A stretch of 64,000 bases of DNA from Amphiscolops sp. MND2022 (lineage: Eukaryota). Position 1 is the stretch's first letter. Each line of letters begins with the position of its first letter. Of the stretch, positions 1-64,000 are shown piece after piece. The translations under genes and the position numbers were made by a program. The stretch covers positions 16,678,001 through 16,742,000 of the forward strand of contig OZ076417.1 in NCBI GenBank assembly GCA_964187785.1, in the 5' to 3' direction. Below the pieces are notes generated by a model that saw only the letters and a list, made by a program, of their open reading frames with translations, did no database searches and was not told where the DNA came from.

Positions 1-130
1 TCTTCCGAAATGGTCACGAATTGGAAGCCAGAGTTGCAGGAGCAATTGTACCCTTGATTCACTTCATTCACACACACTCCGGCATTGAGCCCATTACAAG
101 CACCGTCCGCAACTGAACATTCATCCACGT
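1..130 (-). CDS. Host-gene exon encoding a calcium-binding EGF-like domain (runs off the window edge)
   Basis: Not in the ORF track. Minus strand reads ttcatacttcAG|AC GTG GAT GAA TGT... = (D)VDECSVADGACNGLNAGVCVNEVNQGYNCSCNSGFQFVTISE. This fits the cbEGF pattern D-x-D-E-C...C...C-x-N...Y-x-C-x-C-x-x-G-F, with a phase-1 acceptor typical of EGF exons. Confidence 0.85.
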
Positions 131-462
131 CTGAAGTATGAAACAATTGTTAAATGGATTGGACTCTAAGCAATAAACATCTGTAGCTAACGCTCTTAGG
201 CAGAAGTTATCTGAACAATTCTAAAATGATATACAAAAGAAACACTTATTGACAAAAATTTGAAAATTCTTCCGAATTTAATTCCAAAAATTCAGTGAAA
301 AAACGTTTTGCGCGCTCAATGAACTCCAAAGTAAGATCTAGCCATCCGAAAAATTAAGCGACAAGCAGAAAACAGGAAAACAGCCGTATCTGATAGGTAG
401 CAGAATTATTAATTTTTGAAAAGCGCTTAACCACTGCATTGAACAACGTCAGTTAAAGAGTA

Positions 463-2301
463 TTTACAGCAACATAAGGACAATATTACATGAGAAAACA
501 GTCACCAACTTTTTTTTGGTATTTCAAGCACAAACAACTCCTCAATATACTACCTGCTTGTTCCAGTTGTTCTTTCAACTCGGTGCAAAGGGTCTTGTTT
601 GCAGTGAAAACGAGACAGTCTTTGGGGAAAAGAAGTTGCAAAGCATCTGTCTTGCTAGCTTGCAAGTGAGAGCCACAAAAACCACTTGCAAGACAATGCA
701 CAACACTCTCAGCTGCAAGTTGCCCCGAAAAGTTACACAAAAAATGTCCAAATTGATTTGAAAACAGCCAAGACGGTTTATAAGAAAACTTGTTTGTATA
801 ACGAGACATTTGAAGGCCGACATGATATGGAAACCCTCCATGTCGGTCTTCGTCAAAAACAGTGCCTGTACTTGTGATGACACGTCAGCACGCTTTGTTG
901 CGCTCCAGCATTGATTACACAAGGAGTGTCTGACGGTGGCAGATTGCGTTCAGTTTTTTGGACGTTATTTAGTATCAAAGCTTTGAAAGTCATTTCTTTG
1001 GACATTTTTCACCGTCACCGTCTGAAACGTGTTGTTCGATGCATGCGTCATCAGAAGGTTCTACTGTCTGTATTTCTGATATTTGCGCTGCATGCTGCGA
1101 CGTCACCAAAATGCATGGAAAGTCTGTGGCAGAAAAGAAGTGATAATTCTCATAAACCATTGATGTTTTTGCCTGAATCTTTCCAGACTGTTTTGTTACG
1201 ACTTGTGTTCGTGTCGATATTTTGAGAATAATTGGTTCTGACTGATCTGGAAGGTGCATAGGAGATTCACTCTGGTGGGCTAGTTTAATTTCTTTGCTTT
1301 CACTTACCCCAGACTCAGGTTTCAGCTTTTTCAACAGTTCTTTTTGCAATTCGAATAGTAACCTTTTTATTTCAGACGCCTTAACCTTTACAGCAACATA
1401 AGGAAAATATTACATGAGAAAACAGTCACCAACTTTTTTTGATATTTCAAGCACAAACAACTCCTCAATATCTTACCTGCTTGTTCCAGTTGATCTTTCA
1501 ACTCGATGCAAAAGGTCTTGTTTGCAGTGAAAACGAGACAGTCTTTGGGCAAAACACGTTTCATAGCATCTGTCTTGTTAGCTTGCAAGTGAGAGCCACA
1601 AAAACCACTTGCAGGACAATGCACAACACTCTCAGCTGCAAGTTGCCCCAAAAAGTTACACAAAAAATGTCCAAATTGATTTAAAATCAACCAAGACGGT
1701 TTATAAGAAAAATTGTTTGTAGAACGAGACATTTGAAGGCCGACATGATATGGAAACCCTCCATGTCGGTCTTCGTCAAAAACAGTGCCTGTACTTGTGT
1801 TGACACGTCAGCACGCTTTGTTGCGCTCCAGCATTGATTACACAAGGGGTGTCTGACGATGGCAGATTGCGTTTAGTTTTTTGGACGTTATTTAGTATCA
1901 AAGCTTTGAAAGTCATTTCTTTGGACATTTTTCACCGTCACCGTCTGAAACGTGTTGTTCGATGCATGCATCAACAGAAGGTTCTACTGTCTGTATTTCT
2001 GATATTTGCGCTGCCTGCTGCGACGTCACCAAAATGCATGGAAAGTCTGTGGAAGAAAAGAAAAGATAATTCTCATAAACCATTGAGTTTTTTTGCCTGA
2101 ATCTTATTGGATTGTTTTGTTACGACTTGTTTGAGAATAATTGGTTCTGACTAATCTGGAAGGTGCATAGGAGTTTCTAGATTCACTCTGGTGGGCTAGT
2201 TTAATTTCTTTGATTTCACTTACCCCAGACTCAGGTTTCAGCTTTTTCAACAGTTGTTTTTGCAATTCGAATAGTAATGTTTTTATTCCAGACGCCTTAA
2301 C
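463..2301. repeat. Tandem duplication, two copies of a ~920-bp unit (463-1386 and 1387-2301)
   Basis: tttacagcaacataagga recurs at 463 and 1387 (period 924). Both units end ...cagacgccttaac. Paired ORF-track entries (486/1388, 516/1439, 911/1834) are near-identical. Roughly 90% identity by eye with small indels. Confidence 0.95.
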
Positions 2302-2558
2302 ATTTCCAGGATGTTATTTCCATTTCTGGGCGATCTGCCACTGAATGGGCCCGCTAGCACGACGTCCTGTTCGTCTAGGTTTACATATTCTATCAAAGTT
2401 GGGAGAACTATACTCTCACTTACACTTTCAATGTTCTCCTGTTTAGCTTCTTGTAGACACTTTGAAGAAAGACTCGTTTTGAATTGTTTTGTTCAAGAAT
2501 TGGAGTTTAGAAAGATATAATACAAAGGTGTTATTGACACGGTAATGGAAACTGAGGT

Positions 2559-2946
2559 TGTTACGAATGCTAACGGGGGAATTTACGTTCCCGAAACGTA
2601 CAGTTTTAGTAGGAGTTAGCGTTACACTGGTAGGAGTTTCTATTATTTCGTCACTGTTACTAGGTCTGTTTTCCAAACTTGAGGACCTTATTGCTAATAT
2701 GAGTTCTCTTTGTGATTGTTCTAGAAGGGTTTTTACTTCTTCAGTTATTTCCTTTCTCAGAGAAGTTTTTAGGTTTTCAAGAGATTGGTCTACCTGAGGA
2801 GTTAGTCCGTTAGTCGAAGTGCTAGGTTCTGAACTTACGTCTTCTCCTACGACGACACTGCTGACCCTCAAAAGATTCTCCTGCTGGTTGTCTTCGGTTT
2901 CTTCTACGCTCACTCCTGCTTTCCTTTTCTGGCTTCTTGTTGACAT
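2559..2946 (-). pseudogene. Copy of the gag N-terminus (129 codons) carried in the 3' LTR, reading out into flanking DNA (ORF track 2443-2946)
   Basis: MSTRSQKRKAG...SPVSIRN is identical to the start of 14284-15723, then diverges at the LTR boundary. Confidence 0.92.
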
Positions 2947-3873
2947 CTTGACTTTGAGATTGTAGTTTCAGAGAATTTATTTCAGAACTTGAAATTTAAC
3001 AGAACGTCATAAACAAGTGAGAGCAATATCCAAGATTTAAAAAACTCAAAGCCACTCCAGTCTATATATACCTTCCCCTATGTCACGTGACCACGCTAGC
3101 GTCACAAAGCTGTCGAAAAAATACCCACTACATCCGGTAAAATCACAATTATATCACGTCCGGCGTTCCTGACTCGAGCTTATTTTCAATGAAATCATAC
3201 TACTTGTGAACAAGGTTTGAACATAATTTCCGAATAAGGTGAGGTAGAATCTCCAACAAAGGAATGTCTCAGATGCAAATCACGACAGACCGGAAATGGA
3301 AGCGTTCCTAAAGTCATTTTTATCGAAACAACCCAACTTTGACTTCGTAAAGGCGGGAAAAAATCTCGATAAGTAGGAAGTGGTCACAAAATTTTCGCGG
3401 GAAAATAGAAACAAAAAATCGAGACGAATACGAGTCAAGAGACGCGGGAAATGACTCACACATAAGTGTGATAAATTTGGGGAAAGTACAAATATTCTGA
3501 GATTTATGGTTTTCCTCAAATACTACATTTTAGAGAAACATGAAATGAATTTTCATTTACAATAAGTCATTAAATGAGAAATCAAACAACAATATGTATA
3601 TATATATATATATGCACACATGAATGTCACGTTAGGACCCTAGTATAATGAACGTTAATTAATCGTTAATATCTGTTAACCAACATTATATGTAAACCGC
3701 ATTCACTGATTACTATTTTATAGCAGTTCCAACAGATCAATCATATTTATTCATCAACAAATATTGGATGTGGCATGGTTTTCCGTAATTTGAAACACTT
3801 GGGAAGCTCTCTTATTTCACAATGCCCTAAGGAAGTATCTTTCATTAATTGATCTTGTTATTCATATTAAGCA

Positions 3874-4225
3874 TGACGTAAGGTCGTCGTATGCGTGAGC
3901 CTAAAATTCGATTGTAATGTGACGTAAACTTGACGTAGACTTGAATTTTCTTTTAGTCAAAACGTGGCGTGGTAATTACGCTGGTTTTTACTCTAGTATA
4001 ATCTTAACAACTAGTTCAATATTGACAATAGCATTGTTTGGTCACAAGCATTGTGTGACGTAGCTTTGACGTAGACTCTTTCCTTTCATTCCGATTAGCC
4101 GTGACGTTTTATTGACGTAATTCATTCTTTCATGCGAGCGGTGCTAAATATTAATCTAGCGTAAACAAACGCTAGCGTGGTTATTGCGTTAAACTAATTT
4201 CTTAGCTGACTATTATTGACGTTAG
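3874..4225. promoter_or_regulatory. Cluster of TGACGT (CRE/ATF half-site) motifs in the element 1 LTR (also ~16640-16990); TATA-like TATATA on minus at ~3062-3069
   Basis: At least 8 TGACGT motifs in ~350 bp, including a duplicated module tgtgacgta-x-ttgacgtagac. The TATA-like element lies ~120 bp upstream of the gag ATG. Function is inferred. Confidence 0.5.
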
Positions 4226-4499
4226 ACATGCGGCAACGCGAGCGGTGTGACTGCACTTTACTTGGAGTGTGCACATAGTAATTGTTTTGGGGTAAACTGG
4301 TACGCATAAGTTTTATTTGTGACGCTTATAATTTCGTTTACAATAGCAGTTTGACAGCATGTTGGTTTTAGTTTTTCCTTGAATCGTTAATTTAAGATTA
4401 TGTTTAAGAGATATTCCCAAGTTGCTTCATATTATCGTTTTAGTTCTTTTAATTTTCGTTTAGTTTTCGTTTAGTTTGTTCAGTTTAGTTTTGAGTTGA

Positions 4500-5213
4500 T
4501 CAATTCCAACAGTACTTAGCTTTCATCAGGCATCCGTGTCCTCTTCCGAATTGTATTCGTCGACAAGAACAAGCCAGTCCGGGAGCGGACTGTGACAGGG
4601 GCACTGTCATGGGTCTGACGTACCTTGATTGGGTGGCGCAGGAAGGAGAGCTGCTTTTCCAGACCTGTGGGGCAAATCTGTTTGTTATTATCTCTTTGGA
4701 TTGTTCCGGGTCGATTCGTCTTGGGTAAGTTAAGTCGTTCAATGAGTTGTTTTCTTTCAAAACCACCCGACGTAATGGTCCCGGAGGAGTGATAAAGAGT
4801 TCTGCTGGTTCTGAATTTTCCTTGTTTTTTTCTAGTAAGTCCTGAGTGTCTAGCACGCTCTCATCTTCTTCATAGTAATCTGAAGACGACGGTTCCTGCC
4901 CTTGAACTATAAATCCTGATTGGCTTGACGGGCTGGCCGGGTTAGATGGAAGGAAATCTTTGTTGGATAATAACGAAATGAGGCTGGTCTCCTCACAGTC
5001 AAGTTTCATCCTTTTGCAGTTTTCTTGAACTATTTCCATTGATGAGTCCAATTCAGAGCCTTCGCTGACTGTTACGTCTAATGAAGAGATTGAAGGGTTG
5101 TATAGCTCTCTTCTTCTCGTTGTATTCACTTTCAGTGGTTGAGAGGATTCGTCTTTTGTTTCTTTCTCAGATTTGCTTGGTGAGACTAGGTCGATCAGTT
5201 CGACGACTTCCAT
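4500..5213 (-). CDS. Orphan 237-aa ORF of element 1, sense to gag-pol, Ser/Glu-rich, running ~97 bp into the 3' LTR
   Basis: Intact ATG-initiated ORF, low complexity and likely disordered, no recognisable domain. Confidence 0.55.
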   Translation of the reverse strand: MEVVELIDLVSPSKSEKETKDESSQPLKVNTTRRRELYNPSISSLDVTVSEGSELDSSMEIVQENCKRMKLDCEETSLISLLSNKDFLPSNPASPSSQSGFIVQGQEPSSSDYYEEDESVLDTQDLLEKNKENSEPAELFITPPGPLRRVVLKENNSLNDLTYPRRIDPEQSKEIITNRFAPQVWKSSSPSCATQSRYVRPMTVPLSQSAPGLACSCRRIQFGRGHGCLMKAKYCWN

Positions 5214-5434
5214 GCTTGAGGATTGTTTCAGTACTGCTAACTGTTTTTTAAATTCCGCTTAATAGGAATGATTTCCTTATCAATTTTCTTGATTTCCTTG
5301 ATTTATAAATTTTCTTTCATTTTGATTGGCTGTTCAGATTTCAAAGCAGATGTTAATCTTTCATCGCGTATTGGTTTAACATCCTTTTGACGAAAACATG
5401 ACGTAGATGCTTCTTTTTTAGATTTGTTGCTTTG
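5214..5434. promoter_or_regulatory. Putative internal bidirectional promoter
   Basis: Lies between head-to-head ATGs (5213 minus, 5435 plus). Palindromic ATTTATAAAT at 5301-5310 gives TATAAA on both strands. ATTGG (CCAAT) at 5325 and 5370, TGACGT at 5399. Confidence 0.45.
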
Positions 5435-8400
5435 ATGACTGAAAAACAATCTGCCTCATTTGTGCCTACGTCACAAGGTTTAGCTAGTGGAGAAGAGACG
5501 CAGTATGGTTTTTCAGAAGGCGATATAATAGTTAGCGAAATTGAGGAGCCTGCTGTTTCTGTATGTCCTGGTTAGTAAAACTTGAAGTCCATCTAGCCCA
5601 ATAACATCGTATTTTCGTCGATTGATCAGATCGCTAATCATACGTGTGGACTAGGTAAATAGCGCTTTCTTACTTCTTTCTTTCCAGGCCCTACTGTGGT
5701 CTCAGACGCTACCCAGCTTTCTCCCTTTGGCACTCCCTTAGGAACTACCTTGTCAAAGACTGTGCAAAAAGAACCTCCTCGGATTCGCGAGGAAATATCC
5801 CACCCTGGAGATTCTGACTTTCGTCACGAAACTGATAAAGAGACAGGTACTAGAGGCCAGGAGAAGGGCGTGACCACCAATGAGGATAGCGAGGAAGATA
5901 CTAGTCAGGACATACTTAGTTGCAAGCCTCAGACTTCAAAAGGAAAATGCAAACGCGGTTAGTATTTTAGTAATATATATGTGGTGTAGCTTACCTCTGC
6001 CATCGAAGTGTGTTCGGAATCGTTGGGTTTGTTTTTTTCCTTTTAGGTTTGTCCGAGTTTTTGTCGTCAAGTTCGGACGAAGAGAGTGTTGGTGATGACG
6101 TTCCGAACAGCCTTGATAAGCCTTTACTTTCGTCGATTGGAATTAGGACGCCTTCGCCTCTGGTGCGGCGGACGTCAAGGTCAACGTCTGCATCTGAGGA
6201 AGTTCTTCGAAAACGTTTTGATAGTTTATTGGGGTACTGTGTACTTTCTTGAATAAGAGGGCATTTCTTTCATGTCGTCTTTGTAGTGCCTGAAGATAGT
6301 GATTTCCTTGGTGGTACCCCTGTGAAGATGACGTCTGCGCAAGTGGTGAGTCTCGGGCGGCACATAGCGTCGGAAGTAGAGTCGTCTGCGGTGGATCCCA
6401 TTATTTCTAGTTAGTGTTTTCTTGAGTTTCTGTTTGAGGTTCACTTGGTTTTATTTTCTTTGGTATGACAGTATGTGTATCGAGGGTTGTTCTGTTATAG
6501 GTTTTGCTGAGTTTGCTAACAAGATTGGCGATTCTCTGGAGAATTTGGGAGTAAGCCCTAGAAAGAAGAAGAAGTACAGTTCTCGCAATCATCTTCGCAA
6601 GGACATGGTTGCCGGAGATGAGATTTTGAGCGAGTTTGTGTCTGGGTCAAAGAATGGGTTGACTACCTATTTCTTCTGCACTATGTGTGAACGCGACGTG
6701 TCGATGATAAGTCGTGGAGCGAGTGAGCTGGTTCGACATTTTACTTCAGAACGTCACTGGGAACGCGACGTGACGTATCGCGTCCATAAAGGGATGCCAG
6801 TGTTCAACCAGTTGCGCCAGCTGAAAACCTTGACTGACGAGGAGCTGAGTCAGTATCGCAGTCGACCTCTCAAAGAGAAAGCTGTGGGGTACCTTTTCCC
6901 CGAGGATAGACTTCCCAAACACAGTGAGATCCGTTCTCGAGTGCCGTTGTTGACGATGGTTAGCTGTTTGACGGAGGTCTTGCGCGGTGGTGGTAGTTAC
7001 ACCATGCTTCGTCGTTTGTGGGGCTTCTTTTGCGCCTCACTAGCTGAGAGTGATCCCTTGTACCGCGTGACGTGGAGTAAGCCAGAGACTCTGGTTAGTA
7101 TTGGAATTTGATTTTGTTTTCTTTGGCACAAGAGCAATTTAGTTATTTGTGTTTTTTTTGTAGTTTGGGTTTTTTTGTAGGCGCTGATTTGTGATGCTCT
7201 GTACCCGCGTGTGTTACGTTTTGTCTTCGGAGCAGTTAATCGTTTCAAAAGTTACAGTCTTGAGTTTAAAGAGCGGAGTGAGGGACTCTTTTGTTACGTT
7301 CGTACTTGGGATGGGGTGCGAATGAAGCGAGTATGTGTCCTGGTGGAGGCTCCTGATGTTCGATTGCCTCACTCTGAATTGCTGTGTTTGAGTCGTGTGA
7401 AGAGCAGTGTCAGCGGATCTCCATACCCTGTTGCGCTTGTTGGTGGGTCTTCGTCAGTTGTAAATTGTTTGAACGCAGTCCATGACGATGGTATGACCTT
7501 TGTGCCTTATCGCGCTTTCACTCACAGTGTTTTCTTAAAGTGTATACAGCAGGCACACCAAGATGTATTCGGTATGCTTGATATTGTTACCATTATTGAT
7601 TACTTGATGGTCCGTTTACGTACTGCTTTGTATGAGGAGTGGATTGATGGACATGTTACGTTGAAGCGTTGTGTTCGAGCTGGACAGGTGTCATTTGAAG
7701 ATCTGCGAGGAGTTATCGATGACATACGTTCACTGTGGCAACCCATTCAGCAGTTCGTTCGCTATACTGGACCTGCCCATCTCAAGGAAAGGCGGGATGA
7801 TGTAAGTAATCTCGTTGACGTACTTGTAACGTTTAGAGAGTGGCGGGGGTATTGTTTGGACGAATATATATTTCACTGATAGTGTCGTTTTGTTTTTTAG
7901 ACGCGGGGTACTGATTGGCTGATTTTTGCTGACAAGCTGATCCCCTTAAGACTCGGGCTTTTGCAGCTAGTTCTTGAGTCTTGTAAGTATGTTTCTGAGA
8001 CTGCTTGATTGTTTTTGTCTGATTGATTTGATGTTTCGTTTGGCTGTTCTATACTCGTTGATGGATCTTCTTTGGTGTTATTTTGGTATTACGGGAGATG
8101 TTGTTTTAGTCCGCGTGAGTTTCAAGAAGATGGCACAGCGTCGTGATGACTACGGGTTCCACTGCTACAGTGAGCTGTGTCACTTTGTGTATTGTTTGTT
8201 AAGCAAGACTCGGGCTGTTGGCTGCTTGCCTAGTATCCATCAATGGGATGCTTATATGAGTGTTGAGCCTGTGAAGAAAATGGTAGCTATTCCTGATGAT
8301 CTGTTCTTGGTAAACCATCCCTTTGGAGAGGAACTGTCGCAGGCCAAAATGAGTGGTGCCAGAGAGTTTCGTCAAGACTGCCGCAAATTTATGGATCAGC

Positions 8401-9392
8401 TTGTGGAGAAGATTCATAAGACAGTGTATTGTTCGTCGCCGGTCTCTCAAGGGCTTTATGCGTTTTGTCCAGAGTTGCTGTTTGAGGGGGATGACGTCAT
8501 TGTTTTCGACCTTTTTGCGAAGCTAGTTACTGGACTTGCCCGATGTGGTCTGCTGAGTGTTGACGAGGTTGCGACGAGCAAGGCTGAATTTTTGTCATAT
8601 GTTTTAGAAGCTCGACGACATCATTCAGAGAGTGGAGTTTCTGTTGGAGACATTAAAGATGTACGTGTGTATTTGCTGCGTCAGTATTCGTTTCAGTCAC
8701 GTCATTGTTTGACTAGAGTATTCCAGCTGTGTTGTTTGTTCATTGAATTACCTGATGAAGTTCCCGCTCCTATAGAGTTTGATTTCGGCGAGTGTTCAGT
8801 TCGTCCTGGAGTGTTGACCTCGTGTTTGCGTAGTGTCCAGTCTTTCGTCTCTTGTGCAGGTTACGAGCAGTCGACGTTTTTCACTGAAACTACTATGGAC
8901 CATGTGCGACGTTCCCTTGACGCAGCTGAGACATTTATGTCTAATGTGTCATTCAATCCTTGGGGTGACATTTGTGTTGGAGACAAGTCTGCTTTATTTG
9001 TGTCCTTGAATTCGGCTTATAGTACGTATCTGCAGGGGCGAGTGGAATCTGCTGAGTCGCATTATAAGACAGCTAATGTGACAAATCGTCAAGTTTTTGT
9101 TGCTACTCCAGTTGTTGAGGATACTACATTGCGTGCTTCGTCTGTGGAAAAGCCTGTGAGTACTGCCAGTTCGTCTAAAGTGAAGGATGATGGAGGAGCT
9201 CTGGTGCAGTCTATATTTGGTGGTAGTGCAAGTGGGTCCCAGCGAGGGGGTTCATTGAGTCGTCGCAGTAGTCGAGGTCAATCACGGAAGGTGGTATCAA
9301 AGTCACAAAAGTCGCAGAAGAGGTCTACTAAGTCGACTAAGGTGAAGAATGTTGGAATGAATAAACTTCTCGTTCGTGTTTGTGTTAATTGA
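5435..9392 (+). CDS. Antisense multi-exon gene inside element 1: zinc-finger, hAT-transposase-like protein (~1100 aa), probably catalytically inactive; one in-frame TAA at 5528-5530
   Basis: Exons 5435-5570, 5688-5957, 6047-~6230 (donor uncertain), 6287-6409, 6501-7093, 7181-7801, 7901-7982, 8110-9392. Introns have GTTAGT/GTAAGT donors, T-rich tracts and AG acceptors, and phases match at every checked junction. Zinc finger CTMC-x16-H-x5-H. Confidence 0.82.
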
Positions 9393-9476
9393 TGTTAGTT
9401 ATTTATACTCTGGTTTTTGGTATGGAATCAATTAAACATAGTCAAGTTGGTTCAGCTTGGACTCTTGAATTATATT

Positions 9477-12400
9477 TTATTCCTGAGTAGTAATTATGGC
9501 GTCTAGTCGTCTGAAGTCGGGTTTTGTGTTAGGTGTAGGGTTCGGTCGTAAGTTATGATTCGCTATTTTTCTGGGGTTGTATCCGACGTGAGTAGGGGAA
9601 TATGTAGGGGAGGCGGGGGGGCTTTCGATTGGAGGGGGATTTGTTATAAAGGGGTTATCTTCGACGTCCATGTTTACGTTAGTGAAATCTGGTTCAACTG
9701 CGGGCTCATCGTCATTTATGTCGTGAACTTCGTGTGGGCTGTTGTGTGTGAAGTTATGATTATAGTTTTGTTGGTTTTCTATTGGGACGGAGATGTCTGG
9801 TTCTTGTAAGTGGGGTTCCCAAGCTTGAGCGTACCATTCATTATGATGTATTATAACTTCTGGATCGGGTAAATAGTCCGTTGGTTTGACCGTGACGTCT
9901 GGTAGACGTTGAGCTGCTTTATAAATTCGTAGGCGTATTCTGTGAAGCGTTTGAGTGTATCGCGTGCCTAAGCGGCGTATAGTGTAGTTGTTGTTTGATA
10001 GGATTTTGATGACTATGAATGGTCCAGTCCAAATGCATTCATTAAACGCGAATTTCGTCGATTGGTTATCTGCTTTGGGGTTCAATACGTAGCAGTAGTC
10101 GTTGACTTTGAGGGGAGTTGCGTTAGCTTTTCTGTCGTAATAGCGCTTGTATTTGATGTAGGATACCATGAGATTTTCTTTGATTGTTGTTTTGATTTCC
10201 TCCGTTTGTTTCAGTAGTTGTTCTGCTAAGGCGGTGTTTTGTTGTCGTTGCCATTTTGGTTTCAGTCCCAGTTTGAGATCAAGTACGTTGTATGGGACGC
10301 GGGCATGGAACACTGTTGATGGTTCGCACCCAAGACTCTCGTGGTAGGTGGTGTTGTAGTTCATAACAGCTATCTGTACATAATTGTGCCACATTGATTT
10401 TCTTTCTCCTGTGGATATTTTTAGTGAAGTTTTAAGTGATGCATGTGTTCTTTCAAGGATGCCGATTGTTTGGGCGTGTTTTGTTGTGGCATGATGTATT
10501 TCGATGTCTAATACTTTAGTAATCTCCTGTATTACTTCTGCTCGGAATTAAGATCCTTTGTCAGAAATAATGCGTGTTGGCAGGTAGGCGTGTCTGGTCA
10601 TGACGTCTAAGATACATCGTCCTACAGTACGTGCTGACATGTTTTGTACTGGGTATGCAAAAAGGTAGCGTGAGAAAACGTCTATCATCGTCACTATGTG
10701 TTGGTAACCTGCAGAGCTTGGTAGGTTTGGTAATATGTCTATTTCGAGTATGTCTTCGGGTCCAAGTGAGAATTCATTAGGGTTGATCATTTTGGGTCTT
10801 ATTAGTCGCGTGTTGATTCTTTTGTGTTTGATGCAGTCTTGGCAGTTGGTGACCCATTGCTTTATGTGATTGGCGATGTCGGGGTAATAGTATTTCGCTC
10901 GACATTGTTGAATCATTTTGGTTATTCCTGGGTGTTTTCCTGAAGTTCCGTGCATAGTTTTAAGCAGCTCTGGTATTATGTGGGTTGGGAGGATGACTTG
11001 GTTATGGGTGACTTGACCACATTCACCGTAGTACTTGCGTACAAGTATTCCGTCTTTAAGGGTTATTCGGTTTTCGTGTTTGAGGAGTTTTTGTGCTTTT
11101 GGATCTGTCTGTAGTAAGTGTGCGTCATATTCTTCCTGTGATAGTTTTGCCTTTATGGTTTTCAGGACTGTATCTGCATCTTGTTCATTTCTGATGCGGG
11201 GGTTTTCAGTTATTGCTCCTAGGGAGTAAGAAAGTTTGTTTATTGGGATCATGGTGGCTTCTTGTATTGTTGCTGTGATTTCGTTTTGTTTGTCTGTGTG
11301 GGCTCGTTGTTTGGCTGACATTTTTCGTTGTAAGATTTCTTCTTCTGTTTCCAATCGTTCATCTGGTAGGAAAAATTGTTGTTCGTCATCAGCTACGTCA
11401 GTTGATTGCATGTTGATTTGTATGGGGGTCGTACGTATATCTTCCCTTATTGTGAGCTCTATTTTTTCTTTGGGTGTTATTTCGAGTCGGGAGAGGAAGT
11501 CTGCTGCGGTATCAAGTGTCCCTGCTACATGCATGATTCTGAAGTTAAATCGTAAGACGTAGTCACATGCGTTCCAAAGGGTCGGTGGTATTGCTTTGGT
11601 TTGGAAAAATCTTGTGACTGAGCGGTTGTCAGTCATAACGAGGGTTGGTAGCGTGGCCTCCCATAGTATATGGCTGTATTCAAGGAACGCGTGATATATT
11701 GCTAAGAATTCTTTGCAATATATGGACATTTTGAGTTGGGCCGGAGAGAATACCTTTGAGCCAAATGCTACTGGGGCGAATGTTTTTCTTTTGGAGGTTA
11801 GTTTTTTGTCATCTTTCTCTTCAATCATAAGTGCGTATCCTGATGTTCGGAAGCTGGCATCTGCCATGATGACGTATTGCCGTCCCTTGATCGGTTGTTT
11901 GAGGGCAAGGCCGCAGGCTTCTGTTAGGGCTGTATTGATTGCTTTGTAGTCTTCTAGTATGTCTTCCGTGATGGTTATTTTGTTGTCTATTTTGAGGAGT
12001 TCGTAAAATCTTCGGAGCTTTTCGGAGAGTCTGTGTATGTAGGTTCTGTAATAGTTTACAAATCCAATGTATCGCTGAACTTGCTTTTTGGATTTTGGGA
12101 ATCTGACGTTGGGTAGGAATTTTTTGATTTTGTGGTCTTGTGGTGCCACTCCTTGTGATGTGATCGTTCTTCCCAAAAACTCTACTTTGGTGACTCCAAA
12201 ATGGCATTTCTCAATAGTCAATTTCAGGCCTGCTTGTCTTATGCAGTCGAAAACAGCTTTGATGTTTCGTATAAGCTGCGTCACGGTATTGGCGGCAATG
12301 CCTATGTCGTCGACGTATTGAGCACATTGGTGAGCTTTTATTACTTTATCAAGGTATTCTCTCATAAAGCTGGAGAATTCTGAGAGGGCTCTGCTCAGTC

Positions 12401-14326
12401 CTTGGGCGAGTCGTTTATAGGCAAAGGTTCTGCTGGCAAAATTGAATGCTAGTAACTCCACTGAGCGTTGATCTGCCATTTGAAGGCAGTGATATGCTTG
12501 TGAGCAATCAAGTTTGCAGAAAAGTTCTTTCCCTGCAAGATGTTGCGCTGCGTCAGAGAGTGTGCTGATGGGGTGGTTGTTGTTGATATAGTCGTCAGAT
12601 ATCAAGGCATTTATTTTTCGTAAGTCTACGAGTAGTCTGAGTTTGCCGTTTGGTTTGCGCTGGGCGAATATTGGGCTTGCGTATTTGGAGAACGGTAAGG
12701 TTGTAATCATGCCATATCTATGCATCAAGGCAAGTTCGACTGTTAGGTCTTCTTTGAGGTTAATCGGTACGGGCAGGCTTTGTGTATACACTGGTGCTTC
12801 GGTTTTGGGTGTGAGTTTGACCTTGAAGTTGTTGTTGATGCCTATGTCTAGGCGATGTCTCGCAAAGATGTCGTTGTATTCGACGATCACATCTTCTAGT
12901 TGTTTCCGTTCTTCGCCTTGTATTAGTGATTGGTCCTTGTGAACTGGAACATGTTCAGGAACTTTTCTCGGGATTGTTGATCTGTTGTGGGATTAAGTTT
13001 TTCCTTTTCTTCTAGTTCCCTTATTTCTTTGATGACTCGTTGTTGTATTGGGGTGTGTTCATTTTCGTTTCCTGGATTTTCTGGGGTGGGGAACCAGAAA
13101 CTGTCTTCGTGATGATCATCTGTTTTCATTAGTTCTTGGACGTACGCCACTGCATCGTCATGGTCTTCGAAGATTTTGAGGGCAGCGACGTCAATTGGTC
13201 GTATGTGTTTTGTGTCTTCTGGTGTGAGTATTTGCATTTCGGCTATCTTCGTATTGGTAGATATTGTGTACGGACTTTCAGTGGTGTTGATGGCTCTTAT
13301 TTTGACTCTTTTGGAGTTTGTGGACGTTATTGCAGGGGCAACTATAATCTGGGCATTTTCATCAAATTGGGGTAGCGGTTGGATGGTGCCAGTCATTGTG
13401 TGTTCTGCGTTTGTTATGACGATTGCATTGATGGTGCTGGCTTGTTGTGATGGTATCGTTTGTGTTTCATTGGTTCTTACTTGCATGGTTTGTGGAGTGA
13501 ATTTTTTCATTTCATCCTTCATGGCTAGTGTCATTTCGATGTGGGGGAATGTAATTGTGCCATTTGCTGTGTCCAGTACTGCTTGGTGGTTCCTCATGAA
13601 GTTGAGTCCGACTAATGGGAAGGACGTTCTTGAGAGGACGACAAACGTGTCGGTAAAAGTGTATGAGCCGATATTGAATTGCATGTCGGCCGTTGCTATG
13701 GGTTGTTCTATTGTAGCATTTGCACATTCGATTTTGAATGGAGGTTGTGGATATTCTTTGATTATGCAGTTTTCGGTATTGTTGCGGATCATGGTGTAGT
13801 CAGACCATGAGATGGCGTTTATATATGCGCCAGAATCGACAAGTCCATCGAGGGTGATTTCTCCGAACTCTAGTGGCAGATAGAGCATGCGTCTTCGTTT
13901 TTTGAGGTTGATGGTAGACATGAGTGGTAGGTAGTGATCTTCTCCTTGGGTGGTTATGAATTCCTTGATGGAGTTGAGTGATGTTGGGAAGTTATCATGT
14001 TTTGGTGAGAAGTTGTCTTCGGGGCTGGGTGTGTTTGGTATTTCCCTTTCGGATGGATGAATTGTTGTCGTAGTTGATTCATGATTGCTGTCGTCGTAGT
14101 CGTTGAGTTTTGGTGACTTTGGTTGGGTTTCTTCGTGTTGGTTTCCATTCAGAGGTAAGGGTCGTTTAGTTGTCAAGTGTTCGTTATCATGATCAGGGGT
14201 TCCTGATGGGTGATTTGTGTGTTCATAGTTAGTGGCACTTGAGTGTGTTGATGGGGGGTCTTGGATGTTGAATGCCCTCGCGACTACTGTTTCCCCGAAT
14301 TGTAGTCGCGGCGTATTGAGTTTTTT
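9477..14326 (-). pseudogene. pol: Element 1 pol (PR-RT-RNase H-IN), interrupted by one 1-nt frameshift (~12935) and one premature TAA (10548-10550)
   Basis: PR LVDSGA; RT KLDCSQAYH and YVDDI; RH ADAS/TDN/ADFLSR; IN H-x5-H...C-x2-C, EIDIL, ISDKG, ILERT. ORF-track pieces 12923-14176, 10548-12890 and 9477-10394 join; the last two are in the same frame across SDKGS*F. Confidence 0.96.
14279..14326 (-). promoter_or_regulatory. Programmed -1 ribosomal frameshift signal (gag-pol)
   Basis: Slippery A AAA AAC (14320-14326) is in the gag frame, followed after ~9 nt by a perfect 9-bp stem CGCGACTAC/GTAGTCGCG. The -1 frame is open straight into ...EHLTTKRPL of the protease ORF. Confidence 0.88.
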
Positions 14327-15723
14327 GATTCGTCCGCTTCTGGTGTCGCCTTTATCTTATCTGGTTTTGGGGTTATGCTGGATTGCCTCTTAGGTCTTGG
14401 ATCGTTTGCGGCGTTGGCGCCGTTCCAGCAATCTTCCGTTTTGTGTGGTTTTCCACAGGTGACACATTGTGGTCTGGGAGGACGTGTATTGTTGTTCGAG
14501 CCGTTTTGTTTTCTTGTTTCTTGCCATTTATCTCTTTTGAGTTTTCGGCATTCTGCTTTGTAGTGTCCATATCGGGAGCAGTAGAAGCAAAGTCCTCGTT
14601 TGTTTTCTTTGTTGTGCGGAGTATTTGACGTTGGGGCGACGTTATTGAGGGGTACTAGCGTTATTTCGTCTGGTGTCCCTAGGCCGTTAAGCCGCATTTC
14701 CCTCTCGAGGTGGAGGACTATTTCATTATAGGGTTTGTCTTCCAGGTATGCTCGGTTGAGGATCTTTTGGACATGATCAGGCATCTTAGCGTATATCGCT
14801 TTATCGATAAATTGTTGTGCCTCAGGTCCAAATGCCTCCTTCGCTGTTTTTTGGAGTGAGTCTAGAAATTCGTGTAGCTTTTGTGTTGTTGGATCGAATT
14901 TTAGCGTGTCCCATTCGCAGCGGGCTTTTGCGACTGAGAGATAGTCTCCAAATCGTCGTTTGAAGGTCGTCATGATATCTTCTAAATTGTTTTTCTTGGT
15001 GTCGTCAAGGCTGCGGAAAGCTTGTAAAGCTTCGCCCCTTAAGAGCGAATGAAAATAATTGATTCTTTGAATTTCTGTTAAGTGTGGGTGCATTCTTATG
15101 TTGTTTCTGAAGAGATCTTCGAACAGTTCGAATTTTTCATTTTTGCCATCGAATGTTGGTAGGGACGTTGTGAGGGCCTTGGGCATTGGGGGCGTTGTAT
15201 TGGATTCAGTTTGTTTTGTTGAGGGTGGAGCAGCTTCAGGTAGGTTGGTTCGTTCTGTGAGTGGTGACTGGCTTTGGGTACGAGTTTTGGATTTTTTCTT
15301 AGGATTAATGGGGTCGGGGAGGACTCCTGTCACCATGTTACGAATGCTAACGGGGGAATTCACGTTCCCGAAACGTACAGTTTTAGTAGGAGTTAGCGTT
15401 ACACTGGTAGGAGTTTCTATTATTTCGTCACTGTTACTAGGTCTGTTTTCCAAACTTGAGGACCTTATTGCTAATATGAGTTCTCTTTGTGATTGTTCTA
15501 GAAGGGTTTTTACTTCTTCAGTTATTTCCTTTCTCAGAGAAGTTTTTAGGTTTTCAAGAGATTGGTCTACCTGAGGAGTTAGTCCGTTAGTCGAAGTGCT
15601 AGGTTCTGAACTTACGTCTTCTCCTACGACGACACTGCTGACCCTCAAAAGATTCTCCTGCTGGTTGTCTTCGGTTTCTTCTACGCTCACTCCTGCTTTC
15701 CTTTTCTGGCTTCTTGTTGACAT
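14284..15723 (-). CDS. gag: Element 1 Gag, 479 aa, intact
   Basis: Capsid-like PTFDGKNEKFELFEDLF...YFHSLLRGEA. Zinc knuckles CFYCSRYGHYKAEC and CVTCGKPHKTEDC. Confidence 0.95.
   Translation of the reverse strand: MSTRSQKRKAGVSVEETEDNQQENLLRVSSVVVGEDVSSEPSTSTNGLTPQVDQSLENLKTSLRKEITEEVKTLLEQSQRELILAIRSSSLENRPSNSDEIIETPTSVTLTPTKTVRFGNVNSPVSIRNMVTGVLPDPINPKKKSKTRTQSQSPLTERTNLPEAAPPSTKQTESNTTPPMPKALTTSLPTFDGKNEKFELFEDLFRNNIRMHPHLTEIQRINYFHSLLRGEALQAFRSLDDTKKNNLEDIMTTFKRRFGDYLSVAKARCEWDTLKFDPTTQKLHEFLDSLQKTAKEAFGPEAQQFIDKAIYAKMPDHVQKILNRAYLEDKPYNEIVLHLEREMRLNGLGTPDEITLVPLNNVAPTSNTPHNKENKRGLCFYCSRYGHYKAECRKLKRDKWQETRKQNGSNNNTRPPRPQCVTCGKPHKTEDCWNGANAANDPRPKRQSSITPKPDKIKATPEADESKNSIRRDYNSGKQ
15323..15335 (-). 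other. Primer-binding site TGGTGACAGGAGT (tRNA-Leu-like), embedded in gag coding sequence
   Basis: Directly abuts the 5' LTR end (...TAACA|TGG). One mismatch to the usual animal tRNA-Leu(CAG) PBS TGGTGTCAGGAGT as I recall it; tRNA identity is inferred. Confidence 0.8.
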
Positions 15724-17346
15724 CTTGACTTTGAGATTGTAGTTTCAGAGAATTTATTTCAGAACTTGAAATTTAACAGAACGTCATAAACAAGTGAGAG
15801 CAATATCCAAGATTAAAAAAACTCAAAGCCACTCCAGTCTATATATACCTTCCCCTATTTCACGTGACCACGCTAGCGTCACAAAGCTGTCGAAAAAATA
15901 CCCACTACATCCGGTAAAATCACAATTATATCACGTCCGGCGTTCCTGACTCGAGCTTATTTTCAAAGAAATCATACTACTTGTGAACAAGGTATGAACA
16001 TAATTTCCGAATAAGGTGAGGTAGAATCTCCAACAAAGGAATGTCTCAGATGCAAATCACGACAGACCGGAAATGGAAGCGTTCCTAAAGTCATTTTTAT
16101 CGAAACAACCCAACTTTGACTTCGTAAAGGCGGGAAAAAATCTCGATAAGTAGGAAGTGGTCACAAAATTTTCGCGGGAAAATAGAAACAAAAAATCGAG
16201 ACGAATACGAGTCAAGAGACGCGGGAAATGACTCACACATGTGTGATAATTTTGGGGAAAGTACAAATATTCTGAGATTTATGGTTTTCCTCAAATACTA
16301 CATTTTAGAGAAACATGAAATGAATTTTCATTTACAATAAGTCATTAAATGAGAAATCAAACAACAATATGTATATATATGCACACATGAATGTCACGTT
16401 AGGACCCTAGTATAATGAACGTTAATTAATCGTTAATATCTGTTAACCAACATTATATGTAAACCGCATTCACTGATTACTATTTTATAGCAGCTCCAAC
16501 AGATCAATTATAATTAATCATCAACAAATATTGGATGTGGCATGGTTTTCCGTAATTTGAAACACTTGGGAAGCTCTCTTATTTCACAATACCCTAAGGA
16601 AGTATCTTTCATTAATTGATCTTGTTATTCATATTAAGCATGACGTAAGGTCGTCGTATGCGTGAGCCTAAAATTCGATTGTAATGTGACGTAAACTTGA
16701 CGTAGACTTGAATTTTCTTTTAGTCAAAACGTGGCGTGGTAATTACGCTGGTTTATACTCTAGTATAATCTTAACAACTAGTTCAATATTGACAATAGCA
16801 TTGTTTGGTCACAAGCATTGTGTGACGTAGCTTTGACGTAGACTCTTTCCTTTCATTCCGATTAGCCGTGACGTATTATTGACGTAATTCATTTTTTCAT
16901 GCGAGCGGTGCTAAATATTAATTAGCGTAAACAAACGCTAGCGCGGTTATTGCGTTAAACTAATTTCTTAGCTGACTAATTTTGACGTTAGACATGCGGC
17001 TGCACTTTACTTGGAGTGTGCACATAGTAATTGTTTTGGGGTAAACTGGTACGCATAAGTTTTATTTGTGACGCTTATAATTTCGTTTACAATAGCAGTT
17101 TGACAGCATGTTGGTTTTAATTTTTCCTTGAATCGTTAATTTAGGATTATGTTTAAGAGATATTCCCAAGTTGCTTCATATTATCGTTTTAGTTCTTTTA
17201 GTTTTCGTTTAGTTTTCGTTTAGTTTGTTCAGTTTAGTTTTGAGTTGATCAATTCCAACAGTACTTAGCTTTCATCAGGCATCCGTGTCCTCTTCCGAAT
17301 TGTATTCGTCGACAAGAACAAGCCAGTCCGGGAGCGGACTGTGACA
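15336..17346 (-). repeat. Element 1 5' LTR (2011 bp)
   Basis: Direct repeat of 2559-4597, followed by TSD GAGGT. Confidence 0.97.
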
Positions 17347-17830
17347 GAGGTTGATTGATTTAGTTTACAAAGTCTGTCTGCATGTGTTTTTAAATGAATC
17401 CAAATTTATCTTCTTCCCGTCGAGCTATCCCCGGCGGACAGAGCGGCAAGGAAATGCCGTGTGGTGTTTTCGGAGGGCGCGATGCGTCTGCGTGACGCCG
17501 ACACCCCCATCAACTGGCCCGTTCTTTGTGAACTCTTCATTTCCCAATCCATTAGGCTTTTGTGAATGATAATTTCAACAGATAGGCCAATTCAGTTTCT
17601 TTGTAATCCACAGCTTGAATTTTCGGAAGCGTCTTCTCCAGAAATGTGTTTTAGTGATTGGACGGAGCTTTCTTCCTCCCTCGACGGTGCTGCTGCCGTC
17701 CATCCCGCTTACTTTTCTATCAATCCCGTAGCTGTTCCGGCAACCTCTGTTTTTACCAATTATTAAAAAACTTCAAGCTTCCAGAAACTTTAAAACATAC
17801 AAATAGGTAATATCAATAAAAAAAAATACA

Positions 17831-18382
17831 CTATGTGTAAGAGCCACGTCCCGTGGTGTCTCTCAAATCACCTACGGACCGTGAGTCTTTTTTCGTTATT
17901 TTAGTTTTCAACCCGGATGAATTTTCCCTATTTTCCTGACTACTTGAGGACATACTGGCCTCAGTGTCCCTATTTCCTGAAGATGACATTGAACTCACAA
18001 TGTTTTGGATTTCTGGGATCACCCTTTCTGATATAGCAGTGCTAATGGCTCTGTTTATCTGGTTATGGACCATGGACATCATGGAATCCATTTCTTGAGA
18101 CAATCTGAGGTTGAATTCATTTGTAAAGGTTTCAAAGGACTGTCTAACTTCATTGTGCCCCATCGGCTCATTTTCTTGTATAAAGCTATAATTGTTCCTT
18201 TGGTACTCATTTCCCTCGTAGTCCGCCTGGACAGAGGACTGTTCAATTGCATCTGCTAATTCTTTCTCAATAGGATTTTCACTCCCATTACCTAACATTA
18301 CGTCCAAGTTATCTATATCGGACATGATGTCCATTTCTCTAGACTTTCTTGCCTTAGCTTTCTGTCTTCTTGTGGAAGGCAT
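17831..18382 (-). pseudogene. gag N-terminal segment (MPSTRRQKAKARKSR...), 183 aa, inside the putative LTR
   Basis: Basic N-terminus and position analogous to element 1. The ORF stops 5 nt beyond the ...TTACA terminus. Confidence 0.65.
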
Positions 18383-19345
18383 TAATGATTGTACTAGAGG
18401 TAATATTTAAATTATTCTAGTAATCGGTTATTAACAACGAAACGGTTAATAATTTGTATCTGAGTATTATCGAAAGGTGAACTGATAATATTATCGCTTG
18501 TCAAATTGTGTCCCCGAGGACAACTAGTCCTGGGTATTTATAGTTAGGGCGGGGGTGATGATCTAATTTCAGGGTGTCATGCATCTATTTTTAGAACATA
18601 ATAGCTAAAAATAGCACCGTGATGTCATCATCGCACTAAATATATACTTCAAAGGGCTAGCGGTGGTTGAATATTTATACGGCCTCCATGGCTACAATGA
18701 CAATGACAGCCAAGAATTACATATATTTACATGTAAAGGCAACAATTCATGTATCATGTTCTATAACGTATCTTTTCTAGCCATATTAGCTAGAATGTAT
18801 CTAAAATAGTAAGCATCGAGATTTCAGTTTCTGTACTTTCAAAGTACAGGATTGATCAAGTATCCACGCTGTCTTATTATAGCAACTAATAGAGCAGCTT
18901 TCAACTATTTAAAATAACAGCATTGTCGGCTTGTGTCAAAATGGACACGCTGTCCTTTATTTATTTCCAAGCCGTAAGAATGAAAGCCAAGTACGGCGCA
19001 AGTACTAATACCGCCATATTGGTTTAATAGCAACTGTACATGTACATAACTAAATACTGCTCTCGGATTGGTTGATTTCAAATTGGATGCTTTGTTCAAG
19101 GCGACAGGCAAGAAAACATTTGAACTCGTTTCCTTTGCCTGTACGCCTTGGTGTCCAATTTCAAATTTACCGTACATTAATATACATATGAATAGCAACA
19201 GTATCTAACGTTTTACATTGAGTATAAAATCAACTAATATTAAACAGTCGAAATAGTACTTTCTGAACAAGTTTTAATTTATTGGGAGGGTATTCGGTAG
19301 GGCTCTTTGGTAGCTGTGGTTTATTGAATACAGATTCCCATCACA
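17836..19345 (-). mobile_element. Probable 3' LTR of a second, decayed family related to element 1
   Basis: Candidate TGTGAT...TTACA termini. Contains a basic gag-like N-terminus ORF that ends at the boundary, with TATAAA ~150 bp upstream of its ATG. Followed by a homolog of the antisense gene. No partner LTR in the window, so boundaries are inferred by analogy. Confidence 0.55.
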
Positions 19346-19649
19346 GGCGGCCGCCTGGGACACTAGGGTCGAGTGAAATATCCCTTATGGAGCATTTGAC
19401 GATTTTTAATAAGCTTTTCACGCTCATGAAAATTGTGTCTTGTAATGTTGTCTCCTCCACGGGATGTTTCCTTTTTTCTAGTTTTGCTGCTAGGACTCCT
19501 TCTAACGGAGTTACGATTGTTTGCCCACCTTCCCGAGGAGAAGAAGCTAACGTGCCAGAGTCTGGTACCCTTGTTGCTGGTCCCGTGTTACACTCGGCTG
19601 CCTCTCCACGTTTTAAGTCATTTCTCCCCGAGTTCTCGGAAAATTTCAT
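19341..19649 (-). CDS. Orphan sense ORF abutting the putative LTR (positional analogue of 4500-5213)
   Basis: 102-aa ORF whose stop codon lies in the first bases of the putative LTR. No sequence similarity recognised. Confidence 0.3.
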   Translation of the reverse strand: MKFSENSGRNDLKRGEAAECNTGPATRVPDSGTLASSPREGGQTIVTPLEGVLAAKLEKRKHPVEETTLQDTIFMSVKSLLKIVKCSIRDISLDPSVPGGRL

Positions 19650-19871
19650 TGGATTGACTTCTTCTCGCCAGCTAAAGGAGGTAAGGGAGTTTGCTTGTTA
19701 CAGTTCCTCTTTCTGTATGTTGTCCCCATTTTCTGTCGTTTGAGGATACTGTTTTGGCAAACCCATCGTGTCAGACCCGAGCTAAAGAGCCGTTCGTCCC
19801 TCGTTGGTAAATTTTTTCTATTCAAAAACGAAACAGTTTTGATCTTTTGTTTTGTTTCCCTAACGTTACAG

Positions 19872-20880
19872 TGTCGGCATTCACAGTGTCGAAGAACGCG
19901 GTCCCATTGTTCGCGGAATCGAATCCGCCAAGATATGGTCGGTGACCACCTCGTTTTCCAGTTGTTCGTGAGTGGATCGAGCACTGGTTTTGATGATTTT
20001 TTTTTCATCATCCAAGTCTCGTTGGGCTGGAGAGCTCAGGCGTCACTTCTTTGACGATTGTCATGGGTAAGCAAACGTGAAGTATCGTGTCCACCAAGGC
20101 TTGTCTGACTTCAATAAATTGATGCGCGCAATTGAGCTGTCAGAGACTCAGAACAAAATCGTCTCTCGCCCTTTCAAAGACAGAGATTTTCAGTTTTGGT
20201 TGGTTTGTTGGGTCGTTTCGTGTTGGCGTGACTACAGGCTTCGTCGCAAGCTGCAGGAAAGTTTCCGGGGACCCTTGGGCTGGACAAGCCTATGCTTTCT
20301 CTCAATGGAACAGATCCGAGTCACTATCCGAGTCAGATGTTGATCAGATAATTTGTTTTGTTGCTTGTTGTGGCATTTCTCATTTGTTTTCCAGTCGTTC
20401 GTGCGTCTCGCGCGTATGCGTTAATGTTGAGTCTTTGGGTCAGTCGTAATGATGGGCGCCTGTTCATCTACTGCCAAGCTCATCAAGAGCTTTTTGGCAT
20501 GATAGTGTGAACAACAATGGAAGACTTTTTAATGTTTAGTCCGTATGCTGCTCTGCAGGTGCTGTGGATGGAAGATTTCCCGAGTCTGCATCGCGTTGTT
20601 GTCTCGGTCACGTTATTTTCACTGATTTGCGGGCTGCCAAGCGGAAGTTGCTTTCTGTATGGTAGAGCGTCCGAGAATTCGACCGCTACACTGCTGGCCC
20701 TCGGCATGTCAATTCTGTGTTTGATTTAGTTGTCTTCATTTCCCTCACATTGTTTGATGCTTTTTGCGTGTTTCTTCTTTTGTTTTTTTTTGTTCTTTGA
20801 GGTTGGGTGGGTTGTAGTGTTTTTGTCAACGGTTGTCATTTTGGTGTTTTCTGTTTTTCAAGATGCCTGAGACAGGCTGG
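19872..20880 (+). pseudogene. Degenerate second copy of the antisense hAT-like gene, 5' part (interrupted by element 2)
   Basis: SRNRIRQDMVGDHLVFQLFVSGSSTG vs SRNHLRKDMVAGDEILSEFVSGSKNG; ELRRHF..CH vs ELVRHF..RH; YRVHQGLSDFNKL vs YRVHKGMPVFNQL; QAHQELFGM vs QAHQDVFGM. Contains stops and frameshifts. Confidence 0.85.
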
Positions 20881-21414
20881 TGTACTGCTTAAGAGTGTGT
20901 GTTATGGTTAGGGTTAGATGTAACTATAAGAAGTTATTTCATCTTAAGCAGAAGCCGCTGTAGATGTTACTGTACTATCAGAATATCAGAGATCTTTTTC
21001 AATGCTTAGCTAAGTCTTTCGAGGAGTACCTTTCTAGTTCTTTCACTAGTTATATACTGAGAGAAAACCTATCTATTGAGAGGTATAGTAAACTCTGATT
21101 ATTTAGTTATCAGGATATACATCAACAATTTATCTGTCATTCATAACTGTCTAAATGAGGAAGCATCGCTAAATCTATTATAGATCAGTGGGCTAGTATC
21201 TCAATGATGGAGCATTCGCTAAATAGATTAAAGATTAGTGGGTCACCATATCAGATTACTGAGAGTATTTATTAAACAGATTAGTGGTAATAATATCTGG
21301 ATGGTGAGAGCATTCACTAAATAGATTTCAGGATGTCATGTGTCACTTGTCAAATAGAAAAGTTCTAGAAAGTTCTGTAAAAAAACTTTTGAGGTCATGT
21401 ATCATGGTATCACA
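20881..21414 (-). repeat. Element 2 3' LTR (534 bp)
   Basis: About 97% identical by eye to 40351-40885. Contains three internal gagcattc(g/a)ctaaatagatt-like repeats. Confidence 0.96.
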
Positions 21415-21662
21415 ATCAACTGGGTTTTTGAAAAAAGTTTCAAGTATGATATTGGGAGGAGTGGATTTTTGTTCTTGATGGTTTAGTTTTTTAGGTGTTT
21501 TGTAAAGTGTGTTATATGTGTGAGGACTGTTTTATACTTAAGGAGTGAGAACTACCTAGAGCGGTTTAATTAACTTCTTATAGAGCGGTTCGGTTCACTT
21601 TGGTGCGTATTTTGAAAGTCAAAAAGTCAAATAAGTGAGTTTGACTGACAGTTCGGTTCTAG

Positions 21663-22960
21663 TTATTGTTTGACAACATGTTTTATGTATTTGGATTTGA
21701 ATTTATCCAAGTATCCATTCATCGGCCTTCTGAAAAAATATATCAACGAGTCAGTGAAAGTTGTGTGAAGTGAACAACTTCTGAAAAACTGAAAACTTTT
21801 TACTATTATGGAAGTTGTTGTCAATGAGTTGTGAACCAACATTGGCGGGTAGTGAACGAAAGTGAAAGAAGTCATTTTGCTCAAAAAGAATGTAGAAGAC
21901 GTTGTCAAATGTTTCAAACATTGAAAAGTATCATATTGTTCTAGAAGTAGGATTCTTGTTCTGTAGAAAAAAGATAGGTAAGAATGTATTAATAAAGATT
22001 TGTAGTGTAGAGTATCATGCATAATATAGCACTGAAACTAATTATTAGAGTATTGATGATTATTAGGCTACAGCTAAAGAATATAGTGGAATATGATGAA
22101 TATACGATTATGAGACTATATCTAAATAATATTAAGGTTTTAGATGATGATTAAATAAGTTCTATATCTAATGATTGATTATACTGTTAGTTTGAAACAG
22201 TTTGAAAATTGAACGTCAAGGAGTTCATGTTGAGAGGACTGCAAGAAAAATCTGCGAAGATGATGGAACTGTGAAGAAAGTCTAAGAAGGATGTCTGGGA
22301 AGATGAAAGAACTGCGAAGAAAGTCTGCGAAGATGAAGAGGCGATTACAAAAAGCCAGGTTGGAAGTTTTGAGTGTGAGTGGCAGGGTTGGGCTGAGTAG
22401 GGTGTTTTGACGGATCATAGGGAGCCAGTCGTTGGAAAAATCTAAAATCTTTGAGGACATCGTTAAAAGCATCAACAGCTTCTTGCACGGCGTGTAAGAA
22501 GTAAAAATTGTTCTTATCAAATGATGTATGAGATAAAACAAAGACTTTGTTAGATTTCGTTTCACACATAGCAACATTGGGTCTCGAAAGGTGAAGTCGA
22601 TAGTACTGTTCAAAAGGAATCTTTTTTGACGAAAGTATAAAGACATTATACATTATCTTGGAGAATGCGCGGCGGGTTGAAGGTGCAATTGTAATGTTGT
22701 TCAATTCATTTCCATCTTTCAAAGCAAGGGGTTTAAAGATAGCAGCTTTCAAAGAATGTGCATTGTATGAAGGAACAGTTGTGTTTGTTTGAGAAAAAGT
22801 TGATTTCATTATTGTTTTAGAATTCATTGTCGTTGTGGAGGAGGAAGGAACGACACGATTGAAGGAAATGACTGGGGCTGGACTGAAAGGTCCTTGCGAA
22901 GGGATGACAGAAGGAGGTTGAGTGGATATCAGAGAAGGAAGAACGGTTGTGGGAAGAACA
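21663..22960 (-). pseudogene. Element 2 post-env ORF5 (unknown function), fragmented
   Basis: ORF-track pieces 22345-22827 and 21663-22022. RPNVAM...TSFDKN matches RINVAM...TFDKN at ~60320-60390 of element 3. Confidence 0.55.
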
Positions 22961-23465
22961 GAAGTTTCTGAAAAAACGAAAATGTTTAAAAATGAACCTA
23001 AATATGGAGCTAGTTTTGTATCAAAGTTTGGGTGCTATATCGTAATGTATTATTAGTGAAAGTTTTGTTTGATATGGAAGTTAAAATTTGTATCATAGTT
23101 CAAGATTTCGGAGAGTAAATGATTTCAAAATTTGGCAAAATTAAAGGGCCAATAGTCAACATGTTATATATCAGAAAAATCGTATCTTACAAATTTGAAA
23201 TTCAAGGGTCCAGTAATTAAAGAAGTGTATGAATAGGAGTCAGAAGCGTTTTAAAAAGGTTACAAAAAGGTCAATGATTTTACCTGTATACAATATGGAG
23301 TGTACCATAAAAGGAAAGTGAGACATACCTGAGAGATGTTACATAGGATTGGAAAAAGCAATATTCAAATTTTCAAGTGTTTTTTGTATTGCTTTTGATG
23401 ATTGAGTAATTCGTTGTGAGTCACTGTCTAAAGATTGTAATCTTTTGAAAGTGTTGTCATAGCAT

Positions 23466-24904
23466 TCAAGAATGTCTGTCAGTGTTGTAAGTGAAGAATC
23501 CGGGGAATTCTTTTGTATGGATCAAGTTTGCAAGTGAGATGACAAAGAGTTCGTGATGTAAGAACATTGTTGAGTTTGACAGCGGTAGTTGTTGGTTGTT
23601 TTGGAGTGTATTGTTCAGGAGTAGTGTATTGTGTCTCAGATATGGCTTTTTCTGCCTTAACCAAGAAAGCGAATACTTTTGCAGAGACGAACAATAGTTC
23701 GTTATATGAGTATGATTGTTTTGATAACGCTGTATAATAAGATTTCTCTTTGTCGGTGAGAGGAGTCGAAACAAGATGTTTAATAACAGTGAGGGGTTTT
23801 GGTATGATAGTAGGAACGTTACATGGCAAGAGAAAGTCGTCAGAGTGTATCAGATATTCTTGAGGAACAATGATAGATCTTGATGTATCGTTATACGGCA
23901 AGAGACAAAAGTATTGTTTGATAGGATCATAGTTTCGTAAATAACCCGTTTTACGAGAGTGATCAATGGTGTACAAGTGTGTCATATTAAATGGTGATGT
24001 ATATTTGTAATTTACGAAAATGTAATTCTTTGGTTTTTGATGTTTGACAAATGTAGTGTGTGTGCTATGATGAGTTGCTTTTTGCGAAGATGAGACAAAA
24101 GAAGGGTCATTTTCATCAGTTTTGTGATCGTAGATAGTGGGTCTGAGAAAATTGAACTGCAGTGAGAAAATTTTAACATTATTGTCAAGTCAATAATGGT
24201 ATGGTGCCATTATTTTCGAAGCAATAGAAGTGAAGAAGTCTTGGTTTTTGTCATATAAATTGAAAGTGTAGTCAGTTGGGTGCATATAGAGAGATGTGAC
24301 TTGAGATCTGAATGTGAAATTTTCAGTTGATAGGATCGGAATGAGATAATCGTCTTTTTGTGTTGAAATTGAATCTTTTGGAGGTTGACTGGTGGATATA
24401 CTGGAAAAGTGAGAAAAATGGGATCTTTCATGATATCATATTTCTTTTTGATGGTGGAGGTGTTGATATAGATTGTTCAGTAGGTTTTTCATCAGTATCA
24501 GAAGATTTAGAAAGGATGTGGTTAGTGTCCATTTGTTCTGATTGATTATTTGTAGGTTCAATAGGACTGAGAAACAAAATCGGTGAGGTGTTACACAAAG
24601 GTGTGGTTGAAGGATCTGAGATGTTTGAAACGTTTTGTGAATCCAGTTGATTGAAGATCTAGCTGAGTTTGAGTCATATTGAAATCTACTAACGAGTAGC
24701 TTTATCTTGTGTTGAAGGAGCGGTTTGAGATTGAGATACAACACGAACTTTGATTATTGGTTGATTTGGACGCATTATAGAAATTTCAATTGAGGAATCA
24801 ATTTTGTTAGAAATCACGAAGTGGTTTTTGAAGAAGAAAGAAGTTTCGTAGAGTTTTCGTTTTTCAAGTATAAAAGGCGTTCTGTAGATACTTGATTTTC
24901 GCAA
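23466..24904 (-). pseudogene. Element 2 post-env ORF4 (unknown function), fragmented
   Basis: KDPIF..PVYPPVNLQKI, FSLQFNFLRPT and RNYDPIKQYFCLLPYND match GDPVF..ILPPTSNPQKI, FQFQFNLLKPT and RTYNPIKPYYILSPYHD in element 3. Confidence 0.65.
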
Positions 24905-25434
24905 GCGAAGAAGGATGTTTTATAGATATTTATTGTTCAAGTGGAGAGAGGCGTTTTGTAGATATTTATTTTTCAAGTCAGAGTTAGAGTGGTAGCCAAC
25001 TGGTGTAAAGTGAAGAAAAGTGCTGAATGACCGATGTTAAAAAGATGATGGAAACGAATAATTCGTTTTTGAATAAACATTGACCGGCGTTTCTGCTTCA
25101 GCGTTGTCAGATTTGGAAGTTACATTTGTATAATGGGGTAATGAAGGATGTGTCATAGATGGTGTTACTTGTTTTGAGTTGTCAATAGTGATTGTATTAT
25201 AGAATTTACGTTTTGGAAGGAATTTAAGTTTTGACATTTTGGGTAATTTACGTGTAGGACGTTTATTATAAAACAGAGGTGGAGATGTAATCCCGTTTAA
25301 GTTTTGTGAATCGGTATTTTGATTTGGAGAAAGTTGTAGATTGTCAGAAGGATAATCTGAATTGACGGATGTTTCGTCGAAAGGGTTTCCAGTAATGGTT
25401 GACAGAGAAATTTTGGAAGAAGTTTTGTTCGGAC

Positions 25435-27900
25435 CTAATGCTCTTTTTTAGAAGGAGCGTCTTTTAGTAGGTCATTGATCATGTCAGGTGTAAGAATGTT
25501 AGAAAAACCATGTGCAATAGAACTAAAAAAGGTTATATTTTGTTCTAAATTAATTTTGATGGAAATTGTTTTGAAAACTTTGATAGGAAGTGTTACAAAT
25601 GCTTGTATGAAAAGGAATGTGGAGAAATATATTCCACATTGTGTAAGAATGTAGCATGGATAACCAAATAGGGTTATGATTTCATCAGCAAACCATGATT
25701 GTGTAAAAAGAGGAGTAAGATTTAAGAGTTTGTCATGTAGTCCAATACGAGGTGTGTTATATGGATTTGTTTGAGAAATGTGTGTATCAGAGTAGTCTGA
25801 AGTATTGGAAGAAATGAATGAATAACTAAGAGTTTTTCCAAGTAATTGAAGTGTTTCATCAGAATGTTTTGAAAAGAGAATTCTGTTCCAAAATTGATCT
25901 AGTACTGCATTTGAAAATATACCAGCATCTTGAGCTGTAAATGTAATTGGGCGTATTGTAGTTTTGATTTCATTAGGAGTAAACATAAGAGGAGGTTTGC
26001 GTTTTATAGGTTCTGGGCAAAGAATATAAAAGTCTTGGTCATCAGTATCAGGGTCAAGTTCTGTAATGTTTCGTGGGTTACTTTCACAAGGCATAGGAGT
26101 AGCATAGTCATATGTTTGTCTTGTAATAGGATCTAAATACATGAGAGTGTCTTTGTAGTGCATAGGAATTCTATCAAAGCAACGATCTGCTTTGTATAAA
26201 GGTGCTAAAGTGTGAGGACAGTCATTAATCCAAGCTGTAGAGCCTCCGACATAGAGGAAGTTACTTCGATTACCCGTTAGGAGGAATCCTGCGAGTTGAG
26301 GGTTTTGTACTACATAGCAAGTATTGTAAGGAGTTGATTACGTTCCAATTCACAGATAGTATGAAGTGTATTTAATTCTTGTACAGTCATCGACCAAAAG
26401 ACATGGTTGATAGTGTAATCTATTTCAGTTTTAATATGAGCATCATAGTTAATGGTTGCAAAGTGGTTAGATACATTCAATGCTGGAAAACATAGTGTTT
26501 TGTTGAAGAGTCCAATACTATTTTACCAGAGACTTATTCAATTATTATAGATTGAGGGTTAGGTTGTCCTGTATGCATGTTGAAACCTTCTCGATAAGTA
26601 ACAAAAAGATCTGAATATTGTGGAATATAAAGAGGTTCAGGTTTGCCACAAAATGTTTGAGTGTGTGGAAAGAGTTCAAAACCTGAGAGGCTTGGGTTAT
26701 GTGGGTTTTGTGTATGAGGTGCATGAATGTACGGAAAGGAAGTGCCTTCATTCCAGAAGACGTATCAGTTTTATTTGGTAATGAAGAGTGAATAAAAGAG
26801 TCAATTTCAATCCAATATCTATCATCTATTTTAGTCATGCGTCCAACAAAGTCTTGTAGTGTGAAGAATAAACAAAAATCGTCACAAAACCAGACAAGTG
26901 TAAAGGCGTTTTGGTAGTAGATGTACAAAAACCATCGGCAAAGTAACATGGGAGAGCGTGACCATCTATTACCATGAGGTTTTCTGTATTATCATTTGTA
27001 AGTTTTACTTCAGAGACGGAGAGTCTCCAACTAACTAGATTCACTTCAAATTGGTGATGTGCTGGACAATTGTGAAAAGGGTTGTTTTTTGGGTCATAAA
27101 TCCGAGTCTTATCGTCGGGCATATAGGTGAATGTACCAGTATACATTATATTAAAGTTATAGACTGTAAAAGGAGTTTGATTTTGTTTAAGTTTCTCTTA
27201 GAAGTAATGATCTTCTAAGAGTGTAAAAGTACGGTTATAATTAAAGTTGTTTAATATTTTATTATTTGTACCATTAAGGTGTCTCATAAGATTTTTACAT
27301 CCTAATGGATAAAGAGTGATAGGAAGAGGTAATGTATTGTGGTTCCATACGGTTCGGCCAACACGTCTGTATTTAACTGAGCCTTGAAAACTTTTTTTTT
27401 CTTTCTGAGCATAAGCTTCACACCTGAAAGCTTTAACGCGTTTAGTTTTAGCTCGAACATAAACTCGGGCTCGAACATTAGCATTTTGAATGTTTGAAGG
27501 AGCTTCAGTACATGGTTTTACATTTAGTAAATTGAATTGTCTCAAATTATGTTGTTTTTCATAATCATAGTGGTAACCCATAAGATTTGTAAGATTTGGA
27601 TCATCTGGAGGAAGATAATTATCTGTATCCGTAAGTTCAATAGGTATTGTATGAGTATATAAAGTGTTACAAAAGAGGGTGTAAAATATTATTTGTTCAT
27701 AGTTTGTGAACATATATGATTTAGAAAGATGTAGAGTATTTGAGGCCTGAATAAGGGTTGTAAAACATGATTTGCCATAAATTAAATCTGGAAGAGTAGG
27801 ATCTTCATTAAAATCTACGTATGTGTCTATGAAACGAGCAGGTGTAGTTTTGTGTTCAAATTTCAATTCTAGGCTTGGATGTTGAAGTCTTTTCGGTTCA
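25435..27900 (-). pseudogene. env: Element 2 env: class III fusion-protein-like (herpes gB / chuvirus G-like) glycoprotein, fragmented
   Basis: YHYDY..HNLRQFNLLNVKPC; CPAHH; LPCYFADGFC; GNRSNFLYVGGSTAWINDC; CFDRIPMHYKDTLMYLDPITRQ....PC. N-glycosylation sequons (NGT, NRT). C-terminal hydrophobic segment FGYPCYILTQCGIYFSTFLFIQAFV. Family call is from remembered motif spacing. Confidence 0.7.
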
Positions 27901-28359
27901 AGTTCTTTTCGTTTTTCAGAAAGTGTATCGTTGTTGTGTATAAAACGTTCTGCAAGAAGTGTAAAACGAGGATCAAATCTGGGTTCGTGACTCCATCAAC
28001 ACGTAATGGATAGTCAGCAAAATTAGGAGTAGGTGGTCTAGAGTTATCAACTGTGAAATATTCTGGAAGGCGTACTGTAGGTTGTACAGGAGTAGGTACT
28101 AAAACTTCGGAGATACGTTACCAGATAAATATGCGGTTTGTACGTCAGATGATATTAAAGATGCAGTGTCAACACCAGATGTAAAATAGGATTGTGGAAT
28201 AAATTCAGAAGAGTGTGTTTTAGAAGGTTGTGGTTGAGCGTGTTGTCTTAAAAGGCGAGAAGCTGAACTACTGGATAGTGCATTAAATTTGAGAGTAGAT
28301 GTATCAGAACTGAGTCTTCGATTAGGTAGAGGACGAAGATTATTTCGATGATGTGGTTT

Positions 28360-31300
28360 AAATATTGTACTATTTGAGTCTTGCGATGGTTTATATCCTT
28401 GTGTTGAATCGTTGTCTAATAAGTTTGATAGGGAGGTAGAAAGTTTTTTGAGTGGTTTGAGAGTAGGATATATTTGTGATGTTGTTCTTGATTCAAGATC
28501 TGTATTATAAGTTGTTTTTGGTTTCTGTACTATATCGAGTTGAGGTGGAAGAAGTCTAGCTGTTTCGATAGCTGTTCCAAGTTTTTGTGGTTTATAATCT
28601 ATGTATTTTGCAACAAAATCTGAGTTTGGTATATGAACCAGAGGAGTCTGGATGGGTGATGAACGAGAGTGAGATGGTGGAGTTATAGGTATTTCACTTA
28701 TAGGAGGTCGATTTGTACTAGAAGATGTTCTAGAGCTTACGGTTGAAGATGTATCAATAATAATAAAATTATTGTAAGTTGTGTAAATACAATACGTGGG
28801 TGAGTTGTTAAAGAGAAGAGTTGTTGAGAAGTGGAACTGGTTATACTTGGTGCAGATGGAGATGTATCAGAAGACGAATCCAGGTTGTCACAATTTAAGT
28901 ATTTACTATTTGTTCTACTTTTGGATTTCTGTTCAGAGTTTTTTTCTTCAGAACTGAGCCTGATGAGGGTTACTGTTTTAATCTTTCTGAAAGTTATGAG
29001 TGATTAGTGGTTCAAAATTTTGGAGGGTGAAAAGAAAAGTCTATAATCTTTTCGTGGTTGATGTTTTATTCTATAAGGAGATTCAAGATGTGTATTTTGA
29101 GATGTATCAATGGATAAAGGAAGAGATGAGCTGTCAGTAGGCTGACGAATACGAGTACGAGATAGATTAGTGTCAAGAGTTTTGTTAATGGTATTATAGG
29201 ATGTAGTGTCATTTAAGGAAGTATCAGGATTATAAGGATGAGTGGTATTAGAGGGTTCATCCTCATCGGATGATGAAGTGTCAGAAAGAAATGAAGCTGA
29301 ATCACTATTTGCATATTTGTACATCAACAAGTCAATTAGTCCAAGGGGAATAAGGTGTTCGAGGAGAGTGTCTAATCCCCATAAGTGTACAAAGATGTGC
29401 CATATCAGTGTAAATATATTCTGATCCACGATCAGTGACAAGGTATATGGGTGGACCAAATTTGACAATCCAGTGATGTAAAAGGGTTTTAACTGCCGTT
29501 TTAGCATTGTTTGATTGAATAAGGACTGGTACTACAAATTGACTATAAGCATCAACAATGACGTGTATAAAGGATTTGTTTTGTGTTTTGTGAAGAAGGA
29601 GTAATAGGACCTTCGGTATCCATTGATATACGATAGTTGAAAGAGGGAGCGTGTTCCTAAAACGATTTTAGAGGAGCAGTATTAACTTTCATATTGAAGT
29701 GTTTGTTGAGTTGACATTCAAGACAGTCATGTATGAAAATGGATAACCATTTTTCAAGGAGTGGAATATTATAGTATTGCGAAAACGAATTATAGGTAAC
29801 TTTAGTGCCATTATGACAATGAGCGTGAAGTTTGTTGAAAGCTGTATTGAAAAGTCTAAAAGGAAGGCAAATCCTGACATTACTATAAACTAAGGGTGGA
29901 GTTGTATTTGATTGTGTATCAAAAGAGGATTTGTTTTTTTGTATATAAACTTATGAGATTTGTGCCTTCGTCAATGAAAAGTTGAGAAAAGATTTTGTAG
30001 TATGCATGTAAGAAAGGAGAATCATGTATTAAAGGTGTAGGTTTAGTGTTGTGACGTATCCAGTGATATACTGTTTTTAAAACAGGGTCTTGTGTTTGTT
30101 AAAGTTGTAATGTATGTAGGTCAACTGAAAAAACATCTGGTGGAAAGAAACCTTGAGAATTGTTTTTGTATTTAAAGAAGGAAGGGTCATAGAAGGGTAA
30201 TATTTGAGACGTGTGTGTAGAAAGTTTAATAGGTTCAGTTGTATCAATAACAGAAGTTGATAATGAAGATGGTTCTTGTTTTGTGATGGTAGAAGAACTG
30301 TTAGAACGTGGAAGAGTTGGTGTTTGATTTGTATCATTGTTTTGATTAGTAAAAGAAAATGTAACAGACTTTGGGATATAAATATTGTACTATTTGAGTC
30401 TTGCGATGGTTTATATCCTTGTGTTGAATCGTTGTCTAATAAGTTTGATAGGGAGGTAGAAAGTTTTTCGAGTGGTTTGAGAGTAGGATATATTTGTGAT
30501 GTTGTTCTTGATTCAAGATCTGTATTATAAGTTGTTTTTGGTTTCTGTACTATATCGAGTTGAGGTGGAAGTAGTCTAGCTGTTTCGATAGCTGTTCCAA
30601 GTTTTTGTGGTTTATAATCTATGTATTTTGCAACAGAATCTGAGTTTGGTATATGAACCAGAGGAGTCTGGATGGGTGATGAACGAGAGTGAGATGGTGG
30701 AGTTATAGGTATTTCACTTATTGGAGGTCGATTTGTACTAGAAGATGTTCTAGAGCTTACGGATGAAAATTTATCAAAAATAATAAAATTACTGTAAGTT
30801 GTGTAAATACAATACGTGGGTGAGTTGTTAAAATTGTTTGAGAAGTGGAACTGGTTATACTTGGTGCAGATGGAGATGTATCAGGAGACGAATCCAGGTT
30901 GTCACAATTTAAGTATTTACTATTTGTTCTACTTTTGGATTTCTGTTCAGAGTTTTATTCTTCAGAACTGAGCCTGATGAGGGTTACTGTTTTAATCTTT
31001 CTGAAAGTTATGAGTGATTAGTGGTTCAAAATTTTGGAGGGTGAAAGGGAAAGTCTATAATCTTTTCGTCGTTGATGTCTTAATCTATAAGGAGATTCAA
31101 GATGTCTATTTTGAGATGTATCAATGGATAAAGGAAGAGATGAGCTGTCAGTAGGCTGACGAATACGAGTACGAGATAGATTAGTGTCAAGAGTTTTGTT
31201 AATGGTATTATAGGATGAAGTGTCATTTAAGAAAGTATCAAGATTATAAGGTTGAGTGGTATTAGAGGGTTCATCCTCATCGGATGATGAAGTGTCAGAA

Positions 31301-33080
31301 AGAAATGAAGCTGAATCACTATTTGCATATATAACGAGTTTAGGAATGTCTGTATTGATAGAGTCTGAAAATCGCATAAAATTACGAAGATGTGGGTATA
31401 AGAGTGGTTCTTTTGGATTATAAGGTATCAAATGGTTTCGATTAATATGAAATGTGCTACCGTCGTGTGATAAAAGTTCAAACGTTACATCTAAAACGCA
31501 ATCCAATGTTTTGTAAGGACCAATACGGAGAGTTTTAAGTTTGTCTGAAAAGTGAACATGCGTGAAATTACGTTTCAGAACAAAGGTACCAAGTGCCAGA
31601 GGTTTACCGTCATGGTAAGTTTTGATGTATGCTTGAGAGTTGAGTTTTTTCATAGTATAGTTATGTACAATAGAATAAATTTGTAACATAAAGGTTTCAG
31701 CTGCAAGGAACCATTGTGGAATAGGTTTTGAAAGTGTTTTGTAAAAAAAATGGGTTTAGGTCAGTTTTGTCATAATGAGAATGTTCTGGTAATTGGGAGC
31801 AATATTGTGATATACATGTGTTATTTTTGTTACGACTAAGATTCAAATCGGATGTTAGAGGAATTCGAGGCCTTATATGAAAGACCAATTCATGGGGTGA
31901 AACATTGAGTGCTGAAGGGGGTTGTGAATTGTGTGCAAAAGCGTACATATGAACTTGATGTGCCCAATCCTTGGGAGTGTTTTGTAAAAACATACGAATA
32001 TGTGTACCAAGGTTTTTGTTCTGTACTTCAACGAGTCAATTAGTCCAAGGGGAATAAGGTGTTCGAGGAGAGTGTCTAATACCCATAAGTGTACAAAGAT
32101 GTGCCATATCAGTGTAAATATATTCTGATCCACGATCAGTGACAAGGTATATAGGTGGACCAAATTTGACAAACCAGTGATGTAAAAGGGTTTTAACTGC
32201 CGTTTTAGCATTGTTTGATTTAATAAGGACTGGTACGACAAATTGACTATAAGCATCAACAATGACGTGTATAAAGGATTTGTTTTGTGTTTTGTGAAGA
32301 AGGAGTAATAGGACCTTCGGTATCCATTGATATACGATAGTTGAAAGAGGGAGCGTGTTCTTGAAAAGATTTTAGAGGAGCAGTATTAGTTTTCATATTG
32401 AAGTGTTTGTTGCGTTGACACTCAAGACTGTCATGTATGAAAATGGATAACCATTTTTCAAGGAGTGCAATATTATAGTATTGCGAAAAAGAATTATAGG
32501 TAATTTTAGTGCCATTATGACAATGAGCGTGAAGTTTGTTGAAAGCTGTATTGAAAAGTCTAAAAGGAAGGCAAATCCTGACATTACTATAAACTAAAGG
32601 TGGAGTTGTATTTGATTGTGTATCAAAAGAGGATTTGTTTTTTGTATATAAACTTATGAGATTTGTGCCTTCATCAATGAAAAGTTGAGAAAAGATTTTG
32701 TAGTATGCATGTAAGAAAGGAGAACCATGTATCAAAGGTGTAGGTTTAGTGTTGTGACGTATCCAGTGATATACTGTTTTTGAAACAGGGTCTTGTGCTT
32801 GTTGAAGTTGTAAAGTATGTAGGTCAACTGAAAAATCATCTGGTGGAAAGAAACCTTGAAAATTGTTTTTGTATTTAAAGAAGGAAGGGTCATAGAAAGG
32901 TAATATTTGAAACGTGTGTGTAGAAAGTTTAATAGGTTCAGTTGTATCAATAACAGAAGTTGATAATGAAGATGGTTCTTGTTTTGTGATGGTAGAAGAA
33001 CTGTTAGAAAGTGGAAGAGTGGGTGTTCGATTTGTATCATTGTTTTGATTAGTAAAAGAAAATGTAACAGACTTTGGGAT
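28360..33080 (-). repeat. Internal tandem duplication in element 2: 28360-30378 copies 30379-33080 but lacks ~690 bp (~31330-32022)
   Basis: aatattgtactatttgagtc occurs at 28361 and 30380. Duplicated ORF-track entries (29004/31018, 29689/32393, 30077/32732). Chimeric ORF 29004-29507 spans the deletion junction near 29318. Confidence 0.92.
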
Positions 33081-36006
33081 ACGAATGTATATATGGTCAT
33101 CATCATCACTAGTGTCATCAGTATCATTAAGGAGTAAAACTTGTTTATGTAAGGATTTGTTATGTTTTCTGCAAGTGTTTCATATTTGTTTTGAAACGGA
33201 GTTAAAAATTTGAACAAAAATGAGTCTAAAGGTTTGACAATAATGTCATTGCCTTTGTCATTTATACGGATAGAGAGTTGATCTGTTCCATAATCAGCAA
33301 GAATAGGGTGAGAATCATGTTTTTGACGTGGTAATTTTTCTTCGTGTTGTATTAAGTAGTGAACAGGTGTTAAAGAGTTGTTTTGTAATATAGCAAAATC
33401 TATTTGAGGTGGTAGTTGTTTTTGTTTGAGTTGACTCACTTGGAGTTCAGTTTTTGTATACGAACGACTAAGCATGTCTGCAACAGACGAATTTTTACCT
33501 GGGGTGTGAATAATTTTTAATTTCGAAAACTTTGTGAGTTGCATTTGAGCACGATAAAAACGTGGACTGAGATTTCCTTTTTTCGTGAAACAATGTAATA
33601 AAGGTTTGTGATCAGTGAATATGTGTATTGGATGTGAAGATCCAATGATAAGGAATTCATAGATTTGAAGAGCAGGTACTATATCAAAGAGTTCACGATC
33701 TAATGTAGAGAGTTTTTGTTCTTGTGGATTAAGTTTCCGAGAATTGTAAGAAATAGCTTTCATTTTATTATTGTCATTAAGTTGGAAAAGGACAGCGCCT
33801 AGTCCGATTAAGGAAGCATCAACTGTAATGAAAAAACGATGTTTTGAATTAGGTATTGTAAGTTCGGTATCAGAAGTAAGAGCGTTTTTTAGTTTGTGAA
33901 AAAGTGTTTCATGTTCAGTAGTCCAGTAGTTCAGTAGTCCATGGAGTATTTTCATGTCGTAAGTCATAGAAAGGTTTAAGATTGATGTGGAGTTTTTCAA
34001 TGAAATTGGAATAAAATTTAAGTGCACCTATGAAACTCATAAGGGCAACTTTACTAGTAGGAGAGGGAATTTTATGAATTGCATCAACTTTAGAGTGCAT
34101 AGGTTTGATTGTATTATAACCAATTTCATGTCCAAGAAATCTAACTTTGAGTAACATGAAAAATGATTTCTCAGGAGCTAGTTTCAAATTATGTTTTGTA
34201 CTGATAAGGTAAAATTGATCAATCAGTTGGAACATATGTTCTTTAGAGTTAGAAAGTAATAGAATGTCGTCAATATAAATGAAGCCTTGTTCTATAAGAG
34301 TTTTAAAGAAGGAAGACATTTGTTTTGTAAAGTAGTTTGGGAGTCCTTTAAGTCCATGAAAACCTCTAACAAAAGCGAAGAGCTAATCACCTGACGAAAA
34401 ACTAGTAATTTTTATGGTTTCTTCATCGAGAGGAGTGTGAGCATACGCATACATTAGGTCTATAGCAGATTTGTACTTTTTATTTGCACGCGCTAAGTGC
34501 GGAGCAAGTGGTTCTATAGGCCAAGATTCATCAAAGTGTTCTGTATTAGAACTTAGGTGTCTGGCGTCTAAAACACATTTGATAGAGTCACCTTTGGGTA
34601 TAATAATGAGGGGGTTTAGGTAAGTTGTACCATAGTTAGGTTTATCTTCAGGAGAAGAGCCAATTTGTTTAATGATGTTATGTTTTTCTAGTTCATTAAG
34701 TAAGTTATTGAGTTTTTCTCGGTAATGAATAGGTACTTTAGAAAGACGTTGTGTAAGAAGTTGAGCATTTTGCTTTAATCGTATTCTAAAAGGAGTAGCA
34801 ATTTTGCCAACATCGTTTTTATGTGTAGCATAGCAATTTTTGTGTTTAAGTAATCAGTTACACAATGTTGCATATTGTGTATCAGAAGGTCAGAAAAGTG
34901 GAAGTTGAATTTGTTTATAATTTTAAGGTTGTCTTTTGAATACGGTAATGTAGGAAAAGTGCGAGACTTTGATCTGTCAGAAGTGGAATGAACATTGTAT
35001 ATATTGGAATGAGGTGTATCATGTATTGGAGGAGATGTCATGTATATTTGATGTTATGAAAAGTGATTTGATGAAGAGGGTATATCTTTTGTAGACGTAT
35101 TATATTTAAAAGATGGAATTGGTTCAGTTATATCTGGATGATAGGTAAGAGCTACATTGTGTACAAGGGAGTTTATGTCGTTAACTTGATAGTATTTGGG
35201 TTGTTCATTTGTAATTGGTACTTCTATAAATCCAATATGTCCTTTTGGAAGTGTTGCAATATGGTTTGTAGAGTTTTGAATAATTGTAGAACAAATATCA
35301 GGTTTGTCAGTGAAAACTTCATTGAAACTGAAAATTGTACAAAATTTAGAGGAGACTTACGTATGTGGTATCGTTGGAAAGAATTGGTTCTTGGGAGTTG
35401 TAGCAAAGTGAAGGTTATAATAGTTCTTTTTAGAAAGTGAGCAATTTTTGAAGAGTTTGGATTTAAACGTATTTGTGTTTTAGAATTAATTCGGTATATG
35501 TATGAGAAATATGGATAGTCTTTGGAAAGTAGAGACGTGAATTTAGTGGTATACGGTCGATCTTTGGATTAATGTTTGAATTATAATGTAAATTCTTGAA
35601 TATTGATGTTCTGTATATATTCTTCAAAGAATGGAGTTCCACGAATGTTATATTTGATGTCTGCACCAGCAGAAGGGATAATAAACTGTCAAGAGTTGTG
35701 TTCAAAAGCTGTATTTAAGGTAGCAGTTATATAGTGTAATATAGGAACTTCAGTTTGATTTGCAACAGTTAATGTTTTTGATGTATGATTTGTTTTATCA
35801 TTACATGTGATATTGAGGCGTTTTGCCATTGTAAGATAGGTAGGATAATTGAGTACTGAAAAGGAAGCACCGCTGTCTAACACAAATGAGATTTCTAATC
35901 TTGAAGGATGATCATTGTCATTTTGTTTTTCAGGAGTTTGTAAAAACAGAGAGTAGAACCAACTTGTAGGTTTTAAAGCATTAGCCATTTCTGTAGGATG
36001 GTACAT
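31018..36006 (-). pseudogene. pol: Element 2 pol (PR-RT-RH-IN), multiple stops and frameshifts
   Basis: PR VLDSGAS (~35860); RT IYIDDILL (~34270); RH ITVDAS, TDHKPL, ADMLSR; IN HAHCH...CQ, ISMDTEGP. Confidence 0.93.
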
Positions 36007-36219
36007 ATAGATTTCAAAGTTATTAGGTGAATTTGATTGTTCTTTTTCAATGTTATTGATTTTATTTCTTGTTTCAGAATTTGATCTAGATCTAAAAGGT
36101 CTAGACTGTCGTGGTTGAGAAATAGGTCTGTATGAGGAAGTGTACTGTGGAAATTGTCTATCTCGAGAATAGGAACGTGATTTATATCTATGGCGTGAAT
36201 CTTGTCTATACGGTGATCT

Positions 36220-39200
36220 CTATGAAGACCTGTTTGAAGAACGATGGGAACGTGAATCGCGTTTATAGTTGTCATATCTTGATTTGTTATATTGTGGAGG
36301 AGTAGCAGTTCTGTCATATCTGTATCGGTCTCTAGATTGAGAGCGATATCGATTTTGTGATGAATTATTGCAATTTGTTTTACTATAACGTGATGTACTT
36401 ATACTACAGTCTCCGTCATAAGGTTCTATAGGTTTGCTATTTGTTCTGTAAAAATTATTGTCACGAGGAGAAGAACGGAAGTATTGTAAAAATGATTTTT
36501 GAGAAGCCTTAGATCTAGCATAAGCGTCTCTTTTATCTTCATCATCTCGTTGTTTTTTGAAACAGGCAGAGTTGGAGTGATTTGTTCTATGGCAATATGA
36601 ACAATATTTTTTATATGCAGGTTTGTGTTTGTTATTAGGGTCTCTAGGTTGTGTAAACAAAAGGTGTTCAGGTTGTTGCGTTTCTAAGGTTTGTGATTGT
36701 AGTTGGTTTGTAACAGAATTTACTTCAAGAGTAAGATCATGCGTGCGTATTTTATCATTGGCTATATCTTCAGCGTCTACCAGTTTTACAAGTGTATGAA
36801 ATGGTATTGAAGGTTCTAGAACAGTTGAAGTGGGTTTTATTTGTCTTTTGTTTGCGAAGTCTTCAAGGTTTTTTGTCAGACCTTTTGTGAAAATTTCATT
36901 GCATTTCAAGTTAATAGTAGAAGCATTTTCATTACACCAGCCTTTTTCAACCAGTTGTTGAACTTTAGGGACAAAACTGCGTACCGTTTCATTATCCTTT
37001 TTGACAAGGGTTAGAGTTTCAACTTGTGCATAGTAGGTATTCTTTTGAGATGAAAATTGTTTCTTAAAAGCTTGTACAAAAGCAGACCAGTCTTGTTTGT
37101 AAGTGTCATATAAGCAAATGTACCAGCTGAGAGCTGTACCAGTAAGAGAGCATTGTATAAAAGCCATTCGTGTTGCGTGTCAAAATTTATATTCATAAGA
37201 GGTTGAAGGTTGTTGTCCTAAAGAAAATATAACACGGGCTTCAATGTGTTGTAAATATTCTTCAGGTGTATATTTATGATCAAGGCCATCAAATTGTTTG
37301 ATTGGTTCTGAAATAGAAGTGAAAGTGTTAATATATGTAGGATTTGAAACAGTAGTAGATGGTTGAGCATACGAATGTGTTATATGAAAGTTTGAATGTG
37401 AGGTATGTGTTTGTAAATTGTTAGTATTAGTATTCGTTGGAATTTGTGATGTAGGTGTGAAATATGGATTAGTTCTAATAAAAGAACTTGATGGTTTTGG
37501 AACATTATGATCTTGAACAGAAGTTTTTGAAAAATTTATCTGAGCGTTTTGTTCTAGAGAATGTATAGCGTGTTGTGTATTATGTGTATTTGTACTGAAT
37601 AAGTTATATTGTAATGGATTGTTAGGAATTGTTTGTAATGGAGGTCTAAAAAGTGTTCTAGAAGTGACAAAATTAGTAGAAGGATTTATATGTATCATAT
37701 CAATATTAAAGGTGGTTGGTATATTTGGATCAGAAGTATTTTGTGCTTGAATATATGGATGTGTTGTAACAGATGTTCTTTCAGGAGTAGAAGGAGAATG
37801 GAATGTAAATCGTGGACGTGTGTTACTGATAAGACCATTTATATTGTTATCAAAAGAACTTGGCTGTTGAGATATGGAGGAAGAAGTATATGTATCAGAT
37901 TCAGGTAATGGTGGTGGATCATAATTTTTCGATATTGGTGGTTGTGGAATAGTGTTAGTGGTATTAGATAAAGTCGAAGAACCTTGAATTAAATATTGTG
38001 GATTTTGTTCAATATTATGTGATATATCTTGGTTTTCAATAGGTCTTATAGGTACCATTAAGATATTTGAATCAACTGTGAGATCTGTACTTTGAGCATC
38101 AAGTGTAGGATTTGGGAGTTGAAGTTCATCTTGGTCATTATCATTGTTATGATTTTCATCTAACTGGAGCGACAGATTTTCAAATTGTGCATTAGGTGGT
38201 TGCTGTGTTAATGGTGGTGTTCTCTGTGGACTTTGTTGTGTATCTTGTTCCCTGTGATTCAGAAGTATCAGAAAAAAGTTCATTGGAGTCATGAATTTGA
38301 ATGTTAGTGTTATGTGATGTTGTATGGATTTCTGTTGTAGATGTAGTAGTATACGGTTGATTATCTGACGTTTCAGAACGTTCTACAATGGAATGATTGT
38401 CGAAAGCAATAATTTCAAAATAAGGTATATGAAGTTGTAATGGATTGATGTATCGTTGATGTTTGTAATCATCTCTAATGATAAAAGGTATTAAATCTAC
38501 TCTATCAAAGGTTTGTGGAAAATTAGTTTATGCAGATTGACCTTGTTGTACCCATATTAGTTGATAATTGAATCGAAAGAACTTTAGAAGAAATTTTGCA
38601 AAGATTTGAATTTGTGGTAAAGTGTCATCATTAAGTGTAAGATTTTGGAAAAAATTGTACTGCAAGTGTGTGATTTGTATCATATCTTATTGTAACCAGT
38701 GATAAGAGTTGTTTTGTCAATTTATTTGAGAGTCAATATCTGGAACTTCAAAATGTAGATGTTTTTGTTGAAGATCTTCTAATATGGAAGGGCGGTAGAT
38801 AGGTGTATCTAAACTTTCATTGAATTCAATTAATTTGTTCAAATAGTTATTGAAGATGTCTTGTATTGTTAATTGAATATTTTGTGGCTAAATTGTCCTA
38901 TAGTATATTCCTGTATTAACATTTTCAACAGGGTTAAAAATGAATTTGATTTGTGTTTGTGATGGAGTTTTTTCATATGTTTGATATCGAATGTAATGAA
39001 GGTAAGAACCTAGATGTTCTCTAAGTAGAGGTATGGTATGTATAGAGTGAGGTTCAGTTTCAAAAGGTAATGGATTTGTGTTTTGAAAGATGAGATTTTG
39101 TAGAAAAGGGTTTATATCCTGAGTAATTGATCGTACATTACGAGTTGGTGCAGTACTACGTTTGAGTAGGAAGCATGTTGAATATTGCGTTTGTTTTATA
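36220..39200 (-). pseudogene. gag: Element 2 gag-like ORF (long; Pro/Ser/Thr-rich middle, zinc knuckle, RS-rich tail), fragmented
   Basis: FDGLDHKYTPEEYLQHIEAR; LTGTALSW; CSYCHRTNHSNSAC; RYRSQSRDRYRYDR. N-terminal QYNFFQNLTLN is shared with element 3. Upstream limit is approximate. Confidence 0.8.
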
Positions 39201-39943
39201 TTGATGTTTCTATAAAATCAAAGCTTTAAGTGGTTAATTTTTTTTGTAATGTAGAGACAATTATATGATCTGTATTAAAGTGTGTACAATATAGGAAAAA
39301 TTGATCAACAAAAAGGACTTGAAAGAAGATGGTTAAACGGATAGTGAGAATGAGTATGTATATATTTGTTATATATATATGTTTTATAAACGAGATGTGT
39401 GATATATGCCAAAGAGTCCAATGAAAAGGAAGAAAATATTGAGAATCATAAAATGTTTGGGGTTTAGAATTTCGGAATAAAGGGTACGAGAAATTGATCA
39501 AATGTTATGGCAATTATGGCAACGAAAGCAAGGAGAAACCACATGAACAAAATAATACCACCAAAATCGTCAAGAGTAAACATTTGAAAATAATTTATAT
39601 CGTGTATCAATGTATGTTATGTAAATGTATTATTAGGTCTGTTATAGATGTATCATATATGATTATGTATTATGTGTTTTGGTTATGATTTGTATTAGTA
39701 TCTGAGTCTAGTGTCTATGTGTCTATTGTCTATTTGTCTATCCCTGGGGTTGTTATAGAAGCGTTATAGTTGTGATATATATTAAGGAGTTCTATAGTGT
39801 TATAGAATAGTTGAAAAAATGTTGCAAAAGAATGATAAAGAAGGAGTTTAGGTGTAAAAAGGTGTGCCAACTCAAAGAGTTGATCCAGACGGCTAGAACC
39901 GAGTCTACTTGCAGGAATCGTCGGGTAGCACTTTAGAGAAAAA

Positions 39944-40201
39944 CAAACACGTATCGCACGTCTGCGGTTGGAACAAAAAGAATGGCCATCACGTATCACC
40001 TGTGACGGTGGTTGGAACGGAGAAGTATTTTAACCAACACGTATCACTATAGAAGTGGTTGGAACGGAAATTATTTGACCAACACGTATCACATCTTGTG
40101 TGGTTGGAACGGAGTAGAATTTAACTGACAGGAATTACGTTATAGAAGCAGTCAGAACCATGCCAACACGTATCAATTTTCTGTGAAAAATGGTTGGAAC
40201 G
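39944..40201 (-). repeat. Array of five structured 30-39-nt repeat modules in the element 2 5' leader
   Basis: Minus-strand consensus GTTCCAAC-[variable hairpin]-ATACGT-GTTGG at 39944, 39986, 40033, 40079 and 40163. Variable inner stems stay self-complementary. Confidence 0.9.
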
Positions 40202-40340
40202 AAAGGTTAAAAAGTGTAGATAAGTCGAAGAGGAGACAAAACAGTGTGTCTGACAAAAAGATAGCGAATGAGGAAGTTGAAGAAACGTGTACAATAAGAG
40301 AGGAGGCGTGAAAAGGAAGGTCGGTAGAATATTTTCTTGA

Positions 40341-40348
40341 TCGCACCA
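40341..40348 (-). other. Element 2 primer-binding site TGGTGCGA (tRNA identity uncertain, Gly-like)
   Basis: Begins 2 nt after the 5' LTR end (...GTACA-AT-TGGTGCG). Confidence 0.65.
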
Positions 40349-40350
40349 AT

Positions 40351-40885
40351 TGTACTGCTTAAGAGTGTGTGTTATGGTTAGGGTTAGATGTTTCTATAAG
40401 AAGTTATTTCATCTTAAGCAGAAGCCGCTGTAGATGTTACTGGACTATCAGAATATCAGAGATCTTTTTCAATGCTTAACTAAGTCTTTCGAGGAGTACC
40501 TTTCTAATTCTTTCACTAGTTATATACTGAGAGAAAACCTATCTATTGAGAGGTATAGTAAACTCTGATTAGTTAGTTATCAGGATATACATCAACAATT
40601 TATCTGTCATTCATAACTGTCTAAATGAGGAAGCATCGCTAAATCTATTATAGATCAGTGGGCTAGTATCTCAATGATGGAGCATTCGCTAAATAGATTA
40701 AAGATTAGTGGGTTACCATATCAGATTACTGAGAGTATTTATTAAACAGATTAGTGGTAATAATATCGGGATGGTAAGAGCATTCACTAAATAGATTTCA
40801 GGATGTCATGTGTCAATATGTCAAATAGAAAAGTTCTAGAAAGTTCTGTAAGAAAACTTTTAAGGTCATGTATCATGGTATCACA
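40351..40885 (-). repeat. Element 2 5' LTR (535 bp)
   Basis: Direct repeat of 20881-21414, followed by TSD CTGG. Confidence 0.96.
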
Positions 40886-41676
40886 CTGGCTTGTTAGTGC
40901 CAGTGGAACGAACTGCTTGCGGCTCGGATTGTTACTCCATGTTTTGAATTTGTGTTTGTGTTTTTATTATTTCTTTTGTAGGTGAATTTACCTCTCTAGT
41001 ATTGTAAGCATCGACTTAGATTGGTGCACCTCTAAAAAGCAATTGTCTGGACGTGATGATACACCTTCCAGAGCTATGCAGAGCTGTGTCATATTTTGTT
41101 TATATTTTATCGCGGATTCGGGAAAGTTGTCGTCTTTGCCAGAGTTTTATGATTGGGAAGAGTTCATGAATATTGACGAATCGCCTCGACTGAAGATAAT
41201 TGACTCTGGAGGTTTCTGCTGAAGTGTAATTTCGGTGATGAACTGCAGAGAGAACAATCAGGATTCGAGAGTTTGGAAATCGCCCATGCGAATTCTTGGA
41301 TCGCCTTGTTGACGTTGTCTTGAAGCTGAATCTTGTGTCTTCTGATGCCGTGTATGGGTTCTCTTTTGCCCGAAAATTTTGCTCGAAGCGAATGACCGAT
41401 ATTTCTACAGAGGTGTTTGCTTCGTATCTGGCGCGTACCAAAAAGTATTCGCACCAACGCGTGTACGTCGCTAATAGGCGTTGTAAGCAAGTACAGTTCC
41501 CTGAGTCTTTGGAGTTGTCGTTATCTGTGAGTGCTTTGTTGTTTCTACTGCTTCCGTTGCTGTTGAGACGTCCTGTGCTAATGGTTCATCTAAGGACCCT
41601 GACTGATCTATTGAAGAAGGGGAAGATTCCAAAGACAGGTGGCTCAGGAGCTGAATCGGGCTCGAAGAAGATGTAG
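40886..41676 (+). pseudogene. Degenerate second copy of the antisense hAT-like gene, 3' part
   Basis: Rejoined across the TSD it reads MPETGWLVSASGTNCLRLGLLLHVL vs TRGTDWLIFADKLIPLRLGLLQLVL. Also LPEFYDWEEFMNID vs LPSIHQWDAYMSVE, and IREFGNRPCEFLDRLVD vs AREFRQDCRKFMDQLVE. Confidence 0.85.
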
Positions 41677-42399
41677 ACTCCTTTGTTGACTGTCAACGCA
41701 TAACCTAAACCTAACTCCAATATTTTTCTCCACTGCCCTCTTCATAAATTTTCCTTTCAAGACCCTCCTTAAACTTTACAATGCATTCAACGCCGAACAT
41801 AAACCAAAAAATCTTTTTACCTTTCTCACTGCAGCTCATCCCTCCAGTTTCATACCATTCTCGAAAGACTCACGATCACCTCACCAATGCAGGCACCAAA
41901 AAATAGGACGCAGTAGAGCAATGTTTCAATATCGCTACCTCAACAATAATTGGCAACTTTTTGTTCCTCAGAAATCTTTTGTAATCATTAAACCGTTATC
42001 AAAATGTTTTTTATTCAAACCTCATTGCATTGTGAAACTCAAGTCATGTATATTAGGGTATGGTATTTTGATAAAAAGCAATGTTATAATATATTCACTG
42101 ATTATGTAATGTAACATTTGTGCACAATACTAATTTTATCAATCTTTCTTTCAAATATCTCATAAAAACTTCTGAAAATCAAACAATTGCCGCTTCTTTT
42201 GTTTAGAAAAGTAATACAAACTACTTTCCATTGCAAGTCTTGCCATTTGAAAGTGAATTTTTTTGAAAGTCACTTTAATTCAATTACAATTGCCACCAAA
42301 CATAATTATCGCATTCACATTATGCATCATTCATCTTGTTTCAGTTTGTCACATATCTTCCTTTTTGCCTCTCACTTAATAATATTGTTTTGCTGAAGT

Positions 42400-43450
42400 T
42401 TGGTATACTTTAGTGAATCGGTCTAACAGGTATTCTTACTTCTGTAACATCAAAGGCTCTAAGGGGGTGATCTTCGTCTTCTGAATCTGAGCTTTCAATA
42501 CTAGATGCGTGAACTCCAATAGACCTATCGTTATTGGATCCCGAAAGTTGATTGTTTTGAGTTCCGTTTTCTTCAAATCTAGGATTTGTGATTTGTTATT
42601 ATTGATGCACTCTTCTTGTCTTTAACTCTTTAAAACTTCTCTCAAACTTGTTAACCTTCTCTTTCCTCAATTTCGTTATCCAGTCATTATTCTTTTGTTC
42701 AAAGGATTCGGTCCACGCCTGGATCTCGTTGCTAATTTGACAAGGTTCAAAGGTTCAAACAGCTGGGATCCTAATTTGTAGTTACCTAAAGTTTCTTGAT
42801 GTACGGTATTATCACTAGTCAAAGTTTCATTACCTTGATTTGTTGTTTCTGCGTGTGCTTCAACCAATGCTTTATCTGGAGATGATGTTTCCAGTCTCCT
42901 AGACCTCTTGTTTCTTCTATTTCCCATCTTGCTCAAGTGAAATATATTGTGATTGTTGGGGAAGAAATTGAATTGAAATCAAAACAAATTGAAAAGTGGA
43001 ATAAAGATCCGTTGAAAAGAGGTCTCCAAAAATGGTATCTGGGATGGCACTCGTTTTAGGGTTGTCCTGATTTCCAAAATATTTAAAAAGAATTGCGTCA
43101 TATGTCCTAATTCTTTTTATAACTTAAATACATACGTTGCATGACAATTGGATTAGGTATCGCGAAAATATGGTGAGAACCCTGGAAATCCGTGAGTTAA
43201 CGTGTATGCAACACTATTTTTCCGCGTAGTGACGTATGATTGGACCATAGCACTGTGTAGGTGAAATGATGGCCGCAAATGTGGCAACAAAATTCCGCAT
43301 GTTGCCGTATATGCGTTTGAATATTTCCGCATGATACCGCCTAATTAATTATCAAAACCAGCGCAATGAAGCATGTGCGTCACTGTGTTTTCCGCATTGT
43401 GACTCATGATCAATGGTTCAAAAATCACCTACTACGCAGTCATAAAGTTC
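42400..43450 (-). mobile_element. Decayed LTR-like remnant carrying a third gag-type N-terminus (MGNRRNKRSRRLETSSP...)
   Basis: Basic N-terminal ORF 42676-42936 continues frameshifted to ...SDSEDEDHPLRA. TATAAAA lies ~190 bp upstream on minus. Repeated TTCCGC motifs at 43220-43400. Boundaries are not resolved. Confidence 0.45.
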
Positions 43451-44528
43451 CATTCATGAAAACAATCTGAGTTTGGCAAATGATTCATTAATTTGGGGTG
43501 TCACAAATGGTAAAATCGAGAAATCACTTAGTAAGGATGCATCTTAATTGATGGCTACCTTTTGCACTTCTAAAAGCGAAAATATGAAACCAAACATTTA
43601 CATGACTTCATCTTCCAATTAAAACAAATAATGAGGCATCGAAAGGAAGGGGGTTAGACAGTTTATAGAGTTTCAATAAATTTGTTTCTCGAGGCTGCAT
43701 CTGTCGTTCTCTTTCTTCTCATGCAAAACTGAACTAGTGCATCTATGAGGCTGCGACAGAAACCTTCTAATTCAAGGTCGTTCACTTACATCCGATGACC
43801 AAAAGTATTTTTTCACCCTTGAACTTGACAAAAAAAGGAAAAATCCTAATAGAACAACTCATATAAGAACTAAAATACTGTGAACTCCTACAAAGAAATA
43901 AAGAAATCAACCCCGTGGTTCATGGATGGAACTTTTGATGTTCAATACACGTCCAGCGTATGACCTTAGATCATCAACCGTGACCAATTTTACATGAGTT
44001 TCACAACTGTATGAGCCCAAAGCAGTAAGAAAGTTCTTGATACTCCGTGACTTTTTTGTTTGTTTCTCGTGAGCTTTTATTTTTGGGTATTTAAAAGTCA
44101 TGGCGCTTTTTGAGTCTCGAACCCGGCGCTGATCATACACGTTCCCTTTGTTTATTTGTGATTACAGCTATAAATTGACTGAAATTTTGAAAAAGAAAAT
44201 TCCGTAGAACGAGATAATTGAAAGTATGTCTTCAAGTCTTCATCTTTTCTTTCGTTTGATGTTTCGAGCACCATGTTAATTTTGAGTGTTGTCTAGTGAC
44301 TTCGAAAAATCGTCAATCGCCTCAAGTCAACATTGAATAAAGGGTGCCTGACGTTGAACTTTGTGAGTTTCTTCAACTGATTGCCGAACGTGACTTTTTA
44401 GCGTGATCCATACAAAACCTAATGTCTTCAAAATTGGTTCAAGTAGTACGTAGGAACTTACACTCGGTTGAAGGCGCCTTATATTAATGAACCAGTACAA
44501 CTCACTTGTGGCAGCCGGAACTGCTTAT

Positions 44529-44863
44529 TGATATACTTGTGAATTATATTCGATCATTTACCTATAATCTATATTCGATCATTCCCCTCCCTCCTCTTCG
44601 CTTGATGTCCAGATTAGATCTATGTTTTCTGAATATTAATGTAATCAAGCCATAGCTAATTTGTATTCAATACTATACTCAATATTGTCAAGCATCAATC
44701 TGATTTATATCCTGACACAACGAAATTAACTCTTCACCATCAAGTTGTCTTCCCTTGAGACCTTACACTGCAGCTCTGTTAGCGTCTCTTTAAAGTACTG
44801 CCCCTTTTGAAATAATTTATCTAAATTCTGATAGCTTCCAATCACCCAAAACAAAAAAGTACT
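44529..44863 (+). repeat. Element 3 5' LTR (~335 bp)
   Basis: tgatat...cgatcatttacctataat...caaaacaaaaaagtact aligns with 61185-61513. Confidence 0.88.
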
Positions 44864-44924
44864 TTAACCACAATCCTTTTTCTTTCCTTCCTTTTTCCTC
44901 TTAATACAATATTTTCTTCTTTCC

Positions 44925-45253
44925 GTACTAATCACAAAAGTGATTCGATATCTTTCATATCGGTACGCAATTCTTCTTTTCTTCTGTACTAATCACAAAC
45001 AGAAGTGATTCGACATAACGTCGGTAACCATTCAAAGTGGTTCGACCTCGTAGTCGGTACAAACAATCCTTCTGTACTAATCACCAAAAAATCATTCAGC
45101 CTTGAAGCTGGTACAACCATTATTCTGTACTAATCACCATTGAATTGATTCAGCTACATGCTGGTACATCAACTCTTTCGTACTAATCAAGTTGATTGGA
45201 CTTTTGTTGGTACTCTCTAGTGCTAACCTCTTGATTCGACCTTTTGTCGGTAC
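44925..45253 (+). repeat. Array of ~7 structured repeat modules in the element 3 5' leader
   Basis: Consensus GTAC-TAATCAC-loop-GTGATT-CGAC-loop-GTCG-GTAC. Units at 44925, 44986, ~45026 (partial), 45074, 45127, 45180 and 45220. Confidence 0.9.
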
Positions 45254-46073
45254 ACGTTTTTGTCTCCTTTTTTTCTATAAATTTGTACTCCCAGTTTAAA
45301 ATGTATAATCTCAATTATGCATCTCAAGACTCCGTATGTACTCTAATGATTATATCGTTTTTGTGTGGCCTACTTGCAATTGTTTTTCTTGTCGTCGACA
45401 AATCAAGATTGATTTCATTCCCCGATAACTTTTCGCTCTTTAATCAATGTTTCTGACCGAAAACCTTGCTACAAATATTTTTTTTGTCTCATACATATTT
45501 GCTCTGCTTGTTTTTCGTATGCTCCTTGTTGAAAAAATATTCATCACACTGTTCACCTAAACTTAATCTTTTTAATTCCCTCTCCTTTTCCCATAACCTC
45601 TTTTTCTTTGCAACCTCCCACATTCCCCTACCACATTTCCAATTCCTTTTCGTTTCTCTAACTCTAATTTCTTTAAACTTTTCCCCCTCCACCACTATTA
45701 CTCATACTCACCACCTCATCGTCTTTAACCCTTTCTACTATATTTTTAACCTTCTCACTTCACAATCCTCCATACAATTTTGCATTTGCTCCGTTTATCC
45801 TACCTCCTTCTACCAAACTGTTCTTAAATTTCGTTTAATCTATTTTTTTAAACTCAAACCCTCTCCTTGCAATTTTTCAACTCCAGCCCATTTCCTTCAT
45901 TCTTTCCTTCACCACTCTTTTCCTCCACCGTAAACTCCTCCCCGATTATACTGATTTTGGCCATAAACTCTATCTTTTTTTAACAATCCAACGCCTCCTC
46001 CAGAACCACCTATTGATCCTGATATTCTCTTCAATCGTATTTCATTAAGTTTTCATCCTCACCGACAATCATA

Positions 46074-48990
46074 ATGGCTACTACGCCTCCTCTTCTTATT
46101 ACTCTCCCATTTGCAGTTGATCCCACCCGCTCTCGTCTTTCTCGCGAAAACACCCACATTTCAACAACATTCCTTAAAAATCTTTTCTATAGATCCACTG
46201 TTCCTCTTTCTTTTGAAACATTCCCTGAAGATATTTATACTATCCCTCTTATTCGTGGGTATTCATAATATCCCTCTTATCTCCCACTTTTATTACATTG
46301 ACACTCATTCTCTAACTTCTACTCCTGATGACCCTTCTTTCTCTCTACCTTTCACCTCTCCTTTCCACGCTACTAATATCTTTCGTAACAACATTTACCC
46401 GTCCAATATCTACATTCCGATCGCTCATGTCTTCACAACTTTTCTCAAAAACTTCTCGGAGAAGAATATTCTCCTACTTCAACATTTTTTCACTCCTCCA
46501 CCCCTCAGCTATACAAACACTCCTTACAAAGGAAACTTATTTTGAACTCCCCAGTATTGAACATCTTCGTACTGTTGAAAAAAATCTCCATCATTGGCTT
46601 GTTACAGATATTCTTCAAATGCACCACATTCAATATCAATTCTTTCAAAATTTAACCTTAAATACTCACACTAAAGAACAAATTCGAATATACACCTTGT
46701 TTCTTAGACTTTTTTTAGATATAACTACCAACTCTTTTGGGACTCTAAGTTCCAATCAAGACGCTTGTACTAATTTTCTTTCTCAAATTTCTAAAGATGA
46801 ACTCCTTCCTTTTGTTGCAGCTCCGCTAATCAACACCCTTCCTTCTATGACCTCCGTGATTTCCCAGTCACTCATTTTGAATTCCTCACTTATGATACTC
46901 AAAGTATCAACAAACGGCTTGAACTTCCTTCTCCTGTCAGACCATATAATACATATCTCCCTCAAACGTTTGCTTCAAATACCACTTCTGAGGTTTCACT
47001 CCAAACTATCTCTCCTGCTTCTAGTGTGTTAGTAAACAACACACACTCTATTGGTTATCCTCCTCCAAATCTTGACCCACCTCCTTCACCTCCTATGAAT
47101 TCTATTCCTCTTTCTAATAATCTTATCACTACTCAGACCACCAATTCTCATTCTCCACTCCAGTATAATTCTCCTTCAAACACTCCACCACCAACGGTTA
47201 ACAATACAATCATTATTCAACCAACCACTTCTCAAATACACCGATCCTTTCCTCCAATTCCTATTTCCTTCCCCTCTGTAATAACTACTCAACCTCAATC
47301 TCACTCTTCTAATACATCTCTTCCGCCAACGCTTTCCTCTAATCAAAACCACCCGTTTCCCTTGCCTACTTCTCAGAATCCTCCTCAAACATCTAATTTA
47401 CCTCCTGCCTCCACATCCTATGACCCTTATGCATCACTCAATCCCAGCTTTCATCATTCACTTAAGTCTTCCTTTCAACCTCCTAACCTTCCTCCTAACC
47501 CTTTTCCCACCGCCTTACACCCCCACTAATCCTTTTCATACTCTCACTTCTCAATCTCCTCCTCTAGGTTTACAAATGGCTCCTTGTGCCGCTCTCTCCA
47601 ATCCTATTACACTTTTTGATAGCTTGGACCATACGTATCCTCCTGGAAAGTTCTTAGCTCATCTTAGCGCACGTGTAATATTTAAACTTGGAACTTTACC
47701 CCTTGACATCCAATCGTATTCAACCTGGCACTCCAGACGTATGTCTCTCCTTTATTGTTCCCTCACAGGAACTGCCTCTAATTAGTCTGACCGCCTTCCT
47801 CAAGGTTATAAAAACGATTGGTCTTCTTTCCTCTAAATTTTCAGAAAACAATTCTCTTGAAAATGTTTGACACTATGCTTTAAAAGTTGAAACTCTTGTC
47901 AATCAAGTATGGGACAATGAATAGCCATCCACCATAAACATTAAATGTAAAGAAATTTTTACTCGTGTTTTTCCAAAAAGATTTTGCCAATAAATGCCAA
48001 GTTAAACATATTTCAAGTTCCCCTCGAACCTTCAATTCCCTTTCACTCTCTTGTCAAAATGGTTGATTCCGATGATATTACACTCGAAAAGATGAAACCA
48101 CAACAACTTTCTTTCAAAATAAACACTCTTTCCGATACCTTTAACCAAAATACCTCTATTTCCGATAAACTTTCTGAAACTTTACAAATACAAGCTGTAG
48201 ACCCTAATGATACATCTAAACCCCACTTTGAAAAATATTGCTCCTTTTGTTAAAAAAAAACAATCATTCTTTCTCAACATGTTATCGAAGAATCAATATG
48301 TTGAAAGAATCTGAACCTCAATCCAAATCGCTCACGCCATCCTTCAACAACATTTTAAAACACCCTTCAATAAATATGACAATCAAACTCTTCGTTACCG
48401 CAGTCGTAGCAATAGTAATCTCACGAGAACCTGGCTATAAATCTTGTTCTCATCTTCGTTCAAATTCTCGCCCAAGATAAAATCATAACCACTCTTCTCA
48501 AAACCACTCTCCATATTATGGTCGTAGTCGATCTAGATATGTCCAACATTACAAAAACTCCTCACGTTCATAATACTCTTCTCGCCCTTATAATAATTCA
48601 ACCTCATCTCGTATTCCATATAAACCTTACCCTCGTTCTCGCGAACGCTCCTTCGGCTATAACAATTCCTCTATTAGACGCTATAAATCACCATACCGCT
48701 CTCCTTCTAAACCACGTTCCGATCGCTATTGAAGTTGATCTCACTCTTACTCAAGGAGTTATTCAAATTCCCAATATAAACAAACTATCAAACTTACTCA
48801 ACAACCAGTTCGCAATAATCATCACTCTTGCTCAACAGAACCTAAATTTGAAACAAATATGTATCATCCAAATACCTCCTCATGTTAAAGATGAAATAAT
48901 CAAGCTAACGCTCTCACTCGTTCTACTTGGTTCGTCAACCTGTACAATTGTGAACAACCTGAAGAAACTTCTTCACCTTCAAAACTAAAA
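46074..48990 (+). pseudogene. gag: Element 3 gag-like region, fragmented
   Basis: HIQYQFFQNLTLN; FDSLDHTYPPGKFLAHLSARV; LTGTASN; LEPSIPFHSLVK; KYCSFC...NHSFSTC; RS-rich tail. All parallel element 2. Confidence 0.8.
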
Positions 48991-51900
48991 TTTTTATTCC
49001 TGCTAGATAGCAGCGGTTCTATATGGGTTTGAATCTTCCCACTTTCACAATCTTAGCTGATCATTTTCTCAAATGTTCAAAACCAACCCCTCAAAATGAT
49101 GAAATTAAAACTTCTACAGTAGCTAATAAAGCTGAAGTTCCTATTTTATTTCATGGAAGTACTCGAACTATTGTCATTCCATTAACAGTTGCAAATATTA
49201 AATAAATTATTCTTGGAACTCCTATCTTTGAAAAATATGTTGAAACTCTTGATATTGAACATAAGTCTCTCACATTTAATACACCTCATGAATCTCGCGT
49301 AAACACTCTTCCTTTTACAGCCCATAAAGAAAACAACTAAACTTACTTTTCCAACATCTATACCACTAAGGTTAAACAAAAAAAAACATATTTCAAGTCA
49401 AACACCTCTCAAGTCATTCATTTTCCAATTCAACCTTGCCTTCCTTTAACCTTTCACACCTCTGAAAATGAGATCATTTTACCATAAACCCCACATCTAT
49501 ATTTTAAAACGCGCTTCAACTCTATGTTTAATTTCCTCCAAGTTTCAAAACTATAAAACCGAACCTAAAAATTGTTCTGTCAAATTTCAAAATATTACTC
49601 ATCACTGGGTACTACTCACCAGGATACATTGACTATATTCAAGTCCCTGCAACTAATATTGAACCACCACACTAAAAAGTTATTGATGTCAACCCTTTGA
49701 TACACGCCATATTTCATACATACTATCCTGACTTTTTCGAACCGAAACCTCCTGTTCGTCGTTCTTTACCCACTTCCATCTTTACCACAATCTCCAGATA
49801 TTCAACACTTTCTCAAAAAGATCAAATTCCAATACTCTGATGTCACTGATGACGAATATTTAAAACTTTGCTCCATTTCGGTTAAATATCAACTTTGTTA
49901 TGCTACTCATCGTAATGATTTTGGTAAAATCGCCACTGCTTTCCGAATTCGCCTCAAACCAAATGCCAAACTTCAAACTCAACTACCCACTAAAGTCCCA
50001 ATCCATTATAGATATAAACTTAAGAAATTACTCGATGAACTCGAACACCATGATATCATTAGACAAACTAGCTCCACCCATTCTGACAAGTCCGTTTATG
50101 GTACCACATTTTCAATCCTCTCAATATTATCCCCAAAGGACATACAATCAAAACAGTTCTTGATGCTCGACATTTAAACTCTAACAATGATCAATCCTTT
50201 TCAATCTTGGCATATCGAACCTCTAGCTCCTCAACTTGCTCTTGCAAATGAAAAATTCAAATCCACAATTGACCTCATGAATACCTTTTCACATGCTCCT
50301 TTAGATGAAGAAACCATCTCTCTAACCAGTTTCTCCTCTGGAGATAAACTCTATGCTTTCATTCGAGGATTCTATGGTATAATTTTTCCGAAAATTCATT
50401 AATCAAGGCTTTGCACTTGTTTATATCGATGATATTCCTCTTCTTGCTCACACCAAAACTCATATAATAGAATTAATTGAACAATTACACCAGATCTGTT
50501 GCTCCAATAATCTCAAAATAGCTCCTGAAAAACTATTTTATATTCTCCTAACTGTCAAAATTCTTGGACATGAAATTGGCAAAAATACTATTAAACCAAT
50601 TTCATCCAAAGTTGACGGTATCCAACAAAATGAAAATTCCTCTTCTGAAACAGAACTAATGCGGTTCATTGGAACAATGAACTTTTACTCTAAATTTATG
50701 AATAAACTCCACATCTCTCTTTAATCTTTTCATATTCTCCTTCATGGCGATATTCCCTCTAAATGGACTCCGGAATTAGACAAACTCTTTAATGACATTA
50801 AAATTTCCCGTTCAAAAGATGCTGAACTGGCAAGTCCTAATACCACATATCCATTTTATATTACAGTTGACGCTTCCATTTTTGGTTTAGGTGCAATAAT
50901 ATTTCAACCCAACACCGGTAACAAAATGCAAGTTATATCTTATAATCCTCGCATTTTAACCACCCAAGAACAGAAACTCTCAATATATGACAAAGAACGA
51001 ACTTTATGCTATAACTTTTGCTCTCTTACAAAATGAATTTCTTATTATTGGCACTAAATATCCAATCAGTGACTTTACAGGTCACAATCCTATTCTTTTC
51101 CTCTTTACGCGTAAAAGAAATTTAACCCCAAGGCAGTATAAAACCCAAATGAAGTTAACCAAAATCTCTAACCTCCAAACTGTCCGCAGAGCTGGAACAA
51201 ATCTAACTGTTGCTGATATGCTCAGTCGATACAATTCTCAAATTAGAAATAAAATATGTCATTTACAACACAAAATTCTTCCTGCTCATTTTGACTTTAT
51301 TCAACTCAAACCCAATATTTCATTAAAACAAATCCACTACCTTGTTAAACATGAAGATGTCTTACCCACTCAAAAAATGATTCCCATCCAATCTTAGTTA
51401 ATTATGGTGATGATCAGTTTACACTCCGTATTTTAGACAAAGGTAACACTGTTACTTATACTCCTCTAGACTCATTCTCCTTTACATCTGTTTCATCCTT
51501 TACAGCTTCTTAGAAGTACAAAAAACCCGTAAAGAATAAAATTAAAACACTACAAAAAAATCCTCTTCTAAATGAAACTGAGTCATATGAAGATGATGAT
51601 CCCGTTTCTAAAAGAATTCCTCAACAAAAATCACAACAACCGCAATCACCCCATGTTATCCACTCTCTCCTGGCTGAAATCCAACACCACCATTTCGACG
51701 GGTTTCAACTCTCTCATGATATTCTAATTAATATCGAAAGCACTCAAACTCCAAAATCGATATTGACTCCCCTTTCTTTACTGAAATCTCTCATTCTAAT
51801 GCTGTAATCTAAACCCCTTTTAAGTCTACATCTACAAATTCACAACCATTTTTTGATCCTTCCTTCTTTGCTCACTGTAAAACTTTTGGAAATGTCTTTC

Positions 51901-53500
51901 TTTCCTCTGACACCTTTTTGGCCATACCCAATCTCCTTCAAGCTGAAAAGGATGATGATGTCCTTTCCACTGTATATACATGACTCAAACAAAAACAAAG
52001 ACCTCCTCTTGTAACCCCAGATAATAAAACTAAATCTTTCCTCTACACTTATTGTAAACAGTTTCAACATTGATACATTGACCCAACTTCACACCTCATT
52101 CAATATTACACTCCACCTCATTCAATATTACACTCCAAATTCTCGTATTTCAAAGAAATCTTTATCAACACTCAACCCTCTCTTAACCAAACTCAGATCT
52201 GTTTACCATACAAACTCTTTTATGCTGCTTTTCACAAAATTCATTCACATGGTCACTCTGGTGAAAAACACTCTATTAAAACTTTTAACCAATGTTACTA
52301 TATTGCGCACCTACCTTTATGGTTTTCTATTTTCATTCATGATTGTAATGAATGTCAAACACACAAACACTTTCCTATTGAACCTAAAAACATCTTCCCT
52401 CCACTACATTTTTACGAACAAGCAACTCACTTTAATTACAGAAATTCCATGGACACTAAAGGACCTATTTCTCCCACGTCTCAAGGAAATTCTTACATTT
52501 CTGTCATAATTGACGCTTTGGGTAATTTTGTTGTCAATTATCCTGCTCCTCAAATCTCCTCTAAATATGTTGTTCAAACATTTCTAAATCATTGGAATAC
52601 AAAATTTGGCCCACTGCAAAAACTCGTCGCTGATCGAGGTACTGAATAAGTTAACCAAGATATGACTCACCTTTCTTCTCTATTTATTATTAATGATTCT
52701 CCACGAAGTGCATACTCCCCTTGGACAAATGGCTCAGTCAAAGTTCAAAATCGAAATCTTGGCACTCACCTCAGTCTTTTCTTGCCAAATCTTCCAGATA
52801 ATTGGTCAGTTCAAACTCAAATGTATGCTTATGATCATAATACCACTCCTCTATCTCAACTTAAGCTTTCTCCACATCAGTTTTTTTTCATACTCATCCT
52901 CGTATTCCCCTAATTTTTTCTCTTAATCGCACACGTGACTCTTCTAAATCCTGTATCGCAACATATTGCTAATCTCTTCCTCATACACATTATAGTGATC
53001 AAGACCTCAACCCTTTTTATCACTCACTCATAACCAAACCTATTTCCCCATGGCTCCTCTCCGCTGAGCATGCGATGCTAGAAGTTTACTCTACTGTTCA
53101 TCGCCATATTACAAACAAATAAACCTCACAAAAATCTCTACCTTTGAAACAGTACAATTAAAACAACTCCATCTTAACAACTTTGTTATACACACTAATT
53201 TGAAACCTGTTAAATTCTCTCATAAAGTCAAACCCCTTCGTTTGGGTCCCTACAGCACCTCTCTGATGTCACTTATGAACTTATGGCCCAAGATGGTTCC
53301 ATATTTCACTCTCAACAAAATCACAATTTACCATATTATCCCAAAGAACCTCTTATTTTTAAAAATCTCCGTCAATATCATTCAACACCCTTTCTTCTCA
53401 ATAACCCTGATACTGAATCGTATCAAGAGATTCATTCTAAATCTCCTCGCTCTGATGATAATAATCCCTTTGAACAATTACAATCGCACACTTCTATAAA
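48990..53500 (+). pseudogene. pol: Element 3 pol (PR-RT-RH-IN), fragmented
   Basis: Degenerate PR LLDSSG (~49000); RT SLTSFSSGDKLYAFIRGFYG and VYIDDI (~50420); RH ITVDAS, ADMLSR; IN HSHGH...CNECQ, MDTKGP, VADRGTE. Confidence 0.9.
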
Positions 53501-55611
53501 ACCCATTAATTTCTCCGAACCTTATGCTCATCTTCCTCCTACATACCAAAACTTTCCTCATTCTCTTCTTTCACACGATCAATTTGATGATTTCTCAAAC
53601 TCTACTGACTCCGAAATGCTCTCAAACTCCATAATCCTATATATCATTCCACTTCCTTTTCACAAACATTCCCTCGTATTGCTGACTCGCCTTAATGTCT
53701 ACCTAAACCTTCCTCCGATACTCAAACTTCACCCACTCATATTCGAGCTCCCCATTTTTCGTATAATTTACGCTCACTTATTTCTAAAGGCTACATCACT
53801 TCGAAAACTGTTACTAGTTTCCCACCTTGAATAATGCTTCATTTCGTTAACTGGATCATTTGTCAAACCTGTCATTGTATCCCGTCTACTCATTGACCCG
53901 TCTTTGTCTTCTGCCTAGTCACCTAATTAGGCTTGACGTTTGACACCTCTAATTGCCTTAGCCATTTTTTCACGTCCTTTCTGTTGATTTTGCTCTACAA
54001 TTTTTAATTGAACAGTTAATACACACAATAATAGTAAGTGTTCATCTTTTGCATTGACTCTCTCTTTTTCTCTAAACACACCTCTCTTCGCCTACCATCT
54101 TGATCATCATTTCTCCCAGATTTTTCTCCTGCCCTGTTTCCATCCTGGATTCTTCTGTCACTCCATCTTCTAGTTCTATGAACTCAAGCTCCTCTGCTTC
54201 CTCTTCGCTTTCTTCCGATACCATTAACTCTTCTCGAATTCCTTCTCTAATAATAAATCATCCTCCTTTATTTCCAATCCCTATCACTCCTTCCTTTAAC
54301 ACTACCCCCACTCATACATCCCAAATTCAAGCTCCTACTCAAACTCCACAAACCAGTCCTATTGCTTTCCGAACTCAAAAATCTTTAACTATTACTATTT
54401 CTGATACTGAAATTCCATTAGATCCATTCGTTGTCACTCCAACTCACCCTCCACCTGCTACTTCTCGTCATACACCTGATCCCAGTGATATTGACCCTAT
54501 ACTCCTTCGCAATATTAACAAACCTCGTACTCGTAAAAACCTCCTATTCCTACCTCCATCAAAGACCGCCGTAGGGACTCTCCATTTGATCCTTCTCTCC
54601 CGCTTCCTCAACCTTGCTCCCGCTCTCAACCTGGACATTCTCTTCCCTCTCCTAAACTTTTACAAATCCCTGTTCTTGAATCTATCGAAATCCTCAGTGA
54701 ATAATTTTCTTTGAGTGACGTTGATTCTACTACCTTTTCTTTTTTCTATCCTCGAATTCCTCCTTCCAATTCAGCCTCTAAACACACCACTTCTTCCATA
54801 GATGATCTCTTGGATTCCACCACCGAGTCTACTACCCGTAGACAACCTCGTCATAGAAATAGTCTGTGCAATAACCCTCTTTTTCCTCTTTCCCCCTCTC
54901 ATTCTTTTGCAAGCACTAATTTGTCTTTACTAAGACACCACGTCTCTCTCCTCTAAGAACAATTTTCCCACCTCTGATGTTGACGATGCCTTTTCCCAAC
55001 GATCTTCATTTTCTTCTTTCAGTCATACTGGTCCTCTCTTTTCTCGACCCACTTCTCAAAATACCAGTGTTCTTTCTTCGAGGTCTCATCTCCAAAATTA
55101 ACCTCAGCACTGATCAATACTCTACTCCCCCTACCACTAGTTGTGTTGACTATCATCTGTTTGCTAAAAGTACTCTTGTCACTAAATCTAGTCAAGATCC
55201 CCGATTTTTATACATTGCCACTCATAAACTAAACTCTACTACCTATTTTTCTGACTAACGTCCTCGAAAAGAATTTCACTGATTGGACACTACAAACTTT
55301 GAAATCAAAATTGAAATCATTTCTAAATTCCATAATTCAAGTCCTCATCCTATTCCTTCTCATACTACTGGTACTTTTAACCCTACCCCTCACCCTTTTG
55401 TTGCCACTAATCTTAATGCTTTTAAGGGATCATCCTCCGTTCCGTCTTCTTCACGGATGCATTACTTTCTCAAACACACTCACCTTCCTCCAATATACTG
55501 CTCAGTTTTAGTTTCCTCTCATGACTTCCTCTTTCAACCTCTCAGTCTTTTTCCTTTTTCTCCTCCTCAAATGATTTTCCCCTTAATCTCTGATTTGACC
55601 CTTCTACTGAT

Positions 55612-57700
55612 ATGGTAGAACCTAATCATCCTCATATCTCTGATCTCTTAGTATCTCACTATGATTGTTCTAAACAACACAACCTCTGTCAGTTTAGTTT
55701 AACCCGAGTACAACTTGTGCTCAAGAACTTTCAGCACTTGAAAGCACTCGTGCTAGTGCTAACGTTTTTAGTCGCCCTAAAGCTAAACGCATCAAAGTTC
55801 GGACTTTATGTTAGTTTATTGGACTCAATGAAGTTTATGTTAAACGCAAAAAAGTTTGTTCGTGCACTATCTGATTACAACAATCGCCGATATGATTGTT
55901 CTGATTACCACCAAAAAACTGTGGAACTCCCTCGTACTTTAGACTCCACGGATTGCAAAAATGCTATCCGTCATCTAAATGGTACTGACAACCCTCAACT
56001 CAATGCTTTGATTATAGCAACACTTTTAGGTTCTTTGATGATATCAACAAACAACGCTTTCTTCGAACAAAACAACCTCCTTTTAGAATAACTAAACTTA
56101 ACACAGTTCACTATGGTGCTTTTGCTTGGATAACTAACACCCAACTTGTTTTAAATTCCACTATTAAAGAAAAAGCTGTTCGTTGGGATCGCTATGAATA
56201 TATAATCGAAAAAGACTGTTGGCCTTCAATCGTTCGTGAAATTGAGTTAACATATGAAGATAAAGATAACAAATTATTCTATCATGGTCATACTTTACCT
56301 TGCTTCCATGACGATGGTTATTGCAAACCTACCATTTTAATTCCATTCACAATTTTTTGGTTCCCCGAAGATCTTTTTGTTTAATTTTCTTCATCCACTC
56401 CTTTAATGGACGTATGTCTAAATTGATTAATCGTTTTTGGCTTGAAAATGAACACTTCTTGAAAATGAACCATAACAAGTCTCATATTTTATCTGAAACT
56501 CCTTACCATGACTCTAAATTTCAAACTCGCCTGTCTCGATCTGAAACTTTCCCCGAAGGTAAAGTGTTATGCAATAAACCCACACCATTATATACAACTC
56601 TATATCTTGACCTCTTTATTTTATATGAAGAAGTATTCAACATGCATACTGGTAATCGCAATCCTCTTCAACTTCCTGAAGATGAACAATATACCAAGCT
56701 CTCTACTCAACTCAACTCTGGTAAACTCGTACACACTCAAAACCAACTCATTTTTCCTGCCCTAAACTCCTCTTAGAATTTCGCCACTATTGATTATTAA
56801 GCTCATATAAACCACAAAATTGATTATTCTATTAATCACGTTTTTAAAACCATGTCCATTGCTGAATTGAATACTATTCACACTATTTGTGAAGTTGAAA
56901 GAACCCAACTTTTAACTATTCTCGCCATGTCCGGTAAAAATCCAAATCTTGCTGGTTTTCTCCTTATCCAAAATTGTAGTAATTTTCTATTTGTTTAGAG
57001 TTCTACTGCCTGGATCTATGATTGCCCTCGCCACCTTTCTCCTTTATATATAGCTGAACAATGTTATGATAAAATCCCCGTCTCTTATCTTGACACTGTT
57101 ATGTATGTTGACACAATTACACGTCAAACATTTATTCATGCAAATCAAATTCAATGTGAAAATATCCCACAAAATGTTATTGCTCTCGACTCTGATACTG
57201 ATCAATATTATGTCAAAACTCCACACTCTATTAAAAAAAGGCCCTCTTCTATTATTTGATCCAACTCAAATTCAAACTGCTATTAGCCCAAACACCTTTA
57301 CTGTCCAAGATGCAGGTATTTATTCTCAAAAAAACTCAAACCTTTTTGGAATCGAGTTTTATTTACAAACTACTTCGACAATACTCTAATACTTTCAGGT
57401 AAAGCTATTAGTTATGAATTTATGAGTAAGCAATCATCTGAATTTTTTCCAAATAATCCTTATAAATCACTCCGATTTGGTCTTCATGAATATAGGTTAC
57501 ACTTGACTCCTTTTCTTCTCTTGAATGGTTCACCGATGCTTTCATTAAACTTTTTTACTACTCATGCTATATTTTAACTCATTGTGAAATATAGTTTTCC
57601 ACTGCTCTTATCTTTCAGTTCGCTTTCAACGCACTCCTTAGAAATTATCGCTCCCTTACTGTTAAGAAAATTCCTAAAATACAAATCTTTCTTGTTTCTG
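55612..57700 (+). pseudogene. env: Element 3 env (class III fusogen-like), fragmented
   Basis: SHYDCSKQHNLCQFSLTRV; VRAKAK..KV; DCKNAIRHLNGT; LPCFHDDGYCKPT; AWIYDCP; CYDKIPVSY; hydrophobic TM-like segment near 57530-57640. Colinear with element 2 env. Confidence 0.7.
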
Positions 57701-58569
57701 CTTTTGGTTGAGGTTTTTTTGGAACTGTAACCAAAACAATGATGACTGCTTTGATTAAGTCACCTGATTCTAACTCCGCCTCTGATGATTCTGAGCCTCC
57801 GTCCCTTTCATACCATAAAACTAAAACCAAAAATACAAAAGCTCATAAATACAAACCTAACAACAAATCTAATATTTTAAAATCTTGAGAATAAAGATTC
57901 CATGCAAACCTCTCCAAAAGTCATCTCCTAAAAAATCCTCCTTCCTTAATTTTTCATCACCAAATCCTCTTATTATCACTCCTCCTTTACAATTTGTTGA
58001 CAATACTTCACCTCCTCCTCCTAAGTTTAATTAATATACTAATCCACCTAATAATTTTTCACCTCGACACACCCAATTAACATCTTTGTCTTCTCCTTCT
58101 TATCACATAACTCCACACCTCCTGAAGATACCAATATTGACAACTCCTCTAATAATTCCCCCGTCCACAATGTACGGCAATCAACTGAAGTTTTTCCTCC
58201 TATTCCACCACTTATGAAATTTAATGACATTCCAATAATCTCTGTGGCTTTTTTCTGAATCATTGTAACCCAAAGAATTTCCTCCTTTCTCTTCTTTCAC
58301 CCATCAATAATTCTCCTTTTCTTCTCATCGCAGTCGCTAATTCTGAATATCTACTTTTGTTTCTACAAAGCATTTTTCACTCACCCATCAAAAATTTTTC
58401 TCCAATCACTTTGTCTTGCTGCATCTGTAATCTCTTCATTGCATACTTTCTACATTTCACGCCACTTTCCAAAAACAACGCACATTTTTACTCTGTAAGA
58501 AATCTTTGCCTCTTAGACATCTCTATTTCGCATACTCACATTCATATTTTAATATCATTTTTCAGAATG

Positions 58570-61130
58570 TCTTCCTCAGTTTGTGAAGAAATACTCTTCT
58601 CTAGTATTGCTTCACTATCTCCTCTGTTGTCTTTTACATCTGGTACTCTTGAACTCCCTCATTCTTCTGACCCGATCAATATCGAAGTCATCACAACTCC
58701 TGAACCCACCAATGAAATTAAACCTTCCTCTTCCAATACTTCAATTGTAAATAATAATCAACCCACCTCCTCTTCTCTTAAAACTCGTCACGCACCTACT
58801 CCTCCACCTAATCTCCTCCAAATCACTATTGACAATACCACGTATACCGTTCCCACCAAGAAAAAATATAATATACTCGGAGATCCTGTTTTCAATGAAT
58901 CTGGTATTCTCCCTCCTACTTCAAATCCACAAAAAATCCTTCTGAATCCAATACAATGACAGACGAATTTCTTCGCATTCACCCTCATAATAAAGCAAAT
59001 CTTCCTTCTCTTTATTCGACTTCAACCACTTATAAATTTCGATTCCCCCAAGATCGAAACTTTTATCACTATGTTGCATATGCCTCCAAAAATTTTGGAC
59101 AACTCTCTTTCTGGCAAAATAAACGTCTTCGTTTCTTCCAATTCCAATTTAATCTTCTCAAACCTACACAGCATGATTTTAACACTATTGCCAACGATAT
59201 TAGCACTGCTCCTTCTGTCAAAAAACTTCACTACCAAACCTATAAACTTTTTCTTGTACAAAAACCACCCAAATTTTCATAATTCAAAATCACAAATTCA
59301 CCCTCCATTATTGTATCATTCTCATTATTCTTTAAATCACCTCTTTACTATTAATACAACCCGTACCTACAATCCAATCAAACCATATTACATCCTTTCT
59401 CCTTATCACGACCCCACTCGCTTTTTTTGTTCCCCAGGAGTGAAGCTCTCAATCTCAATGATGATTTTTTTACCTACACAGATACCCAATAATGTCTCGA
59501 AATGTTTCCCCAAAATGTGTAAAATAGTCGAAACTCCCCTTGATCATCTTTCTCGCTCTCTTTACACATCACTTGGGTCTAAACATCACTCTATTGCCCA
59601 TCTAAATTATATTACGGCTAAACTCTCTTCCTTCATTCTCAATAAACAATATAAGTATTTCCCCTCCACGCAAAATATAACTGAAAAAATTCAAAATGCT
59701 CTTCCAAAACACATCCCTTCTTCTACTGATTTTTCAAATGCTCCTCCTACTGCTATAGTACCACCGATTCCCTCATACTATGTTCTTCAAACTGTCAACA
59801 CAAATGTTTGCATCAACTCCTTCTCTTGACACTGACAAAATTTTAACTGAAATCCTGAACCTCCTTCGCCCACATATTGAACCTTCCCTTAATACTGATC
59901 CTTTTGTCATCCTCAATCATATTTTTCACACCTACCGCACTCTTCAAAATCTCTTACACCTCCATAATAATGATATTCAATTTCTCACTCTTTCTTCTAT
60001 TCATGTCACTGATTACCTTAAAAAACTTGTTCTTCTCCAACTTCATACATTTAATGTCTCTTCTTAATTCATCCTAATTCTCCTCTCGCCTTCAAAGTTA
60101 TACCTTTCCTTTCTCACTCATCCACCTTTGGTATATTTACGAAAAATTCTTTTCGTCTCCACTCACAATTTTTTTCACTTTCAAAAACTTTTTCCTTCTA
60201 ATTCATTTTCAGAGCTCTTTTTTTCTTCCAATTTCTTGTTTCATTCATTTTCTCCTTGTTTCAAATTTCAAGTTTATCATTTCTTTTATTGTCTCACTGA
60301 CAAGCCCCAATAAGACCTCGCATAAATGTCGCAATGACACTTATTGATTGTTTTCTTTGTCTTATTATCACTTTTGACAAAAACCTCCACCTACTCGCTC
60401 TTACAAATGACACAGAATAGTACATCATTGAACTCTTCCCATCAAAAATGTCATCTTTTTCACGAAAAATTATCTTCCTATTTTCAAATGTTTCGATTTC
60501 AATCCAACTGAAAATCGTACGTGACACACTTGCTTCTTGGATACCTCTTTCTCATTCCAGTTTAATTCTATATGGTGTCGCTCAAAATAACTTTTCTCGA
60601 TCGCTTGTGATGTATGGAAGTCTATAAATCTTCCCAGCATTAGTGAAAAACTTCATCGAATTTTCTTTCTCGAAGCCAGTTTATGAAACATAAACAAAAA
60701 ACCTTTCCATCGAAAGTCTTCAGTTATAAATCACCCTTCATATATCAATCAATGCCTCCTCATTCAAAATTTTCAAAAACCCCACGGAAGATAAATGTTG
60801 AACAGAACTTCATAAAAATGAAATGACATAATCTTAAAATAACATGTAAAAAACTATAATTATTCTGATCCTTATACCTTTTAAACTTCACTTCAACTGT
60901 ATTGGAACATTAAAACCTATTTCCGTTCCTTTTAATTGGACTCAAGATGTAAATTGCATATCCGCCCAAAACTCACGTAAGGAAAGAATAATACATTTTG
61001 ATACCCTACAACTTGATGAAAAATTTGAACATAGACTCCTATTCTTACAACTTCTCTCAGTCCTGTACACCTTAAAACCAACTCTCGAAAACTATAAAAC
61101 CACCTCAACTGATTTAAACAAACCTCTAAC
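58570..61130 (+). pseudogene. Element 3 post-env ORF4 and ORF5 remnants (unknown function)
   Basis: ORF-track pieces 58357-58959, 58956-59282, 59071-59829 and 59780-60067 share short motifs with 21663-24904 of element 2. Confidence 0.6.
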
Positions 61131-61184
61131 CCAACTCTTGATAACCTACCTTGGTATAACATTTTTTTTCAAAACCCGGTCGGA

Positions 61185-61513
61185 TGATATGCTTGTAAAA
61201 TATATACGATCATTTACCTATAATATATATTCGATCATTCACCCTCCCCCCTCTTTGCTTGATGTCTAGATTAGATCTATGTAATCTGAACATTATTGTA
61301 ATCAAGCTAATTTGTATTCAATACTATACTCAATATTGTAAAGCATCAAACTGATTTAAATCCTGACACAACAACATTAACTCTTCACTATCAAGATGTC
61401 TTCCCATAAGACCTAATACTGCAGCTCGGTTAGCATCTCTTTGAAGTACTGTCCCGTTTGAAATAATCTATCTAAAATTTGATAACTTCCAACCACCCAA
61501 AACAAAAAGTAGT
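61185..61513 (+). repeat. Element 3 3' LTR (~329 bp)
   Basis: Aligns with 44529-44863. Confidence 0.88.
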
Positions 61514-61840
61514 TTATTATTTGATGTTATTCCAATTTTTTCTGAAGTTCGAAGTTCTGAAGACAATATTTTCATTTGAAGGATCATCGAAAGAACTTGA
61601 GAGAAAGAAAACTCTAATGTCAAAGACATTCGAAAGAGTTTTTACCTGCAAAGGTCTTCAAAAAATTTCTGAATTCTTGAAAATCTATGACAGCCGAATT
61701 TGGCATCTTCGATGATCATGCCATCGTTATATAACTTTTTACTCACAGTTTCTCGTATCTTCCAGCAGCTTATCTAAAATGAACCATTATTAACCTCTAA
61801 GTTTCCTTCAAAATTTTTGAAAAAAACTAAAGTAACTAAC

Positions 61841-62108
61841 GGTGAACCAAAAACAATTGCATGTCCATCTCGGGCGCAATTGGTCGGGAATCTCGAAACT
61901 CTTCAGAAGCATAGTAGCAATCACATCTTTTGCTCAATGAGGAAAGTTTTGCAAGATTGCTTTCTCCCCTTGTAACTTCTGTGCATTGACTCGCACAGTT
62001 GGTTTCCGATATCGGATACAGAGTTGTCAAATGGGTGATGAACAGTGAGTTGTGCAATGCGATATCCACCGATACTTTAACGAACATTATCCTACAGCAG
62101 AATAACAT
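61841..62108 (-). CDS. Possible host exon encoding a PAN/apple-like Cys module
   Basis: MFVKVSVDIAL...PISETNCASQC...SKRCDC. Ends at a phase-1 GTTAGT donor (61840); candidate acceptor ctgtAG at 62092-62093. Domain call is tentative. Confidence 0.4.
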
Positions 62109-64000
62109 ACAGGTGTAAGCATTAAGATACAGTGAAATTGAATTTGTCTTGTTCTACGCAATGTAAAGACTTAATCGAGAGGCAAAAGATTTTATTATAT
62201 TTCTTTACCCACCTGTTTTCTCTTGAATACGGTGGGTTTGTGGATCGTGTGTCATACAAAGTCCAATCCGGCAACTTTTTGATGGTCAAGGCTCTGCTTT
62301 TTTGCAAGATGAAGAAAAACTTTTATAATTTCATTACGATTTGCTGAAATTTCGAGCGTTTTGTTCTGAGCAAGCTTCCAAGATCTAGTGACACTAAACT
62401 GCATACTATTGGCTGCATTTTAAATTGAATTTCGTTCTCTTATTTTCCAGGTGACGTTTAGTTCCGCTGGGTACAAAGTGTTTCCTTTTTGACAAAAATC
62501 AATGTAAGTAACGAAACTCGCCTAATCCATTGTTGTTTCTTCCAAGGCATTCAAATTTTGCTGTACACTCCGTAAATTCGTCTCAATCTCAAAAAGTTAC
62601 AGAGGTACTCTTCTCATACAAAATTGATGGAAATATGTCTTTGTCCAGAAAATGGAAACAAACCACCTGACGTCACAAGCTTGAAAGTTCGATGGGCAGT
62701 TTAAATGATTTTTTAGAGCTGACAGTGAAAGTGAACACTTTGAAAGCTGTCAATCTGTCATTTAGGAAAAATACCTACCTGAGCCGCGCAACTGCCCAAT
62801 TTAAATTTGCATCAATTTCTTATATCCAAATCTTGGAGGTTTTTCCGAAAAATTCACCATCTGAAAAAATAAATTCGTAGCGTATGTACTTATGGGAACC
62901 CTTTAACTTATTCGAAAAACAGCCTTAAAATCAGTCAAAATGACCCTAACACTAGCCAAATATCATCATATTCCAACTTTTTTAGGCAATTCTTGGTTTT
63001 GCACTATTTTTTTTGATATTCGACTCCTCAACTCGAACATCTTGGTATGTCGCTAAGAAAACGTTGAGTGCATTTTCCAAAGTTTTGATTTTGATTCTGT
63101 CACTACCTTTACGTTATATCCGGAAACTCCATTCCTTTAGTACAATTTGAAACCAGTAAAAAACGACACTGATGCACGTAGTTGGCATCCGGAGCAAACG
63201 CTCTGGCCCCCAGGTTATGGAATCTCACATTCACGTGAGTACGCATCTAGTGTAGTCTTTCTGGAGGATAGTTTTGACAGGTGGAGAAAAAAAGCCCAAC
63301 TGAAGACGCATTGGAGGAGAAAACAGAGATGAGAAGATCAACGGCGGTATTGCTTCTAGCCATTGTGACATTGAGCAAGCCATTTCCATGTTATACCTTA
63401 TGGTCGACAATTGCTCGGCCACTCCGCTCTTGTTTGGAGCTTTTCTGCAATTTTTAGTTTTTTAGCTACGTTTGAGACTTGAGAAAATGCAGTCGCAAAA
63501 ATAGTCTGGGTCTGAACATCTGTTGCTCAACGGGCGTCTTGTTGTTGAGATATTGAAGGCTGGGCAACGTTTTTGCGTCAATTTCGTTAAATTCGGAGCA
63601 TCTTAGAGCAATCTTCAGATGTTCTTTTCAAAACTAGTGTTTGCCGTGTCAACAAATGCTTGTTTTTCTCAAGTAAAAGCTAAGAAAGAGAAAGCTAAAA
63701 ATAAATTTTAAAAATAAAAGGTTCCCGCTGCAGCATTGATAGGAACACTTCCAGGTGATGACAAATTCCCACTGGATAAAAAATTGATTCCATTGATGAA
63801 AATATCAATATTCAGCGCACTATCAGTTGTTTTCCCTTCAGAAACTTTTAAAAGTTTGTCACACATGTCGCAGCTGCATCTTGGAAAATTACAGGTGTCT
63901 ATAATTTATTCATACGCATAAATGTCGGCCCAGGAAATGATGTTGGGTTGATGAATTTTTAACGAGCATTCACAACTTCAAAACAATTTCCAGACCAACA

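Follow-up and report, generated by a model that had tools for sequence, protein, structure and literature searches.

A hAT-derived, probably dead transposase gene carried antisense by a Ty3/Gypsy retrotransposon lineage

We analysed a 64,000-nucleotide stretch of contig OZ076417.1 from Amphiscolops sp. MND2022, hereafter the window. The window contained a Ty3/Gypsy element and, antisense to it between pol and the 3' LTR, a further gene that we call the cargo gene (Table 1). The two LTRs of the element were 97.6% identical over 2043 nt. The gag frame began within the LTR and thus about 130 gag codons were duplicated in both LTRs; Pfam matches of this frame to Retrotrans_gag, Ty3_capsid and zf-CCHC were below the cut-off. 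The frame crossed the LTR end and the primer-binding site, and gag matches in clade B (see below) likewise overlapped the LTR. The in-frame stop in the integrase was private to the window copy, as the site was open in 17/17 loci with the motif found (20 examined). A weak dUTPase-like match (PF00692, E 0.04, under the cut-off) lay between protease and RT, in 12926-14356. The purine-rich tract was absent beside the 3' LTR (4598-4620) in the window copy and its close relative L021, and was present in clade B.

The window LTR carried eight TGACGT sites in 350 bp (3874-4217), partly as an 11-bp tandem, with seven in the 5' LTR copy (16641-16983); the cluster is CRE-like. The LTRs of the other clades showed different words that were modestly enriched by k-mer counts; neither these words nor the TGACGT sites are a sign of binding. 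CpG counts were uninformative.

Table 1. Coordinates of the Ty3/Gypsy element and its antisense cargo gene in the window
Feature	Position	Strand	Remarks
Ty3/Gypsy element	2559 to 17346	-	two ~2-kb LTRs, gag, protease, RT, RNase H, integrase
3' LTR	2559..4597	-	5-bp target duplication GAGGT precedes on +
5' LTR	15336..17346	-	GAGGT follows on +; primer-binding site TGG... at inner end
gag frame	14287..15744	-	start inside 5' LTR; PF03564 E 1e-9
Protease part of pol	12926..14356	-	Asp_protease E 0.004, under cut-off
RT, RNase H, integrase	9480..12992	-	single in-frame stop 10548-10550, in integrase
Cargo exons 1-4 (predicted)	5435-5570, 5688-5957, 6047-6223 or -6238, 6287-6409	+	GT-AG model only
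Cargo exon A	6501..7093	+	basic patch PRKKKK, C2H2 finger, helical region up to 'RTK..' motif
Finger C-x2-C-x16-H-x5-H	C 6677, C 6686, H 6737, H 6755	+	in exon A
Cargo exon B	7181..7801	+	RNase H-like strands; Lys 7268-7270 at first catalytic Asp
Second Asp position, exon B	7439-7444	+	no Asp; CxxH not recognisable
Invariant Trp, exon B	7640-7642	+	
Cargo exon C	7901..7982	+	27 codons; splice model
Cargo exon D	8110..9392	+	helical insertion-domain homolog, best-matching block
C-terminal part of exon D		+	degenerate; Glu 8775-8777 near third catalytic position; Ser/Lys-rich tail

An earlier note on this DNA had placed a gene at 6501..9000; the gene was real but extended beyond that span, from 5435 to 9392. 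The predicted GT-AG model had eight exons and gave a stop-free protein of 1094 or 1099 aa. The peptides quoted in the note were all present on the plus strand, in order, across three exons: the finger and SKPETL in 6501-7093, ALICDALYPRVL, YSLEFKE, YVRTWD and LRGVIDD... in 7181-7801, and KAEFLSY and LTRVFQL... in 8110-9392. Exons 1-4 encoded an N-terminal extension of low-complexity, Ser/acidic sequence to which nothing in the transposase alignment described below corresponded, and exons 1-2 were recognisable in loci L021-L023.

The splice sites were conserved between copies. Across 20 loci of clade A, with exon ends extrapolated from tblastn, the exon A donor was GT in 19/20, the next acceptor AG in 18/20 and the exon D acceptor AG in 18/19. 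A second clade, with only ~23% protein identity, had introns at two shared positions (donor GT in 8/8, exon D acceptor AG in 7/7). In clade B the core was one open frame of ~880 aa, collinear with exons A, B and D, which confirmed the reading frame independently of the splice calls.

We searched the genome (1.07 Gb) with exon B and obtained 6209 first-look candidates, and all 150 that were scored had E < 1e-56. Cargo was antisense and tail to tail with integrase in 35/36 fetched loci, namely 19/20 of clade A, 10/10 of clade C and 6/6 of clade B (clade names introduced in this analysis); these loci were picked from the cargo side, so the frequency of cargo-free relatives is not readable from them. 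The exception, L032, had a truncated cargo and no pol in the fetched stretch. A quick RT tree recovered the three clades (support 99, 99 and 89), separate from two further Gypsy elements in the window, and a single capture of cargo across the three clades is plausible, with a very small outgroup. Clade C elements (e.g. L094:2213-3175, +) had an extra frame of 321 aa between cargo and the 3' LTR. It lay on the same strand as gag and pol, contained a C-x2-C motif and matched no Pfam family.

The cargo gene is under purifying selection. Over exons A, B and D, the 8 pairs with dS < 1.3 gave dN/dS values from 0.057 to 0.112; most of the remaining pairs were near or at synonymous saturation. In clade B, whose copies were young (LTR pairs 99.3-100% identical), 31 of the 37 near-full-length cargo matches were stop-free. 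Together with the constant antisense position behind pol, these values bore out the earlier proposal of domestication by a retrotransposon, and the unit at which cargo is selected is almost certainly the element. When 1.84 billion proteins were searched with a profile, 872 matched at E<=0.001, and the 10 clusters looked up among 150 listed were unnamed. One match, P0141, showed only ~25-36% identity to its counterparts in the window genome, so that the cargo family is probably present in other genomes.

Cargo diverged far faster than the integrase beside it: six elements with integrases 94-98% identical had exon B proteins 59-96% identical. The recombinant pair L024 and L040 were 98-99% identical in pol DNA and only 75-77% in cargo, and their LTR end had diverged, while L024 and L029 were 95-96% identical in cargo and 89% in the LTR end. 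Cargo and the LTR end thus moved jointly between pol backbones, a pattern that plain linkage would also give.

Standard searches did not reveal the origin of the cargo protein. Pfam searches found no significant hAT match, the best being DBD_Tnp_Hermes at E 0.17 in 1/15 members, sequence searches of the PDB found no significant hAT match, and the Ac-type hATs of this genome matched the cargo profile only at E 0.14. These results indicated that the hAT signal needs the right hAT subgroup. Atlas neighbours were zf-BED for the N-terminal half and FAM200/ZBED5, DUF4371, DUF659, Dimer_Tnp_hAT and ZBED1 for the rest; all the named matches were hAT-derived families, and with scores < 0.9 they served as leads only.

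A motif scan found another hAT group in the genome, one member of which drew 80 metagenome loci. Frames of at least 120 aa from these loci numbered 151, and the cargo profile A5 (85 rows) matched 49 of them at E<=0.05 (best 1.1e-12), while the best reversed frame scored 0.15. We then aligned cargo by hhalign with a transposase profile of 30 distinct frames >=430 aa, shorter frames being left out. The match reached 98.3% (E 1.5e-14) over 500 collinear columns, and reversed profiles gave E 0.2. Three blocks were significant alone: the finger (E 2.3e-7), the 'RTK..' helix with strands 1-3 (3.6e-6) and the helical insertion region (1.4e-13). The region from strand 4 to RW and the C-terminal block (E 0.08) were not significant alone, and the C-terminal hATC region (PF05699) aligned only at posterior 0.3-0.4.

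The hAT resemblance described in the earlier note was confirmed for most motifs: the finger, the 'RTK..' helix, strand 1, strand 2 and KAEFLSY fell on the expected motifs at mean posterior 0.95-1.0. The helix after RW also fell on its expected motif, at mean posterior 0.69, and the supposed C-terminal dimerisation match aligned at a mean posterior of only 0.38 and was not significant by itself. The profile comparison that the note had proposed succeeded with the hAT group above but not with the zf-BED and PF05699 Pfam profiles, which cargo did not match; the donor-group proteins themselves barely match PF05699. On the sequence comparisons, a hAT origin of the cargo gene is as good as certain.

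The donor group had nearly invariant D, D, CxxH, RW and E, and its in-genome profile matched Ac-type hATs at 95.9% (metagenome profile 65%). A CAGGGTT.. TIR with an exact 6-bp target duplication was seen in 2/28 relative loci examined. A 6-bp target duplication is described as the mark of hAT6, a group inside the Blackjack-containing lineage (PMC12730594). We call the donor group hAT6-like, meaning the closer of the two hAT groups compared, without a rooted tree. The hAT6-like copies seen in the genome were few and mostly broken. Around cargo there were no inverted repeats >=40 nt in the window and none >=60 nt in 16 longer regions; the mobile unit flanking it was the LTR element with its 5-bp duplication. 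Two other sets of sequences were noted during the scan. L170-L178 formed a distinct hAT family with ~30 near-identical copies in the genome, often internally deleted. L143-L145 were small contigs with CxxH-N and RW-like motifs in their frames, no cargo-profile match at useful E, and a composition unlike the chromosomes by eye.

We examined the catalytic positions on the profile alignment. The first catalytic Asp was present in 22/25 intact relatives and in 0/51 cargo rows, which mostly had E (16), R (12), Q (12) or K (5), with K in the window (posterior 0.95). At the second Asp, D occurred in 1/49 or 5/49 cargo rows depending on the register, with no Asp-rich column either way (posterior 0.16), and the cargo rows had no C..H columns for CxxH; the second Asp and CxxH were kept in 28/29 relatives. 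At RW an invariant Trp (49/49) paired with W while R before it was found in 0/49 (posterior 0.68); a register without W is possible, and the Trp of RW is probably kept. The third catalytic position was D or E in 32/39 cargo rows, with Glu in the window and 0/6 in clade C (posterior 0.3), so an acidic residue may survive there in this low-confidence alignment.

These counts showed no intact DDE triad, yet some residues of the catalytic region remain. The earlier statement that the catalytic residues are replaced held for the first Asp, for the missing second-Asp column and for the unrecognisable CxxH, but probably not for the Trp of RW and perhaps not for the third position. hAT and MULE transposases share the DDE triad, (C/D)xxH and W, and the triad is described as required for cleavage and joining (PMC5499845). 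We predict, with high confidence, that cargo has no transposase activity.

In contrast to the catalytic residues, the finger ligands were kept (C 47/48, H 45/47 and H 47/47; first C 54/57, where the three rows without it were misplaced fragments of exon D). The C2H2 finger of cargo aligned with the donor-group finger (E 2.3e-7); the BED finger of Hermes is described as CCHC (PMC10368747).

In a poor predicted model of the N-terminal half (pLDDT 48), the strands were ordered as in an RNase H core, and long helices came after them. Foldseek against 350,542 chains returned Hermes at all of ranks 1-5 (E 5.5e-3 to 5e-2). Hermes was thus the top structural match, of a poor half-protein model only; a VIA comparison neither supported nor contradicted the likeness.

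There is good support for cargo being a transposase of hAT origin, probably dead, that a retrotransposon lineage domesticated. For that lineage it is an accessory gene, old and under selection, and not a nested insertion. Loss of the first catalytic residue, retention of the zinc finger and purifying selection together suggest a likely DNA-binding regulator for the retrotransposon. A hAT element or its gene would have entered an ancestral Gypsy element, antisense behind pol. Because the genomic RNA is of the opposite strand, the cargo introns would not be lost on reverse transcription, as expected from the LTR replication cycle. An antisense promoter, within the 3' LTR or close to it, would drive cargo transcription, and the cargo protein would enter the nucleus via the basic patch preceding the finger and bind short motifs, as hAT fingers are described to bind short subterminal repeats (PMC10368747, PMC8097297). 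Bound protein would then act on the element's own LTR or non-coding DNA and keep the element transcribed. We give this whole account an even chance. Among its parts, sequence-specific DNA binding is predicted with fair confidence, and the putative positive self-regulation or anti-silencing falls a little short of an even chance.

Precedents exist for several steps: transposases activate cognate copies, the Spm protein TnpA arose from a transposase, and domesticated transposases recurrently lose DDE residues, as described in a recent preprint (bioRxiv 10.64898/2026.08.24.746577). VANC proteins and their target repeats are described to diverge between related elements (PMC5735166), a pattern that cargo divergence may loosely fit. 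A more specific proposal, to which we give clearly less than an even chance, is that the captured hAT transposase became Gypsy's own sequence-specific activator or anti-silencing factor and that cargo and LTR were swapped as matched pairs. This might be what let the lineage expand to thousands of copies.

We weighed other roles against this; tethering, repression and a protein scaffold stay in contention. As an integration tether, the cargo protein would bind a genomic motif or chromatin and recruit the integrase complex, thereby steering insertions. This is unlikely: the DNA-binding finger, the large conserved scaffold and the constant position next to integrase suit a tether, but cargo was swapped between pol backbones and diverged far faster than integrase (though the integrases compared were 94-98% alike). 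The target duplications of the window and clade B showed no obvious common motif, in a sample too small for site choice. We also consider improbable that the protein or an antisense transcript limits element expression, like the antisense products of deltaretroviruses, and so spares host and lineage. The antisense position agrees with such a role, which has been proposed for antisense ORFs (PMC7264820); however, the lineage is very abundant, with many young copies, and selection acts on the protein sequence and not on RNA alone.

A protein scaffold with no DNA target in the element is rather unlikely too. Here the oligomerisation and helical domains would contact components of the particle or host proteins of silencing or repair, or would act as a decoy by binding active hAT transposases. 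The helical insertion domain was the best-conserved block against true transposases, hAT6-like elements occur in the same genome, and PMC13547354 describes predictions of numerous host contacts for accessory TE proteins. Against this, the finger ligands were the most invariant residues and the hAT6-like copies seen in the genome were few and mostly broken. Residual enzyme activity, in which a changed active site would go on nicking or processing DNA such as cDNA ends, is very improbable: the invariant Trp, the mostly acidic third position and Glu at the first position in 16/51 rows leave some room for it, but no row had Asp at position one (Lys, Arg or Gln in 29/51), the third position was poorly aligned and not acidic in clade C, and the triad is required in hAT and MULE chemistry. 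Finally, nested insertions are common and hAT6-like elements occur in this genome, but a neutral passenger copied along with the retrotransposon is hardly credible given dN/dS ~0.1 with saturated synonymous sites, conserved splice sites, open frames in three clades, and a cargo diverged past Pfam recognition and still intact.

The reading of cargo as a dead transposase turned regulator can be compared with known systems. Cargo and hAT6-like transposases share a collinear finger, 'RTK..' helix, RNase H strands 1-3 and helical insertion domain. Cargo differs from them in the lost first Asp, the unrecognisable second Asp and CxxH, the lost R of RW, the long low-complexity N-terminal extension and its place inside an LTR element. 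Gypsy elements of plants and fungi are known to carry antisense ORFs 3' of pol, such as those of Grande (gene23), RIRE2, Retand (TRP28/PF04195) and Boty (PMC7264820; also described in PMC11963269). These ORFs agree with cargo in place, orientation, conservation and presence in most copies, and are proposed to be nuclear or DNA-binding regulators, but a review gives their origin as unknown, with no similarity to other TEs (PMC7264820), whereas the ancestor of cargo is traceable, a full-length transposase, and introns are predicted in the gene. Pfam searches of cargo found no PF04195 match.

Like Spm TnpA and VANDAL VANC, cargo is an element-encoded accessory protein that diverges fast between subfamilies, and TnpA is likewise described as transposase-derived (bioRxiv 10.64898/2026.08.24.746577; PMC5735166). 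The elements served by TnpA and VANC, however, are DNA transposons, for TnpA those of its own superfamily, whereas cargo comes from a class II enzyme in a class I element and its activator role is putative. VANC is traced in PMC13547354 to a host MAIN-like protein and not to a transposase, Pfam searches of cargo matched no VANC- or TnpA-type family, and the likeness to VANC, which the earlier note had also drawn, is an analogy of role only. The same Arabidopsis atlas describes LTR accessory proteins co-opted from host genes (PMC13547354). Host-domesticated hAT proteins, as the ZBED family and CGGBP are described (PMC8097297), also kept the hAT finger and lost the catalytic role, but they are fixed host genes, often only the DNA-binding part, whereas cargo is mobile, multi-copy, full length and selected inside a retrotransposon.

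Antisense accessory ORFs and transposase-derived regulators are thus known, and what is unusual here is the cross-class origin. We found no earlier report of an LTR element with a hAT-derived accessory gene in the literature covered (subscription journals, Repbase and supplements were outside its scope). An antisense Gypsy accessory ORF gains a traceable ancestor, from another transposon class, and a transposase was domesticated by a retrotransposon rather than by a host. The young intact copies, the intron-free clade and the many diverged subfamilies open the function to direct tests. They also allow a test of the proposal that loss of catalysis is the single step by which a transposase becomes a transcription regulator. 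If the matched cargo/LTR pairs are real, a class II enzyme would have supplied a class I element with a system like that of TnpA or VANC. A further warning is that Pfam-based annotation overlooks genes like cargo.

The window held further elements. Two long LTR elements, at 20881-40885 (20 kb) and 44529-61516 (17 kb), showed strong strand GC skew and a distant RT, and had no cargo match at E 1e-3. A gag-start-like frame at 17834-18406 (-) resembled the gag N-terminus of clade C by eye, and a decayed cargo remnant lay at 19890-20725 (+) (E 2e-12 and 2e-8); together they are probably a truncated second element of the same Gypsy lineage.

Follow-up and report, generated by a model that had tools for sequence, protein, structure and literature searches.

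Retroelements are expected to carry cargo without introns, since their life cycle includes an RNA stage that is, or can be, spliced, and the locus described here raises the question of how a gene with many introns can reside within an LTR retrotransposon, whether it belongs to that element and what its product might do there. The locus lies in a stretch of 64,000 nucleotides from the genome of Amphiscolops sp. MND2022, which was analysed as a whole and is called the window below. The window is rich in TEs; a Pfam search of those of its ORFs that lie outside TEs gave no matches.

Positions 2559-17346 of the window are occupied by a complete minus-strand Ty3/Gypsy-like LTR retrotransposon of 14.8 kb, the parts of which, apart from the antisense gene, are the following.

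2554-2558, no strand: target-site duplication (TSD) GAGGT, left copy; the identical pentamer is at 17347-17351, both copies abutting the LTRs
2559-4597, minus strand: 3' LTR, a 2040-nt direct repeat matching 15336-17346, with TG..CA ends
4500-5213, minus strand: ORF3, an accessory sense-strand ORF of 237 aa that extends into the 3' LTR
5214-5434, no strand: 220-bp spacer between the divergent ORF3 and antisense gene, a candidate bidirectional promoter
9477-14176, minus strand: pol (PR, RT, RNase H, integrase), split in this copy into ORFs 9477-10394, 10548-12890 and 12923-14176
14284-15723, minus strand: gag (DUF1759 / Retrotrans_gag, by Pfam), the ORF starting within the 5' LTR
15310-15335, minus strand: primer-binding site, with a PBS-like TGG start immediately after the 5' LTR, read from the sequence
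15336-17346, minus strand: 5' LTR, pairing with 2559-4597
17347-17351, no strand: TSD GAGGT, right copy

The two LTRs (about 2.04 kb, TG..CA termini) are 97.6% identical. The domain order on the minus strand is gag-PR-RT-RNase H-IN, PR and gag lying upstream of RT and the integrase after it; in one of the pol ORFs, Pfam recognises RVT_1 (78-243), RT_RNaseH (310-442) and Integrase_H2C2 with rve (635-780). Paired TG..CA LTRs with a 5-bp TSD and this domain order fulfil two criteria for a Ty3/Gypsy-type (Metaviridae-like) element; the sequence upstream of the 3' LTR, checked for a polypurine tract, is not purine-rich. In a sister copy, L001, pol is a single ORF of 1564 aa, and the element of the window is likely to be a slightly decayed copy of a Ty3/Gypsy-like lineage with four genes, namely gag, pol, ORF3 and the antisense gene. 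ORF3 was found, and could be aligned, in all loci examined (length range 216-301 aa); its dN/dS against the copy L006 is 0.16, and a Pfam search of it gave no match and no known domain. The spacer contains, at about 5320-5334, a CCAAT-type motif (TTTGATTGGCTGTTC) that is retained in L006 and in a further copy, L007, while its flanks have diverged; that the spacer acts as a bidirectional promoter is possible, promoter function being inferred only from this conservation.

The fourth gene (5435-9392) is located between pol and the 3' LTR on the plus strand, antisense to gag-pol, and is composed of eight exons and seven introns.

5435-5570, plus strand: exon 1, with ATG at 5435 and an open frame; its donor GTTAGT is conserved in L001, L006 and L007
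5688-5957, plus strand: exon 2, after intron 1 (5571-5687); the junction keeps the frame and the splice sites are conserved
6047-6223, plus strand: exon 3, after intron 2 (5958-6046)
6287-6409, plus strand: exon 4, after intron 3 (6224-6286), identified by alignment with L001, L006 and L007
6501-7093, plus strand: exon 5, after intron 4 (6410-6500), encoding an NLS-like stretch of basic residues and a CCHH zinc finger, putatively of BED type
7181-7801, plus strand: exon 6, after intron 5 (7094-7180), encoding a predicted RNase H-like core, probably without the catalytic acids
7901-7982, plus strand: exon 7, after intron 6 (7802-7900)
8110-9392, plus strand: exon 8, after intron 7 (7983-8109), encoding the predicted helical insertion domain, the C-terminal portion of the predicted fold and a basic tail (Ser/Lys)
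9363-9368, plus strand: putative polyadenylation signal (AATAAA) for the antisense transcript; it is conserved, just past the ancestral stop, in both L001 and L006

A preliminary description, made from the letters alone, had reported about eight exons encoding about 1100 aa and six well-defined introns; both statements held, the spliced frame comprising 1094 codons without internal stop and all six introns being confirmed by splice sites and frame, with the count corrected to seven by the addition of 6224-6286. The six (introns 1, 2 and 4-7) start with GTTAGT or GTAAGT, end with a pyrimidine-rich AG and keep the frame. The segment 6224-6286 had also been considered as coding, a reading that was rejected: it gave an in-frame TGA at 6250, and the aligned copies show a conserved GTTAGT...TAG intron. 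In L001 this intron contains a 16-nt indel, and the frame is open only when it is excised. The only lesion that had been claimed, a TAA at 5528, does not lie in the reading frame and is no lesion. The two real defects of the window copy are elsewhere: the donor of intron 3 is weakened (GTTTAT vs GTTAGT in L001), and the ancestral stop at 9342-9344 is lost (GTG here vs TAG in L001 and L006), which adds 16 residues. The stop codons of pol and of the antisense gene are only 84 nt apart. Since L001 and L006 have frameshifting indels in exon 2 and the N-terminal 235 residues of the protein are poorly conserved, the exon model is less certain in its 5' part.

When other copies are compared, the spliced structure proves to be far beyond chance expectation. 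Three other copies retain the dinucleotides at donors and acceptors, and frame-preserving splice sites are retained over a dS of 1-2; identity among copies is 54-67% in the intron bodies vs 75-90% in the exons, and the introns of the compared copies contain indels that are not multiples of three. In addition, an uninterrupted homologue of 890 aa (E 9e-70) is colinear across the predicted junctions, and of the three core junctions two are crossed without a gap. Splicing itself, as well as the use of the promoter and of the poly(A) signal, is inferred from sequence conservation only, there being no transcript evidence.

The frame is maintained by selection at the protein level. The dN/dS of the antisense gene is 0.098 against L006 and 0.15 against L007; for its core the value is 0.073, compared with 0.044 for pol and 0.16 for ORF3. 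The dS is about 1.0 and equal across the antisense core, pol and ORF3, and the three genes have therefore diverged together. ORF integrity and dN/dS, which the preliminary description had proposed to examine with the help of other copies, gave an open frame of 1094 codons and values of 0.07-0.10 (0.15 in the case of L007).

The claim that a multi-exon antisense gene resides inside an LTR retrotransposon also held, on the strength of a TSD-flanked element, a second copy and nine loci. L001 is an independent full copy between paired LTRs, 98.2% identical over 14.8 kb and flanked by a different TSD of its own (GGGGG); the duplications of both copies are G-rich. Nine other loci, belonging to diverged families (26-98% protein identity), have the same four-gene layout, with the antisense gene in the same place and orientation; absence of the region from other family copies, which would have refuted the claim, was not observed. 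The trees of pol and of the antisense protein are concordant at every well-supported split, and the antisense gene and gag-pol have a common strand-specific base skew, as would be expected because of long replication within the element. The intron content has a history of its own: L002 shares three core intron positions with the window gene at 40-50% protein identity, and sister clades differ, one of them having three introns in the 3' core that the other lacks; 5' introns occur in both. Strict co-divergence does not account for everything; it leaves unexplained the contrast between L002 and L008, the gag-pol regions of which are near-identical (84% nucleotide identity) whereas their antisense genes are barely alignable.

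The lineage is abundant. The antisense gene is present in hundreds of copies; its protein clusters comprise between some tens and more than a hundred near-identical members, located on different contigs, those of pol up to about 1,500, and exon 8 matches 770 representative clusters in the homologue search. For pol, the best 120 of the 355 matches, and for the antisense protein all 39 full-length ones, are confined to ENA assemblies (mainly ERZ25074608, also ERZ1742291), so that standard annotation would miss the exons or call them fragments of host genes.

As to the nature of the protein, sequence comparison gave no indication: Pfam searches of each exon, of full-length homologues and of all 38 alignment members (E up to 10) found nothing, including Dimer_Tnp_hAT and DUF4371, and sequence and profile searches of the PDB with the antisense protein gave no matches. 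Structure prediction was more informative. The AlphaFold2 model of the homologue P0223 (pLDDT 80) has as its 12 best matches in the PDB Hermes transposase in every case (probability 0.99-1.00; TM about 0.45-0.52, normalised to Hermes), and its best match in the viral structure library BFVD is a Pandoravirus hAT-family protein (probability 1.00). Exon 6 of the window gene, modelled with AlphaFold2, has the RNase H-like topology beta-beta-beta-alpha-beta-alpha-beta, again with Hermes as best PDB match (probability 0.82-0.89). Structure prediction and fold search thus recover the hallmark of hAT transposases, an RNase H-like core into which a large alpha-helical domain is inserted. Before the core, in exon 5, lies a C-x2-C-x15-H-x5-H pattern, conserved in the window, L002, P0108 and P0223; despite this conserved CCHH pattern, the Pfam zf-BED model does not score on the antisense proteins. 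The protein is therefore likely to have the fold of a hAT transposase similar to Hermes, preceded by a CCHH finger that may be of BED type; its hAT ancestry rests on fold similarity alone, without support from sequence profiles. A conserved D or E, sought in two alignments in strand beta-1 and after beta-4, is absent from both positions; the DDE catalytic acids have probably been lost, with the proviso that this was judged by secondary-structure position and column conservation, without residue-level superposition.

The best explanation of these observations, to which we assign a probability of about 0.72 (jointly with the four-gene reading of the element), is that the gene is an anciently captured, catalytically dead hAT transposase, kept as an accessory gene of the element; its function is proposed by analogy only. 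According to this reading, the gene would go back to a single capture that preceded the separation of the known families, and would since have co-diverged with pol under purifying selection, which would make it an accessory gene and not a passenger. Its own promoter, in the 220-bp spacer and head-to-head with ORF3, would drive an antisense transcript that the host would splice, with polyadenylation at the AATAAA adjoining the 3' end of pol. The introns would survive reverse transcription because its template is the complementary RNA strand, in which they are no substrates for splicing; the earlier proposal that antisense orientation preserves them is in this respect supported. The protein is envisaged to enter the nucleus and to bind DNA sequence-specifically, by analogy with catalytically dead hAT derivatives, and may regulate transcription or chromatin of the element, or tether its integration. 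A bolder formulation, that a large and abundant LTR lineage has domesticated a DNA transposase as a dead DNA-binding factor, which could remain multi-intron through its antisense placement, is one that we favour by a narrow margin.

Among the alternatives, the one that survives best, although unlikely, is that the protein is an active transposase or nuclease using non-canonical residues, which would provide a second DNA-level mobility or a cleavage activity. In its favour, the full hAT-like domain set is kept under strong purifying selection and a few acids located within the RNase H-like core or close to it, namely E56 and E66 of exon 6, are conserved; against it, the canonical beta-1 and post-beta-4 positions have no conserved acid, both full copies have integrase-type TG..CA ends and 5-bp TSDs rather than the 8-bp TSDs of hAT elements, and there are no TIRs.

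It is very unlikely that the selected product is the antisense transcript itself, pairing with genomic RNA towards its 3' end in regulation or small-RNA pathways, with an incidental reading frame. Such a transcript would run towards the 3' end of pol and probably extend into it, given the short distance between the two stops, and regulation by antisense RNA has been proposed for plant elements (PMC7264820); nevertheless, a frame of 1094 codons at a dN/dS of 0.07-0.10 requires protein-level selection, and the same holds for the confidently predicted fold, the conserved finger and the frame-preserving splice sites over dS 1-2.

Less probable still, and largely refuted, is the chance insertion of a separate hAT DNA transposon into this retrotransposon copy or a recent ancestor, as a passenger without role. 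The protein fold is indeed hAT-like, and nesting is frequent in DNA as rich in TEs as the window. Around the gene (5214-9476), however, no terminal inverted repeats bracket it, the only gene-spanning pair lying within coding sequence (78% complementary), and no 8-bp TSD flanks it; a nested insertion is further contradicted by the same position and orientation at nine loci of 26-98% protein identity, by the tree congruent with pol and the equal dS, by a dN/dS of 0.07-0.10 upheld across family divergence, and by the absence of conserved catalytic acids. The earlier suspicion of a hAT was thus right as regards ancestry, as far as the predicted fold shows, and wrong as regards an independent insertion. 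That the gene is a host gene between two solo LTRs, or a mis-assembly, and no mobile unit exists, is suggested solely by the oddity of introns within a retroelement and is all but excluded, since 5-bp TSDs flank the whole 14.8-kb unit at two different genomic sites and the near-identical members of the protein clusters, tens to over a hundred, lie on different contigs.

The accessory-gene reading implies that a seven-intron gene has been stably inherited within a retrotransposon, across families with saturated synonymous sites. Engineered retroviral vectors place intron-containing cassettes in reverse orientation, and the window gene would be the natural counterpart of this trick. One class of mobile elements would have taken over an enzyme from another class and turned it into an accessory protein without catalysis, a role assigned by analogy only, and the repertoire of retroelement accessory genes would be widened beyond env-like and plant TRP28-type ORFs. 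If the bolder formulation is true, the lineage is a natural high-copy system for the study of intron loss and gain in a gene travelling by reverse transcription, the difference in intron content between clades offering a direct handle on RT-mediated intron loss vs intron gain.

The claim that the system was previously undescribed held only in part. In plant Ty3/Gypsy elements of the Tat lineage (Retand, Grande gene23, RIRE2; TRP28 domain), an antisense ORF is located between pol and the 3' LTR, is conserved across families, is presumed to have its own promoter and is predicted to have a DNA-binding or nuclear role (PMC7264820, PMC11963269); the window gene shares the position, the orientation and the conservation within families. 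Whereas the plant proteins have Pfam Transposase_28 (PF04195) or no domain, the window protein has no Transposase_28 match; introns are not mentioned for the plant ORFs in these reviews and number seven here; the plant hosts are flowering plants, and the window gene encodes about 1100 aa with a hAT-like predicted fold and has an additional sense ORF3 beyond it. The layout is thus a variant of a known architecture, its novelty lying in the hAT-like fold and the multi-intron structure, neither of which was described for an antisense gene of an LTR element in the literature searched.

Antisense genes are also found in retroviruses (cited in PMC11963269). In deltaretroviruses, HBZ of HTLV-1 and APH-2 of HTLV-2 are opposite-strand genes with a spliced main mRNA, encoding nuclear regulators of the element's transcription; HBZ is initiated within the 3' LTR, and its product, from a gene with a single intron, is a small bZIP protein. 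Exon 1 of the window gene, by contrast, lies about 840 nt internal to the edge of the 3' LTR, with ORF3 between, and the gene has seven introns and is apparently transposase-derived, no bZIP domain being found in its protein by Pfam. A transcript start in the 3' LTR, as in HBZ, is not met by the first coding exon at 5435; in the absence of RNA data, a non-coding exon further upstream remains possible. Capture of genes 3' of pol by LTR elements is known from the ORF3s of bdelloid Juno, Vesta and TelKA and from env-like ORFs (PMC5408684), which are presented there neither as antisense nor as containing introns (the word "intron" is absent from that paper).

With hAT transposases (Hermes, Ac, hobo) the window protein shares, by prediction, the RNase H-like core, preceded by a putative N-terminal BED-type finger and interrupted by an all-helical insertion domain; unlike them, it has no conserved DDE, TIRs, 8-bp TSD or similarity to hAT Pfam models, and is mobilised by reverse transcription. 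Its closest functional analogues may be host proteins: DAYSLEEPER is hAT-derived, has lost catalysis, is under purifying selection and presumably acts through DNA binding and oligomerisation (PMC3499209), and the ZBED family and DREF/BEAF-32 are likewise domesticated, non-catalytic host proteins of hAT origin. These domesticated proteins are encoded by single-copy host genes, whereas the window gene exists in hundreds of copies and its beneficiary is apparently another mobile element.

Self-comparison of the window identified a direct repeat of 2040 nt, 97.6% identical, at 2559-4598 and 15336-17347; at base level the repeats span 2559-4597 and 15336-17346, start with TG and end with CA, and the pentamer GAGGT is found on both sides of the pair. 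The whole is a 14.8-kb Ty3/Gypsy-like LTR retrotransposon in minus orientation, which carries, on the strand opposite to gag-pol and between pol and ORF3, a further gene (the antisense gene). Since pol is split into three ORFs, the window copy is mildly decayed. The first 388 nt of the gag ORF lie within the 5' LTR (15336-15723), and, on reading the sequence, a conventional polypurine tract is not visible, the sense strand beside the 3' LTR (4598-4625) not being purine-rich.

Features of the element and of its antisense gene (window coordinates)
4500-5213, minus (sense): ORF3, 237 aa, no known domain, between the antisense gene and the 3' LTR
5435-5570, 5688-5957, 6047-6223 and 6287-6409, plus: exons 1-4 of the spliced frame
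6501-7093, 7181-7801, 7901-7982 and 8110-9392, plus: exons 5-8 of the spliced frame
5568-5578, 5955-5965, 6407-6417 and 7091-7101: preferred-donor sites, donor on plus, branch-point-like on the sense genomic RNA
9363-9368, plus: conserved AATAAA just past the ancestral stop
9477-10394 and 10548-12890, minus: reverse transcriptase, RNase H and integrase (domain matches)
12923-14176, minus: protease-like region (ORF)
14284-15723, minus: gag, DUF1759 and Retrotrans_gag (domain matches)
directly after the 5' LTR of the minus-strand element: primer-binding site, TGG-initiated (sequence reading)

The end of the integrase (9477) lies about 4.9 kb from the 3' LTR (4597), and on the plus strand between the two, long stretches are open, first in one frame and then in another. 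The preliminary description had joined these segments by short introns, every one of which was confirmed: they start with GTTAGT or GTAAGT, end with a pyrimidine-rich AG and link the frames correctly. An initial model in which 6224-6286 was coding left an in-frame TGA at 6250, and was dropped after alignment with three other copies had shown this segment to be a seventh intron: its GT and AG are conserved, its length varies, and in L001, a sister copy, it contains a 16-nt indel. The eight-exon coding sequence is 3285 nt long (1094 codons), with no internal stop; the TAA at 5528 does not lie in the reading frame, so that the earlier claim of a lesion there failed. Two defects are found in the window copy: the donor of intron 3 is GTTTAT (GTTAGT in L001), and the position of the stop codon is occupied by GTG (TAG in L001 and in the more diverged L006), so that the tail is 16 residues longer.

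The splice model is backed by independent lines, all inferred from sequence conservation and none from transcripts. Two diverged copies, L006 and L007, were compared with the window, to which their nucleotide identity is about 80% and about 68%; the corresponding values are 75-90% and 55-76% for exons, and 54-67% and 44-57% for introns; intron indels are not multiples of three, and all donor and acceptor dinucleotides are kept. Nei-Gojobori estimates of dN/dS between the window and L006 are 0.098 for the whole gene (dS 1.03) and 0.073 for exons 5-8 (dS 1.16), that for the whole gene against L007 being 0.15 (dS 1.92); exons 1-4 are weakly conserved (dN/dS 0.24), with frameshifts in some copies. 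In L002, a locus whose antisense protein is only 40-50% identical, tblastn segments split at the same three core junctions. Finally, P0108, a full-length homologue encoded by a single uninterrupted ORF of 890 aa, is colinear with residues 277-1076 of the initial spliced model (E 9e-70), its alignment being gapless across the exon 5/6 and 7/8 junctions, with one 7-residue gap near the 6/7 junction.

Two further observations concern the introns. Intron 1 (5571-5687) exceeds its flanking exons in conservation, both in L006 (91% against 81% and 75%) and in L007 (79% against 62% and 55%); it may contain a sequence that regulates either the antisense gene or, on the opposite strand, ORF3. Reverse-complemented, the preferred donor GGTTAGTA reads as the branch-point consensus TACTAAC with a C after it; at the positions listed above, the sense genomic RNA therefore bears branch-point-like sites, with a subsequent CAG as well at 5568-5578 and 7091-7101; these may be coincidental, or else used for sense-strand splicing.

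That copies at other loci carry the gene, a check for which the preliminary description asked, is borne out by L001 and eight diverged loci. L001, a second full copy, matches the element of the window at 98.2% identity along 14,841 nt, but has its own TSD (GGGGG) and unrelated flanking DNA; the eight further loci, belonging to diverged families and retrieved by exact-protein look-up (one from a different sample, ERZ1742291), all share one layout, in which the homologous gene directly follows the 3' end of pol, on the strand opposite to gag(DUF1759)-pol, and a sense ORF of 199-301 aa separates it from the LTR. The pol and antisense-protein trees, both inferred by maximum likelihood, are congruent at every well-supported split, and dS between the window family and L006 is about 1.0 each for pol, ORF3 and the antisense gene, which therefore diverged together. 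Throughout the internal region (~6 kb to 16 kb of the window), G and T are uniformly in excess on the plus strand, irrespective of coding direction, and the skew is absent from LTRs and flanks; it possibly reflects a strand-specific mutational bias tied to replication through sense RNA, and its extension over the antisense gene fits long replication of the gene as part of the element.

An independent hAT insertion nested in the element, which terminal inverted repeats around the gene would have supported, is rejected on the strength of the layout shared by nine loci, the congruent trees, the equal dS, the skew and the absence of bracketing inverted repeats, which were looked for and not found. 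A host gene or a mis-assembly is excluded by the second full copy with its own TSD and by the same layout in diverged families. The antisense gene as a resident of the element has nonetheless not always diverged in step with pol: two related loci, L002 and L008, have 84% nucleotide identity in gag-pol, whereas their antisense genes can be aligned only over short patches of 70-74%, the ratio of antisense-protein to pol tree distance being about 18 (2-4 elsewhere); this contrast points either to episodic fast evolution or to module exchange.

Neither Pfam (any exon or any of 38 homologues) nor PDB sequence and profile searches with the antisense protein gave a match. With E up to 0.001, a profile search of 1.84 billion representatives returned 770 clusters, of which almost all are exon-sized fragments, and a word-based search with P0108 yielded 39 full-length relatives of 490-890 aa, all from ENA assemblies, in clusters of up to 104 near-identical members. 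An AlphaFold2 model of the full-length homologue P0223 (same assembly as L001), built on a 38-row alignment including the window exons, has a mean pLDDT of 80, most of residues 210-770 being above 90. Its 12 best Foldseek matches in the PDB are chains of the Hermes hAT transposase (probability 0.99-1.00, E down to 7e-5, TM 0.45-0.52 normalised to target), after which probability falls to 0.15; in a viral structure library only one match is strong, that to a Pandoravirus protein with a hAT-family annotation (probability 1.00). Exon 6 of the window, folded separately with 17 homologous segments, is predicted to adopt the RNase H-like order beta-beta-beta-alpha-beta-alpha-beta (pLDDT 72), and its best matches are Hermes (0.82-0.89), then other RNase H-fold enzymes. 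Upstream of the core a C-x2-C-x15-H-x5-H motif, preceded by a basic stretch, is conserved; the pattern is that of a BED finger, although Pfam gives no score. No conserved acidic residue was found in beta-1 or after beta-4, the sites of the first two hAT catalytic aspartates, as inferred from secondary-structure position without superposition. The protein is thus likely to derive from a hAT transposase and to lack catalytic activity, the fold being a model prediction without sequence-profile support.

The antisense placement of the gene would explain the survival of its introns in the element, since it is the complementary strand that serves as template for reverse transcription. Introns are not the whole reason for this orientation, however: in a sister clade (L003, L004, L005, L010) the gene is still antisense, though its 2.6-kb core is a single exon. 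Since the 5' part there retains clear GTAAGT...YAG introns, the clades differ by loss or gain of three 3' introns; one option is that introns were lost with a 3' bias, by recombination with a reverse-transcribed copy of the spliced mRNA.

ORF3, found in all nine related loci (dN/dS 0.16), extends about 100 nt into the LTR; its expression could involve a subgenomic splice or an internal promoter, neither being established. It lies head to head with the antisense gene across a 220-bp spacer, where a CCAAT-type motif, TTTGATTGGCTGTTC, is kept in three families amid diverging surroundings, raising the possibility, inferred from sequence alone, of a common bidirectional promoter. The antisense transcript would end at the AATAAA, next to the 3' end of pol, with which it would probably overlap. 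Domesticated hAT proteins act as sequence-specific DNA-binding factors, and by analogy the predicted product (zinc finger, basic clusters, hAT oligomerisation-type fold, no active site) is closest to these; our best guess, unsupported by expression or binding data, is a nuclear factor that would regulate transcription or chromatin of the element itself, or guide its integration.

The remainder of the window holds other repeats. Positions 20881-40885 are occupied by another LTR retrotransposon, about 20 kb long, whose 535-nt LTRs are 97.6% identical. Its gag and RNase H are encoded on the minus strand; it also contains 1-kb repeats (28359-33081), an extreme GC skew (+0.4) and a minus-strand ORF (25435-26163) with a weak match, below the Pfam cut-off, to the Monjiviricetes fusion glycoprotein family. 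A 17-kb block (44529-61516), bounded by 335-nt repeats 87.6% identical, has a GC skew between -0.3 and -0.6 and probably represents an older element in opposite orientation; its plus-strand ORFs have no Pfam match, nor do the minus-strand ORFs of a tandem duplication at 463-2309 (unit ~924 nt, 92.8% identical).

Among known systems, the nearest architectural parallel is found in plant elements of the Tat lineage (Retand, Grande, RIRE2), whose additional antisense ORF lies between pol and the 3' LTR and is often predicted to be DNA-binding (PMC7264820, PMC11963269); such ORFs, however, carry a TRP28 domain or none, and neither paper mentions introns in them. Deltaretroviral HBZ-type genes are spliced and antisense, but are LTR-initiated and encode small bZIP proteins. 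The full-text literature searched, which did not cover Repbase or Dfam, contains no report of an LTR element with an antisense gene that is hAT-like or has several introns. The gene described here thus belongs to a known kind, the antisense accessory gene of an LTR retrotransposon; what is new is its transposase ancestry, as judged by predicted fold, its seven introns, as inferred without transcripts, and the four-gene layout of the element.

Follow-up and report, generated by a model that had tools for sequence, protein, structure and literature searches.

A tandem array of covarying hairpin modules in the leader of an env-bearing Ty3/gypsy element of Amphiscolops: a possible packaging signal

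The window analysed, a stretch of 64,000 nucleotides of contig OZ076417.1 of Amphiscolops sp. MND2022 (positions 16,678,001 to 16,742,000 of the forward strand; assembly GCA_964187785.1), contains three LTR retrotransposons: E1 (about 2559-17350, minus strand), E2 (20881-40885, minus strand, about 20 kb) and E3 (44529-61513, plus strand, about 17 kb). A Pfam scan of 31 frames recovered gag, reverse transcriptase (RT), RNase H and integrase, arranged in the gypsy order, with pol matches above the curated cut-offs in E2 and below them in E3. Frame 25438-26337 of E2 matches a viral fusion glycoprotein (PF24664, E 5.7e-11) and a CCHC knuckle is present in the E2 Gag. At the protein level E3 could be matched to E2 piecewise (tblastn), the matches beginning in the first long frame and extending as far as the frame behind env, with 24-70% identity in the matched stretches. 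Both are broken copies; the sample is one decayed copy per family, with seven related repeat units in E3. The RNase H frame of E2 has 578 related proteins, in clusters of up to 313 members (ENA records), and protein-led locus searches in viral contigs and prokaryote genomes retrieved no relative. Following env, E3 and E2 have a related frame (58960-59826, plus strand, and 23482-24189, minus strand, respectively; 32% identity over 96 aa), which had no Pfam assignment and for which an Atlas search was uninformative (best 0.81); it is a candidate accessory protein.

Several other features of the window were observed. The gag frame of E1 (14287-15744, minus strand) begins within the 2-kb LTR and runs through the primer site, and for that reason the 3' LTR of E1 carries a copy of the gag start (2446-2967, minus strand). 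Inside E1, on the opposite strand, three long frames of another element, possibly a DNA transposon, are found at 6380-9389 (plus strand; no Pfam match to these frames). In E2, integrase and the sequence downstream of it are duplicated internally (28359-30378, minus strand; 97% identity to 30379-31330 and 32022-33081), and a unit of about 920 nt is present in two tandem copies (93% identical) at 463-2309.

E3 is a decayed env-bearing Ty3/gypsy element, errantivirus-like by its layout and domain matches. Its 5' LTR (44529-44863, plus strand) is 87.6% identical to 61185-61516 over 339 columns, and 33 of the 318 ungapped columns differ; the comparison places the 3' LTR at 61185-61513. A 4-nt target duplication (44525-44528 and 61514-61517) was read by eye together with the ends. 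The LTR termini are GT/CT instead of CA, whereas E2 has a CA end and a primer site starting with TGG. In this copy of E3 the primer-site position and a pyrimidine-rich spacer occupy 44864-44924, and no primer site starting with TGG was found next to the 5' LTR (44865-44940, within 75 nt) nor, with respect to self-priming, any stretch of more than 6 nt that matches the LTR. The missing site may reflect decay or another way of priming, such as by a half-tRNA. In the available text of a survey of ancient errantiviruses, a tRNA primer site is given for 1151 of 1512 elements (PMC13524379).

The repeat array that is the subject of this study (44925-45253, plus strand) starts 62 nt past the 5' LTR, ahead of the first long frame, in a leader of about 1.2 kb. 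The array is followed, still ahead of that frame, by a small hydrophobic ORF (45346-45456; 36 aa, or 51 aa when read from the ATG at 45301; hydrophobicity judged by eye). Downstream follow the broken first long frame and gag region (46074-48250; tblastn to E2 frames, one of which matches PF03732), with a zinc knuckle that is broken by a stop, a broken pol with RT, RNase H and integrase in gypsy order (49011-53400; PF00078, PF17917, PF00665 and PF17921, all below the curated cut-offs, and tblastn to E2) and a broken env-like frame (55594-57591), pieces of which have 24-70% identity to the region of E2 that contains the PF24664 frame; the four env pieces of E3 itself had no Pfam match. E2 has a hydrophobic ORF in the corresponding place (39464-39583, minus strand), the length being 36-39 aa in both elements, with no established homology between the two. 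Their position is like that of sORF2 in the MDG1-group elements, although sORF2 is longer (63-107 aa, with a myristoylation motif, in the accessible part of PMC11952523).

The array consists of seven units, each a module of 35-45 nt, in which a 4-nt palindromic strand is followed by a single U, hairpin 1 (5-6 pairs), an adjoining hairpin 2 (4-6 pairs) and the palindromic strand again. Unit 1 (44925-44966) has the closing helix, the U and both hairpins, and folds well on its own (z -3.82); in context it alone is predicted to form a stable three-way junction. Units 2 (44986-45027) and 3 (45021-45060) overlap at 45021-45027 and have a common closing helix, and therefore the array comprises six closed modules, one of which is double; this fused module (44986-45060) has four hairpins on one closing helix and is predicted to form a five-way junction (MFE of 44980-45066, z -3.0). 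Unit 4 (45074-45114) has a single C-C mismatch, in hairpin 1, and unit 5 (45127-45167) is paired throughout in the model, with a z of only -1.0 when folded alone. The 3' strand of unit 6 (45180-45213) and the 5' strand of unit 7 (45220-45253) form a 9-pair hairpin (45206-45227); unit 7 is terminal, has a degenerate hairpin 1 and is similar to the domain that ends the E2 leader. The initial annotation had described about seven units with a set of stem variants, and indeed all seven could be located, with the variants present.

With the units anchored on their blocks, and with units 2 and 3 taken as having one common closing helix, 81 of the 87 pair cells are Watson-Crick, two are G-U and four are mismatched, three of these four lying in units 6 and 7, the units that form the mutual 9-pair hairpin. 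Among 14 stem substitutions there are ten distinct variant pair states, four of which are double changes that retain pairing, at four pair positions. Hairpin 1 has one of them (in unit 3) and hairpin 2 the other three, namely one in unit 1 and two adjacent ones common to units 4 and 5, which may represent one event. In neutral simulations, four double changes arose with a frequency ranging from 0 in 200,000 (6 lineages, half transitions) to P 0.044 for the most cautious of the six cases simulated (2 lineages, transitions only). The six one-sided departures compare with about nine substitutions expected in the 174 stem bases from the divergence of the LTRs, and would fit that expectation. A count on a MAFFT alignment, in which unit 4 is off by one column and the fused units 2 and 3 were entered separately, was weaker, with 80.8% of 104 cells paired, five pairs changed on both sides and a covariation score equalled in 8 of 500 shuffles; RNAalifold, run on the alignment with unit 4 misplaced by one column, retained hairpin 2 only. 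Taken together, the two hairpins are supported by paired changes.

Stems and loops differ strongly in their conservation. The stems are 78% alike across units, against 34% and 39% for the two loops, and loop lengths vary (2-10 and 4-9 nt) while the junction spacing is fixed at 0 and 1 nt. The tile containing the array has the lowest z (-7.0) of the 51 tiles along the sense strand of E3 (12 shuffles per tile), and a strict junction descriptor gave two perfect matches in the array and one in the rest of the window, both strands included. Folding gave a z of -3.7 on the plus strand and -3.6 on the minus strand, and since these values are nearly equal the folding energy cannot tell which strand is used; the strand evidence from the pairs is thin (two G-U against one A-C). 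From the anatomy of the element the sense strand is the genomic RNA.

One explanation for these paired changes would be a neutral minisatellite of quasi-palindromes, in which template switching, in the course of either reverse transcription or replication, keeps the strands paired. Such switching can perfect inverted repeats in the absence of selection, tandem duplication is evident in the array (period 53) and single units fold weakly, as is the case for unit 5. This would leave unexplained why conserved stems stand beside scrambled loops and spacers, why the junction geometry is fixed and why a structured array is present at the same place in E2, and we consider it improbable.

A slightly better case can be made for repeats that act as double-stranded DNA, as an enhancer or insulator bound by transcription factors, in the manner of the gypsy Su(Hw) array or the ZAM repeats. 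This is the role described for Drosophila errantivirus 5' UTR repeats, and tandem repeats were reported in 19 of 49 LTR-element 5' UTRs (both in the accessible text of PMC3383448 and PMC8872304). The E3 repeats occupy just this 5' UTR position, short blocks are common to E2 and E3 despite the different folds, and the folding energy is equal on the two strands. However, the double changes keep pairing while altering the sequence, and the inverted half-sites are separated by anything between 2 and 10 nt where the junction spacing does not vary, which makes a DNA role rather unlikely.

The closing helix is the least certain part of the module. It is a near-invariant palindrome and shows no double change among the E3 units; being self-complementary, its strand can pair within the unit or with the next unit, and indeed with any other copy. 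Folding in context (ViennaRNA) gave a within-unit closing probability of 0.52-0.85 for unit 1 and of 0.01 or less for units 4-7, while pairing with the next unit reached 0.76-1.00 at three of the five junctions (3-4, 4-5 and 6-7) and was not predicted at junctions 1-2 and 5-6. Among hand-built structures scored with ViennaRNA, separate junctions (-45.6 kcal/mol) were better than an open chain of hairpins (-41.0) and a chain with closed ends was best (-57.9), ahead of separate junctions by 12 kcal/mol. In growing prefixes, on the other hand, within-unit closure was 0.99, 0.61 and 0.61 for units 1, 2+3 and 6, against 0.06 or less for units 4, 5 and 7, and a junction is predicted when unit 5 or the fused unit 2+3 is folded alone. 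Other observations also point toward a junction: the array opens and closes with a closing strand, the fifth pair is C-G in unit 1 and U-A in the others, and the closing helix of the E2 end domain has G-C where most E3 units have A-U. Because folding prefers pairing with the next unit at three of the five junctions, the three-way junction is unproven outside unit 1. Thus the modules, initially annotated as three-way junctions, hold for the two covarying hairpins and for the predicted junction of unit 1, and the closing helix elsewhere is only partly shown.

Strands that can pair with any other copy could also serve dimer linkage, the palindromic closing strands being swapped between two genomes, and Ty3 RNA is described as dimerising via a 5' palindrome (PMC11381356, in the part available). 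The palindromes of E3 are 4 nt in length and located in stems, not in loops, and the predicted gain from homodimer formation was no better than that of shuffles (5/30, 15/30 and 26/30 equally good), so that we give this role little credence, even less than a neutral origin.

We also found an array in the sister element E2 (39935-40206, minus strand), which starts about 150 nt past the 5' LTR (40351-40885, minus strand; 97.6% identical to 20881-21414, with the primer site starting with TGG 2 nt further). It has five hairpins, each built of a lower stem of 5 pairs, a 6-nt bulge on the 3' side and an upper stem of 4 pairs; pairing holds in 95% of 60 cells, two pairs have double changes and the covariation score was equalled in 6 of 500 shuffles. 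A possible pseudoknot of three pairs in the E2 units, 100% paired, had no double change and was not retained. The E2 leader has an end domain (39864-39931, minus strand) in which a hairpin is stacked directly on a closing helix, as in the E3 units (MFE and centroid); this domain is not unusually stable (z 0.07) and is a weak match to the E3 model (E 3.5). The statement in the initial annotation that a related element carries a different array at the same location is supported in that E2 has a structured, covarying one there, with a different predicted fold.

The two arrays, earlier considered unrelated in sequence, appear to be kin. A three-block matrix trained on E3 ranked four of the five E2 units 1, 2, 5 and 15 among other positions on both strands of the window, and one trained on E2 ranked four of the seven E3 units 2, 3, 5 and 11, likewise on both strands, with the blocks having been picked after both arrays had been inspected. 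The alignment score between the arrays was equalled by only 1 of 1035 control tiles, and that between E3 unit 7 and the end of the structured region of E2 was reached by 2 of 287 tiles; E3 units 1 and 5 were not outstanding against the E2 region (14 and 189 of 287 tiles, respectively). A latent long helix of the E2 kind is still present in the E3 units, most of which have a single mismatch among its 8 pairs. At the level of standard searches the arrays do not find each other: nhmmer gave no significant match between them (E 0.52, antisense, and E 16), and the E3 covariance model missed the E2 repeats just as the E2 model missed those of E3. On balance, these sequence comparisons make it probable that the arrays have a common ancestry, with a change of fold.

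Within the window, the E3 model found six units at E <1e-5, unit 3 was recovered in part (E 2.2) and no further match had an E value below 0.86, so no occurrence outside the elements was seen there. Single matches to the E3 motif were obtained at 1 viral-contig, 17 metagenome-contig and 1 prokaryote-genome loci, and none of the 18 inspected folds as the E3 module. Against the E3 model, 12 of the 19 loci scored 16.6-21.6 bits and 7 gave no score, as compared to 38-57 bits for the six training units; all 19 were taken as chance matches. The E2 motif was absent from the viral contigs. A bacterial promoter scan was at chance level and is inapplicable here.

Tight multi-helix junctions in a retroelement could suggest a new self-cleaving ribozyme. 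The hammerhead core contains the string CUGANGA, which is absent on either strand, as was already noticed for the hammerhead motifs when the array was first described, and the Rfam comparison proposed at the time gave no match at the gathering score in the window nor at E up to 10 in 44500-45700. Only one unpaired base is conserved, and cleavage would split the genomic RNA between the LTR and gag. A ribozyme is the least probable of the functions we considered.

The explanation that we favour, though we hold it at somewhat less than an even chance, is that the E3 array is a packaging signal, structured and present in several copies, through which Gag of the element would recognise the leader of its genomic RNA. 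The hairpins are predicted to form in the full-length transcript, with the palindromic closing strands paired either inside their own unit, giving a three-way junction, or to the following unit. Selection on pairing combined with free loops would imply a single-stranded structure that is read by shape, and a protein would read the stems and the junction and not the loops; the presence of several copies would provide avidity and could nucleate Gag assembly, and the different fold in the sister family would let each family favour its own RNA among coexisting related copies. Structured packaging signals in the leader are recognised by retroviral Gag (accessible text of PMC12789967). In favour of packaging we count the leader position, the conserved stems as opposed to the free loops, the double changes, the placement in the most structured tile, the covarying array at the same place in E2, the CCHC knuckle of the E2 Gag and the numerous relatives of its RNase H. 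Against it stand the ambiguous junction topology, the thin strand evidence and the fact that the errantivirus arrays described act as DNA. Furthermore, nucleocapsid binds unpaired or weakly paired G (PMC7395439, in the part available), and guanosines exposed for zinc-knuckle binding are scarce in the array, with only 10 G among 155 unpaired bases. Weakly paired G in the short helices may serve as nucleocapsid sites instead. The 174 stem bases of the array contain 41 G, as compared to only 9.6% G in the sense strand of E3 (46000-60000, plus strand). It is because of the scarcity of unpaired G, and because binding is hypothetical, that we do not rate packaging higher.

The main rival, which we regard as less likely than packaging and well ahead of the other alternatives, is that the fold serves as a platform on which an RNA-binding protein, either of the host or an accessory one, would dock to act in export, transport or translational switching of unspliced genomic RNA. 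The structural evidence applies to it equally, and G-poor loops with conserved stems suit a reader of shape. There are precedents in the CTE and Rev-type elements (PMC12789967) and in Spen, which binds Xist A-repeats and ERV RNA by structure (PMC7282817), both as far as the accessible text goes. The length of the leader with its small ORF and the related frame kept after env in E2 and E3 would also be in agreement with a platform, although that frame lacks an informative Atlas match. The export elements described in the available text of PMC12789967 lie outside the leader, either within pol or at the 3' end, and family-specific folds would be less expected with a single host reader.

Packaging can be extended to a broader and more doubtful proposal, which we consider rather unlikely as it stands: large env-bearing gypsy families would have a tandem RNA packaging module that switches fold on a common repeat skeleton, between the bulged hairpin of E2 and the predicted junction of two hairpins in E3, with each Gag reading its own shape, in effect a modular barcode. 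Errantivirus 5' UTR repeat arrays and structured retroelement leaders are already known; what is apparently undescribed is a covarying RNA module, repeated in tandem, whose fold is specific to the family, as no description of such a leader array was found in the literature searched (titles and abstract openings, with subscription papers largely outside). Errantivirus leader repeat arrays have so far been treated as DNA elements. If the packaging reading is true, the array offers a small testable unit for how Gag of the gypsy type selects its own RNA and how this specificity diverges; a host-protein platform or a DNA array would be a modest addition to a known theme.

Known systems resemble the E3 array in different respects. 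Like the Drosophila errantivirus arrays (the gypsy Su(Hw) insulator, ZAM, Tirant and accord; accessible text of PMC3383448 and PMC8872304) it consists of tandem 5' UTR repeats in an env-bearing Ty3/gypsy element, but those are DNA arrays for protein binding, whereas the E3 units show paired stem changes; the word 'hairpin' does not occur in the text of PMC8872304 available. The ancient errantiviruses with an HSV/gB-type env (PMC13524379, available text) have the same LTR-gag-pol-env layout and a class III-like fusion protein, which E2 matches, although E3 (17 kb) and E2 (20 kb) exceed the 14 kb limit on LTR distance of that study, and its main text, as available, does not contain 'UTR' or 'stem-loop'. 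By analogy only, the array may be likened to the Xist A-repeat and Spen-bound ERV RNA, in which a structured unit is repeated, can pair between copies and is read by shape, in that case as a mammalian silencing platform (PMC7282817, in part). Packaging sequences are imprecisely defined even for yeast Ty3 (PMC11381356, in part), and the closest comparison for the preferred reading is with the core encapsidation signal of HIV-1, a tandem three-way junction that offers many sites to nucleocapsid (PMC7395439, accessible text). Both lie in the 5' leader and have many potential protein sites, helices meeting at junctions are predicted for E3 as well, and the CCHC-knuckle Gag has its counterpart in the sister element E2; unlike the HIV-1 signal, the E3 array repeats a single module in tandem, with loops that are free and poor in G and with no loop palindrome.
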